The notes under the pieces: generated by a model
Told to the model about the DNA's origin: nothing
The model's input: only the letters and a program-made list of their open reading frames with translations
Database searches by the model: none
Source of the DNA: Geosiphon pyriformis uo1
Taxonomy: Eukaryota; Fungi; Glomeromycota
DNA length: 64,000 nucleotides
Reading direction: 5' to 3'
NCBI GenBank assembly: GCA_016748015.1
Contig: JAAOMT010000128.1
Span: forward strand, 379,538-443,537
Part shown: positions 1-64,000 of the stretch, one piece after another
How positions within the stretch are numbered: the first letter of the stretch is position 1
Layout of the letters: the number at the start of each line of letters is the position of its first letter
Position numbers and translations under genes: made by a program

Positions 1-730
1 CTTCATATAATGTTCTGTTAAACTATTCTACCAGTTCATTTGTTTGTGAGTGATATGGTGACAATAAAAGTCATTTTATACCAAATCATTAACACAATTC
101 AGTTAATATAGTATTGACAAAATGCATTCCTTGGTCTGATAACAATTTTTTTGGGCATTCATGTCTGCATATTAGATTTTGGTGTATGAATTTGGCTACT
201 GTTTTGGCATTAGCTACTTAGATTGCTCTGGCTTCTGGCCATTTTGTAAGGTAGTCTATGGCTACTGTAATGTAATAATTTCCTTTGAATGTAATCGGGA
301 GAGAACCAACCAAATTTATTCCAATTCTATCAAATGGATTTCTAACTGAAATAGATTGAAGTGGTTCTATTATTCTGGCTTCTCCTTTTTACTGACATGA
401 GTCACAATTGAGAACATACTCAAAGATATCCTTATACATCATAGGCCAATAGTATAGATTTGTTGTTCTTTTCAGAGTTATGTTTTTGTTGAAGTGTTTT
501 GCAATTGGGTTGAAATGCATACTATATAATATAGTTTCTTTTTTACTGTCCTTAATCAATTGTTGTGGGGTGGTGTGGTTTTGTCATTCTTGACAATAGA
601 ATTAGTCATTTTGAATAAAGTAATTTCGTGTTTGTTTCCATATGGTATTTTGTTTCTGTTGAGATAAAATCTTCTTAAAATGTAGTGTTGATAGGTACTG
701 ATGTAATTACTAATAAGTAAGTGTATTCAT
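1..730 (-). pseudogene. Integrase of element E (separate ORF starting MNTLTY), cut by the window edge
   Basis: Reverse strand gives HHCC zinc finger, IGINLVG, DYLTKWPEA, SDQG and YH-QTNELVE motifs. ATG at 730-728, 10 nt after the RNase H stop at 743-741. Confidence 0.85.
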
Positions 731-845
731 GGATTCAAAATTAGATTTGTGGTATCCTCAACAAACTGTTAGCATTGGTGTTCTTGAATCTTTTTTTGTA
801 ATGAACTTTGAGTGGGAATTGTTGCAAATAAGTATTCCATCTCAC

Positions 846-1011
846 TATTACTTGAGTAGAAAAACCAATTCAAAGTTATGAAGAAATGTGACCAAAACGT
901 GACATAACATAGAATAGCATGCAATAACATTGGATAATGTGTTATAACGTAGGATAACATGTTATAACACAGGATAACACAGAATAGCATACAATAACAT
1001 TGAATAAACAC
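846..1011 (+). repeat. D 5' LTR, first part (U3 with ATAACA/ATAGCA repeats), interrupted by A
   Basis: Matches 37870-38045. Confidence 0.9.
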
Positions 1012-1979
1012 TATTACCAGATGAAATTAGAGATATTGTTTAGCATAAAATTATTTTTATAAATCTTATCATTAATTAGCATATATTATCATTTCAAATT
1101 ATCACTTATTATATTAGCAAAATGTCTAAAATTATCATTTAATTAATAACCCAATTTGTACATAACACAAATGTAACCTAAGTATGATGATCAATCATGC
1201 AATACCCCAAAATATGTAACATTCAAAAGTTTGCCGAAATTTATAGAAATTTGCCGAAATAATTGATAATTCACCAAAATATCTAATAGTTTACAGAAAT
1301 AACTTGTAGTTTGCCGAAATGTATCTTTAGTTCAGCAAAATTGTAGAAAAAAGCAAAGTTCAAGTTCATAGAATAGTGTTATGACAAGTTGTATAAAAGA
1401 AGAGCTTCTTTCTTCGAGAAAATATATCTTACTTTAGATTTATTACTTAGAACCATTCCTACACACACAAAAAGAAATAAATATCAAATAATTCGAAAAA
1501 CCAAATTCTTTAATTATTGCACTTGGAAAATCCCCAAAACCCAACTAATGTTTTGAAATTGATTAGCTACCAATTTCAGTAAACTGTTAGTGACTCCAGG
1601 CCTGAATAGAAAACGTTTTCTTTGATAAAATTCTATTTCTTTTACATTTTTTTTATTTTTTTATTATAATCATTAAGGTAACCTACAGACAAGATTCCTG
1701 TAGAAAAGTTGACTTTCACAGCAAAGTAACTACACATTTTTAGTGAGCTTCTAGATGAGCAATTTCTGGGAAAGAGTTGATGTTTACTACAACATAACTA
1801 CACAAAGCAACTGGCATGGAATTGGCCATTCCATTTATAAGCCCAGCAGTTCAAATTATAAGAAATAATTTGAAGATAAATTTAGTTACTGAAGGTTCAA
1901 CCACATTCAGAAAACGTGAATTCATAGCAAACAGGCATCAACAACATTTAGGAAAAGAGACCAAAAACCTCTGGTAATA
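1012..1979 (+). repeat. A 5' LTR
   Basis: Direct repeat of 17591-18568; TT(C/T)GCCGAAAT repeats at 1230-1320; TATA-like GTATAAAA at 1391. Confidence 0.92.
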
Positions 1980-1997
1980 TTTAGTGCTCTCCCATGG
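1980..1997 (+). promoter_or_regulatory. Primer binding site of A (degenerate)
   Basis: TTTAGTGCTCTCCCATGG directly after the LTR; the same motif occurs in G at 56858-56841. Confidence 0.7.
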
Positions 1998-2024
1998 AAA
2001 TAACACAGCAACAACAAATTCAAA

Positions 2025-3900
2025 ATGGCAACCACACCAAACACAACAACTTTAGAGTATTACCAGTCAATTTATACACACTGCAAGCAAAGATTCAACA
2101 TTCCAGACGGAATTGAAGTTGTCAAAAAATCAGTATACCAATACATTGAAAACTGCATCAACAATTATATTTTTGGAAACTACAACATTTCAGAAGTTAG
2201 AAGCAACCTCTACAATAATTTAGTGTACTATTCACAATTGGGAACAGGAGACCTGAACAATGAAACACTTGCTACCTACTTCCAAGAACTTAATTTTAAC
2301 ATTATTGAGTACTGTGAAGAAAAATACCCAGTACAGTCTAAATATTTTTTTAACTTTGAATCAGAGACAGAAACAAGCAACAAAGGCAAACAAATATTGA
2401 GGCAATACTCAAAAATCACCCTAAATACTCCAATACTACCAAAAACAACTGCCAAACACTTACAAACCCCTGAACAAGGAACCAGTTCAAAACTCCCACT
2501 TACTATTACACCTTTTCCAGCTTCACTTGCACAAGCAGAAACTCCTAATTCACTTTTAAATCAATTTTCAAGACTAAAAAATTATACATCACCCAGAAGT
2601 CCCACCAGACAACAAAAAACCCTTCAGACTAGTACCAATCTTCTTGACTATTTAGCAAAAAACACAAGTGAACACTCTGAAACATTAGCCAATGAAAAAA
2701 ACGTTTCTGAATCCATTGAAGAAGAAGTAGAATCTGAAGAAGAAAGTAAATTAACAGATAAAGAGAAAGAAAACAAAATGACAGCTTATATTGCAAAAAT
2801 TCCCGAATTTAATGGAAAAGATATTGAGACCAGTTTCCAAAAATGGTTCAATCAAGTTACTAAAGCTGGAGATACAAATAGATGGAATGCTGCCAGAATG
2901 TTAAGAACAATTCTCTACTTTCTCAAAGGAACAGCAAATGAATGGTTCGAAAACTTGACCACCCCTTTTAATGACTGAACAGCTTTCAAAACTGCCTTCT
3001 TAGAACAATTCACTAATAACAACACCTTAATCACACTTCAAAATCATTTTCACAATATTAAACAAGAACCCTCCGAATCTGTTATGACTTATATTGGGAA
3101 ATTTAACAAACTTCTCAGATAAATTTGCCAACTTGAAACTAATGATTATTATTCCGATGCTCAAATTCTGTATCAATTTATTGCTGGTTTAAAAGATAAA
3201 CTGATTAAAAAGGTTTGCCCACATGCCCCAAAAGATTTAAACTCTGCCATTCAGCATACAAAGAGATATGAAATAGCCATAGAAAAAGCCAATCGTACAA
3301 AGCTCGTGAACTTAGCCATTGGAGAGACTAGTTCAGCAGCTGAAGAGAAAATTGACCAACTTACAAAAAAAGTCGAAAACTATTTCACCAACCAACAACA
3401 ACAGCAACCCCAAAGATATCAACCACCCCAAAAATGGAATCAAAACAACTTCACATCATCCTCTAATAACCAGCCTCAGAGTTGCCATTACTGTGGAATT
3501 TCTGGCCACTGGAAAAGAGATTGCAGAAAGCTACAACGAGACCAACAAAATAGGAGTAATCAACGTTATCCTCTACCACAGCAATCTTATTATCAACTAC
3601 CACCATTAGCTTACTATCCACCAAAACCCCAATATCAAAGTAATTATTATCAGCCTGCCTCACAGCCAATTTAACAGCAATACCAACAACCACCCACACA
3701 ACATTATCAAGTGCCTGCTCAAAGATTAATTCCACAAAATCAATTTACACCACAAAACTGATACCAAGTAAACAACAATAGAATCAATTTGAACAACCAA
3801 TTAGTTCCCTGAAATCTAGCTCAGCCAAGACTCACCCATTATTATACTCAACCTAGCTATCTTACAATACCTGAAGAACAGGATTTTCACTATACTACAT
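2025..3900 (+). pseudogene. gag: A gag: N-terminal extension, capsid, CCHC knuckle, Q/P/Y-rich tail
   Basis: ORFs 2025-2978 and 3306-3674; IAKIPEFNG and CHYCGISGHWKRDC; internal stops. Confidence 0.85.
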
Positions 3901-4082
3901 TTTTAGAAGGTAGAGCTGCAGTATGACAACAAAACTCTTTTTATACTTCTACCACAATCCTACCAGTCAAAATTGCTGAAAATGCCAACCTTTCAGACAT
4001 ATTCTCTTTTGAGTTTGAAGCAAATGAGTCATCATTCCTGCTTAGCAATGCAGCCACCAATGAACAAAAAGCAATCACTACT

Positions 4083-4400
4083 ATGTACACTGAAACAGAA
4101 GTCGAAGAAAAGGCAATTCACTTGATCCTAAACAGTGGATTTGCCAGAAGCATCATCACTTACCAGTTAATGCAACAGTTAAAAAGAAATGTTAACCGAC
4201 CAGCTCAAACAGTAATTGTTACTGCTGATGACATGAAAAAGACTCTAGTAGAAGAAATTGACAATTTTTTATTCACTCTTGATGGAATCACCATTCCAGT
4301 CAAAGTTCTTGTAATGGATGCACCCCAGTATCAAGCTCTTGTTGGAAATGATTGGCTTCAAAAAGCCAATGCTAATCTGAATTGGGAAACACAAGAGTTA
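4083..4400 (+). pseudogene. A aspartic protease
   Basis: LILNSG (DSG in G) and ALVGNDWL. Confidence 0.85.
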
Positions 4401-4669
4401 ACAATCTCCTACCAAGGACAATACGCCTGGGTATCTGCCATTTGTGGTACATTCAACAAACACTCCGAAAAAGCCACAGCTTTTGAATTCAAACTGGAAG
4501 AAGAAAAGCCCATTACTGAAACATTTATGGCACTTGGATCAACCTTCAATTGGGCCAATGAAACTGAACAACAGTATTTTTCAACAAATGATTCTCTTGA
4601 AACAAAAGAACCAGTGACAACTGGATGGAATGTCTCCTATTCAAAACCAGAACCACAAAAACAATGCCC

Positions 4670-5300
4670 CTACATTCCACTCAAATGCAAGGACTGCCAC
4701 AAGAAACTCTCCTCAATGGAAGCCTGCATTTCACCTGAAGAAGAATATGAAAATTATACTTGTTATTACTGTAAGGCTTGTCACAAAGAATGATAGGACC
4801 ATCTAATAAAAAGAAGTGGAAAATGGGACAACACTCCTTGTTTGACTTGTGAAAATATGCTACCAAAAGAATGCAATTAGATTGATGTAGCAATGAGAGG
4901 AGGAGTCTGTGATCAGACCTGCCAATATGCTTTATTAATTTCAGAAAAAGTAAAAAGAGGAACACCCTTTAATGCGGCATACAACAGTGCTTTCAACAAA
5001 CTTTATCACTATTCCCATGATGCTGAGATGATTTTTGACCTAGCAATGGCATTAATTAATGGAGCTACCAAAGAAAATGTCTGTCAAATGAAAGAAGCAG
5101 AATACATTGAATACACCATGGAATTAGCTGGATTCAATTATGAAGATGAAGTAGAAGTCTACCACCAAATTGCAAGTTACACCTACTCAACCCAAGAAGC
5201 TCAAATTCAATGATTAGAGCAAATGAACATTAGGCTATGTGAAGAATGCATTATGTCTTGTGATGAACAGTGGTGTTCTGAATGCTATGCTCTTAGCATT
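4670..5300 (+). pseudogene. A Cys-rich (multi-CxxC) domain between protease and dUTPase
   Basis: CKDC, CYYCKAC, CLTC, CDQTC, CEECIMSCDEQWCSEC. Confidence 0.7.
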
Positions 5301-5409
5301 CCTCTGCCCAGTAAAAACGATAAAAATGAAATTGAATTTGGAGAACCTGAAGCAACAAAAGAAATTGAAGCAACACCCATCTATCTCATCGAAAACCAGC
5401 CTGCCTTAC

Positions 5410-5840
5410 AACTCAAATACTTCAACAACAATGGACAAGGAATAAAACCCGAAAAAGCACATGAAATTGATGCTGGATATAACTTAAAATATCCAGATAA
5501 GGATACTCTCATTCTCAAATCCAAATCTCTCACAAAAATCAACCTCAAAATTGCTCTCAAAATCCCACCAGGAGCAATGGTTCAAATTGCCTCCCGGTCC
5601 TCTCTAGCAAGCAAAGGAATCAATGTCAGAGGAGGAATAATCGATGCTGAATATACTGGTGACATAACAGTAATACTCCAAAACAAAACTGACAAGCCAT
5701 TTAAGATTGAACATAATGAGAAAATTGCCCAAGCCATTTATTTACCCTTAATCAACATTTCGGGTTTACAATTAGTCAATCAAAGAGAACTATTGAGAAA
5801 AAGTGAAAGAGGAACTCAAGGTTTTGGTTCAACTGGACAA
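5410..5840 (+). pseudogene. dut: A trimeric dUTPase domain
   Basis: All five motifs: DAGYNL, RSSLA, GGIIDAEYTGDI, KIAQAI, RGTQGFGSTG. Confidence 0.92.
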
Positions 5841-6359
5841 TTCACAGTTCCAGTAAACATAGCTTTCAATAAACAGAAAGAATCTCACCAGATTTTACAA
5901 CTTCCACAACCAATTACCATTTCACTCTTTAGAGAACACCTTGAAATTTATACTTGTGAAAAGCCAACAACCATACAACAAATTTTTGAGTCCAACGAAC
6001 AAATCTGCTTGGAATATAATATCTCAATCCCAAACATTTATATTCCAGAAGGAACAAAGAAAATCTGAGTTACTTTTTACAATCCCAACAATTTCCCCAT
6101 AGTTTTATTAAATAACTTAGAAATTGGAGTTATTCACAATAATATTTTTCAATAAGAATTACCCCAAACAGTCCCTGATTTCTCTGAAATTATTGGACAT
6201 TTACTACCAAAAATCAACCCAAATCTCAGCTCTGAAAACTACTATGTTGTTATAGAAAAACTATCTCGAATCAACATGGGACAACTTGAACCACAACAAC
6301 AGAACCAGCTTAAAGAGCTAATTGCAGAATTTGCCAATATCTTTACCGAAAACAACAAT

Positions 6360-7675
6360 GACTTAGGAAGAACTGATTTAGTTCAACACCAAATCTATAC
6401 AGGAGATACCAAACCAAGGCGACAACAAGCCTACTAAGTTGCTCTAGAAAGTCACCAATTTATCCATGAAAAATACAACAAATGCTCAACAATGGGCTTA
6501 TTCAACCATCAATGAGTCCATAGGCCTCACTTGTGGTCTTAATTAAAAAGAAAAATGGAAAGATATGATTTTGTGTTGATTATTGACAACTCAACAGTGT
6601 TACTATTGAAGATGCCTACCCCCTTTCCTGAATTGATAATATGTTAGACACTCTTGAAAAATCCAAATACTTTTTGACATTAGATTTAGAAAGTGGATAC
6701 TGACAAGTTGCCATGGATTCCAAAGATTGCTTCAAAACAGCATTCACTACTCAAGGAGGAAATTACGAGTTCAACATAATGCTTTTCGGATTATGCAATG
6801 TACCAGCAACATTTCAAAGACTCATGGATGTTGTTTACAAAGGCCTTCTTTGGAAATCAATAGTTGTCTATCTCGATAATACTGATGTTTATTCATCATC
6901 TTTTGAATTATATTTAAAACACCTGCAAGAAGTTTTTCAATAATTACAGAAAGCAGAATTGAAACTGAACATCGAAAAATGCTATTTCAGAAAAACAAGT
7001 TTGGTTTTTCTTGGCCACATTGTAAGCAAAGATGGAATTAAACCAGACCCCGGAAAAATCAGTACTGTCAAGAACTTCAAGACTCCATAAAATATCACAG
7101 AATTGAGAGGATTTGGATTAGCTTCCTATTACCGAAAATTCATCAAAGGATTTTCAGAAATTGCAAAATTCCTTAACTAGCTCACTACTAAAAACGTTGA
7201 ATACAAATGGACAGAAAAACACCAAAAAGCTTTTGAAATTTTCAAGGAAAAGCTGACAACAGCTCCAATTCTCGTCTACTCAGACTTCAGTAACCGATTT
7301 CAACTAGCTACAGACACTTCTTATACTGCCTTTGGTGCCATCTTATCACAATTAGATGACAACAGAAATGAGCGAGTAATCGCTTATGCTAGCAGAACAT
7401 TAAAACCAGCTGAGAAAAACTACCCTGCCACAGAACTAGAAACAGCAGCCATAATCTGGGCCCTACATCACTTCAACCTTTATTTCAGGCCTAAAGAATT
7501 TGATATTATCACTGATAATATTGAACTCAAATGACTTCAGAACAAAAACACCCAACTGAATGCAAAACAAACTCGATAGACAAGATTTTTAGCCAACTAC
7601 TGATACATTGTACACCACAAACCAGGAAAACTCCACACCAACATTGATTGTCTCTCAAGAATGAGACAAGATTAA
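6360..7675 (+). pseudogene. pol: A reverse transcriptase-RNase H
   Basis: KTAFTT, M-FGLCN-PATFQR, YLDN (YLDD), TD-S, IAYASR; ends LSRMRQD-TAA at 7673-7675. Confidence 0.9.
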
Positions 7676-7715
7676 CCAACACCTATTTGAATTAACAACA
7701 ACAAAACAACAAACA

Positions 7716-9101
7716 ATGAACCCCGAAAACTACAACAATCTTAAACAATATCTGGAGACATTAACAATCCCAACAGATTGGTCTCCAGATGAAAAACATC
7801 AGTTACAACAACAAGCCAAACAATACTTCTTACACAACAACATTATTTATTATCGAAACTTCAGAAACCCAGACAGTCCACTCTGATTAATACAAGAACA
7901 TAAAAAAGAAATTATTTTATATAACATGTACTCAGACCCTTCATTAGCACACCTAGAAAAAAACAGCACCACTCAGAGAACACTAGAATATTATTTTTGG
8001 CCTCAAATAAGAAAAGACATTCATGAATATGTTAAGTCTTATGATAATTGTCAAAGAAGAAAAGGAACTCACCCTACAAAACTTTTAAACCCAATCAAAG
8101 TTGGACAGCCTTTTGACCGAATTGGTATTGATTTAGTTGGACCACTCCTTATCACAAACCAAAGAAACCGTTATATTGCAGTAGCAGTAAACTATCTCAC
8201 CAAATGGCCTGAAGCCAGAGCTATTCAATGAGCAGATGCAAAATCAGTAGCAAATTTCATCTATGAAGACATCATTTGTAGACATGAATGCCTAATAGAA
8301 CTTTTATCTGATCAAAAAACACATTTTGTGAGCAATTTAATCCAGAAAATTTGTAGACGATTTAATGTCAAGAGACCATTATCTTTGTCCTACCATCCAC
8401 AAACAAATGGACTTGTAGAATGTTTCAACAGAACATTGTTTGAATCATTAGCCAAAGTCTTAACCAATTTTGAGCAAGAATAGAATTTCTTTATTTCATT
8501 AGTGTTACTAGCATATAGAACACTAAAACAAGATACCACAAAACACATACCATTTGATTTAACTTATGGAAGGACAGCAACATTACCAATTAGTTTTACA
8601 GTGGAAACATACCCAGCACAACCAATTAATAAAAACAATTTCCAGGAAACACTACAACAAAGAGCCTACACTCTGCTTAGCACATTGGAAGGAAAATGAT
8701 GAATAGCAGCCACCTATATTAAACACTCCCAAGCTCAACAAAAAGAACAGCATGACGACAAATTGCCTCCAGTTACCAATGGATTTAAAATCAGAAACAA
8801 AGTTCTCTTACACAGAACTAAAACTGAAAAACAATGGAGTGGAAAATTTGAAAATAAATGGGATAGACCATTCTTTATCTATAAAGTCCTAGACAACAGA
8901 TCATACAAGCTAAGACTTGATGACAAAATCCTAGCAAAAGTTGTACATGGAGATTGTTTGAAACACTATAATTTCAGAAACAATCCTGAACTATTAATTC
9001 CACAAATTGGCACACATTCCTCTTTAATTAATCCCAAAGATATTCCCTGGAATTTAGAACCAATAGTTGTCATTGAACAATCTTCCAACTTGAACACTTA
9101 A
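7716..9101 (+). pseudogene. A integrase (own ATG; GPF-type C-terminus, no chromodomain)
   Basis: MNPENY start; YYFWP, IGIDLVGPL, YHPQTNGLVE, KWD-PF, LEPIVVIE. Confidence 0.9.
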
Positions 9102-9170
9102 TTTAAATTTATTATTATAGTTATTTTCTTATAATTTAGAAACAATCTCACAAAAACAAAACAAAAATAA

Positions 9171-9834
9171 TGTTATGGGTTGAAGTAACAAGCTAACGGA
9201 TAGCAAGAGAGAACAGTATTGTATGGTAATGGAAATAAACAAAGAAGGAATTACAATAAGGGAGCGAATTGAATAAGTAAGAATTCAATGTGCATGATCA
9301 GTCTCATAAAAATCACAGTCGCTAATTTTTTCTTAAATCTGAAGGTAGAGAAATAGTCCGTGATTGTCAACAAGATAACACCGCTGCTATTATTCTATGC
9401 CTCAACTTGGTAATTCTTAGAATCAATAACAGATATTGTTGTACTTTTTAATCATTTCTTTATTCAATGAATTACAAGAGCAAGCCAATTGCTTCTCAGG
9501 CTAATTCTAACAAATACAAATCAAGAAGGAAAAAAGATAAGGTATGTGAATGCCAACAAGTAGATACTTGAAAGTAAGGAAAGGGGAATAAGTGATTATG
9601 AGAGAAAGTAATTGATATTATTTATTTCGTTACTTTTATCATCTTTCTACAGCTAAGAGAATCATTGCTTATATAGCTATCTAAAGTGGTCAACAACCAG
9701 GTTAATGATCAGGTCAATGATCAGGTCAATGGTCAGGTCAACGATCACTATCTAAAAATAAAGTGGTTAATTATATAATATTAGTGGCTAATACATGTGA
9801 TAATTAATAAAAACTATGTGTTTTAACCGTAACA
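9171..9834 (-). repeat. B 3' LTR
   Basis: TGTTA...TAACA; repeat of 16168-16845; TGATCAGGTCAA tandem units at 9695-9747. Confidence 0.93.
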
Positions 9835-10556
9835 TCATCCTCTTCAAAGAGATTGAGCTCTGGCAAAATCAAACTATTTATGGGATAGTCTATGTGAAAA
9901 GTTTTGTCTAACTCAAAATTAACTAGTTTGTTGAAGTCTTTTGTGGATAGAGTATATAGTACTTGAGGCGAAATAAGCTTTGTATCCAAGAGACCAAATC
10001 TTTATATTAGAGTTTTGGCTTTTCTAGCAATGGTTAAAACTCTTGGGACATCTAAACGTATAATGCCCAAAATTTCCACTTGTATCTCTGAAGTTGTTTT
10101 CTTTATGAGCTTCATGTCTTCTATGATTTCACTAAGACAACCATAGAGTTCTAGTTGTCTTCCATATAACAAGTTTTTGTCTATGGGCAAGATTTTTTGT
10201 ATTGTTTTTCCAATTGTGCTAGAAGGTGAAAATATCACTGCTGTTATGCTTTCCAGCAAGTATTTATCCATTTTGCCACCAATTCTTTCTCTTCTGGTAG
10301 TTGTTTTCTTTGGTCTAATAATAGTGTGAGTTTCACTGTTGTCTGTTATAGTGGTTTGTTTTCCAATAGTCAGAGTAGCATTTGGATAGTTCTTGATCCA
10401 GTACTCATGGAGAGTATAGAAAGCGTTTTGAATGTTTTGATCCAGGAAATAATTGTTCATGTTGATTGAAGATACCTCTGTTTTGGGAATGGTGCATTTA
10501 TTTATATCTAATTTTTGCTGATCATTTGGGTCAGTATTACCACAACAGGTAACCAA
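9804..10556 (-). pseudogene. B ORF3 (unknown accessory protein, frameshifted)
   Basis: ORFs 10002-10556 and 9804-9989 between IN and PPT; motif similarity to ORF3 of A, C and D. Confidence 0.6.
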
Positions 10557-11821
10557 TCAGGTCGTTTGTGATATTTCTTGAATTGTGTGCCATGAACAGG
10601 GCAATCACTGAATATTGTTCCATATTGATCTTGTAAGATATAAGAACTATTGTTCAAAACTTTGTTGACTATAAAGGGTCCTTTCCACCAGCTAGAGAAT
10701 TTATTACCATAAACATTGTCTCTGTCTGAACGGTATTCCAAAACTAAGTCACCAACACTTAAGGAAAGTGTTTTATAGGTCTTTTTCTTTTTGAGCTTCT
10801 CTTGGAACTGTTTTATCTTTTCAAAGACAATTATCCATGCTTCTACTAATGAGTCAAGAATGGTACCAAGTCTTCTTTGCAAAATGTCTTTGTAATCTCC
10901 TATTGTTATTTCTTCAAAAGGTATTGTTTCTATATCCGTTTCTATTGGTAGAGTTGCCATTTGTCCATAGAACAGATAAAAGAGTTTATAACTTGTTATG
11001 TCATGATTCACAATTCTGTAAGCAAACAAGACTGAAGGCAATACTTTGTTTCATAGGTTGGTTTCTTCACTGGTTTTGGCTAGAGTTTCACATAGTGTTC
11101 TATTGAAACATTCTACTAGGCCATTTGTTTGGGGGTGATAAGGGGAAGAGAGTTTATGACGTATTCCCATTTTTCTGCAAAATTCTTCAACCAGTGTACT
11201 GAGAAAAACTCTTCCTCTATCAGATAAAAGTTCTTTGGGGCAGCCATGACAACGGATAATATCTTCATAAATGAAATTGGCAATTGAGACTGCTGTTTGA
11301 TCTGGGGTGGCTTTTGCTTTTACCCACTTTGTAAGATAGTCGGTAGCTGTGATAATGTATCTGTTGCCATCAGGAGTTACTGTTAAAGGTCCAATAACAC
11401 CTATACCAATTCTATCAAATAGTTGACCAACAGAGATTGGATGGATATCTTCCTTGCAATTGGGTTTTCCTCTTCTTTGGCAGGTATCACAGGTTTTGAT
11501 GTATTCAGCAATGTCTTTTCCCAAGGTAGGCCAATAATAGCAAGCTAAAGTTTTCTGAATTGTTTTTGTTTTTCCAAAGTGTCCAGCTAATAGATCAGTG
11601 TGCATATTGTAGATCACAATTTCTCTTTCTTCAAATCTAATGACTCTCTGGGGGCAGTCAGGATCTTTTTTATTTCTTTTATATAACTGGTTCTGGTGAA
11701 TCAAATAGAAATTTGATTGTTTGCACAAATGTTCTCTTTGCTGTTAAGTATAGTCTGGTGGGTATTGTCCTTTACCCAAAAATTTTATTAAAGCAGAGTA
11801 GTTGTCCAAGTCCATTATCAT
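10508..11821 (-). pseudogene. B integrase (separate ORF)
   Basis: ATG at 11821 or 11815; GHFG, YYWP, CDTCQ, SDRG, YHPQTNGLVE, WKGPF; ends WLPVVVILTQMISKN. Confidence 0.9.
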
Positions 11822-11880
11822 GTTTGTTTGTAGGGGAGTTACAAATAATTAAGTTGGTTTGGTTTAAGAGGGTTTTACTA

Positions 11881-14574
11881 TCACTGGATGGTAAGTCTGG
11901 AAAGAGCGTTGGCATTTTGATGATTAGCTTCTTTGCAGTGTTGAATGTCATAGTTGAATTTGTCCAAGTGGAGTATTCAGTGAGTTATCCGTTTATGTTC
12001 CAAGTTTCTTTTGTTGCATAGCCAAACCAAAGCTTGGTGATCTGTTACCACCAAAAATTTCACACCCTTAAGATATTTGTCCCAGTAGCTGGTAGCCCAA
12101 ACTACTGCTAAGCATTCTTGCTCAGTGACTGAATAGTTCTTTTCTGCTGGTGTGAGAGTTCTGTTGGCATATGCTATGGCATGTTCCCTGCCATCTTCGT
12201 CTTTCTGAGAAAAAACAGCACCAAGTCCATAGCCAGATGTATCAGTGTGGAGGAAAAAAGGTCAATCCAAATTAGGTTGCATGAGGATGGGTTCTGTAAC
12301 CAGTTTTTTCTTCAGAATTTCAAATGCTTTTTGTTGATGAGTGCCCCAGTGATAATTGATGTTTTTTCTAAGTAGCTGATTGAGAGGAGCAGCGATTTTG
12401 GAGAAATCCTTGACAAACTTGCAATAATAAGAGGCCAAACTAAGAAAAAAGCGTAGTTCATGAACATTCATTAGTTGTTTAATGTTTTGAACTTTTTCAA
12501 TTTTGGCTGGATCAGAGAAGATTCCATCTTTTGTAATAAGATGGCCAAGGAACTGGGTGGATTGATGTCCAAAGAATGATTTGATTGGATTGATCTTGAG
12601 ACCAGCATTTCTAAGGAGGTCAAAAACCTTTTGCAAATGTTCAAGGTGTTCATCCCAGGTTTTTGAGTACACCATTATGTCGTCCAAGTAGACTAGAACA
12701 AAGTTTTGTTTTACTGATTCAAATACTTTGTCCATTAAGCATTGAAATGTTGGAGGAGCATTTGTGAGACCAAAAGGCATAACTGTGAATTCATAGATAC
12801 CATACTTGGTGATGAAGGCAGTTTTCTTTCTGCTTTCTGGATCCATCTCTACTTGCCAGAATCCAGCAGTTAAGTCAATGGTTGAGAAAAAAGCGGCACC
12901 ATGGAATTGGTCTAGCATTGCATCAATCTTGGGAAGTGGGTACATGTCTCTTTTAGTAATGGCATTTAATTAGCAATAATCAACACAAAAGCATAGGGTT
13001 CCTCCTTTCTTGGATACCACTACAACTGGGAATGCCCATTCACTCTTGGTTTTCTGTATGAATCCAAGGGTTTTCATTCAGGTTATTTTCTTTTTGATAA
13101 ACTCATTATTGCATTGGTTGGATTGATAGGGCTTCAAATGGATGAGGCGAGTTTCTCTGGTGATGATGGTGTGTTGTATCACATGTATATGTCCAGGAGG
13201 TTCACCTTTTTTTGAGATAACTGGGCTGTTTCTAGCCAGCAGATTTTTAATGTCTACTTTTCTTTCTTCTTGAGAGAGTTCTCTTTGTTTTACAACCAGT
13301 GATTGGATTTCAGGTGGTTTGTTTTCAAAGGACTTTTGGACTTCTTTTATTTTCTCTTGGGGTATCAAGCTGATTGGTTCCCAATCTTTGTAATAGATTA
13401 GGCAGGACATGCATTTATCACTAGGAAAATACAATGGTTTATCACACCAGCACTGGGCACAAGGACTATGCCACCAATAACTGTATTTGGCTTTCTTGCC
13501 TGGCTTTCTGTCAAAGGTTCTTCTGAGCATGTCATAATAAAGCCAGCAGATCAGCTTGCCATTAACAATGATTCCTTCTTTATCTGCCTTGACATTATCC
13601 AGTAGTTTGCCATTGCTAGTGAAGATGGTATAGGCGAGTTCAGCAGTTTCTTCTTGTTCTTCTTGTTCTTCTTCTTTCTCACTTTCTTCATCATCTGATT
13701 TATCTGATTTATTTTCTTCTGGGCTTTGCTTGGATACTGGGGGAGTTGTCCAATGACAACACTTAACCACAATGGGTTTCTTACCACATCTGATGGTTAG
13801 TTCACAGAGTTCATAATCAAGCAAAGCCTTTGCCTTCTTGAGCCATTCATTGCCAACAATAATGGTGTATTTTTTTGCTTTAGACACTTCCATATCAGTT
13901 TCAATGCTGATGCCATTGATGCGGACAGGAATAGCTTTGGCTATGCCAAGTCCTTTTTTCTTATCACCATGCACATTGGTCATTGGTTATGTGGATGGTT
14001 CATCAATTTTTCTGCCAATTGCTTCAAGAAAGTGTTTGGCAATAACACTAACAGATGATTCACTGTCTAGGATCAAATTGATGAAGTAGCCAGCCACTTG
14101 GGCTTTACAAATTAGAGAAGTGACATTGCTATTGTCAGCAAGTCCAGCTTGGCGAGGGTGTTTGTTGGTTTTGGGTGTCTTTTTCTTTGGAATCAGGAAT
14201 TTGCGAAGATCTTTTCTGAATTGTGGATGGGTCATCAATTGGCCAAAGGTTATATGTGCTGGAGTTTCTATAAGGTCTTTGACAACAGAATAGGGACCGG
14301 ATTTTTGTACTATTTCTGGGGATTCCAACTTTGGAGGGTTCTTGAAAACTTTGGCTTTTGGGGGCTCATTGTTGTTAGCAGTTGATGTAGAAGCTTTATT
14401 GGGGTCTAGAACGAAATCAACTTTGGCTTTCTTCTTCTTTCTTGTGGATTCAGAGGGGTTGATTGCTAATTCATCCATGTTATGGTTATCATCAGTTAAG
14501 TTAAAAGCATAAAAGAGGTTTTCTTCTGGTTGGCTTGCACTCTCACCCTTTGGAGGTGCACCTACCAGTTTAAA
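11881..14574 (-). pseudogene. pol: B pol (protease, short Cys region, RT, RNase H) in the -1 frame relative to gag
   Basis: LILDS, IIVGNEWL, YPLPKID, MPFGLTNAP, VYLDDI; ends ALSRLTIQ followed by TGA TAG TAA. Confidence 0.9.
14536..14574 (-). promoter_or_regulatory. -1 ribosomal frameshift signal of B
   Basis: T TTA AAC heptamer, 6-nt spacer holding the gag stop, then a TGCAC...GTGCA stem; the -1 frame reads FKLVGAPPKGESASQPEE into pol. Confidence 0.8.
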
Positions 14575-16115
14575 AGCTGATAAACAGTGGCTTCAACTAA
14601 GAGATCCTCTCCAAAGAAATTGATGTTGGCATGATTGGGTCTTTGGTTGGGCACATTGTTGTTGTTGATTCTGTTGTTCTGAGCATCATTGTTTCTGGGG
14701 ACTGGTGGAGGCAGTGGAGGATTGTTGCAATTTCTTGAAAAGTGTCCAGTTAATCCACAGCGATAGCATACAGGTGGGCCACGATTTTGTTGTCTTTGAT
14801 AAGGTGGTTGCTGGGACTGATTGAAGCATGGTTCAAATCTGGGTCTTTGTGGTTGCTGATTTTCTCTGACTGCTTGGGCTAAGGGTTCTAATAACCGAGC
14901 AAGATTTGCTGTGAGTCTGTCTATTAACTGTTCATTTGGATCTTGAGTGTGAGTGGCAAAAGAAGTAGCAGCCATTTGAGGGGCAGAAGCCATGACAGGA
15001 ACAGGAGCAAAAACTGGTAGTGTGGATCTCAAGTGCATCCTTTGGTTGTCTTCAATTCTTTGTGCTAATTCAATGGCCATATTCATGGTGGGATTATCTT
15101 TTAGGGCCAGGAGGGGCCAAAAAGCATATGATAGATCAGTTTTCAATTCTTTTGTGAAGGAGTGAATTTTCTGCTCTTCTGTCCAATTTCTTCCAGTGTC
15201 TACTCATTTGATTAACTTTCTGATTGCTTTGGCATATTCGGTTACAACTTTACCGGGACCTTGGGTTCTTCTTTCCAATTCCATATGCCATTTTGATATT
15301 AATATTGGGGTTTTGAATTTGTTTTCAAACCGGGTAGTAAAAGAAATGTTGATTTTTCCCACATTTGCTGGTGTCCATCTAATAATTCTTTGCTGGACAT
15401 TGGCATCTGTTTCTTGTAAGAACCAGGTAGCAGGGGATCCTTGAAAGTAGCCACTGACAATTTGGAACTTGTACTCATCATTATATTAATTGGCTGTAGT
15501 GGCTCTTTCAAAGTCATCCAATTATTCAATTGGATCTTGTGCATTACCTCTAAATAATGGTATTGGAGTGTTGTTTCTTTGCCTTAGAGCAGTTTGTATA
15601 CCTTGGAGGGCGGCCAAAATGTTTGCTTGCATGGGGTCATTAGCCATTGGTTCAGGGGTAACTGTTTGTGTAGACAAGTCTGATTCGCTTGATAAAAAAT
15701 CAAAAACAGGGGCAGTTTGATAGCTTTTTTCTTCTGTTTCAAAGGGAGTTTCAGTTGCTTGATGGGCAGCAATCCAAATGTGGATTTGATGATTCAGATA
15801 TTCGAAATCAGGGAGCTGTTGTTCAAAGGTTGCAGAATATAAGAGCTGATTGATACTGTTGTTTCTTTCTTCAAAGTTGTTTTCAAAATAAGCTTGGTCA
15901 AAGTAATAGGTTGTATAAGCTGTGTAGGTTTCAGCTGAATGCTCGTTCAGGAACCAGTTCCAAAAGTTTTGGAATTGTCTATTGGATTGTTCTTCAAGGG
16001 GGAAGCAGATCAAGCAGGAGGGCAGAAGATTAAGTTCAATAAAACTTTGGTCATTTTTGTTGTGTGCTGCAAAGTGTTCTTCTGATTGCTGTGGCAGATA
16101 TGAGTAATCACTCAT
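14562..16115 (-). pseudogene. gag: B gag
   Basis: PLFRG--QDPIE capsid start; CYRCGLTGHFSRNC knuckle. Confidence 0.88.
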
Positions 16116-16142
16116 ACAATGAGGGAATAAGTGAATTTTGAC

Positions 16143-16161
16143 AACCTCACAGGGAGCACTA
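16143..16161 (-). promoter_or_regulatory. PBS of B (tRNA 3' end AACCUCACAGGGAGCACCA, probably elongator tRNA-Met), 6 nt from the LTR
   Basis: TAGTGCTCCCTGTGAGGTT; the H copy reads TGGTGCTCTCTGTGAGGTT. Confidence 0.8.
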
Positions 16162-16167
16162 CTTTTA

Positions 16168-16845
16168 TGTTATGGGTTGGAGTAACAAGCTAACGGATAG
16201 CAAGGGAGAACAGTATTGTATGGTAATGGAAATAAACAAAGAAGGAATTACAATAAGAGAGCGAATTAAATAAGTAGGAATTTAATGTGCGTGATCAGTC
16301 TCATAAAAATCACAGTTGCTAATCTTTTCTTAAATCTGAAGGTAGAGGAATAGTCTGTGATTGTCAACAAGATAACACCACTGCTATTATTCTATGTCTC
16401 AACTCGGCAATTCTTAGAATCAATAACAGGTATTGTTGTACTTTTCAATTGTTTCTTTATTCAATGAATTACAAAAGCAAGCCAATTGCTTTTTAGGCTA
16501 ATTCTAACAAATACAAATCAAAAAGGGGAAAAGATAAGATATGTGAATGCCAACAAGTAGATACTTGAAGGTAAGGAAAGGGGAATAAGCAATTATGAAA
16601 GAAAGTAATTAATATTGTTTATTTCATTATTTTTATCATGTCTTTCTACAGCTAAGAGAATCATCACTTATATAGCTATCTAAAGTGATCAATGATCAGG
16701 TCAACAATCAAGTCAATGATCAGGTCAATGGTCAGGTCATTGATTAGGTCAATGATCACTATCTAAAAATAGGGTGGCTAATTATATGACATCAGTGGCT
16801 AATACATGTGATAATTAATAAAAACTATGTGTTTCAACCGTAACA
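16168..16845 (-). repeat. B 5' LTR
   Basis: Repeat of 9171-9834. Confidence 0.93.
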
Positions 16846-16944
16846 ATAACATAAAAACCCATACACCAAAAATAATTTTCTTTTATTTTCAAATCTTTTA
16901 TAATAACTATTCCTCAAAACATTTAACAATTATCCCAAAAACTA

Positions 16945-17622
16945 ATGTTAGCTTTAAAAACAATATCCAAATTATCTATTACTATTACTAGAAACCACAT
17001 TAATTATACCCAAACAGAAGTAGTCACAAATTTAGCCCCAAATTCACGAAAATATCACCCATATAAAAAAAACACAAGAAGTTATTCTGGAATTCACCTG
17101 CCAGAACTTTTAAAGCTTGCTTTAAGAGAAAACTTAATGCTCACTCTTATTAGTATTCCACCAAATGCTATTATTTAACAAAAACTTCAATTGTGTCTTA
17201 ATGAAGAAAACTACAACTATACTCCAATATATAGATATTTTTATATTGGAAAAACACTTCACAAACAAAAACGGGAGCTTACAGCAGCAAACCTCACAAA
17301 AGAAGCTATTTGGAAACAACTCTACAATGAATTCAAGACAACAGCTGGACCTACAAATAGTCATTATAAACTAAGAGCTGCTTTTAGACTTTATGACTTA
17401 TTTCACACCTGTGAAAACGTTCTACAAAACCCAATTTTTCAGCCTTTAAAGATTCAATACATTGGAAAGCTTACAGAACTAAAATTTCAACAATTTTCAG
17501 ACCAAATTTCTTTAATAATTTTGGATTATTATCTGAAATTTACAGACAGTAGTTGGACTTCGATGGAGCTCAGTCTTGAGGAAGAGTTTATGTTACCAGA
17601 CAAAATTAGAGATATTGTTTAG
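16945..17622 (+). pseudogene. A ORF3 (unknown accessory protein) running through the PPT into the 3' LTR
   Basis: ORFs 16945-17178 and 17191-17622, in the same frame; homologous remnant in G at 49165-49299. Confidence 0.65.
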
Positions 17623-18568
17623 CATGAAATTACTCTTATAAATCTTATCATTAATTAGCATATATTATCGTTTTTAATTATCACTTATTACATTAGCAAA
17701 ATGTCTGAAATTATCATTTAATTAATAACCCAATTTGTACATAACACAAATGTAACCTAAGTATGATGATCAATCATGCAATACCCTGAAATATGTAACA
17801 TTCAAAAATTCACCAAAATTTGTAGAAATTCGCCGAAATAATTGATAGTTCACCAAAATATCTAATAGTTTGTAGAAATAACTTGTAGTTCGCCGAAATG
17901 TATCTTTAGTTCAGTGAAATTGTAGAAAAGAGCAAAGTTCAAGTTCATAAAATAGTGTTATGACAAGTTGTATAAAAGAAGAGCTTCTCTCTTCGAGAAA
18001 ATATATCTTACTTTAGATTTATTACTTAGAATCATTCCTACACACACAAAAAGAAATAAATATCAAATAATTCGAAAAACCAAATTCTTTAATTATTGCA
18101 CTTGGAAAATCCCCAAAACCCAACTAACGTTTTGAAATTGATTAGTTACCAATTTCAGTAAACTGTTAGTGACTCTAGGCCTGGATAGAAAACGTTTTCT
18201 TTGATAAAATTCTATTTCTTTTACATTTCTTTTATTTTTTTTTATTTTCTTATTATAATCATTAAGGTAACCTACAGACAAGATTCCTGTAGAAGAGTTG
18301 ACTTTTACAGCAAAGTAACTACACATTTTTAATGAGCTTCCAGACAAGCAATTCCTGGGAAAGAGTTGACATTTACTACAATGTAAATACACAAAACAAC
18401 TGGCACGAAATTGGCCATTCTACTTATAAGTTCAGCAGTTCAAATTATAGAAAATAATTTGAAGATAAATTCAGTTACTGAAGGTTCAACCACATCCAGA
18501 AAACGTGAATTTACAGCAAACAAGCATCAACAACATTTAGAAAAAGAGACCAAAAACCTCCAATAATA
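17591..18568 (+). repeat. A 3' LTR
   Basis: Repeat of 1012-1979; preceded by the PPT GAGGAAGAG. Confidence 0.92.
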
Positions 18569-19478
18569 ACATGTTATAATGCAGGATAATACAGAATAAC
18601 ATGTAATAATATTAGATAACATATTATAACATAGGATAACTAGTGATAACATAGAAAAATGAAGCAATAACAAAAATAGTGAAGCAATAGCTAGTGATAG
18701 CAAAACAATTGAAAGCAATCCTGTAAAACTAAAAGAATATATAAAAACAAGTAGTTGTAGAAGTTAGAAAAACAGACAGATAGATATGAATCTTTAAACA
18801 AGAATCAAATATTCATATTCCTTTATCATTTATTATTTTTCTTATTTCATCTTCTGAAATAAACCAATTATTAAAGAAATCAGAATCACAAATTTATGTT
18901 CTCAAACTTCATAGAATTTACGTAAATTAACCCTTGTCTCATACCTTTGTTCTAAGACAGATGCTCTTAGCATAACCACCTCAAACTATTAATGATTTGG
19001 ACTAATTGCTCTTAATCATGGCAATTGACGATACTAATTTATTTTTTCTTTCTTTTCTTTTCTTTTTCTTTTCTTTTTCTTTCTTATTTTTTTGTGGAGT
19101 GGCAACATAGTAAAATCAACTGTCTAAAAATAGACTTCGTAATAGCCTGGTAAAAGAGGGAAGCTTCTCTTATATTTTGAATATTAGTATTATCTTGTTA
19201 GCTTACCAAAAGGGCAAAAAAACAACACCAGACCCTAATGACTGCACTTATTAGCTTAGAGAAGAAAGCTCACATTTATGAAAAACATTACAATCAATAA
19301 AAGACAAACTTTGTGCCTTATAATCAAAGAACTCAATGGGTAAAATCACATCCAGGAATAGATCTTCAGAGATTGATAATCAAGACTAAGCCAACAAAAT
19401 TACACAGAAGATGCATCATTAATAATTGAGAGCACCAAACATTATCATTTCCTATACCCACCAAGTTTACCAGTAACA
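18569..19478 (+). repeat. D 5' LTR, second part
   Basis: Matches about 38042-39120; followed by PBS TTTGGTGCTTTCTGTAAGG. Confidence 0.9.
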
Positions 19479-19698
19479 TTTGGTGCTTTCTGTAAGGTTA
19501 TAAATCCATAGAGACAGAGCACCCCAGAGATACACAAAAGTGGCAACTATTGAAATAATAAAAAGAGACCACTTCTTGTATGAAAAAGCACTATTTCAAT
19601 ACTTTTGAAAAAATTTAGGAATACCAGCAGAAACCACCATCACAGAAAGTAATTTTTGCAACTATATTAATGCAAAAATCAACTGCTTGCTAGGCCAC

Positions 19699-20620
19699 TG
19701 TTACTTATAGAATATAGGAAGTATATTATTATTAGCAAGTAAATATAAGCCAATCAGAATAGACATAGTAAATGTGGAATTCCAGGATTCTTCTCAGAGA
19801 AATTGCAGGATTCCAGGAATTTCAGGATTCTCTGGCAAGGAATTGTAGGATTCCAGAATTCCAGAATTCCTCTCATCAGGAATTGCAGGATTCCAGGAAT
19901 TTCAGGATTCCTGTCATAAGGAATTAAAGAATTGAGGAATCTCAAATATGTATATATAGCAGTAGTGTTAAAAGCAAAAGAGAAAAGACACCAAGAATTC
20001 TTAGCTTAGTTATCACAATCCTCAAATAAATAATTATTCATTATATCAAAGTTATTCTTCACTATCAACACTTCATGTTGATAGTAATTAATACTTAACT
20101 ATACTGGAACAATAGCTCTTGATCACGACTATTGATGGTATACTAACTTGTAAATCACCTTGGCTTATTTTTTATTTTCTCTTTTATCTTTTCTTTATTT
20201 TCTTTATTGTCTACTAACTTGATTAAAAGATTTACTCCTGGAGGACTTATGGAGAAATAAAACTTACTTAAACAATACTTACTCTTGGAGGACTTATGAA
20301 GGAATAAACTTGCTTAAACAATACTTACTCTTGAAGGACTTATGGAAGAACTGATGTCAGGAAACAGCACTAGTATACACTTATGGAGAATATCGTACCA
20401 GGAGAATCATCAACCATCAAGCTGAGCAAGCAATCGACAAAACTATGGTTTCAGGAAACTACTGATAAACTGTTACCATTGAATCTCTGTTCATTATACA
20501 AAAAACTCAATTGGAAAACCTTCAGATAAATACCTTCAGATTATTATCGTTACCAATCACTTTGAGCATCAAGTTACAGGTTTGTTATTTACTCGATACC
20601 CCAAAGAATCACCTATAACA
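19699..20620 (+). repeat. C 5' LTR
   Basis: Repeat of 29117-30039; GGAATTCCAGGA array at 19774-19940; TATATATAG at 19951; 46-47 bp tandem repeats at 20232-20350. Confidence 0.93.
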
Positions 20621-20680
20621 TTTGGTGCTCCTTGTGAAATATAATCCTACAGAGAACCAGCACCAACAACACCATTCAAA

Positions 20681-23411
20681 TGTGGCAGAATCAGAAATTA
20701 TAGGAGCCAACCACTTAGGATTTGCAAAATCCTTGTTTCAACAATACAGCCAACAATTAGAATTAAACAGTAATCACTACCTAGCTGAATTAGCCTTCAA
20801 CTATTATGTCAACAATAAAATTACAGACTGTTTAGGAGAAACCGTCAATATCAAATCAGCAAGAGAAAATTTCTATACAGAATTATTTCAACACACTAGC
20901 TTACCAAGAAATCACAGTTTCGTCCCAATTATCAGAGAAATTAATCAAACCATTGAAAGATACACACAACAACAATTTTCTATTACCTATGTAGACAAAG
21001 GTAAAAGAAGAATACAAACACCAGCAGCAACACCAAAAGGAATACAGTTACCTAATTGGAAGAAACACAGAGTAGAATCACCAACTGCTCCATCATATCA
21101 CTACACACTTGAAAGCACCATCAATATTTTATCAGCAGACATGTCCACATCAAATGTGACATCAACATTTGGAAGATTTTAGTTCCAAAGCAAACAATAG
21201 AAAGAAGACTTATTAGGACCATACAGCACATATTTTGAGAGATTTAAATCATGATTCCCAACGCCATCAGGAATTTGATCACCAATACTCCAACCAGATT
21301 TTGGAGCCACTACTCTATGGGAATTATCAAAGGAAGAAGAGGAAAGAAGTGAAGATCAAGAATTCATTTACCAAAACCCAATTTCAGAAAACTTGAAATT
21401 CGGAATCCTGAACGTTCAAATTCCATGAAATCCAAACATAGAAAATCTGGAAATTGAAATTCCGAATATTAGAACTCAGCAAAATCAACACAATCAGAAT
21501 CTTAATTTAATTAATCAGCCAAATGTACCTCCAAATATTGTTATTAATCACCCACCAATTGATCTGATAATTAAACTCATTTAGCAGCCATCTCAACAAC
21601 CAAATCCACAAATCTAACAGTTACAAGAACCACTTCAGCAACCACCACTGCAACAACAACTGCTACAGCAGCCACAACAACAACTAAATGTAAACCAAAT
21701 AACTTATGCACCTATTGCCAAGTTAGAAAACTTTACCAGCAAAGAAGACGACACTCAAGCATGGATCAATGATGTCTTCAAGACCATCATAGTAAACAAT
21801 TGGGACGATGTCAGAGCCCTACAGGCAATCCCATACTTTTTCAAAGAAACTGTTAACTCTTGGTATCAGAGTTTAGCTGACAGACCACAAACATTCCAAC
21901 AATTCAAAACTGCCTTTCTGGAATATTTTAGCAATAATAACAGTATTAATTGTCTAGCCAATACTTTCACCACAATCAAACAGAATAATACTGAAGTAGT
22001 CACAACATATCTAAAACACTTTCATAGAGTTCTACACCAAATTCAAGCCATCAACACTGTATATTTCACAGAATCCCAGATTCTCAACCAGTTTATTTGT
22101 GGCCTGTGCAGTAGCATTTTGCAACACGTACATCTATTACATCCAGTCAACTTTCAAGCCACAGTCATACACACTAGAGATTTTGAATCAGCTAAGCTAG
22201 AAGCCAACCACGCTCAAGCTGTAAATTTAGTAATAAATAGATTATCTGATTTGGATTCCAAATTGAAGCAAATCAGTGATACCATTAATTAGAAAATCGA
22301 GGAATACTTAGTTAACAACCATCAGTCCATTTATCAACCTTCCCAAAGATGCAGTAATTAGGGAAACTACAATTGTTCCCAAAATCAAGTGTGTCCCTCA
22401 ACATTGGCCAATCAGTAGTGGCAGCCAGAGATGCATGTCTGCCACAACTGTAGTAAACAAGGCCACATAAGAGCCAACTGCAATGCTTATAACTGACAAT
22501 CGGGAAATCAACATTGAAATCCCGATCACTGATTCCAAACCTCGAATCAATATCAAAATCAAGAGCAAAATCAAAACACTTACCTGCCAATGATGCAGCA
22601 GCCAATTTATTAAGCACCAGTATATTAGACCCCAGTTTATCAACTGCAACCACCAGCAATATATTAACTACAACCATTTATAATATATCAACCACAGCCA
22701 CAAGTAATCTATCAACCTCAAACCATTCAAACACCACCCCAAAACTTACCTCAACATGAAATCCAAAGACCGAGAATGACACAACAAAACTGGAGATCAG
22801 TGATAGTTGTTCACCAACTGATTCCCAGTTCCTTCAACTCACTATCAGGATTGTATTCTCAGAATTCGGGTACCAGTGCCACCCAAAACCCGAATTCCCA
22901 GAACTATTTAAGTTTCCTGGTTACCCCAGAAGATGCCACACCCAGCAACCTGAAAACCAACCCAATCCAAAAACTTACCAGCAATATATCACTAGCAATG
23001 GTCACTGAAAATGAAACATTAACAGCCATTTTCTCATTTGAGTTCAAGAAAACCACTCCAGTCCCATTATTCAGTGGAGCTGCCCTTAAAGAGAAACCCA
23101 TTATAGCAATGTATACTGATGCCAAAGTAGATGACCACTCCATCAAATTGATCCTAGACAGTGGTTTAGCAGGCAACATTATCATGCAAAAACTCATAAA
23201 CCAATTAGGTCGCCAAGTTGATCGTGCTGCTAGTGCTCATATAATTACTACTAATGAAATGACCAAAACTCCAATTGGCAAAATTGACGATTTCCCATTT
23301 GAAATCAATGGCATTATAATACCTATCAAAGTCTTGGTAATGGAAGCCACACAATACCAGACTTTTATGGGCAATAATTGGTTATTAAAAACTCACGCTA
23401 CTCTCGATTGA
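20681..23411 (+). pseudogene. gag: C gag and protease (one frame, many CGA/CAA-derived stops)
   Basis: IAKLENF, CHNCSKQGHIRANC, LILDSG, MGNNWL. Confidence 0.85.
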
Positions 23412-23839
23412 ACCACCCAAGAACTACAATTAACCTTTGGTGGTCAGCATACTCGAACACTGGCCACTTGTGGCCACTTTAAGCCAAGCAATGCCCAACC
23501 ACTCATCGAGTTCAAGAAAGAAACAAGGAAATCTATCTGGGAAGCCTATCAAGTCTTGTGGGCCAACCAAGACCATAATGAGTTGCCACCAGTATCTTTT
23601 TAGAACGGCAATATTAAAGGAAAGCAAAAAGAAACAGAACTTACCTAGACCTCTAACCAAGCTTGGGAAACAAAAAATAACTACAACAAACCAGCCAATT
23701 GAGAATAGGAAGAGAAAGATAATGGAAAGAGAAAAGGGAAAAAAACCACATTGGAAGAGACCACCAGCACCAGCGAAATAACCAGTGGCTAAACCAGTTC
23801 ATACTCAGTTCATGAGCCACTACCACAACTGCCATATAT

Positions 23840-24470
23840 TCCACTCAAATACAAAGACTGTGAAAAGAAACTTTTTTCCATGGGAGCATGAATTGTGCCA
23901 GACAAAGACCACTGGATGCAAACCCATTACTATTGTAAGCTATGCCATAGAAAATGCTATGGCTACTCAAAGAAACAGAGCAAGTGGAACAATAAACTAT
24001 GTCTTACTTGCAGCGAACAACTGCTTGACAAAGGAATATGGAATGACATTCCTGGTTGAGGAGGAATGTGCGACACTTCATGCTAATACACAATCTTCAT
24101 TAATGACTGGGTGAGTCGTGGTACTCCGATTATAACAGCATGACACCGAGCACTCAATCGTTTAGATGGTTACTTCAACGACAAAAAGGAGATCTGGCAA
24201 ATGGCCAATGCCAAAGTAGAAGGTACTACACCCAATAAAATACTGGAAATTAAGAACAATTCTCCAGAACTGGTCAATATCATTTGTATTCCTAACCCAG
24301 ATGCTTTCATGGACAAAAAAACAGGTCTAGAAGACTTCCACAAATACTACCAAAATTTGGCACCTATAAGAAAAAAGCAAGAGCAGTGTTTAGAACAACT
24401 AAACATCCAATTATGTGACCACTGTTTGATTCTCTGTGACTTCTAATATTGTAATAAGTGTGATCTCATT
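23840..24470 (+). pseudogene. C Cys-rich domain
   Basis: KDCEKK, HYYCK, CLTC, GGMCDTSC, LCDHCLILCDF-YCNKCD. Confidence 0.7.
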
Positions 24471-24719
24471 TACAATTCACTACTACACATAATCTACATA
24501 ATCCTGGAGGAAATCAAATCAATCAGCAGCTGCGCATCCAAATCAGAATTACCGTTCAATCCCAATTCAAACTCTGACAACAACGACAACAAAAACACTG
24601 GTTCCAGCTCCATTCAAATTGATGATAACAACAATGATGATTTCAACTCAGATTCAAACTTCGACCCAAAATATGAACAATACATTGCACTGCCAGACCT
24701 CTCCAAAGAACAGGAGTTA

Positions 24720-25145
24720 AAATGGTATAGTGACAATAATGAAAGTATTATGCCAGAACACATGCATAATACTAATGTCAGGTTTGATCTGAGGTATCCA
24801 GAAAAAGATGCCATCAAATTGGAACCACATTTACATACTTGTATTGATCTGAAAGTAGCATTAAAAATCCCAACAACAACAATAATTCAATTAGCATCTA
24901 GGAATAGTTTAGTAAAAAGAGAGATTAATATAAGAGGAGAAATAATTGACACAGGATATGTAAGAAATATCATTGCTATGCTACAAAACAACTCTAAAAA
25001 GGCCTATATCATAGAACTAAACAAAAAGATAGCACAGGCAATATTCTTGCCTCTAGTGAAAATAGCACAGTTAGTATCAGTAGGAAATAGAGAGGAATTA
25101 GGGATAACAGCAAGAGGAATACAGGGATTTGAATCAATGGGTAGA
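24720..25145 (+). pseudogene. dut: C dUTPase
   Basis: FDL, SRNSL, IIDTGY, KIAQAI, RGIQGFES-G. Confidence 0.88.
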
Positions 25146-25659
25146 ATAGATGTACCAGTCAATATAGCAGAAAAAAAAATTGTTGACTAAGAAAAAATTA
25201 TCTCAATGGATCAAACAATTTTCATTCCACCATATAGCCAGTACATAGTAGAAATAAAGCAAGAAATAAAAGAACAGAATCAGATTTTTGAAGCAGAACC
25301 AACTCTTTGTGAATCAGGAGAGATTGGACTCATCAATCTTCATATACCAGCCAAAGATTACAGCCACATCAAAATTTCCATCTATAATAACACAGGAAAT
25401 GTCATAGTAATACCAGCCAGAACCATCATTGGATACTTAAGTACTGAAATAAAGAATCAACTACCAAGCACTATTCCAGACTTTCCATAGCTTTGTGAAT
25501 ATGTCGATATCACATCACAAACAATATATGGACGAAGCAAATGTTATTTGCTCCAACCAGAGCAATTGGAACAAATGAACATGGAAAACTTAGACCCACT
25601 CCAACATATGCAGCTCAAGATGTTGCTCAACAATTTCAACAACATTTTTGCCAGCGAAA

Positions 25660-26974
25660 ATGAGTTTGGCCAAACTAACATCATCTAGCATCAAATCAAG
25701 ACTAGAGATGCAATGCCAATTAAACAAAGAGCATACAGAGTACCACCAGCTAGCCATAAAATCATTCGTCAAGAGATAAACCAAATGCTTAACAACAGGC
25801 TAATTCAATTATCAATGAGCCCATGATCATCACCAATGGTACTTGTCCAAAAGAAGAATGAAAAAATCTGATTTTGTGTGGACTACAGAAAACTCAATAG
25901 TGTAACTCGTGGAGACAGCTATCCAACTCTAAGAATACAAAAATTGTTTGACACTTTTGGCGGAAACAAATGGTTCTCAACATTAGACTTAGACAGTGGT
26001 TACTAGTAAGTAGCCATGGATCCAGCCAACAAGGAGAAGATGGCATTCACCACTAGAGAAGGGAATTTTGAATTTGAAGTAATGCCCTTTGGCTTAACCA
26101 ATGCCCAGCCACTTTCCAATGGCTAATGGAAATTGTTTATACTGGCTTATTGTAGAAATCAATAGTTGTATACTTGGATGACACCAATGTATTCTCAAAA
26201 ACATTTGATGATCATCTTTATCATCTTCAACAAATGTTCGAAAGACTAAGAAGAGCAGGACTAAAGTTAAATGCAACAAAGTGCTTCTTTGGCAAGACAA
26301 AACTAAAATTTTTGGAACACATAGTTAGCAAAGATGGCATCAAAACGGATCCAGAGAAAATAGAGATAGTAAAAAACTTTCCAGTACCAATTAATGTAAC
26401 TAAATTGAAATCATTCTTGGGATTTGCAAGCTATTATTAATGCTTTATAAAGAACTTTTCAAAGATAGCTTAACCACTCAATAATCTGCAAACTAAGAAT
26501 ACAAAATATGAATGAACAGAAAGTCAATAGGAAGCTTTTGATATTCTGAAAAAAAAGCTTATTCAAGCTCCAGTACTGATCTACCCAGATCACAACAAAC
26601 CATTCATTATTACCACTGATATATTAGGCCAAGCATTGGGAGCAGTACTATTTCAGAAGGGACCAGACAGCAGAGAACATCCAGTAGCATATGCCAGCTG
26701 AGGTCTAACACCAGCCAAAAAAAACTATGAAACATCAGAACTAGAACATTTAGCAATCTATTGGGCAGTCATAAAGTAGAACAAATACTTGAGCCAAAAG
26801 TTTAATATATACACGGATCATAAAGGGTTAACATCACTTTAAAAGCAAGAATTTGATGACAGTCACCAATCCAGATGGAAAATGGCACTCTCACAATATA
26901 CTTATACTATACATTATAAGAAAGGAAAAGACAACAAAAATGCCGACAGTTTGTCGTGAATAAGACAAATCTAA
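25660..26974 (+). pseudogene. pol: C RT-RNase H
   Basis: VDYRKLN, MPFGL, YLDD, PVAYAS; stop at 26972-26974. Confidence 0.88.
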
Positions 26975-27036
26975 GAACATTTCAATCCAAAAATATAACA
27001 AAACCAGAACAATACCAATGAAAAATATAACAAAAG

Positions 27037-28419
27037 ATGAACATACAAAAATATTAACAACTTCAACATTATATAAACACTTAACAGTTTAAGGAGAATT
27101 TATCTCAAATGGAATGAAAGAGTATCAAACAACAATCAAAATATTTTATCACTCACTAAAATATACTTTATCAGAAAAATAGAAGAGATTTAGATCAACC
27201 AACCAAAGTAATAACAGAGCCAGAAAAAGAGACAATATTATTCAACATGCACTCAAATCCAACAGCAGGACACTTTCACAAAGAAGCAACCATGGAAAGA
27301 ACCAGAAAAAGATACTATTGGCCATCAATGTATCCAGACATCATCCAATATGTTCAAAATTGTGACGCTTGTCAGCAAAAAGAAGGAACAAGACCCAGTG
27401 AACCATTAAGACCAATCAAAGTGAGACAACTATTTAACCATATTGGAATTGATTTAGTCGGACCATTAACAATCACCAGCAGAGGAAACAGATACATAGC
27501 AGTAGCCATGGACTATTTTACTAAATGGCCAGAGGTGAAAGCAATTCAAAAAGCAGATATAGAATCTGTTGCCGAATTCGTTTATTAGGATTTGATTTGT
27601 CAACATGGATGTCCAAAAGAATTATTATCAGACCAAGGAACGCATTTTGTGAACAGAACATTAACAGAATTGAGCCAAAAATTCAGAATTAAGAGACCAT
27701 TATCATCACCATACCATCCACAAACCAACGGATTAGTCAAAAGATTCAACAGAACATTGTGTGAAGCAATAGCTAAGCTCAACCAAGAAAACCAGAACGA
27801 TTGGGATTTGTTAATACCATTAGTACTATTTGCTTATCAGACAATAAAGCAAGATACTATACAAGCAACACTATTTGAATTAGTATATAGTAGAACAGCA
27901 ACACTACCAATGGAAATAGAAGTCAGCACATACCCAACTGAACCAATAACAGAAGAGAATTTCAAAAACACATTGTTGAGAAAAACATATGACTTAATAG
28001 AAACATTAAAAAACAAATGACAGAGAGCAGCTGATAATATACAAAGGTCACAAGAGAAACAAAAAGAAAGACATTATAACCAACTACCAGATAAACCAGT
28101 TGAATTCAAGATTGAAGACAAAGTACTACTACATTGTACCAAAGCAGAAAAACAATGGAGTGGAAAATTTGACCCCAAATGGGATGGACCATTTCACATA
28201 GAAGAAATTCTAGGAAATGGAGCTTACAAATTAAGATTAAATAACAAAATCTTGACCAAAGCAGCACATGGAGATCGACTGAAACCATACCACCATATAG
28301 TATTATCATCCACCAGTAATATTCCACAACTGAGAGTACAGAGAATAATAGTCCAACCAGATGAGATTTCACGAGATCTGGAACCAATCATTATCATTGA
28401 TAACAACATGTCTAATTGA
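27037..28419 (+). pseudogene. C integrase (separate ORF)
   Basis: MNIQKY start; GHF, YYWP, CDACQ, SDQG, YHPQTNGLV, WDGPF, LEPIIIID. Confidence 0.9.
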
Positions 28420-28444
28420 TCAACAGAAAGAATATATAAAGACA

Positions 28445-29100
28445 TGGTTAACATGACGGAAAAACACAGAAAAATGGAAATTACCAACAACATCTATTTA
28501 TTAGCACAACAAATCTTTCAATTAATCCAACACCAGGAGATGGAAATTACAATCAATCAACAAACTATTCGATACAAAAGCACTGCAAGGATACCACAAC
28601 ACAAAGTACAGAGAAAACTCGAAAATGTTGTTGACAAGATCATGACCAAGGTAAAATTGGCCATAAAAGAACAATGAATAGTCAAATTACACCAAGAACT
28701 TACTGGAGAAACTTGGACTTGGTGAATGTAACAATTTCCGAAAAACTATTGTTATTTTCACTTGGGACAACACATAAATATCCAGAATTTGTATATTGAC
28801 AAAACAAAATGGTTATTCGACACAACAATACTGAGACAACTGGAACAATTTGTGGGAAAAAACAATCTGACCACACAAGCTCAAGCCATTTACTGGCTAT
28901 ATATGGGATTTCAAGACTGACCAAAAATCTTATTTAACACAGCAATAGATACAGTTACGAGTAATCAATTGAGAAAAATGACCAACACCCAATTTGAAGA
29001 ACTACAAACTCAAATAACACAAGTAATACTTGAAAAAAAAGTTCAAGAAATAATTCAAGAAGGGGAATTAAAAGAGTTAGATTTTAACAAAGCTCAATAT
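28445..29100 (+). pseudogene. C ORF3 (unknown accessory protein)
   Basis: LAQQIFQLIQHQEMEITINQQTIRYK aligns with D LSKQLFETIQKFSAQIEITINKKEIRYK. Confidence 0.65.
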
Positions 29101-29116
29101 TAAAAGAAGGGAATAA

Positions 29117-30039
29117 TGTTACTCATAAAATATAGGAAGTATATTATTATTAGCAAGTAGATATTAGCCAATCAGAAGTAGACATAGTAAATGTGGAATT
29201 CCAGAATTTCTCTCAGAAGAATTGCAGAATTCCAGGAATTTCAGAATTCTTTGGCGAGGAATTACAGGATTCCAGAATTCCAGAATTTCTCTCATCAGGA
29301 ATTGCAGGATTCCAGGAATTCCAGAATTCCTGTCACAAGAAATTGAAGAATTAAGGGATCTCAAATATGTATATATAGCAGTAGTGTTAAAAGTAGAAGA
29401 GAAAGAACACCAAGAATCCTTAACTTAGTTACTACAATCCTCAAATAAATAATTATTCATTATATTAAATTTATTCTTCACTATCAACACTTCATGTTGA
29501 TAATAACTGATATTTAACTATACTGGAACAATAGCTCTTGATCACAGCTATTGATGGAATACTAACTTGCAAATCATTTTGGCTTATTTCTTATTTTTTT
29601 TTTTATCTTTTCTTTATTTTCTTTGTTGTCTACTAACTTGATTAAAAAATTTACTCCTGGAAGACTTATGGAGGAATAAAATTTACTTAAACAATACTTA
29701 CTCTTGGAGGACTTATGGAGGAATAAACTTGCTTAAACAATACTTACTCTTGGAAGACTTACGGAGGAACTGACGTCAGGAAACAGCACTAGTATACACT
29801 TATGGAGGATATCGTATCAGGAGAATTATTAACCATCAAGCTGAGTAAGCAATTGACGAAACTATGGTTTCAAGAAACTACTGATAAACTGTTACCATTG
29901 AATCTCTGTTCATTATACAAAAAACTCAATTGGAAAATCTTCAGATAAATACCTTCAGATTATCATCGTCATCAATTGCTTTGAGCACCAAGTTACAGGT
30001 TTGTTATTTACTTGACACCTCAAAGAATTACCTGTAACA
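29117..30039 (+). repeat. C 3' LTR
   Basis: Repeat of 19699-20620. Confidence 0.93.
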
Positions 30040-32350
30040 CTGCACAATGGACACAAAAAGACTTGGAGAACAAATCCATTAAAGCTTACTAAGATACTTA
30101 ACAACTACCACTACTCAAGCAATCATTGAAACCCTATACATAGTCGATATAAACATTAAACACTACATGACAAAATGATTCCCTCAAGTACAACAACCAG
30201 TAGAATCCGATCTGGAGGAATATGAGTACAGATCCAATAATCTCACAACTGTCTAAAACAAATCCACGGTCAACAAGAAACCAAGAGTTCTTTCCCCAAC
30301 AACTCCATCATATCATCAGACACTCCAAAGTAGAATTGTATTCAATCCACTCCCAGAAACCCAGTCAGAAACACTACAAACTTCTGAAAATTCACACCCT
30401 TGGAATCAACACAGTTGGACCAAATCACTAGGAGAATATGGATTGCTGTTTGGAAATCTTACCCCAACAGCCAGTCAAATAGAAGGAAACACATCAACTT
30501 GGAAACAACCACTAGCACAAAACCCAGCAGAATCAGCATCTCTCCTAATAGAAAAAACAGCTATTTTACAACCTATTGGTTCAAGTGACAAAGGAAAACA
30601 ACCAGCATTAGCACCCAGAGAACACTCAAATATGTAAACACCAATCCCTTTAAACATAACCAGTAACACCCCACCTATTAACCAGATTATGGCTTACCAG
30701 AATATCACTAAATTGGAGAAATTCTCTGGCAAAGAAGATAACACGTATTTGTGGATTGTGGAAGCCAAGAAAGCAATTACCACCAACAACTGGGATAATG
30801 ACAGAGCTATTTAAGTGCTGCCATTTTTTCTAACTGGAACTACAGACTTATGATATCAAAGTCTTGCAGAGAAACCAACTGACTTTCCCACCTTTAAACT
30901 TGCTTTTCTGCAATACTTTTGTGACCCCAACACTCTCATCAGATTACAAAATCAGTTCAGTATTATAAAACAAAAAGACTATGAAACAGTAACCACTTAT
31001 CTTAGACAATTCAACCAAATCCTTTATCAAATCCAGACTATTGAAAGGGATTACTACACTGTGGCACAAATCCTTAACCAATTTGTTAAAGGATTAAAAA
31101 GCAGTCTCTTCCAATCCATAAGACCTTATCACCCAATAAACTTACAAAAAGCAGTCACTCTTGCTTGTGATTTTGAGTCAGCTGAACAAGAAGCAAATCA
31201 TACTTAAGCCATTAACTTAGCCATCAATGGAACCTCTGACATTGATGCAAAAATAATCCAATTAAGTGAGAAATTAATGAAAAAAATTGAGGGCTTCTTA
31301 GCCAGAACTGCAGAAACTTACCAACCACTACAATGGAGAGAAAATAACAATAACAGCAGATATCAACAGCAACAAAACCATCAACAACAGCAACAATCTT
31401 GGAGATCTGATTCCCGCAACTGTTACTACTGCCAGAAACCTGGACACATTGCTCAGAACTGCAGAAAGAAGATCATGGACCAAAATCAAAGAAACCAATA
31501 CCAGCAACCAAGATATCAGCAAAGCATGGTATTCCAATATCCCATACTTCAAAATTAACCACCCCAATATGCACAACAAGTCCCATACACTCAACCACCA
31601 TCCCAAAATTATTATCAACCATTGTCAATGACACAAGCAATTTCTTACTATCCAACTCCCCCTTACAGCCTATCCAGACCTTGAGCTATAGACTATAATC
31701 AAGGATGGAAGAATCTCAACAACAATCAGGTGCAAACCAACAGTGGACCATTTCGACCAATCTCTCGCAGTCCTGCCCAATCTTGACCAATACCAACCAG
31801 ATACCCAAATCAAGCTTCCTACCTCAGTCTCACAGAAGACCAGGGTTTTGATAAATCTACACCTGTGGAAGGAACTAATGTAGAGCAAATCTTCAAACCT
31901 TCCAAGCAAACAAAAAGCAATATCCTACTAGCCACTATTACTGAGAACACCACCCTAGCTGCCATATTTCTTTTTGACATTGATAATTTGAACACCCATA
32001 GCCTTTTTAGTAGAGCAGCCATCAATCAGGATAAACCAATAATAGCTCTATACACTGATGCCAGAGTTGGAAGAATAGACATTAAATTAATTCTGGATAG
32101 CAAATTAGCCAGTAGCATAATCATGAAGCAACTCATGGATCAACTAGATGACTGAGTAGACCATGTTGTTACTACCCAGATTATTACAGCAGATGGTAAC
32201 ACGAAAACCCCAATAGGAGAAATTGACAACTTCCCCTTTAAGATTAATGGAATCCAGATCCCTACCAAAGTACTTATCATAGAAGCTACTCTATATCAAG
32301 CTCTAGTAGGAAATGATTGGTTGTTAAAAGCCAATGCTACTCTCGACTGG
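30040..32350 (+). pseudogene. gag: D gag (begins at 19540-19698) and protease
   Basis: ITKLEKFSG, CYYCQKPGHIAQNC, LILDS, LVGNDWL. Confidence 0.85.
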
Positions 32351-33419
32351 AACACTCAAGAACTTTAATTCACATTCAACAGACAGCATGCCCAAGTCCC
32401 AGCTATGTGCAGATACTTTAAAACCCAATGTACCAAGAAATCTCTTATTGAATTTGAAGACACACTACTGCCACCAACTATCAAGACCTATCAAGTTTCA
32501 TGGACGGATGATTATCAAACTGAATTACCCCCACCACCAACCTGAGAAGAAAAAAGAAAAGGCAGAGCAGAAGAGAAACTCCAATTGTCATCACTAGGAT
32601 ACATAACCTCAGACCAAAAAAACTTATTTTATCAACCTCCAAGACTCATATATGTTGATTGTAGAAAGAAGCTATCTACTATGAGTGCATATATCAGAGA
32701 CAACAAAGAATGGTCTACTGCCACCAAATACTACTGCAGATCTTGTTTACTGGACAGATTTGGGTAACCAAAATGACAAGATAAATAGGACAATACACCA
32801 TGCCTTGTCTGTGGTGAGATCCTGTCAGATAAAAGACTCTGGAATGATGTACTTGGCAGAGGAGGGACATGTGATGAAACATGTCAATATACTATCTTGA
32901 TCAATGATTGGATATGAAAAAGAACCCCAATCGAAGACGCCTGAAAACGAGCACTTAATCGATTGGATGGGTACTTACACAATGAACACGAAATATGGAA
33001 AATGGCAAATGCCAAAGCCAAAGATGTCACACTTAGCGAAATTCAAGAAATCAAAGAAAATCCATTTGTACCCGAATACGATAAACCTGATTACATTACC
33101 GAAGAGTTCTTTACTAACAACCCAGATGCATTTTAGGATTGTTACCAAGAATTGGCCCCAACCCAAAAAAACAGAAATAGAGACTAGCTGACCTAAACAC
33201 AAAACTATGTGATCATTGCCTGATCTTTTGCCATTTTCAGTACTGTAACAAATGTGATCTCATGTTCAATCCACTGCCAAGAACATTATATCCTATTGAC
33301 AAACTACTAAAACCCAAAGAAAAAGCCGAGTTAATAGCTGAGGACATACCATTTCAAGAGCCAAACAAGGCTACTGAAACAGAACAATATCTCGCATATC
33401 CCGACCTTTCCAAAGAATT

Positions 33420-33850
33420 AGAATTGAAATAGTATAGTAATAATAATAAGGAAATCTGCTCTGAAAAAGCACATAACACCAATGCTGGTTTCGATTTATG
33501 ATACTCTGGACAATCATTTCTAGTCATAGCCCCACATTTCCTAGTAAGCATAGATCTCAAAATAGCATTAGAAATTCCAGTTAATACTATGGTACAAGTA
33601 GCATTTAGATCTAGCCTTGCAAAAAAAAAAATTGATGTAAAAAGAGGAATTATCGATGCCAATTACACAGAGAACATTATTGTGATGCTACAGAACAATT
33701 CAAATAGGTCCTACAAAATAGAATCACATGACAAAATAGCTTAAGCTATCTTCTTGTCTCTGATGAAAATACCACAATTAATTCCAGTTACTACTCGCAA
33801 AGAGTTAGGCCTTACTGTCTGAGGAATCAATGGGTTTGAATCAAGTAGAA
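33420..33850 (+). pseudogene. dut: D dUTPase, preceded by a Cys-rich domain at about 32640-33270
   Basis: NAGFDL, RSSLA, GIIDANYT, KIA-AI, GINGFESS. Confidence 0.85.
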
Positions 33851-34359
33851 GAGGAAATATACCAGTCAATCTCACGAAGAAAGACAGTGATCAGATAGAA
33901 CTTATTTATACCAATATCATCATTTCCATTCCTTTTTATTGACAATATCTCCTCAAAGTGAATCAGAAAATCCAAGACCAGGCACTGCTATTTAAAGCCA
34001 ACCCTGAAATTTGCTCTCTAGCTGACATCACTAACTTGTATTTACCAGCAAAGGCTCATAAACACTTCAAAATCTTCATTCACAATCCAACTGAAAATGT
34101 TATAGAAATTTCTGAGGGAACTCTCATTGGTTCCATATCCGCAGATATTCAGAACTCTGAGAAACTCCAGTCTATTCCAGATTTTGCACAATTGTTCTTA
34201 TTCTACAACATTACGTTACAAGTATAGAATTTGCCAAAAGAAAGTTACTTGTTTACACTAGAAAAGATCAATAAATTGAATTTAGAAAACTTAAGTACCC
34301 TGCAATAAATGCAATTCAAAGTCCTTCTGAATTAGTATGCCAATGTCTTTGCCAGTGAA

Positions 34360-35665
34360 AATAAGTTTGGATGCACCAACATTGTAAAGCATCAGATTGA
34401 TACAAAAGATGCTCGACCAATTAAGCAACAAGCTTACTGAGTACTCCCATCTGGTGATAATTTAATTAAGCAAGAAGTACAATAGATGCTTGACAACAGT
34501 TTAATCAAAGAATTGTTAAGTCCATGGTCTTTTCTAGTAGTCTTAGTTACTAAGAAAAATGAAAAGGTATGATTTTGCATGGACTACAGGAAACTAAACA
34601 GTATTACTCAAGGAGATAGTTATCTCACTCTCTTCATTCAAGAAATTCTAGACAATCTAGGAAAAAAGAAATGGTTCTTATCATTAGATCTAGCAAGTGG
34701 TTATTGGCAAGTTGAAATGGACCCCAAAGACAAAGAAAAAACAGTATTTACCACTCGAGACAAAAACTTTGAGTTTAACATAATGCCTTTTGGATTTTGC
34801 AATACTCCCATCACATTCCAATGTCTCATGGATATCATATACAAAGGAATTCTGTAGAAATTAGTCATAGTATATCTAGACAATACCAATGTCTTCTTTG
34901 AAATGTTCAATGATCATTTGCTCTATCTACAACAAGTCTTCAAACACCTTTATAAGGCCGAATTGAAACTCAACCCCAATAAATGCTTCTTTGAAAAAAC
35001 CGAGTTAAAATTTCTAGGACATGTAATCAGCAAAGATGGAGTTAAACCCAATCCAGATAAGATCCAAAAAGTCAAGAATTTTCCAGCCCCAATCAACTTT
35101 AGAGAATTATGAGGATTTTTAAGATTGGTAGGATATTATTGTCAATTTGTCAAAGGTTTCTCAAACATTGCAAAATCACTTCATTATTTGTTGTCCAAAT
35201 ACATACTATACTTATGGAAAGAAAATCAACAGAAGGCATTTGACTATCTCAAGCAGCAATTGATCACATCTCCAATCCTGATTTACCCAGATTTCACTAA
35301 ATGGTTCATTGTTGCTATGGACACCTCAAAAAATGCTCTAGGAACAGTCTTATCACAGATAGGACCAGACAATAGAAAACATCCAGTTGCCTACACCAGT
35401 CACAGCATAAACCCAGCAGAAAAGAATTATGGCACAACAAATTTGGAATGTCTTGCCATTTATTGGGTCATACAGACTTGGAAACATTACTTCAGTTAAC
35501 TATTTGACTTACAAAGGACTTATTTGGTTATTCAACAATTCACAACTAGAAAAAAAATATGTGAGATGGAATACTTATTTGCAACAATTCTCACTCAAAG
35601 TTTATTATAAGGAAAAATCCAAAAACACCAATGCCAACAGTTTGTCGAGAATGCCACAAACTTAA
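34360..35665 (+). pseudogene. pol: D RT-RNase H
   Basis: DYRKLN, DLASGYWQ, MPFG, YLDN, PVAY; ends SLSRMPQT-TAA. Confidence 0.9.
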
Positions 35666-35675
35666 TTCCAGACTC

Positions 35676-37042
35676 ATGAACACACTCACTTATCAATGAC
35701 TACATTAGTACCTATTGACACTATGTTTCAAGGAGATATTATCTCAACAGAAACAAAGTACCATATAAAAACAAGCCCAAAATTATTTTATTTAAGACAA
35801 CCAACTATATCGACAAGAATGCCAAAACCACCTCACTCCACAATAACTAATCAAGAACAGTAAAAGAGAAACTATACTATATAGTATGCACTCAGATCTG
35901 ATGTCAGGACATTTTAACAAAGATGCTACTCTCGAAAAAACACTAAATTTATATTATTGGTCAATGATATACAAAGACATTTTCGAATACATGCTCAATT
36001 GTAACACATGCCAGCAAAAAGAAGGAGTAAGATCAACAGAACCACTTTGACCCATTTCAGTTGGAAATCCATTTGATAAAATTGGGATCAATTTGGTTGG
36101 TCCTCTCTTAATTACATCCAAAAGAAATTGGTATATCACTGTAGTCATTGATTATCTTACAAAATGGCCAGAAGCCAGAGCAATTCAAGTGGCCAATGCC
36201 AAAACAGTAGCTGAGTTTGTACATTAAAACCTAATTTGCCGATATGGGTGTCTGAAAAAATTGTTATCCGATTAAGGAATGCATTTCGTCAATAATACAT
36301 TAACAGAATTAAGCCAATGGTTTGGTATAAAACGTTCTTTATCATCATCATACCACTTACAAACTAATAGACTGATAGAATAGTTTAACCAAACACTTTG
36401 TGAAGCACTAGTAAAAATAAGTCAAAAAAATAAACAAGAATGGGACTTATTCATACCTTCAGTACTCTTTACATACTGAATAGTAAAGCAAAATATAACA
36501 CACTTCACATTATTTGAACTAGTCTATGAAAAGAAAGCTACGTTACCTATTGAATGAAAAATATTATTCTACCCAATAGAAACAATCACTGAAGAAAATT
36601 TTAAAGCTACTTTGTACCACAGAATGTATCAGCTAATAGAAACGTTAAAAAACAATTGAAAAACAGCAGCTGATAACATTAGTAATACTCAAAAATGACA
36701 AAAGAAAAGACATGACAATTGCCTACCTGAACAACCAATGGAATTCAAGATTGGAGACCAGGTACTGTTACATCATACAAAAGCTAAGAAACAGTGAAGT
36801 GAAAGTTTGACTCAAAGTGAAATGGTCCATTCTACATACATGAAGCTTTAGGAAATGGAGCTTACAAACTATGATTGGAAGACAGGATTTTAAAGAAAGT
36901 AGCACATGGAAATTGGTTAAAAATTTATCATGCAAAACAGGAATCATTATCATTAGTACCTCAACTAGGAACACAAATTTCATTAATCAGACCAGAAAAT
37001 ATACCACGAGATCTAGAACCAATCATTATTATCGAAATGTAA
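35676..37042 (+). pseudogene. D integrase (separate ORF)
   Basis: MNTLTY start 10 nt after the RH stop; GHF, CNTCQ, DYLTKWPEA, GPF, LEPIIII. Confidence 0.88.
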
Positions 37043-37122
37043 ACAATGGACAGCAAATTAAATTGAGGAATTCAAATATATATAGCATCCGAAAAGCAGC
37101 AAAAAACGATAGAAATTTCAAC

Positions 37123-37850
37123 ATGGACCTTTCAGATCAAATTTTAAAATTATCTAAACAATTATTTGAAACAATTCAAAAATTTTCTGCTCAAATAGAA
37201 ATAACAATTAATAAAAAAGAGATACGATACAAAGATAAAAGCAGGAGAAAGAAGGTGAGAGTTCAATTAGAACTAAACATTCCCTCCTCTATCCACCACC
37301 CAAAAGGCAATGTTGGAGGAAAAATTGCCTTTGGGCAGGAAGTGAAAAAGAAAGAGGAAAAGAATGAGAAAAAGGTTATAAAAGAAGATACTTAGTTTCC
37401 GAGCTCAAAGAAATAAAAAAAGCTTTAGCTTGTGGGACCGAACTCTTCAAAACAAGAGAGTGGACACCTGACAATGCCCAGAAATAGAAAGAAAGACTTT
37501 TTCCAGCATATTGGTTCTACAAAATTAGAGAACAGTTTGACTTGAAAACATTATACAAAGACCTTAACCAGAAAACATTCAACAAAAAAGCAATACAATA
37601 AGTAGAAAAGTTCATAGGGAAAAACAACCTGCCCTACATTACAAAGCAGCATATTGACTATATGCCACTTTCCAACATTGTCTAAACATACTGGTGTATG
37701 AATCGATAAAGACGATAACAGTTAACAACATAGGACAAATTACCAATCGATAGTTCGAAAACCTACAAAAAACAGTACTTGACACAATCATTGAACATTA
37801 CATGAATAAAAACATAAAAACAGATACATACGATTTTGCAGGAGCTCAAT
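37123..37850 (+). pseudogene. D ORF3 (unknown accessory protein)
   Basis: MDLSDQILKLSKQLF N-terminus; C-terminal TITVNNIGQITNR-FENLQK. Confidence 0.6.
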
Positions 37851-37869
37851 TCTAAAAAGAGAGGGATAA

Positions 37870-38550
37870 TGTTACCCAAGTAGAAAAACTGATTCAAAGT
37901 TATGAAGAAATGTGACCAAAACATGACCAAAACATAACATAACACAGAATAGCATGCAATAACGTTGGATAATGCGTTATAACATAAGATAACATGTTAT
38001 AACACAGGATAACACAGAATAGTGCACAATAATGTTGAATAAACATGTTATAATGAAGAATAACGTGTTATAACACAAGATAACACAGAATAACATGTAA
38101 TAATATTAGATAATATGTTATAACATAAGATAACTAGTGATAATGTAAAAAAACAAAGCAATAATAGAAATAGTGAAGCAATAGCTAGCAATAGCAAGAC
38201 AATTGAAAGCAATCCTGTAAAACCAAAAGAATGTATAAAAGCAAGTAGTTATAGAAGTTAGAAAAACAAACAGATAGATACAAACTTTTAGACAAGAACC
38301 AAATATCCATACTCCTTCATTATTTATTATTTTCCTTATTTCATCTTCTAAAATAAACCAATTATTAAAGAAATCAGAATCATGAATTCATGTTTTCAAA
38401 CTTTGTAGAATTTATGTGAATTAACTCTTGTTTCGTATCTTTGTTTTAAGACAGATGCTCTTAGCATAACCACCTTAAACTATTAACGATTTGGACCAAT
38501 TACTCTTGATTACAGTGATTGATGATACTAATTTATCTTTTTTTTCTTTT

Positions 38551-38590
<40 letters not shown>

Positions 38591-38684
38591 TTTTTGTTTT
38601 TTTTGTTTTTTTTGTTTTGTGTTTTTTTGTTTGTGTTTTGTTTTTGTTTGTTTTTGTTTNNNNNNNNNNNNNNNNNNNNATACT

Positions 38685-38724
<40 letters not shown>

Positions 38725-39120
38725 CTTATTTTTTTGTGGAGCAGCAACATAGTAAAATCAACTGTCTGAAAATAGACTTTGTGATAGCCTAGTAAAAGAG
38801 GGAAGCTCTCCCTAAGTTTTGGATATTAACATTATCCTGTTAGTTTACCAGAAGGGCAAAAAGACAATGCCAAACCCTAATGACTGCACTCATTAGCTTG
38901 GAGAAAAAAGCTCACATTTATGGAAAATGTTGCAATCGACAAAAGACAAACTCTATGCCTTATAACCAAAGAACTCAACAGGTAAAATTACATTCAGGAA
39001 TAAACCTTCAGAAATTGATAATTAAGACTAAGCCAACAAAATTATGTGAAAGATGCATTATCAATAATTGAGAGCACTAAATGTTACTATTTCCCATACC
39101 TACCAAGTTTACCCATAACA
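37870..39120 (+). repeat. D 3' LTR (contains a poly-T tract and an N gap)
   Basis: TGTTA...TAACA; matches the split 5' LTR. Confidence 0.9.
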
Positions 39121-42100
39121 TTGCATATTTTCTTTCCAGCTGTGGGTTATTGAATAGCCAGATTAATCTTTTATGATCAGTATATAGGTTGAATGGTTGG
39201 CTTAAGTAATGTTTCCAGGTTTGTACTGTTCAATAAATGGCAAGACATTCCAAGTCTGTTGTACTATATATCTTTTCTGTTAGACTTGTGCTATGGCTAG
39301 CATATACAATTGGATGTTCTTTTTTGTCTGGTCCAATCTGAGATAAGACAACTTCTAGTGCATTTTTTGAGGCATCTGTAGCAACAATGAAATGTTTGAT
39401 GAAATCTGAGTAGATCAATACTGAAAAGACAATTAACCACTGTTTGAGATAGTCGAATGCTTTCTGTTATTCTTTTTTCCATCAGTATGATACATGTTTA
39501 GATAGCAAATAATGAAATAGTTTTATAATGGTTGAGAAACCTTTGATGAACTGTCAGTAATATTCTGCTAATCCTAAGAATTCATGTAGTTTTTGAAGAT
39601 TGATAAGAGCTGAAAAATTTTTGACTTTTTGGATTTTGTCTGGATTGGGTTTGATTCCATTTTTGCCGATTATGTGTTCTAGGAATTTTAGCTTGGTTTT
39701 TCCAAAGAAGCATTTGTCAGAGTTAAGTTTTAGTCCAGTATTTCGAAAACGTTCAAAGACTTGTTGGAGGTATAGCAAATGTTCATCAAACATTTCTGAA
39801 AACATGTTTGTGTTGTCTAAGTAAACTACAACTGATTTCTATAGGATTCCCTTATATACAATGTCCATGAAATGCTAGAAAATGGCAGGAGCATTGCAGA
39901 GTCCAAAAGGCATTACATTGAATTTAAAATTTCTATCTCAGATGGTAAATGTCATTTTCCTTTTGTCTTTCAGATCCATTTTGACTTGTCAATATTTATT
40001 GGCTAGATCTAGTAACAAGAACCATTTCTTCTTTCCTAAATTGTCTAGAATTTCTTGAATAAGAGAAGTGGAATAGTTATCTCCTTAGATAATGCTATTT
40101 AATTTCCAGTAATCCACACAGAATTGTACCTTTCTGTTTTTTTTTGTGATTAAGACCACTAAAAAGAACCAAGAGCTTAATAATTCTTTAATTAGTTCAT
40201 TGTCAAGCATTTGTTGTACTTCCTGCTTAATCAGATTATCACCAGATGGAAGTATGCAGTAAGCTTGCTGCTTAATAGGTCAAGCATTTCTGGTGTCAAT
40301 CTGGTGTTTTATGATGTTGGTGCATCTGAACTCATTTTTACTGACAAAGACATTGACATATTGGTTCAACAGAATCTTAAGTTGTATTTGCTATAAAGGG
40401 CTCTGGTTTTCCAAGTTGAGTTTATTGATTTTTTCCAGTGTAAACAAGTAACTTTCTTTTGGCAGGTTCCATACTTGTAAGGTAATGTTACAGAATAAAA
40501 ACAATTGAGTAAAATCTGGAATAAGCTAGAGTTTTTCTGGATTCTGAATATCTGGAGATATAGAACCAATGAGGGTTTTCTCAGGAATTTTAATAACATC
40601 TTTGATTGGATTGTAAATAAGGATTCTGAAGTGTTTATAAGCTTTGGCTGGTAAGTACAGGTTAGCAACATTGACTAGTGAGCAGATCTTGGAATCAATC
40701 TTGAAGACTAGTGCTTGGTTCTGAATCTTTTAATCGACTTTGAGAATGTACTGCCAATAAAGAGGGATGGAAATGATGGTATTAGTGTAGATAAGTTCTA
40801 TCTAATTACTATTTTTCTCCATTAAATTAACCATTATGTTCCCTTTTCCACTTGAGCCAAACCCATTAATTCCTTGGGCAGTAAGGCCTAATTCTTTTTA
40901 AGTGGTAACTGGAACTAGTTGGGATATTTGGATTAAAGGTAAAAAGATGACTTGGGCAATTTTTTCGTGGGATTTGATCTTATAGGGTTTGTTTGAACTG
41001 TTTTGTAGCATCATGATGATGTTTTCTATATATTTGGCATTAATAATTCCTCCTTTTACATCAATTTCTTTCTTTACAAGACTCAATCTAAACACTACTT
41101 ATATCATAGTACTAACCAGGATTTCTAATGTTATTTTAAGATCTATACTTATTAGAGAATATAGTGCTATTATTATGAATAATTGTCCAGAGTACTATAA
41201 GTCAAAGCCAGCATCTATGTCATGGTTTTTTTAGGGCAAATTTCTTTATTGTCATTACTATACCATTTTAAATTTAATTCTTTTAAGAGATTGGAATAAA
41301 CAAAATACTGTTTTGTTTTGGTATTTTGATTTGGCTCCTAAAATAACATGTTCTTGGCAAGTAATTCCTCTTCTTCTTCAGGCTCAGGTAATTCAGTGAT
41401 TAGGTATAGGATTCTGGAAGGTGAGTTGAACATGAAATCACACTTGTCACAGTATTAGAAGTGACAAGAAATTAAGCAGTGATCATATAGTTTGGTATTT
41501 AGATCAACTAAATGCTATTTTTGCTCTTCTTGGATTAAAGCCAATTTCTGATATTAGTTCTAAAATGTGTTAAGGTCATTTGTAAAGAAATCATTTGTGG
41601 GGTAGTTAGATCTATCATATTTGGACATCCAAGAATTGTTCTTGATTTTTTATATTTCTTTGAATGTGGCACCTTCAGCTTTGGTGTTTGCCATTCTTCA
41701 GATTTCATAATCATTGTGTAGATAACTATTCAGCCTATTAAGTGCTCATTTCCAAGCATTCTCAATAAGGGTTCCCTTTTGTATCCAATCATTGATTAAT
41801 ATGGTGTATTAACAAGTCTTGTCACATGTTCCTCCTCTGCCATACACATCATTTCAGAGTCTTTCATTGGGCAGAATCTTGTCACATGCAAGACACAGCA
41901 TGTTGTCCCACTTGCCTTGTCATTTTAGTCATCCAAATCTTTCCAATACACAAAATATGCAGTAGTATTTGGTGGCAGTGGGCCATTTTTTGTTGTTTCC
42001 AATACATGTGCTCTTAGTGGATAACTTCTTTCCATAATCAATACATATTAGTCTTGGAGGTTGGTAAAATAGGTTTCTTTGGTCTGAGGTTACATATTCT

Positions 42101-44800
42101 AGTGATGATGATTGGGGTTCTTTTTTGGCTCTGCCTTTTCTTTTTTCTTTCCAGGTTGGTAGTAAGAGTAGTTCAGTTCAATAATTGTTCACCCATGAAA
42201 CCTAATAGATTTCAATAGTCAGTGATAGTGATGTGTTTTTGAATTCAATAAAGGGTTTCTTGATATATTGGATTTTAAAATGTCTGCATATAACTGAGAC
42301 TTGAATATACTGTCCATTAAACATAAGTTAAAGTTCTTGGGTGTTCTAGTTAAGAATAGTATTGGCTTTTGACAACCAATTATTTTCTACCAGAGCTTGA
42401 TATTGAGTAGCTTCTATAACAAGTACTTTAGTAGAGATCTGGATTCCATTAATCTCGAAGGAAAAGTTGTCAATTTTTCCTATTGGGGTTTTTGTGTTTC
42501 CATCCACTATAATGATCCAAGTAGTAGCAACACAGTCTACTTGGCAACCTAGTTGGTTCATAAGCTGCTTTGTGATTATGCTACTGGCTGATCTGTTATT
42601 CAGAATTAATTTAATATCTATTCCTCCAACTCTGATATCAGTGTATAGGACCATTATTGGTTTATTTTGATTAATGGCTGCTCCACTAAAAAGGCTATGG
42701 GTGTTCAAATTATTGATGTCAAAAGAAAATATGGCAGCTAGAATGGTGTCTTCAGTAATGGTAGCTGGTAGGATATTGCTTTTTGTTTGCTTAAAAGGTT
42801 GGGAGATTTGTTTTATATCTCTCTTTTTTACAGATATAGATTTATCAAAACCCTGGTCTTTCATAAGATCAAGATAGAAAGCTTGATTCAGATATCCAGT
42901 TGGTGCTGGTTGAAATTGGGCAGGATTATGAGGGATTGGTCGAGACAGTCTGCTGTTGGTTTGCATCTAATTGTTGTTGGGATTCCTCTATCTCTGATTA
43001 TAGTTTATGGCTCAAGGTCTGAATTGGCTGTAAGAAAGAGTTTAATAGTAAGAGATTGTTTGTGTTATTAGTGGTAGTTGATAATAATTCTGGTGTGGTA
43101 GTTGAGTGTATAGGACTTGTTGTGCATACTGAGGTGGTTGATTTTAAGTGATGGAATATTAGAATATTATGTTTTGCTGATATCTTGGTTGCTGGTATTA
43201 GTTTTCTTGATTTTGGTCTATTATCTTTTTTTTGCAGTCATGGGCAATGTGTCCAGATTTCTGGCAATAGTAACAATTGCAGAGATTGGATCTTTAAAAT
43301 TGTTGCTGTTGCTAATGGTTTTGTTGCTATGAGTATTTGCTGTTGTTGTTATTTTCTCTTTATTGTGGTAATTGATAAGTTCCTGTGGTTCTAGCTAAAA
43401 ATTCCTCAATTTTCTGAATTATTTTCTTACTTAATTGGGTTATCTTTGCATCAATGTTAGAGGTTCTATTAATGGCTAAATTAACAACTTAAGTATGATT
43501 TGCTTCTTGTTCTGCAGACTCAAAATCATGAGCAAAAATGATGGCATCTTGTAAATTGGTTGGATAACAGGGTCTTACAGATCTTAGAATACTACTCCAC
43601 AATCCTTTAATGAATTAATTAAGAACTTGCACTGTGGTGTAGTAGTTCCTTTTAATAGCTAATATTTGACAAAGAATTTGATTAAATTGTTCAAGATAAG
43701 TAGTTACTGCTTTATGATCTTTTTGTTTAATTATGCTGAATTGATTCTGCAATCAGATTAAAGTATTGGGATCACAAAAGTATTATAGAAAGGTGAGCTT
43801 AAAAGTGTTAAAGTCAGTTGGTTTTTCTACAAGGCTTTGATATTACGAGTCTGTGGTTCTGGTTAAAAAGAATGGCAGCACTTGAATAGCTCTGTCATTA
43901 TCCCAATTGTTGACAGTGATTGCTTTCTTGGCTTTTGCAATCCACAAATACATGTTGTTTTTTTTCTCTGAGAATTTTTCTAACTTAGTAATATCTTGGT
44001 AAGCCATAATCCAGTTGATGGGTGAGGTGTTATTGGTTACATTTAAGGGGATTGGTGTCCACATATTTGAGTGTTTTTCAGATGCTAATGCTGGTTGTTT
44101 CTTTTTGTTACTTAAACCAATAGGTTGTAAGATAGCTGTTCCTTTCATTAAAGAAGATATTGATTTTGCTGGATTTTGTGCTGGTGGTTGTTTCCAAGTT
44201 AACATGTTTTTTTCTGTTTGACCAGCTGTTGGAATAAGATTTCCAAACAGCGATCTGCATTCTCTTAGTGATTTGGTCCAATTGTGTATGACTCCAAAAG
44301 TATGGATTTCCAGGAGTTCATGGTGTTTCTGACTGGGTTTCTGGGAGTAGATTGAATACAATTCTACTTTAGAGTGTTTGAAGTTGTTGAAAAGAGGAAC
44401 CTTGGTTTCTTGTTGACTGTAGACTTATTTTAAACAGTTGTAGAATTATTGGATCTGTATTTGTATTCTTCTGGATTGGATTCTACTGGTTGTTGTACTT
44501 GAGGAAATCATTGTGTCACATAGTGTTTAATGTCTGTATCAACTATGTATAGAGTTTTAGCAATTGCTTAAGTAGTAGTAGTTGTTGAATACCCTAATAA
44601 GCTTTGATGAATTTATTCTCCAAATCTTCCTGTATCAATTGCATGATCTAACAAGCAGTTGATTTTTGCATTAATATAGTTGCAAAAATCACTTTCTGTG
44701 ATGGTGGTTTCTGCTGGTATTCTTAGATCTTTTCGAAAGTATTGAAATAGTGCCCTTTCATATAAGAAGTGGTCTTTTTTTATTGTTTCAATAGTCACTA
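39121..44800 (-). pseudogene. E gag-PR-Cys-rich-dUTPase (about 41260-40850)-RT-RH
   Basis: Minus-strand ORF fragments homologous to D: ITKLEKFS, IKLILNN, GGIINAKY, KIAQVI, ATDAS. Confidence 0.85.
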
Positions 44801-44862
44801 CTTTTGTGTATCTCTGGGGTGCTCTGTTTCTGTGAATTTATAACTTCATAGGGAGCACCAAA

Positions 44863-45786
44863 TGTTATGGGTAAACTGGGTAAAGTATGGTGGTAATGTT
44901 TGGTGCTCTATTTTTAGGTCTTTCAAGATTGTTTGCTCTTTCCGCAGTGTTAGTGTTATCAGTCTCTAAAAGTCTATTTCTAAATATGAGTCTACTTACT
45001 GAGTTCTTTGGTTATAAGACACAGAGTTTGTCTTTCATTGATTGCAATGTTTTTCATAAATGTGAGCTTTCTTCTCCACGTTAATGAGTACAGTTATTAG
45101 GGTCCAGCATTGTTTTTTTGTCTTTTTGGTAAGCTATTAAGATAATGTTAATATCTAAAACTTAGAGGGAGCTTTCTTCTTTTACCAGACTATCATGAAG
45201 TCTATTCCAAGACAGTCAATTTTCATATGTTGCTACTCTAAACAAAAGAAGAAAAAAAAGAAAATAAAGAAAGAAAAAGAAAAGAATTAATTTCTGTCAA
45301 TTGTCATAATCAAGAGTGATTGGTCTAATTTGTTAAAGGTTTGAAGCATTTATGCTAATAACATCTGTTCTAGAACAAAGGTAAGAAATACTGATTTTAA
45401 TTTCAATTAAAATCTGTAAGATTTGAGAACATGAATTAATAAATTGGATTTTTTTGTTTTTGATAATTATTGTATTTCAAACTATAAATATATAATAAGT
45501 ATAATACAAAATAAAATTGATTGCTAATTAACTGTCTTTTTAACTTCTACAACTACTTGCTTTTATACATTCTTTTGGTTTTACAGGATTGCTTTTAATT
45601 GCTTTATTATTGCTAGCTATTGTTTTGTTATTGCTAACTATTGCTTATTATTGCTAGCTATTGTTCATTATTACTAGCTATTGCTCATGTTTGTCTTATG
45701 TTACCTCGAATTGTACTGTGTTTTTTTTGTCACATTTTTTTGTCATGTTTTCTTATAGCTTTTTGGTTTTTTCTACTCAGGTAACA
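44863..45786 (-). repeat. E 5' LTR
   Basis: Reverse complement is related to the D LTR; adjacent PBS at 44862-44843. Confidence 0.88.
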
Positions 45787-47454
45787 GCATCTATTCAAAT
45801 CTTATGCAAAAAATTTTTTATGGATCCAAAACCATCTCAATCCAAAACACTAAAAGACATTAGACTAAAAACTGCCAATTTACTTTCAGCAACAAACTCT
45901 AATCTGCTCATAAAATCAAATTTTGCAACAAATCAAGTTAGAACAGGACTTCTAAGATCTAATTTTTTTTAATAATAAAATGTTTTTTAGGTTATTAGTT
46001 TTCCATATTTGTCCATAAATCTGTCTCCAAAAACAACACCAAAATATTTCAAAAAAGCCACCATTTTATAATATACTGTTTTTCTCAAGATATCAGATAT
46101 TATAAACTTACTAGAACTGTAAAAAGCCTAAAACAAATTATTTATCAGAGAAAGCTCATTATCTAAGAACACCCTTATTACTTTAGCAAAAAAATTGTTT
46201 ATAGAACTAATTCTTAATTTAACAAAATGCTGTAAAGAATTAATTAAAGTTCAGCCCAAAATCTGCAAGTTTAAGAAATAATAATCAAACAATTGGGTTA
46301 AAACATCTTCTAAATTCACAAAAAAAAACAACTGAAGCCATTTTATTTTTAGCCTGTAATTGTTCAAAGAATTTTAAATTATACAATAGCAGATAATATA
46401 AAATCTTATTAGAAAGATCTCTAAGCAAACCAGCTTTTTGTTTTAAGTTCTTCTTAATTAAAACATCTTACTTGTAGTAAATATTAATTGAAACATAATT
46501 AAACTGTATACAGTAATTGATTATAGATTATAAGACAGTAAAAACTAAGTAACAAAACTGTTTATTCAAAATAGTTTTTTTCAAAACCACATTTATAAAA
46601 AACCTAATATCTAATAAGCCTTGACTAAACTAAAACTAAAAAAACTCTTAATGAAAAAAAAATTTTCAAGTATTTATATAACTTATCCTTTTTAGCAATA
46701 GAAATAAGATATCTACAAATATTCAATAATGTATTTTTCACTCTTTTATTAATAGAAATAATCACTGTCTTATTATTATTAATTGAAATATTATTAAATA
46801 TAAAAAATTTGTTGGGAATATTCAAAATGTACTGAGTTGAAACCTAATTATTCTTTATTTAAATAATGTTATTAACAAAAGTGCTTACTGCAAAAAACAA
46901 TGTTTTCTCTTCTGTATTTTCTATCTTATCAGTCTTGGTCACAAACTTTGTGTCAATTTGGTAGCTACACAAATGTTTATGTCTTTTTACTTCACACAAA
47001 AAAGGATTATAAAATATTCTTCAAAGTAAAGAAACGAAAATTTTGTCCTAATTCAATTCATCATGCACATAATAATTTTTTAAAAAGCCAAAATTGGTCA
47101 TAATTTTGTTTACTCTGCTCTGATGTATACTGCCAAAAAAACTAATAAACTATTTATACATTTTAATACATCTTAAGCTGTTTTTTAAATGATATTAACC
47201 AACTGAGTTATAAGCTTTCTGTATATTTTGTAGAACCAATTACAGCTCTCTATTTTTTTCCAACATATTTTTAATTACCAAGCCAACCACAAACACAAAA
47301 AACCAAGTTAAAGTACTTTTCAATACCAAAAAGTTATTTTTACAAAGAATACTAAAATTGCTGCATATAAAAGAGATCCAGTCCAAGAAAATTTTCAACA
47401 AAACTTTTTAAGCTGTCTCTATTAATGTTATAAGCCTTGTGTTGATTAACATAT
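45787..47454 (-). mobile_element. Highly decayed non-LTR (LINE-type) reverse transcriptase remnant, the basal layer of the nests
   Basis: Minus strand gives degraded non-LTR RT motifs in order: TR-I-LIET, LQN-QKAYNSV (D--KAYDSV), RIFYNP, FVNNII (FVDD), NISINNNKT, YKYLKI (YLG). Confidence 0.75.
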
Positions 47455-48141
47455 TTTTACTCATAAAAAGAAAAAACAGATATAGAAAATAGTAAACCAA
47501 TAGGAAAATAGTAGTTAGCACATGAGCATATTGTTTAACAATGTGGAGCAATGTTAGAAAATTAGGGCACATTGCTTAGCAATATAAGCATTGCTCAAGA
47601 AATCATAGCACATTGCTTAAAAATATGAGTAATCTCATAAAACATTAATTATGTATATATAGCAGTAACATTAGAAGAAAAAAAAACAGACTTCTCAATT
47701 TAAATTTGATTTAAGCAACTTTCTACATTACAAATATCAATAAATAATTATTTTCTATCTCAAATTCACTCTTTACTATCAACATGAAGTGTTAATAGTA
47801 ATAGATACTTAACCACATAGGAACAATAACTCTTGATCATGGCTATTGACAAGATACTAGCATTTATTGTCTTGGCTTATTTATTTTATTTTATTTTCTT
47901 TTCTTTTATTTCTTTGTTATTTCTTATTGTGTACTAATTGATTAAAAAATTAAGCACTGAATTATTGACATTAAGAATAGCCTGGTAAAAGACCTCAAAG
48001 AAAAAGTATAACATTGAAAATTTAAGGATAGCTTACCAGAAAAGCATCTTTGTCAGATTACTGGTCACTACACTAAGAAAGAAATTGGACAAAATTGCAA
48101 TTCTGAGAGCCTACTGAAACAACCATTGAATCTTTGTCCAT

Positions 48142-49164
48142 TGTTACCAAAGGTTTTTGGTCTCTTTTCTTGAATGTTGTAACTGTCTGTTGGTTGCAAA
48201 TTCATGTTTTCTAGAAGTAGTTGAACCTCCAATAACTGAATTTATCTTCAAATTATCTCCTATAATTTGAACTGCTGGGCTTATAAGTGGAATGACCAAT
48301 TCCTTGCCAGTTACTTTATATAGTTATGTTGTGGTAAATGTCAACTCTTTTCCAGGAATTGCTCATCTGGAAGCTCACTAAAAAATATGTAGTTACTTTG
48401 TTGTAAAAGTCAACTCTTCTACAAGAATCTTGTCTGTAGGCTACCCTAATAATTGTAATAAGAAAAGAAAAAAAAAATAAAAGAAATGTAAAAGAAATAG
48501 GATTTTATCCAGGGAAACGTTTTCTATCCAGGCCTGGAGTCACTAACAGATTAATGAAATTGGTAGCTAATCAATTTCAAAATATTAGTTGTGTTGAGGG
48601 AATTTTAAGTGTAATAATTTTAAGGATTTGGTTTTCGAATATTTTAATTTTTATTTGATTTTGTAAAAAATGATTTGTTCTAATTAAGATATTTGAAGTA
48701 AGTTACTGTGGTAAGATATATTTTCCAGAAGAGAAAAGCTCTTCTTTTATACAACTTGTTGTAGTACTAGTCTATGAACTTGCACTTTTTCTTTTTGCTC
48801 AAATTTTGGCAAACTAAAGATACATTTTGATGAACTACAAGTTATTTCGCTGAACTATTGATTAATTTGGGTGAACTATTCATAATTTTGGCGAATTTCT
48901 ATAAATTTCGGTGAATTTCTTATAAATTTCGGCAAATTTCTGTAAATTTCGGCGAATTTTAGAATGTTACAAAATTCAGGGTATTGTGTAATTTGATCAT
49001 CCTACTTTCTGTTATACTAATTGGATTATTTAATTGAATCGTGATATGTGATAATTGATTAAATAATAAATGATAATTTGAAATAATATTAATATACTAA
49101 TTAATTATAGGAATTATAAGGGTAATTTTTCTGCTAATTAATAGCTAAAATTCTACTGGTAACA
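48142..49164 (-). repeat. G 3' LTR
   Basis: Repeat of 56859-57880. Confidence 0.93.
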
Positions 49165-49760
49165 TAATCTTCTTCTCAAGACTGAGCTCTGTCAAAGTCC
49201 AAGCACTATCTGTAATATTGAGATAGTAATCCAAAATAATTGAAGTAATTTGGTCTGAAAATTGTTGAAATTTCAGTTTTGTGAGTTTGCCAATGTATTN
49301 NNNNNNNNNNNNNNNNNNNNNNNNNNNNNNNNNNNNNNNNNNNNNNNNNNNNNNNNNNNNNNNNNNNNNNNNNNNNNNNNNNNNNNNNNNNNNNNNNNNN
49401 NNNNNNNNNNNNNNNNNNNNNNNNNNNNNNNNNNNNNNNNNNNNNNNNNNNNNNNNNNNNNNNNNNNNNNNNNNNNNNNNNNNNNNNNNNNNNNNNNNNN
49501 NNNNNNNNNNNNNNNNNNNNNNNNNNNNNNNNNNNNNNNNNNNNNNNNNNNNNNNNNNNNNNNNNNNNNNNNNNNNNNNNNNNNNNNNNNNNNNNNNNNN
49601 NNNNNNNNNNNNNNNNNNNNNNNNNNNNNNNNNNNNNNNNNNNNNNNNNNNNNNNNNNNNNNNNNNNNNNNNNNNNNNNNNTTGTTTTTGGGTTTGGGTG
49701 TTTTTGTAATTTATTTACTATTTTTGTCTTTGTGTTTTTATTAAAGAATTATTGTAAAAT

Positions 49761-51146
49761 TTAAGTGTTCAAGTTTGGTTGTTGTTCTATTATAATTATT
49801 AGTTCTAAATTTCGGGAAATATCTTCAGGATTAATTAAAGGAAAATGTGTACCAATTTGTGGAATTAATGGTTCAGGATTGTTTTTGGAATGATAGTGTT
49901 TCAATCTGTCTCCATGTGCAACTTTTGCTAGTATTTTGTCATTAAGTCTTAACTTGTATAATCCATTGCCTAGAATTTTGTAAATATAAAATGGTCCATC
50001 CTATTTGTTTTCAAATTTCCCACTCCATTGTTTTTCAGTCTTAGTTCTGTATAAGAGAACTTTATTTCCAACTTTAAATTCGTTGGTAATAGGTGGTAAT
50101 TTGTTGTCATGTCTTTCTTTTTGTTGAGCTTGGGAATATTTAATATGAGTTGCTGCTATTCTTCTTTTTTCTTCCAGTGTACTAAAAAAAGTGTAGGCTT
50201 TTCTTTGGAGTGTTTCTTGAAAGTTTTCTTCATTGATTGGTTGCACTGGGTATGTTTCTACTGTAAAATTAATTGGTAATGTTGCTGTCCTCTCATAAGT
50301 AAGATCAAATGGTATGTGTTTTATAGTATCTTGTTTTAGCATTCTGTATGCTAGTAACACTGATGAAATAAAGATATCCCATTCCTGCTCAAAGTCTGTT
50401 GAGACTTTGGCTAAAGATTCACACAATGTTTTGTTGAAACGTTCTACAAGTCCATTTGTTTGAGGGTGATAAGGTGATGATAAAAGTCTTTTAATATTGA
50501 ACCATTCACAAATTTCTTGTATCAAGTTGTTCACAAAATGTGTTCCTTGATCAGATAAAAGTTCAATTGGGCATCTATGTCTACAAATAATGTCTTTATA
50601 GATGAAATTTGCTACTGATTTTGCATCTACTCTTTGGATGGCTCTAGCTTCAGGCCATTTGGTAAGATAATCTACTGCTACTGTAATATAGCAATTTCTT
50701 TGGGTTGTAATAGGTAATGGTCCGACTAAATCAATTCCAACTCTGTCAAAAGATTGTCCAACTTTGATTGGATTTAAAGGTTCTGTGGGGCAAGTTCTTT
50801 CTCTTCTTTGACAACTATTACAAGATTCTACATATTGTTGAATGTTTTTTTGCATGTGAGGCCAAAAATAATGTTCAAGAGTTTTTTGAATTGTTCCATC
50901 TCTTCCCAAGTGTGCTGAAGATAGATCTGTGTGCATGTTGTATAAAATTGTTTCTTTTTTATTCTCTTGTACTAATCTGAGTGGTTGGTTTGGGTTTCTG
51001 TGATTTTTATAATAGATTTTGTTCTGGTGTATGAAATATTGTTTTAATTGGTGTTGTAAACGATGTTTTTTACTTGGAGACCAGTTTTCTGGCATGATAA
51101 GGGTCTCCAAATAATTTTTAAGATTGCTGTAATTTTTGGAATCTAT
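49761..51146 (-). pseudogene. G integrase (separate ORF; start codon reads ATA where A has ATG)
   Basis: ORF 50001-51110 with HHCC and DDE motifs. Confidence 0.9.
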
Positions 51147-51203
51147 TCTTGTTTGGTTATTTTGTTGGTAAGTTGGTAAGTTGTGGTGGAATTGTTGTTG
51201 GTA

Positions 51204-54200
51204 TTAATCTTGTCTCATTCTTGAGAGGCTATCAATATTGGTATGTAGTTTTCTTGGTTTGTGGTGTATAATATATCTGTAGTCTGCTAGGAAATCATTC
51301 CATCGAGACTGTTTGGCACTTTGTTCAGTTTTTTTTTTATTGAGCCATTTGAGACCAATGTTGTCTGTTATTATGTCAAATTCTTTTCCATTCTTCAGAT
51401 ATTGTTGAAAATGTTTAAGAGCCCAAATGACTGCAGCAGCTTCTAATTCAATTGAGCCATATTTTAGTTCTGTTGGTTTGAGTGTTCTACTAGCATAAAT
51501 GATGACTTGTTTTTGTCCATTTTCATTTACTTGTGATAAGATGGCACCAAATGCTATGTGTAAAACATCAGTGGCTAATTGGAACCGTTTGTTGAAGTCT
51601 GGGTAAGCAAGAACTGGGACTGTTGTCAATTTTGTTTTGAGAGTTTCAAAAGCTTTTTGTTGTTCTTCAGTCCATTTGTATGGCACGTTTTTGTTGGTAA
51701 GATAATTAAGTGGTTTGGCAATTTCTGAAAATTTTTTTATGAATTTCCAATAGTAAGAGGCTAATCCTACAAATCCTCTTAGTTCTGTGATATTTCTGGA
51801 GGTTTGAAAGTTTTTGACAGCACTGATTGTTTCTGAATTTGGTTTGATTCTATCTTTACTAACTATGTGTTCAAGAAAGATCAAGCTTGTTTTTCCAAAG
51901 TGATATTTCTCAATGTTTAACTTTAATCCTGCTTTCTGTAATCATTGAAAAACTTCTTATAGATGAATAAGATGGGCTTCAAAGCTTGGTGAGTATACAT
52001 CAGTATCATTAAGATAAACAACTACTGATTGCCATAAAAGCCCTTCATATACAACATCCATGAGTTACTAAAATATTGCTGGTGTATTGCAGAGTCCAAA
52101 AGGCATAACATTGAACTCATAGTTTCTTTCTTGAGTAGTAAATGCTGTTTTGGGTCCATTTTGACTTGCCAGTATCCACTTTCCAAGTCTAAAGTTGAGA
52201 AAAACTTGGCTTTTCTTAGAGCATCTAGCATGTCATCAATTCTTAGAAGAGGGTAGACATCTTCAATTGTAACACTATTTAGTTGTCTATAATCAACACA
52301 AAATCTGATTTTTCCGTTTTTCTTTTTAACTAAAACTACTGGTGAGGCCCAAGGACTTCTTAATGGTTGAATCAATCCGTTATTGAGCATTCTTTGGACC
52401 TCTTTTCTGATGAATTGGTGGCTGGCAGGTGGCATTCGATAAGCTTGTTGACATTTTGGTGGAACATCTCCTGTATGGATCTGATGTTGAACAATGTCTG
52501 TTTTTCCCAAGTTATTGTTGTTTTTTGCAAATATATTTGCAAATTCAGCTATCAATTGTTTCAATTGTCTTTGTTGTTGAGGTTTTAAGGGACTCATGTT
52601 GATTCGAGAGAGTTTTTCTTCCAAAAAGTGGTAGTTTTCAGTAGTGGGAATGATATTTGGATTTGGAAGTAGGGTGTATCTTACAATTTCGATGAAATTA
52701 GAGACAATTTGAAGGTTTTCATCTTGAAAAATATTGCTGTGTATGATTCCAATCTCTAGTTTGTTTAATAAGACAATAGGATAATTATTGGGGTTGTAAA
52801 ATGTAACTCGAAATTTTTTCATTCCTTTGGGAATATAAACGTTTGGAATTGTGATTTCATGCTTCAAACAGATTTGTTTATTGGATTCAAAGATTTGTTG
52901 TGTAGTGGTGGGTTTTGAGCAAGTGTAAATTTCGTGATGTTCTCCAAAAAGTAAAATGGTAATTGGCTAGGAAAGTTGAAGAATCTGGTGAGATTCATTT
53001 TGTGTATTAAGAGCTATGTTTACTAGAACTGTAAATCGTCCAGTTGAACCAAAACCTTGAGTTCCTTTTTCACTTTTTCCCAATTGTTCTCTGTTGTTTA
53101 CTGATTGCAAACCCGAAATGTTAATTAAGGGTAAGTAAATTGTTTGAGCAATTTTTTCAGCATGTTCAATTTTGAATGGTTTGTCTGTCTTATTCTGTAA
53201 CATAATAATAATGTCTCCAGTATATCCTGCATCTATAACTTTTCCTCTAATATTGATTTCTTTGCTTGCCAATAATAATCTGGAAACAATTTGAACTATT
53301 GCTCCTGGTGGAATTTCAAGAGCAATTTTGATATTGATTTTTGTCAAGAACTTTGGTTGGAGAACCAAAGTATTTTTTCCTGGGTATCTTAGGTCATATC
53401 CAGCATCAATTTCGTGTGGTTTTTTTGGTCTGATTCCTTGGCCATGGTTGTCAAAATATTTAAATTGTAGAGGTGGTTGCTTTTCAAGAAGATAGATGGA
53501 AGTGGTTGGTAGTTCTTCTACTAGTTCAGATACTTCAAATTCGATTTCATTTTCATCATTTTCATCTGGCAGAGGAATGCTAAGAGCATAACATTCTAAA
53601 CACCTTGGTCATTACAAGGCATAACACATTCTTCACACAATTGAATGTTCATTTGCTTTAATTGTTGAATTTGAGCTTCTTTGGTCAGATATGTATGGCT
53701 TGCAATTTAGTGGTAGGTTTCTACTTCATTTTTATAATCAAATCTAGCTAATTCTATGATATACTTAATATATTCAGCTTCTTTCATTTGGCAGGCATCT
53801 TTTTGGGTGGCTCCATTGATCAATGTCATTGCTAGGTCAAAAATCATTTCAGCATCATGAAGGTAGTGGTAAAGTTTATTGAGAGCACTGTTATATGCTG
53901 CATTAAATGGTGTTCCTCTTCTGACTTTTTCCAAAATTGATAGAGCATATTAACAGGTCTGATCACATACTTCTCCTTTCATTGCTACATCAATCCAATT
54001 GCATTCTTCTGGTAGCATTTCTCTACAAGTAAGACAAAAAGTTTTGTTCCATTTTCCACTTCTCTTTGGGGATCCAAATCATTCTCTATGGCATGCCTTG
54101 CAGAAATAACAAGTGCGAGTTTTGTATTCCTCTTCTGGGGGAATACAGGCCCTCATAGATGAAAGCTTCTTTTTGCAATCTTTGCATTTTAGTGGAATGT

Positions 54201-56813
54201 ATGGTGGTTCTTTTTGTGGTTTTGGTGTGGAATATCTAACTTTCTTCCATCCTCTTGATTCTTCAAAAATCTCTTGTTCTGTTTTCTCAGCCCAATTGGA
54301 TGGTGATCCAAGAGCCATGTAGGTTTCAATGAGTGGCATTTCTTTCTCTTCTTTAAATTCAAATACTGGAGCTTTTTTTGATCATTTGTTAAAGATACTA
54401 CAGGTTGCAGGTACTATAGTATATTGTCCTTGGTATGAAATTTTAAGTTCTTAAGTTTCCCAGTTCAGGTTTGCATTGGTCTTAAAAAGCCAATTATTTC
54501 CGATTAGAGCTTGGTATTGGAGTGCATCCATAACAAAAACTTTAACTGGAATGGTGATTCCATCAATTGTAAAGGGGAAATCATCAATTTTTCCTACTGG
54601 AGTTTTCTTCATATTATCAGCTGTGACAATAACTGTTTGAGCTGGTTTGTCTACATTTTGTTTGAGTTGTTGCATCAGCTGATAAGTGATGATACTTCTA
54701 ACCAATCCACTATCTAAGATTAAGTGAATGGGTTTTCCTTCTACTGTAGCTTCTGTGTACATAGCAGTAATTGCTTTCTGTTTATTGACTGCTGCATTAC
54801 TAAGCAGAAATGGTGATTCATTTGCTTCAAATTCAAATGGAAATATATCTGACAGATTGGCATTTTGGACAATTTGAACTGGTGGAATGGTGTGATTGGA
54901 AGGGTTTGATCTTGGTGCTGCAACTTCACCTTCAGAAAGTGCAGTTTGTTGAAAATCCGATTTCTTTGGTATTGTAAGATAACTGGGTTGAGTGTAATAG
55001 TGATTGGGTCTTTGCTGACCAGAATTTTGGGGAACCAACTGGTTATTTGGATTGATTTTGTTGTTGTTACTCTGCAATTGATTTTGGGGTATGAATTGGT
55101 TATGTTGAACCAATCTTTTTGCTGATACTTGATATTGTTGAATGAGTGATGTCTAATATGGCTGAATTGGTAAAGATTGCTAATATTGTTGCTGCATTGG
55201 TTGTGGAGCTGGTGAATAGTAACTGTTTTGATTTTGTGGTCTTGGTTAATAATAGATTGGTAGTATAGATTGGTAATAAGATTGTTGTGGTGAAAAGTAA
55301 TGTTGATTACTCCTGTTTTGTTGGTCTCTTTGTAATTTCCTACAATCTCGTTTCCAGTGTCTTAGAATTCCACAATAATAACAATTTTGAGGTTGGTTGT
55401 TAGATGGTGATCCAAAATTGTTTTGGTTGCATCGTTGTGGGGGTTGATATCTTTGTGGTTGTTGTTACTGTTGTTGTTGGTTTGTGAAGTAGCTTTCAAC
55501 TTTTTTTGTGAATTGGTCTATCTTCTTTTCAGCTGCTGAGCTGGTTTCTCCAATTGCAAGGTTTACAAGCTTGGTGTGATTTGCTTCTTCCATTGCCATT
55601 TCATAGCTTTTTGTATGTTTAATAGCAGTTGCTAAGTCTGCTGAAGTATGTGAACAGACTTTCTTAATTAGTTTGTCTTTTAATCTTGCTATAAACTGAT
55701 TCAGAATATGAGCATCAGAATAGTAGTTATTGGTTTCCAATTGTCAGATTCATCTGAGAAGTTTGTTAAATCTTCCAAGATAGATCATAACAGTTTCAGA
55801 TGTTTCTTGTTTGATATTGCAAAAGTGGTTTCTGAGAGTGATAGAGGTATTGTTGTCAGTGAATTGTTGTAGAAAAGCATCTTTGAATGCTTGCCAGTTC
55901 TCAAATGGTTCTTCTAAATTTTCAAACCATTTTTCTGCTGTTCTTTGGAGAAAGTAGGGAATTGCTTTGAACATTCTTGCTGCAATCCAACCATTTGCAT
56001 CTTCTGCTTTTTGAACTTTGTCAAGTCATTCTTGAGAACTGGTATCATTGTCTTCACCAGTAAATTCTGGGATTTTTGCAATGTAAGCAGTTACCATTTC
56101 TTCTTTGTTTTCTGTAATTTCTTCTGGTTCTGATTCAGTTTCTTCACTTTTCAAGCTTTCTGAATGATTACTTTCATTTTTCTGTAAGTAATCAATGATA
56201 TTGGCATTTGTTGATATTGGTTCCTGCTGTTGAGTAGAGTTTCTAGGTGACTGAAAATCTTCTGGTCTGGAGAAGTGGTTGAGTAGTGAATTTGATGTTT
56301 GTGGTTGAACAAGTGAAATTGGAAATGGTGTAATAGAAAGTGGTAATTTGACACTGGTTCCTTGTTCAGGTGTTTGCAAGTGTTTGGTAGTTGTCTTTTG
56401 TAGTGTTGGAGTGTTTGGAGTGGTTCTTGAGTATTGCTTCAATCTTTGTTTGTCTTTGTTGCTTGTTTCTGTCTTTGATTCAAAGTCAATAGAGTATTGA
56501 GACTGTACTGGGTATTTTCTTCACAATACTCAATAATGTTAAAATTAAGTTCTTGGAAGTAGGTAGCAAGTGTTTCACTGTTCAGGTCTTCTGTTTCCAA
56601 TCGTGAATAGTGCACTAAATTATTGTAAAGATTGCTTCTGACTTCTGAAATGTTATAGTTTCCAAAAAGATAATTGTTGATGCGGTTTTTAATGTATTGG
56701 TATACTGATTTCTTGACAACTTTAATTCCATCTGAAATGTTGAATTTTTGCTTGCAGTGGGTGTAAATTGACTGATAATACTCTAGAGTTGCTGTGTCTG
56801 GTGTGGTCACCAC
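51204..56813 (-). pseudogene. G gag-PR-Cys-rich-dUTPase (about 53465-53040)-RT-RH
   Basis: ORF fragments closely matching A: LILDSG, IDAGYTGDI, GTQGFGSTG; ends LSRMRQD-stop. Confidence 0.9.
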
Positions 56814-56858
56814 TTTGAATTTGTTGTTGCTGTGTTATTTCTATGGAAGAGCACTAAA

Positions 56859-57880
56859 TGTTACCAGAGGTTTTTGGTCTCTTTTCTTGAATGTTGTAAC
56901 TGTCTGTTGGTTGCAAATTCACGTTTTCTAGAAGTAGTTGAACCTCCAATAACTGAATTTATCTTCAAATTATTTTCTATAATTTGAACTGCTGGGCTTA
57001 TAAGTGGAATGACCAATTTCTTGCCAGTTATTTTATGTAGTTATATTGTAGTAAATGTCAACTTTTTCCCAGGAATTGCTCATCTGGAAGCTCACTAAAA
57101 AATGTGTAGTTACTTTGCTGTGAAAGTCAACTCTTCTACAGGAATCTCGTCTGTAGACTACCCTAATAATTGTAATAAAAAAAAAAAGAAAAATAAAAGA
57201 AATGTAAAAGAAATAGGATTTTATCCAGAGAAACGTTTTCTATCCAGGCCTGGAATTACTAACAGATTACTGAAATTGGTAGCTAATCAATTTCAAAATG
57301 TTAGTTGTGTTGAGGGAATTTCAAGTGTAATAATTTTAAGGATTTGGTTTTCAAATATTTTAATTTTTATTTGATTTTGTAAAAGGTAATTTGTTTCAAT
57401 TAAGATATTTGAAGTAAGTTACTGTGGTAAGATACATTTTCTTGAAGAGAAAAGCTCTTCTTTTATACAACTTGTTGTAGTACTAGTCTATGAACTTGCA
57501 CTTTTTCTTTTTGCTCAAATTTTGGCAAACTAAAGATACATTTTGATGAACTACAAGTTATTTCGCTGAACTATTGATTAATTTGGGTGAATTATTCATA
57601 ATTTCGGCGAATTTCTATAAATTTCGGCGAATTTCTTATAAATTTCGGCGAATTTCTGTAAATTTCGGCAAATTTTAGAATGTTACAAAGTTCAGGATAT
57701 TGTGTAATTTGATCATCTTACTTTCTGTTATACTAATTGGATTATTTAATTAAATCGTAATATGTGATAATTGATTAAATAATAAATGATAATTTGAAAT
57801 AATATTAATATACTAATTAATTATAGGAATTATAAGGGTAATTTTCCTGCTAATTAATAGCTAAAATTCTATTGGTAACA
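56859..57880 (-). repeat. G 5' LTR
   Basis: Repeat of 48142-49164; ATTTCGGCGA array at 57601-57670. Confidence 0.93.
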
Positions 57881-57947
57881 CCATTATATAAAAGACTCCA
57901 CAACAAAACCTTCAAATCAACCAAAACCTTTAGAAACAACACCATTA

Positions 57948-58786
57948 CAGTAAACTCTCTTTATAATCACACCTTTTGGTCAACACATTTGTGGTGATTA
58001 TAGAGAGATGAGATTATAAAAAATGATTAATATCTTATCACATGATCTATATATCACATGCATAATATAATAACCAATTATATATATTTTATTTAAAAAA
58101 GCTATCTATTTACAACTGTTTTTTTTCTTTTTGAACTTTGAGAACAGTATTACGAATTAATGTTTTCAAAGTTTTAAAAAAGTCTGAATCAACTTTTTTA
58201 TTATACTGCTTTTCACAATAGCACAATGTATCTTTAAGTGCAGTTTTATCTTAATATATAGATAGTAAAGGCAAAGGTTCATCTTTATTTTCACTTTCTA
58301 AATCTTCATTTGCATTAGAATTTCCACTATACTTGTTGTTAATAAGATCCACAATTTTATTCTCTGAGGCATAAGTGAATAATAGTTCAAACTTGTTAAT
58401 ATTAATAAAGTCTATTGCCAATAGCTTGTCAATATCAATATGTTTAATAAGAACTTGTACTTCTTATAAGAGTTTTTGTTTAATATTTAATAGATGGGCT
58501 GGCATTTGACTATTATTCAGAATTTTCATATAACACCAACAGTTTTGAATTGTAGTTGTTGTTACTGCTGACCACACATCAATTAGAAAGTCAACCACAT
58601 CCTTTAATATTACTGTTGATATTAGAATCTTGTCATCATACTGATTAATAAGATGGAAAAGAAACAACTTTTGGTATTGTATCTTAAAAAATACAATAAT
58701 TCTTGTATCTAATGATTGCAAATAGAATGTTGTATTGGATGGTAGGTATCTAATCATAATATTAGATAATATGAAAAATTCTCTAC
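57948..58786 (-). mobile_element. pogo/Tigger-like Tc1-mariner DNA transposon, 3' part with a DDE_1 transposase remnant
   Basis: TA followed by CAGTAAACTCTC terminus, with an inverted subterminal copy at 57991-58007; ORF 58464-58757 has LPSNTT--LQSLD--II and W--VT--TIQNCW. Confidence 0.8.
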
Positions 58787-59438
58787 TGTTATGATTGAAA
58801 CTTATACTTCTTATTAATTATCACATGTATTAGCCATTGATGTTATATAAATTAGCCACTTTATTTTTAGATAGTGATCATTAACCTAGTCGTTAACCTG
58901 ATCATTGACCACTTTTGACAACTATATAAGCAATGAAGCTCTTAGCTGTAGAAAAGCATGTTTAAAATAATCAAAAATAAATAAAATAACAACTTTCATC
59001 TTAATCATTCTCTTATCACTAATTTTCCTTTTTCTACCTTTAAGTATCCAAACATCTTAGGATAAAAGATTACTTGTTGGTTAATTTTTACTCTTTTCCT
59101 GAAATGTATAAGTGTAGCATTTAAAGATTATTAAATAAAATGTAACTGAAAAGCACATCTGATACTTGATATTGAATTCTAAAAGTGTCAATGTAAGGCA
59201 TAAAATTATACCAAGTGTGATTATTTGTTGACAGTATGGACTATTTTTTTACCTTTAGATTCCCCAATTATCTTTTAAAAAGAATAACAACTGAAATATT
59301 TTATGAGACTAATCTCGCATATTGAATTCATACTTATTTAATTCACTCTTTGAAGTTGAATTTCCTTTGATTATTTCTATTATCCTACAATTCTGTTCTC
59401 CCTTGCTATCTATTAGTTTGTTACTCCAACCCATAACA
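58787..59438 (+). repeat. H 5' LTR
   Basis: TGTTA...TAACA; related to the reverse complement of the B LTRs. Confidence 0.88.
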
Positions 59439-62400
59439 TAAAAGTGGTGCTCTCTGTGAGGTTGTCAAAATCCACTTTGTTTTCTATTGTATAGATGATT
59501 ATTCATACCTGCCACAACAATCAGAAGAACACTTTAAAGCACATAACAAAAACGATCTAGACTTTATTGAACTCAATTCTTTGCTCTCCTGCTTGATTTG
59601 CTTCTCTATTGAAGATCAATCTAGTAGACAATTCCAAGATTTTTGGAACTGGTTTCTAAACAAGCATTTAGCTAAAACCTACACAGCCTATACAATTTAT
59701 TACTTTGATCAATTTTAAAGACAACTTTGAAGAAAGAAACAACAGCATCAATCAACTTTTATACTCTACAACCTTTGAACAACAGCCCCCTGATTCTGAA
59801 TATCTGAATCATCAAATCCACATTTGGATTGCTGTTCATTAAGCAACTGAAACTTCCTTTGAAACAGAAGAAGAAAGCTACCAAACTGTTCCTGTTTTTA
59901 ACTTTTTATCAAACAAATCAGACTTATCTACACAAACAGTTACCTCTAAACCAATGGTTAATGACCTTATGCAAGCAAACATTCTGGCTGCCCTCCAAGA
60001 TATACAAACTGCCTTAGGAAAAAGAAACAAATACTCCATTACTACTATTTAGAAATAATGTACAAGATCCAATTAAATAGTTAAATAATTTTGAGAGAGC
60101 TGCTACAGCCAACCAGTATAATAAAGAATACAAGTTTCAAATCATCAGTGGCTATCTTCAAGGCTCTCTTGTTACCTGGTTCTTACAAGAAACAGATGCC
60201 AATGCTTAATACCAAATAATCAGATGGACACCAACCAATGCTAGAGAAGAAAATACCTCTTTTACTACCCAGTTTGAGACCAAGTTCAGAACCCCAATAT
60301 TAATATTCAAATGGCACAGGAAATTGGAAAAAAAAACCCCAAAGCCTTGGAGAAGTAATGACTGAATATGCCAAAGCTATCAGAAACCTAATCAAACATG
60401 TAAACTTCAGAAGAAACTGGACAGAAGAGCAAAAGATCTATTTTTTCACAAAAGGATTAAGAACTGATCTATTGTATACTCTTTGGCCTCTCTTGGCTTT
60501 AAAAAACAATCCAACAATGGACATGGCTATTGAACTGGCACAAAAAATTGAAGATAACCAAAGGATGCATTTGGGATTTACACTTCTAGTTTTTGCTTCT
60601 ACTCCTGCCATGGCTTTTACAAATGGCTATTGCCTCTTTTGCTGCCTAAAATCAAGATCCAAATAAACAGTTAATAGATAGACTTACAGCTAATCTTGCC
60701 TGGTTACTGGAATTTTTAGCCCAAGCTGTCAGAGAGAATCAACAACCTTAAAAACCCAGATTTGAATCCTGTTTTAATCAACCCCAGCAACCCCCATATT
60801 AAAGACAACAAAATCATGGCCCACTTGTGTGTTACTGCTGTGGATTAACTAAACATTTTTCCAGAGATTGTAACAATTTTCTTCTGTCTCTTCCAGTTCT
60901 GAGAAACAATGACAATTAAAACAACAGAACCATTAACAACAATGTCTTCAATCAAAGACCCAATCATGCTAACATCAATTTCTTTGGAGAGGATCCCTTA
61001 GTTAAAGCCACTGTTTATTAGTCTTTAAATTAGTAAGCACACCTCCAAAGAGTGAGAGTGCAAGCCAATTAAAAGAAAACCTTTTTTATGCTTTTAACCT
61101 AACTGATGATGACCATAATATGGATAAATTAGCAATTAACACCTCTGAATCAACCAGAAAGAAGAAGAAAGCCAAGGTTAATTTCATCTTGGACCCAAAC
61201 AAAGCATCCAAATCATCTGCTGAGAACAATGAGCCACCAAAAGCCAAAGTTTTCAAGAATTTTCTAAAGTTGAAACTCCCAGAAATAGTACAAAAATATG
61301 GTCTTTATTCTGTTGTTAAAGATCTCCTAGAAACCCCAGTATACATCACATTTGGCCAACTAATGACCCACTCACAGTTTAGAAAAAATCTTCATAAATC
61401 ATTAATACCCAAGAAAAAGACACCAAAAACCAACAAACACCTATGTTAAGCTAGACTTGTTGACAACAGCAATATTACCCCTCTCATTTGTAAAGCCCAA
61501 GTGGCTGGTTATTTCATTGATCTGATCTTGGACAGTGGATCATCTGTTAGCATTATTGCCAAACACTTTTTAGAAGCAATTGGCAGAAAGATTGATGAAC
61601 TATCCACAAGACCAATAACCAATGTACATAGTGACAAGAAAAAAAGTCTGGGCATAGCCAAAGCTGTTTCTGTTTGAATCAATGACATCAGCATTAAAAC
61701 TGACATGGAAGTATTTAAAGCCAAAGAATACACCATAATAGTTGGCAATAAATAGCTTAAGAAAGCAAAAGCTTTGCTTGATTATGAACTCTGTGAATTG
61801 ACCATCAGATGTAGTAAAAAACCTATTGTGATTAAATACCATTATTGGACAACCCCTCCAGTACTCAAACAAAACCAAGAAAAAGAACAATCAGATGAGT
61901 CAGATGATAATAAAAGCAATAAAAAAGAAGATCAAAAAAAACAAGAAAAAACTGCTAAACTCGCTTATACTATCTTTATCAGCAATAGCAAACCACTGAA
62001 CAATGTTAAAGCTGACAAAGAAAAAATTATGGTAAATGACAAGCTGATCTGCTGGCTCTACTATGATATCCTCAGAAGAACCTTTGACAGAAAACCTGAC
62101 AAGAAAGCCAAATACAGCTATTGATGACATGATTCTTGTACCAGATGCTGGTGTAATAAATCTTTGTATTCCTCTAGTGATGAATGCAAGTCCTGCCTAA
62201 TCTATTACAAAGATTGGAAGCCAATTAGTTTAATACCCAGAAAAAAACTAAAAGAAGTACAGAAATCCTTTGAGAGTGAACTACCTGAAATTCAATCCCT
62301 AGTTGTAGAACAAAGAGAACCTTTTCCTGAAGAAAGAAAAGTGGACATTGAAAATCTGTTGGCTAGAAATAGCCCAGTTATTTTAAAAGAAGGTGACACC

Positions 62401-63620
62401 TTTGAACGAACTCATGTGATACAACACATCATTACCACAAAAGAAACTCGTTCTATCTATTTGAAGCCTTATTAATCCAATTGATACAATGATGAGTTTA
62501 TCAAGAAAGAAATAAACAGGATAAAAGATCTTGGATTCATACAGGAAACCAAGAGTAAATAGGCTTTCCCAGTTGTAGTGGTATCCAAGAAAGATGGAAC
62601 CCTATGTTTCTGTATTGACTATTACCAATTAAATGCCATTACTATAAGAGACATGTACTCACTCCCCAAAATTGATGCAATACTAGATAAATTCAATAGT
62701 GCTGATTTCTTCTCAATTATTAATTTAACTGCTAGATTCTGGCAAGTAGAGATGGATCTAGAAAACAGAAAGAAAACTGCTTTTATCACCAAGTATGGCA
62801 CCTATAAATTCACAGTTATGCTTTTTGGTCTCACCAATGCTCCTTCTACCTTTTAATGCCTAATGGATAAAGTGTTTGAATCAGTAAAAAAAAACTTTGT
62901 TTTGGTTTACTTGGACGACATAATGGTATATTCAAAAACCTGGAATGAATATCTTGAACATTTACAGAAGATTTATGATCTGCCCAGAAATGCTGGCCTT
63001 AAGATCAACTCAATCAAATCTTTTTTTAGATGCCAATCCACTCAGTTCCTTGGTTATTTTATTATAAAAGATAGAATCTTCTCTGATTCAGCTAAAGTTG
63101 AAAAAGTTCAGAACATTAGACAACTAATAAATGTTTCTGACTATACTTTTTTCTTGGTTTGGCCTCTTACTATTGCAAATTTATTAAAGATTTCTCTAAA
63201 ATTGCCTTTTTTCTCAATTAGCTACTCAGAAAAAATGTCAATTATCACTGGAGAACTCATCAACAAAAAGCTTTTGAAATTCTGAAGGAAAAACTTGTTA
63301 CTAAACCAATTCTCAAGCAACCTAATCTGGACCAATCTTTTATCCTTTACACTGATACATCTGGTTATAAACTTGGTGCTGTCCTTTCACAGAAAGATGA
63401 AAATGGCAGAGAACATGTTATAGCATATGCCAGTAGATCCCTTATACCAGCAGAAAAAAACTATTCAGTTACTAAACAAAAATGTCTAGCAATAGTTTGG
63501 GCTACTAGCTACTGGGATCAATATCTTCTTGGTACAAAATTCTTAGTGGTAACAGATTATCAAGCCTTGGTTTGACTGCACAATAAAAAAAAGCTGAAAC
63601 ATAAATGAATAACTTGCTAG
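58787..63620 (+). mobile_element. Ty3/Gypsy LTR retrotransposon H (B family), 5' part, interrupted in RNase H by I
   Basis: LTR 58787-59438, PBS 59445-59463; gag and pol fragments match B; decayed slippery site TTTAAAT at 61024-61030. Confidence 0.9.
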
Positions 63621-64000
63621 TGTTACTCATAAAAAAAAACAGATATAGAAAATAGTAGACCAATAAGAAAATAGTATTTAGCACATGAGCACATTGCTCA
63701 GCAATGTAGAGCAATGTGGAGCAATATCAGAAAGCATGATATATTGCTTAATAATATGGAGTGATGTTAAAAAATTAGGGCACATTGTTTAGCAATGTGA
63801 ACATTGCTCAAGAAATCATAGCACATTGTTCGGGAATGTGAGCAATCTCATAGAACATCAATTATGTATATATAGTGGTAGTATTAGAAGTAGAAAGAGC
63901 AGAATTTTTAGTTAGAAATCTTCCATCCACAAATATTAAATAAATAAATTATCTACTATTCAAATCCATTTTCCACTATTAATACTTTATGTTGATAGTA
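63621..64000 (+). mobile_element. LTR I (F family), cut by the window edge
   Basis: TGTTACTCATAAAA start matches 47455 onward; GCACATTGCT/AGCAATGT repeats; TATATA at 63868. Confidence 0.8.

Follow-up and report, generated by a model that had tools for sequence, protein, structure and literature searches.

Carrying integrase inside Gag-Pol is the textbook way in which LTR elements and retroviruses set the amount of the enzyme and its entry into the particle. Gmr1-like elements also hold integrase inside Pol, upstream of reverse transcriptase (RT), and Ginger DNA transposons possess an integrase without LTRs and RT. The ICTV profile of the Metaviridae (Ty3/Gypsy) lists integrase as a domain of pol and describes the RNA as translated into polyproteins (PMC7879559). 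The Troyka elements, according to an excerpt of their description (PMC12440569), live in animal hosts, have CG...CG ends and 3-bp duplications, and mostly encode a single Gag-Pol containing integrase. No Gypsy group with a separate integrase ORF was described in the literature searched, which takes in few subscription journals and no Repbase Reports, and none appeared in the accessible portions of PMC8647823 (with 8 supplements), PMC11952901, PMC11075540, PMC3248453 and PMC11673190. Kuafuorterviruses were considered as a prior description and rejected. If integrase is encoded apart from Pol, its delivery to the DNA would have to follow an unusual route. Such a layout was encountered in the 64,000-nucleotide stretch of Geosiphon pyriformis uo1 DNA analysed here (the window).

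Elements and junctions in the window

Self-comparison and reading of element borders showed that nested, decayed LTR retrotransposons, designated A, B, C, D, E, G and H, fill the window (Table 1). Pfam domains for Gag, CCHC, protease, dUTPase, RT, RNase H and integrase were recognised, and the closest named proteins belong to Rhizophagus irregularis, R. clarus and Cetraspora pellucida, which by itself makes an arbuscular mycorrhizal host likely. Element B lies on the minus strand, inserted inside the ORF3 of A upstream of its remaining 3' part; E is the 3' half (849-1) of an element whose 5' half occupies 45635-39124, the two being split by the insertion of D; H is a truncated B-like copy. The target duplication of D (849-854 and 39123-39128) has GCAA at one end and GTGA at the other, a difference that CpG deamination on opposite strands would produce. 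Primer binding sites common to the families have the form TGGTGCTC...TGTGA (1980-2000, 20621-20640, 16147-16166 and 56839-56858), which we take to resemble the 3' end of elongator tRNA-Met. A Cys-rich stretch of ~250 aa separates protease from dUTPase in A (about 4800-5400) and also occurs in C, D and G. Runs of N are present at 49300-49681 and 38660-38679, the first of which masks most of the ORF3 of G.

Table 1. Positions of element features within the window
Feature	Position	Strand	Remarks
Element A 5' LTR	1014..1979	+	92.5% identical to 3' LTR 17593-18568
Element A gag-pol, decayed (Gag, CCHC knuckle, protease, Cys-rich region, dUTPase, RT, RNase H)	2025..7675	+	Pfam, translations
Element A junction: RNase H end, TAA 7673-75, 40-nt A/C-rich spacer, integrase ATG 7716	7660..7740	+	
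Element A integrase ORF, 461 codons, decay stops within	7716..9101	+	
Predicted RNA hairpin, 33 nt 3' of element A integrase start	7749..7791	+	
Element A ORF3, 3' part, ending on polypurine tract and LTR start	16848..17595	+	
Element B junction: TGA-TAG-TAA 11883-11875, 65 nt from first stop to conserved Met 11815	11815..11883	-	
Element B integrase ORF	10508..11815	-	
Element B ORF3, one internal stop	9831..10460	-	
Element B LTRs	16167-16845 and 9170-9834	-	90% identical, 4-bp target duplication
Element C junction: decayed LSR codon 26957, TAA 26972-74, 62-nt spacer, integrase ATG 27037	26957..27039	+	
Element C integrase ORF	27037..28419	+	
Element C ORF3	28444-29103	+	
Element C LTRs	19699-20620 and 29117-30039	+	91.5% identical
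Element D junction: TAA 35663-65, 10 nt, ATG 35676	35650..35678	+	
Element D integrase, frameshifted through decay	35676..37042	+	
Element D ORF3	about 37123-37855	+	
Element E junction: TAA 743-741, 10 nt, ATG 730	728..756	-	
Element G junction: TAA 51206-51204, 57-nt spacer, ATA 51146	51144..51220	-	
Element G integrase ORF: zinc-binding H2C2, DDE core; premature stop 50003-50001	49761..51146	-	
Element G LTRs	56859-57880 and 48142-49164	-	95.4% identical, 4-bp target duplication ATGG

Six junctions between RNase H and integrase are visible, representing four families; A/G and D/E are family pairs, so the six are not independent. All six are split: the RT-RNase H frame is closed at the fifth codon past the LSR position, and integrase begins 10-65 nt further on. 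This agrees with the sequence-only reading, which had described integrase as free-standing in all four families and RT-RNase H as ending a few codons past LSR. It had also counted five of the six junctions as out of frame, correctly, G alone being in frame and open. Its junction coordinates all check out, except that it started the B integrase at 11821, where an ATG is indeed in frame, whereas the Met-Asp start common to relatives is at 11815. Element E carries LLR in place of LSR; in C the LSR arginine itself has decayed to TGA, and the spacer of C holds an out-of-frame ATG at 27018. The long CAA-rich spacer is particular to the window families, relatives ranging from overlaps to 727 nt. The proposed tricistronic order of gag-pol, integrase and ORF3 holds as a minimum, some relatives having extra ORFs between Pol and integrase.

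Fixation and spread of the split layout

A search with the G integrase returned 1,624 proteins of 209-667 aa; because this length range excludes fusions, longer proteins were searched separately. The start Met coincides with the first position of the query in 97 of the best 120 of the 1,624 (3 earlier, 20 later), and it stands where fused relatives carry a linker. Among the longer-protein matches listed (at least 120), the six with at least 44% identity were five NCBI gene models and the open-frame contig protein P0124, which is a real open in-frame Pol-integrase fusion. The RT-RNase H search gave at least 120 matches, and the 98 with at least 54% identity were scored: 87 stop no more than 30 residues past RNase H, four have a longer tail without an integrase match, one lacks the RNase H end, and six carry integrase sequence (three R. 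clarus gene models and three proteins, P0350 among them, that group outside the clade defined below). The tail after RNase H is exactly 3 residues long in 27 of 89 scored RT proteins, with some contig proteins possibly ending at a contig edge. Eight NCBI gene models joining RT to integrase or part of it were examined. Seven of the eight lack D-x-LSR, a motif that presumably carries an RNase H acidic residue, and their cut points differ, so that these fusions look like invented introns. The Pol of some families includes a NUDIX domain (PF00293; P0255, P0257, P0272 and P0336), that of others a dUTPase.

Of 80 metagenome loci, 14 are clade members in which RNase H and the integrase start are both visible, and genome contigs supplied two more. 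The split is present in 16/16, with spacers of -11, -8, -1, 30, 62, 63, 63, 74, 89, 117, 136, 158, 308, 365, 521 and 727 nt. The same scan applied to 21 more distant loci found RNase H reading through into integrase, providing an internal control; the broken loci L039, L053 and L065 were left unscored. Between RNase H and the stop, 268-587 extra residues are found in L012, L018 and L084. A Pol C-terminal extension with Cys/His motifs occurs in several families (L012:3494-4441, L084:137-943, L005:2-544, L020:3-332) and gave no Pfam match in the ORFs tested. A conserved 51-aa ORF lies between Pol and integrase in L017:393-548 and L041:778-933, its stop 25 nt past the integrase ATG. Directly 5' of integrase in L015 (509-1237) is a 238-aa ORF matching the restriction endonuclease domain Mrr_cat_2 (E 5.5e-9), which is joined to both neighbours by ATGA overlaps. 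An in-frame TGA followed by CTA, which looks like a stop-readthrough signal, separates protease from RT in two subclades (L002:870-875, L023:1585-1590, L018:3358-3363), and close relatives of L002 and L023 have been called as RT-only proteins of 470-502 aa. Viral contigs yielded 3 weak loci. Prokaryote genome contigs yielded 4 at clade level (L084, L085, L086 and L090), one of them from Candidatus Glomeribacter gigasporarum; element contigs in bacterial genome records are likely host-DNA contamination.

Trees were built from database matches. In a FastTree of 232 rows, one clade with support 0.999 takes in all 7 window RTs and 7 split loci, together with 90 proteins ending at RNase H, 3 extended proteins, 3 gene-model joins and 3 true fusions. 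A quick IQ-TREE search on the RT of 40 of these rows recovered the clade (SH-aLRT 99), in which 23 rows are split and 6 fused. By these trees the split is the majority state of one clade, the wider clade including P0124 and, by the RT tree, five more in-frame fused relatives. P0124 groups with the split L003, L008 and P0092 at 99/97 in the integrase tree, which suggests that it arose through re-fusion. Holding all split rows together was not rejected (AU p 0.067, 31 rows), and a single origin of the split is possible. One IQ-TREE run was rooted on long branches; its root fell inside the split group and was set aside as misplaced.

The window copies are visibly dead, with stop codons at 0.9-3.4% per codon in RT and heavy C>T/G>A change, and the junction stops could in principle be further products of C-to-T decay or of assembly error. 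We give this explanation almost no credence. The stop occupies the same codon in 6/6 copies; at each copy's own density of decay stops, a stop within 10 codons in every one of the four families has P about 1e-3. The spacers are non-coding and contain indels, the split recurs in loci that are otherwise open-framed (L003, L012 and L013, for example), and many integrases of 419-430 aa are annotated in R. irregularis, a model fungus with copies that look intact. The A/G family is present at very high copy in DNA run X1 (64,721 contigs), where fixation of the stop could be checked: among the 683 contigs covering the G junction, no stop variant reaches 3%. Because X1 may derive from the same sample as the window, this shows fixation within the family and not in an independent genome. 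At the ATA start of G, the X1 copies read ATG in 23,431 of 42,581 depth (55%). No young copy of a window family was found with an open in-frame RNase H-integrase junction. Integrase dN/dS values of 0.25 (A-G), 0.15 (D-E) and 0.31 (C-G) indicate that the enzyme evolved under purifying selection. The earlier contention that random decay does not explain the pattern is upheld by the shared stop codon, its invariance in X1 and the split state of the relatives. The split itself, its fixation in a high-copy family, its spread over many families and purifying selection on integrase are all observed, and the evidence supports the free-standing integrase as a fixed, lineage-wide layout rather than decay.

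ORF3 and the translation of integrase

A search with the ORF3 of L012 gave 110 clusters at 50% identity, and in 10 loci a downstream ORF is matched by its profile with E no higher than 2e-6. In the window, the ORF3s of A, C and D match the C-terminal half of the profile weakly (E 0.002-0.006; B 0.16), compared with E 1.3 or worse for reversed and opposite-strand controls; the window ORF3s are likely homologous to the L012 family. The structural model is confident and all-helical (pLDDT 96.5), the median length is 146 aa, and 0/74 members reach a hydropathy of 1.6 over 19 residues. As modelled, ORF3 is a conserved, soluble, helical family and not Env, because it is all-helical and short and no member has a hydrophobic segment. 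No Pfam family was found in more than 1/74 members, and Foldseek comparison with PDB and viral models gave nothing at or below E 0.001. The best VIA match (Z 5.2, rmsd 3.9, 82 aligned) is background for a helical bundle; top ESM Atlas scores (0.90-0.92, 126-138 shared features) were to unrelated sets and are leads only.

For the synthesis of integrase we lean, with moderate confidence, towards termination-reinitiation on the same full-length RNA, judging from the arrangement of stops and starts. Gag-protease-RT-RNase H would end at the fixed stop and integrase would use its own start codon. After termination a small share of ribosomes would stay on the RNA and restart at an overlapping AUG, or, where the spacer is short and unstructured, scan through it to an AUG with a favourable context, and ORF3 would be reached by the same stop-and-restart route. 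Integrase might then be carried into the particle bound to its own template RNA, or might join the cDNA once reverse transcription is complete. The Pol stop overlaps the integrase start in 3/16 loci (L003 with TAATG, L008 at -11, L023 at -8). The dipeptide [NYHD][GE], as left by an overlapped ATG, ends 12/84 RT proteins versus 8/528 inner tail positions (P 1e-6, with related sequences counted separately). Extra ORFs are likewise chained by overlaps in L015 (two successive ATGA), L016 (-8) and L029 (TGATG), and ATGA couples integrase to ORF3 in L006. Nine of 12 spacers of 10-89 nt are free of ATG, the long window spacers barely fold (0 to -2 kcal/mol), and A stands at -3 in 21/36 integrase starts versus 48/153 inner Met codons (P 0.004). 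SART1 and HvV190S provide precedents for reinitiation among retroelements and fungi (PMC10275272, excerpt), and the UAAUG of CHV1 supports 2.5-4.4% reinitiation (PMC2699510, excerpt).

Several observations speak against this route. Excerpted text of PMC10275272 gives 20 nt as the stop-start distance for TURBS-type reinitiation, and most window spacers, at 40-65 nt, are longer; among Pol-integrase junctions, 5/22 have stop and start no more than about 20 nt apart. The core motif of TURBS is TGGGA (UGGGA), which was found upstream of the stop at 0/19 junctions. Some long spacers are rich in ATG and hard to scan across (L002, 365 nt with 7; L018, 727 nt with 12; L084, 308 nt with 4), and the out-of-frame ATG in the C spacer counts in the same direction. 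Overlaps and good start context would also fit compact genomes with separate mRNAs. For non-LTR elements, reinitiation has been judged improbable where a long ORF is followed by a long intergenic region, and an internal ribosome entry site (IRES) has been preferred (PMC3894237, excerpt). No RNA structure, upstream structure included, is common to the whole lineage. The predicted hairpin past the integrase start occupies the same place in A and G (z -3.8 and -3.9; D z -2.6) and is absent from B, C and E; it was selected out of some 50 windows that were folded, and deamination could account for its double changes, so we treat it as a lead only.

A subgenomic mRNA, made from an internal promoter in RT/RNase H or by splicing from the 5' LTR leader into an acceptor that precedes the ATG, would accommodate the good start context and the ATG-laden spacers of L002, L018 and L084. 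It has a parallel in foamy virus Pol, which comes from a separate spliced RNA (PMC3185757, excerpt), and would suit the modest depletion of ATG in the 60 nt upstream (20 seen versus 31 expected, 34 loci). Candidate YAG acceptors, however, are not enriched upstream (49 seen versus 52 expected) and none lies within 40 nt of the ATG at 11/21 junctions; chains of three or four ORFs would need one mRNA each, and the repeated stop/start overlaps would go unexplained. We consider this source of integrase rather unlikely, and favour termination-reinitiation over it because of those overlaps (TAATG, ATGA) and the coupled ORF chains in relatives. That the spacer acts as an IRES on the full-length RNA, as proposed for non-LTR intergenic regions (PMC3894237, excerpt), seems very improbable: the spacers are A-rich, G-poor (G 2-10% in the window) and unstructured, but they share no sequence or fold and measure 10 nt or less, or are missing, in 5/22 junctions.

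Slightly less credible again is continued production of a Pol-integrase fusion through stop readthrough, frameshifting or splicing. The reading frame is shared across 5/22 junctions (G, L010, L011, L013 and L090), the TGA-CTA of relatives hints that recoding is used elsewhere, P0124 is a real open fusion, and the eight NCBI gene models discussed above join the two enzymes. Yet all three frames are represented among the junctions, A and G differ by 17 nt in spacer length within one family, B has three stops, and the conserved Met would be unneeded. A GT-AG splice that keeps LSR and fuses intact RNase H to integrase is possible at 1/19 junctions overall and at 0/6 in the window, and the gene models, with their differing cut points and loss of D-x-LSR in 7/8, weaken the case they would make.

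Beyond the preferred termination-reinitiation at the integrase start, a serial stop-and-restart polycistronic RNA might operate across the whole fungal radiation, encoding Gag-Pol, optional cargo ORFs, integrase and ORF3, with ORF3 helping reinitiation or carrying integrase to the particle. This extension is unlikely on present indications; if true, it would add to the replication strategies of Ortervirales a new one and would offer a ready step from LTR elements to integrase-only DNA transposons. That an abundant group lacks a Gag-Pol integrase shows that another route exists, and the elements offer natural material for studying reinitiation after a long ORF in fungi and integrase delivery in trans. 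Annotation is affected as well: the gene models of these genomes seem to contain invented introns by which the end of RNase H is lost, and pipelines expecting one Pol frame would score the elements as broken.

Comparison with known systems

The elements are Ty3/Gypsy-derived, with a novel stand-alone-integrase organisation. They share with Metaviridae the TG...CA LTRs and 4-bp target duplication (B and G), LTR pairs 90-95% identical (A, B, C and G), primer-site-like and purine-rich motifs at the borders, a Gag with Retrotrans_gag, Ty3_capsid and zf-CCHC, and Ty3-type enzymes in the order PR-RT-RH-IN. Among solved structures, the integrase profile matches Ty3-G Gag-Pol best (E 5.9e-53). They differ in that integrase is its own ORF (6/6 window junctions, 16/16 clade loci), followed by a non-Env ORF3. 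Unlike chromoviruses, none of the best 120 (of 1,624) free integrases has the chromodomain PF00385 listed, and unlike errantiviruses and other env-bearing elements, the ORF after integrase lacks Env surface/transmembrane features. Troyka was rejected as a match, the termini here being TG...CA and the duplications in B and G 4 bp, as set against the excerpted description of that group.

Integrase is uncoupled from the RNase H end in Gmr1-like elements and in Ginger DNA transposons as well; matches with the Gmr1 order fall outside the clade, and Ginger is set apart by description. Foamy virus, as far as the excerpt of PMC3185757 describes it, likewise makes an enzyme apart from Gag and needs a special packaging route, but it expresses the whole of Pol, integrase included, from a spliced RNA, whereas here RT stays on the Gag side and integrase alone is separate. 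SART1, the hypovirus CHV1 (UAAUG) and the victorivirus HvV190S have a downstream ORF coupled to a stop codon, as is putatively the case in these elements, L003 carrying the same TAATG. SART1 requires RNA structure downstream of the stop (PMC10275272, excerpt), and a hairpin is predicted downstream of the stop in A and G, though not lineage-wide. These three are, however, other kinds of element with other genes, and most junctions here have a spacer of 10-90 nt.

Follow-up and report, generated by a model that had tools for sequence, protein, structure and literature searches.

The window, that is, the whole 64 kb stretch of Geosiphon pyriformis DNA that was analysed, proved on self-comparison to be a stack of decayed Ty3/gypsy elements, inserted into one another. 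Pfam matches to protease, RT, RNase H, integrase and zinc knuckles were found in it, and their coordinates give the pol order PR-RT-RNase H-IN, the Ty3/gypsy type, in the elements A, A′ and B; the RT, RH and IN of elements C and D were located by tblastn. The LTR ends, TGTTAC...TAACA and in part decayed, together with the PPT, are as in Ty3/gypsy LTR retrotransposons. Target duplications of 4 bp are exact at A′ and B and degenerate at A and C.

Element A (+) begins with a 5′ LTR at 1012..1979, delimited by self-comparison and holding a U3 array of 20 bp period at 1230-1320. This is followed by a decayed gag-PR-dUTPase-RT-RH-IN region (1980..9101) and, after an interruption, by the 3′ LTR (17591..18568; 92.5% identity to the 5′ LTR; U3 array at 17809-17899). 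The interruption is element B (−, 9171..16845; LTRs 16167-16845 and 9171-9834), which has no dUTPase and was inserted, with a 4-bp target duplication, into the spacer between the integrase and the open reading frame studied here, ORF3. It is because B sits in this spacer that the ORF3 of A looks distant from the pol of A. Element C (+) occupies 19699..30039, with LTRs at 19699-20620 and 29117-30039 and a U3 array of 40 bp period. Of element D (+), 30045..39122 comprises the internal region and the 3′ LTR, which starts at 37870; the 5′ LTR of D, split by A, is found in pieces at 855-1010 and 18562-19480. A second copy of the A subfamily, A′ (−), lies at 48142..57880, with LTRs that are 95% identical and a 4-bp target duplication. 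Nesting at 855-39122 is three levels deep, with A in the 5′ LTR of D and B in the IN-ORF3 spacer of A; C is placed just downstream of the A-in-D nest, at the 5′ end of D, and D is the most decayed element of this nest.

A dUTPase was located between protease and RT in A (5430-5840), C (24735-25145), D (33442-33846), D′ (41236-40844) and A′ (53446-53036), and none was found in B or B′. The interval between protease and dUTPase holds a Cys-rich stretch with many CxxC pairs in A (4670-5330, +) and A′ (54202-53615, −); the two are 52% identical and have no Pfam match. Long N-terminal gag extensions, also with no Pfam match, begin directly behind the primer site at 15522-16169 (−) and 2004-2978 (+), and the comparison of B with B′ over this extension gave a dN/dS of 0.30. 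Decayed primer-binding-like sites of the form TGGTGCTC... were seen at 1980-2000, 16140-16166 (−) and 20621-20640. Between A′ and B′ there is a fragment of a DDE_1 (pogo-like) transposase (58464-58817, −; E 9.5e-8), and the stretch 45980-47450 is AT-rich and has no Pfam match in six frames.

The ORF3 frames

A reading of the window from its letters alone, which we call the sequence-only reading, had described a conserved, non-env ORF3 in four families. An ORF3-like frame is indeed present between integrase and 3′ LTR in each of A, B, C and D, but every copy in the window is broken by stops or frameshifts. In A the frame runs from an ATA at 16903 to 17622 (+, 239 codons) with stops at 16924 and 17176. 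The start had been placed at 16945, which is Met15; the true start lies 14 codons before it, and the first helix that is gained in this way is conserved in distant relatives. The frame of B (−, 9804..10460, 218 codons) has one stop, at 10004, and runs into the LTR of B, whereas that of C (+, 28474..29103, 209 codons) has four stops and ends just before the PPT. In D (+, 37123..37855) two frameshifts as well as stops are found, the length of an open copy in the database being 244 aa. Only the C-terminal piece is available for A′ (−, 49148..49300), the remainder falling in an N gap at 49300-49681.

The number of stops in the ORF3 frame (A 2, B 1, C 4) compares with 7-25 in the five other frames. 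Open copies are frequent in the database: among the 120 listed relatives of the A protein, lengths of 239 aa (23 proteins) and 221 aa (25) recur, and of the 120 given for B, 20 have 218 aa. Whether the frames are open when taken beyond the window had been left to be checked; for A, C and D the database copies give open ORF3s. The motifs that had been quoted for ORF3 are present in the translations. The statement that the frame ends at the PPT is correct for C and D but not for A and B, where it passes through the PPT and about 10 codons into the U3 of the 3′ LTR.

A remnant of a further family, "G", had also been reported. A six-frame profile scan of the window gave one further ORF3 piece only, 49300-49148 (−), beside the N gap. 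This is probably the same piece, but it belongs to the sister subfamily of A: as the only extra profile match is the C-terminus of the A′ ORF3, a fifth family was rejected.

Relatives and homology

In three homolog searches all 120 relatives listed per search (of 203, 129 and 204 found) were hypothetical proteins of Geosiphon pyriformis; all 360 listed are thus from this fungus, and a large number are open and of full length. Profile-profile comparison by hhalign, using open database copies and covering 185-194 columns, gave probabilities of 83.6% for A-C (E 8e-6), 95.5% for A-D (E 1e-8) and 99.5% for C-D (E 3e-22). Across families the best HMM scores (21.6-95 bits) stood above those of 1848 decoys, none of which exceeded 10.1, and the A profile scored a median of 8.5 bits on C copies, not above the decoy maximum. 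On the strength of these comparisons, the homology of the ORF3s of A, C, D and A′ (209-244 aa) can be regarded as confirmed.

When 1.84 billion representatives were searched with a profile, 127 matches were returned. Ten were looked up; five were Geosiphon proteins and five were distant relatives from metagenomes. The DNA of one of these five, contig L001, was read for its layout and shows an integrase, a 316-nt spacer, ORF3, the same pre-PPT motif and an LTR start TGTTACC, which is the layout of the elements in the window. L001 and A′ are 58% identical in IN and 30% in ORF3. Of the 597 pattern matches listed in a metagenome scan, one was confirmed, and this was the query's own contig. A search of viral contigs gave no relative of the ORF3 protein P0404 and none of the A′ integrase.

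The case of B is different. The claim of homology across four families holds for A, C and D (profile-profile probabilities of 84-99.5%), but it is not established for B, which reached an hhalign probability of at most 1.7% with the A/C/D profiles. When B is forced into alignment with A/C/D, all motif blocks come to lie collinearly, and the score is 18.0, the best shuffle giving 18.1. With the ORF3 profile no B copy exceeds 7.3 bits, and decoys reach 11.2. Six B copies were compared with the L001 ORF3 after removal of the PPT-coded tail, giving z values of 7.5, 4.8, 3.5, 1.7, 1.4 and 1.3; the best of these (z 7.5) was matched by 0 of 2000 block shuffles and has a BLASTP E of 0.002. The integrase of B is the most distant among the elements (40-44% identity). 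From these sequence comparisons the ORF3 of B is only suggestively related to those of A, C and D, and the chances that it is a relative seem about even.

Selection and rate of change

Between A and A′ the dN/dS of ORF3 is 0.28, well below 1, as counted over the 45 comparable codons of this one pair (Fisher p 0.004-0.019, depending on rounding); the neutral expectation is itself below 1 because the counting method ignores transition bias. In the same pair integrase has a dN/dS of 0.31, and the values for RT, RNase H, protease and dUTPase fall in the range 0.13-0.22. When A was compared with a contig of the sister subfamily (run X2), codon position 3 held 28 of the 40 differences listed, of 52 in all (p 2.4e-6). 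Both tests bear on the C-terminal half of ORF3 in the A lineage. The earlier view of ORF3 as a retained accessory gene is borne out by selection and by homology in three of the four families: on the sequence evidence, ORF3 is a real accessory gene under selection, in A, C and D.

ORF3 had been said to diverge far faster than IN. This is so between families, where ORF3 identity is 22-37% and integrase identity about 49-58% (A, C, D and L001). (A,A′) and (C,D) appear as groups in the ORF3 tree, from which B was left out, and likewise in the IN tree, and the path from A to C amounts to 3.5 changes per site for ORF3 against 0.93 for IN, a rate ~3.7 times higher. It is not so between A and A′ at the C-terminus of ORF3, where dN is 0.127 against 0.162 for IN.

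Protein features and predicted structure

The highest 19-residue hydropathy is 0.27-1.29, and 0-3 cysteines are present, in 8 of 8 ORF3 representatives. As there is no membrane-length hydrophobic stretch and cysteines are few, ORF3 is, as had been proposed, not env, and an env or env-like identity was rejected.

A structure model of the ORF3 protein P0412, built from a 76-sequence alignment, has a mean pLDDT of 81 (86-98 in the core); the model from the A sequence alone reached a pLDDT of 47. Predicted are a short helix (7-20) and a beta-hairpin (25-38) at the N-terminus, a disordered linker, and a core of six helices (54-182), with a long last helix. The product would be soluble, with a predicted all-helical fold. 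The best conserved positions are Y102, G108, N145, R155, L156, F160 and G181, and N145, R155 and F160, among the most conserved, are structural or basic. No conserved acidic, His or Cys set was seen in 11 family representatives. In each of the family representatives (11 of 11) the stretch 121-162 carries a net basic charge, as counted without a null control, and an acidic tail is confined to some of the families.

Searches of Pfam, PHROGs, NCBIfam and PDB sequences gave nothing credible for ORF3, and Foldseek with the P0412 model gave 0 matches at E<=0.001 in PDB and BFVD. The modelling that had been recommended thus yielded a confident model but no significant fold match; this null result does not amount to a new fold. 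Structural comparison by VIA with 48,161 chains gave no row at Z>=5 among the best 50. These include Spo0J (Z 4.1, rmsd 5.0, 93 aligned, model residues 78-207), the KorB DNA-binding domain (Z 3.4, rmsd 4.5, 90 aligned) and ParB on parS (Z 3.3, rmsd 3.2, 59 aligned). The Spo0J and KorB alignments extend over the whole ORF3 core. The ParB-family rows are tied with unrelated helical proteins, with PNPase and designed proteins above them; the PNPase helical domain reaches Z 4.5 over ~60 residues, and many of the best 50 rows are helical interaction scaffolds. VIA probed mainly the core, the N-terminal helix-hairpin and the C-terminal helix being barely covered. The resemblance to the ParB/Spo0J/KorB DNA-binding domain, at Z 3.3-4.1, is below significance. 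No sequence link to KorB emerged when this one ParB-type member was compared as a single sequence: it came 17th among 41 plasmid proteins with the ORF3 profile (E 0.44). Neither a ParB CTPase nor a PD-(D/E)XK domain was matched in ORF3.

A second lead is DUF1016_N (PF17761), for which Pfam matches over the same helices were obtained at E 0.12 and 0.037. The score of P0012, 12.9 bits, is below the gathering cut-off of 32.8 bits, the match occurs at E<=1 in 2 of 21 ORF3 members (best 0.037), and it is absent when B, C or D is taken alone. The Atlas score for this lead is 0.85. A profile of eight YhcG N-terminal domains (L006, a 2-residue stub, and L010 being left out) was aligned with the ORF3 core by hhalign over 55 columns with a probability of 25.6% and E 7.5e-4; the score of 30.3 was reached by 0 of 79 block shuffles, one of which scored 28.8. 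This lead was singled out, in hindsight, among about 24,700 families; for a choice made across all of Pfam, an E of 7.5e-4 is not significant. DUF1016_N of YhcG is described, in PMC1189080, as mainly helical and of unknown structure and function.

Atlas leads for P0412 were an unnamed Mucoromycota cluster (0.94), closterovirus coat protein (0.93) and translation repressor (0.90). An FtsQ model (E 4.6e-4) was set aside, as it matched only four A rows of 21 and is confined to one family. If DUF1016_N is taken to be a helix-turn-helix, as we presume it may be, the weak leads converge on a helix-turn-helix-like core in the predicted structure, no fold match being significant.

The U3 repeat arrays

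The array near the start of U3 differs by LTR family, as the sequence-only reading had supposed. A and A′ share TTCGCCGAAA, and the motifs are TCAATGATCAGG in B, GGAATTCCAG in C, ATAACATGTTAT in D and TTGCCCTAG in L001. Each LTR holds 3-17 copies of its own motif and 0-3 of foreign ones, the motifs having been chosen on the very LTRs used for the counts. Palindromes occur within several of these motifs, and dimeric binders often have palindromic sites. Arrays of this family-specific kind are a common feature of the U3 of LTRs, and it is usually host factors that bind them; such factors could equally bind the arrays seen here.

Discussion

Sense additional ORFs located after pol and before the 3′ LTR make up a known category in LTR retrotransposons (PMC7264820), and bdelloid lineages pair a dUTPase with varied ORF3s (PMC5408684). 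The ORF3 described here has the same position and orientation and likewise occurs in many copies. The additional ORFs of those reports are env-like or encode a GDSL esterase or DEDDy exonuclease, whereas the present ORF3 is non-membrane and has no evident catalytic set (PMC7264820, PMC5408684). Unlike the additional ORFs described, it also has no convincing Pfam, PHROG or NCBIfam match. No paper describing the ORF3 family was among those listed in a literature search, and Repbase or Dfam may contain a description; the protein family is unnamed, and the sense ORF after pol is a known category.

Three known systems offer models. Tas/Bel1 of foamy viruses is, like ORF3, an accessory protein whose gene lies beside the 3′ LTR, with 209-308 aa and poor conservation between viruses, and its U3 response elements are not conserved either (PMC3798896). 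Tas has a demonstrated DNA-binding domain, an acidic activation domain, a dimeric state and an internal promoter (PMC3798896), whereas ORF3 is known from its sequence and predicted fold. No homology between the two is shown, and the host of ORF3 is a fungus and its element has no env. VANC of VANDAL, to which the sequence-only reading had likened ORF3, is an element-encoded factor with family-specific tandem repeats as targets, as the model for ORF3 would have it, but it belongs to plant DNA transposons and has no sequence link to ORF3 (PMC5735166). CERV of the C. elegans element Cer1 is, as ORF3 appears to be, a novel accessory protein, other than env, that an LTR retrotransposon encodes; it is translated from an mRNA that is spliced and acts in the export of genomic RNA, and no homology to ORF3 is shown (PMC10309623).

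The best explanation, which we put forward tentatively, is that ORF3 encodes a separately expressed nucleic-acid-binding regulator of its own U3 array, analogous to Tas and VANC, that keeps the element transcribed. ORF3 would be an old, selected accessory gene of the dUTPase-bearing Ty3/gypsy lineage. It would be expressed apart, from its own ATG, via an internal promoter or splicing, and its product would act in the nucleus. Reads of two runs placed on A′ gave no joint between leader and ORF3, a result that carries no weight against splicing. In the nucleus the basic helix pair (P0412 residues 126-160), within the helix-turn-helix-like core, may contact DNA, and the protein would act in trans on the U3 repeat array of its own family to give activation or anti-silencing; ORF3 and the U3 arrays would then co-diverge. 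Selection on ORF3, its position, the homology among A, C, D and the metagenome relatives, the lack of a membrane-length segment and the family-specific arrays are observations on which this explanation draws. Binding to DNA of the own U3 in particular is favoured, weakly and non-significantly, by the helix-turn-helix-like leads and the basic helix pair of the model. The alternative offered in the sequence-only reading, a translational activator of the downstream ORFs, was rejected: ORF3 is the last ORF, so no ORFs lie downstream of it in cis.

A more specific version, which we consider improbable as it stands, is that a bacterial helix-turn-helix module of ParB/YhcG type was taken up by a fungal LTR retrotransposon lineage and became a family-specific transactivator or anti-silencer co-evolving with the U3 arrays, B included, and that it was a possible driver of the LTR expansion in Geosiphon.

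The basic helix pair would suit RNA as well as DNA, and ORF3 might instead be a post-transcriptional factor in the manner of CERV or Rev, binding genomic RNA for export, stability or packaging. CERV provides a precedent in a Ty3/gypsy-type element (PMC10309623), the Atlas leads for P0412 include an RNA-virus coat protein and a translation repressor, and the PNPase helical domain is found in several of the VIA top rows. The coat-protein lead, however, has 156 features in common, fewer than the 170 usual for true members, and coat protein is absent from the best 50 Foldseek BFVD rows, while the PNPase rows are limited to residues 80-145. We regard a role of this kind as possible but doubtful.

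Fast divergence between families combined with purifying selection within them would also be compatible with a conflict factor, one that binds proteins of the host silencing machinery (small-RNA or DNA-methylation) and blocks it without recognising the element sequence. The lack of a conserved catalytic set and the helical interaction scaffolds among the VIA rows agree with this, and the copies in the window carry TAA and TGA stops, as expected of C-to-T decay, which may be their cause. Such a factor would, however, leave the conserved basic residues unexplained, and no candidate partner is named; we think this rather unlikely.

It is less likely again that ORF3 is a particle or integration cofactor, one that binds Gag, IN or the ends of the cDNA, or that directs insertion towards other elements. 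ORF3 does travel with pol, the elements of the window nest in each other's LTRs and spacers, and a ParB-like core could coat cDNA. The LTR ends TGTTAC...TAACA are nevertheless alike in all families while ORF3 differs greatly, and nested insertions are what one would expect when 41.2% of the genome, as reported, is LTR sequence (PMC11952901). All other roles, taken together, have a slim chance. That the frame is a by-product, a cis-acting sequence or a captured fragment rather than a working protein gene, as the breakage of every window copy, the overlap of the last ~20 codons with PPT and LTR and the reliance of dN/dS on 45 codons of one pair might suggest, is largely refuted and very improbable given the many open full-length copies among the listed relatives, the third-position bias, the conservation at the protein level (22-37% identity) and the confidently predicted fold.

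To our knowledge, regulators of their own expression encoded by retrotransposons are little known outside the complex retroviruses. Should ORF3 bind its cognate U3 array, it would give transposons a virus-like on-switch, and A/A′, C, D and L001 would be matched protein-site pairs for the study of self-activation or escape from silencing. Even if it does not bind U3, hundreds of Geosiphon "hypothetical proteins" become one unnamed transposon protein family, with a fold that is confidently predicted and has no close solved structure.

Just upstream of the PPT a GAGCTCA-type motif is common to A (17566-17590), B (9835-9860), C (29090-29116), D (37841-37869) and L001 (3091-3117), wherever ORF3 ends. 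In A the motif and PPT (17566..17590, +) lie inside ORF3. The motif is probably a cis element of reverse transcription.
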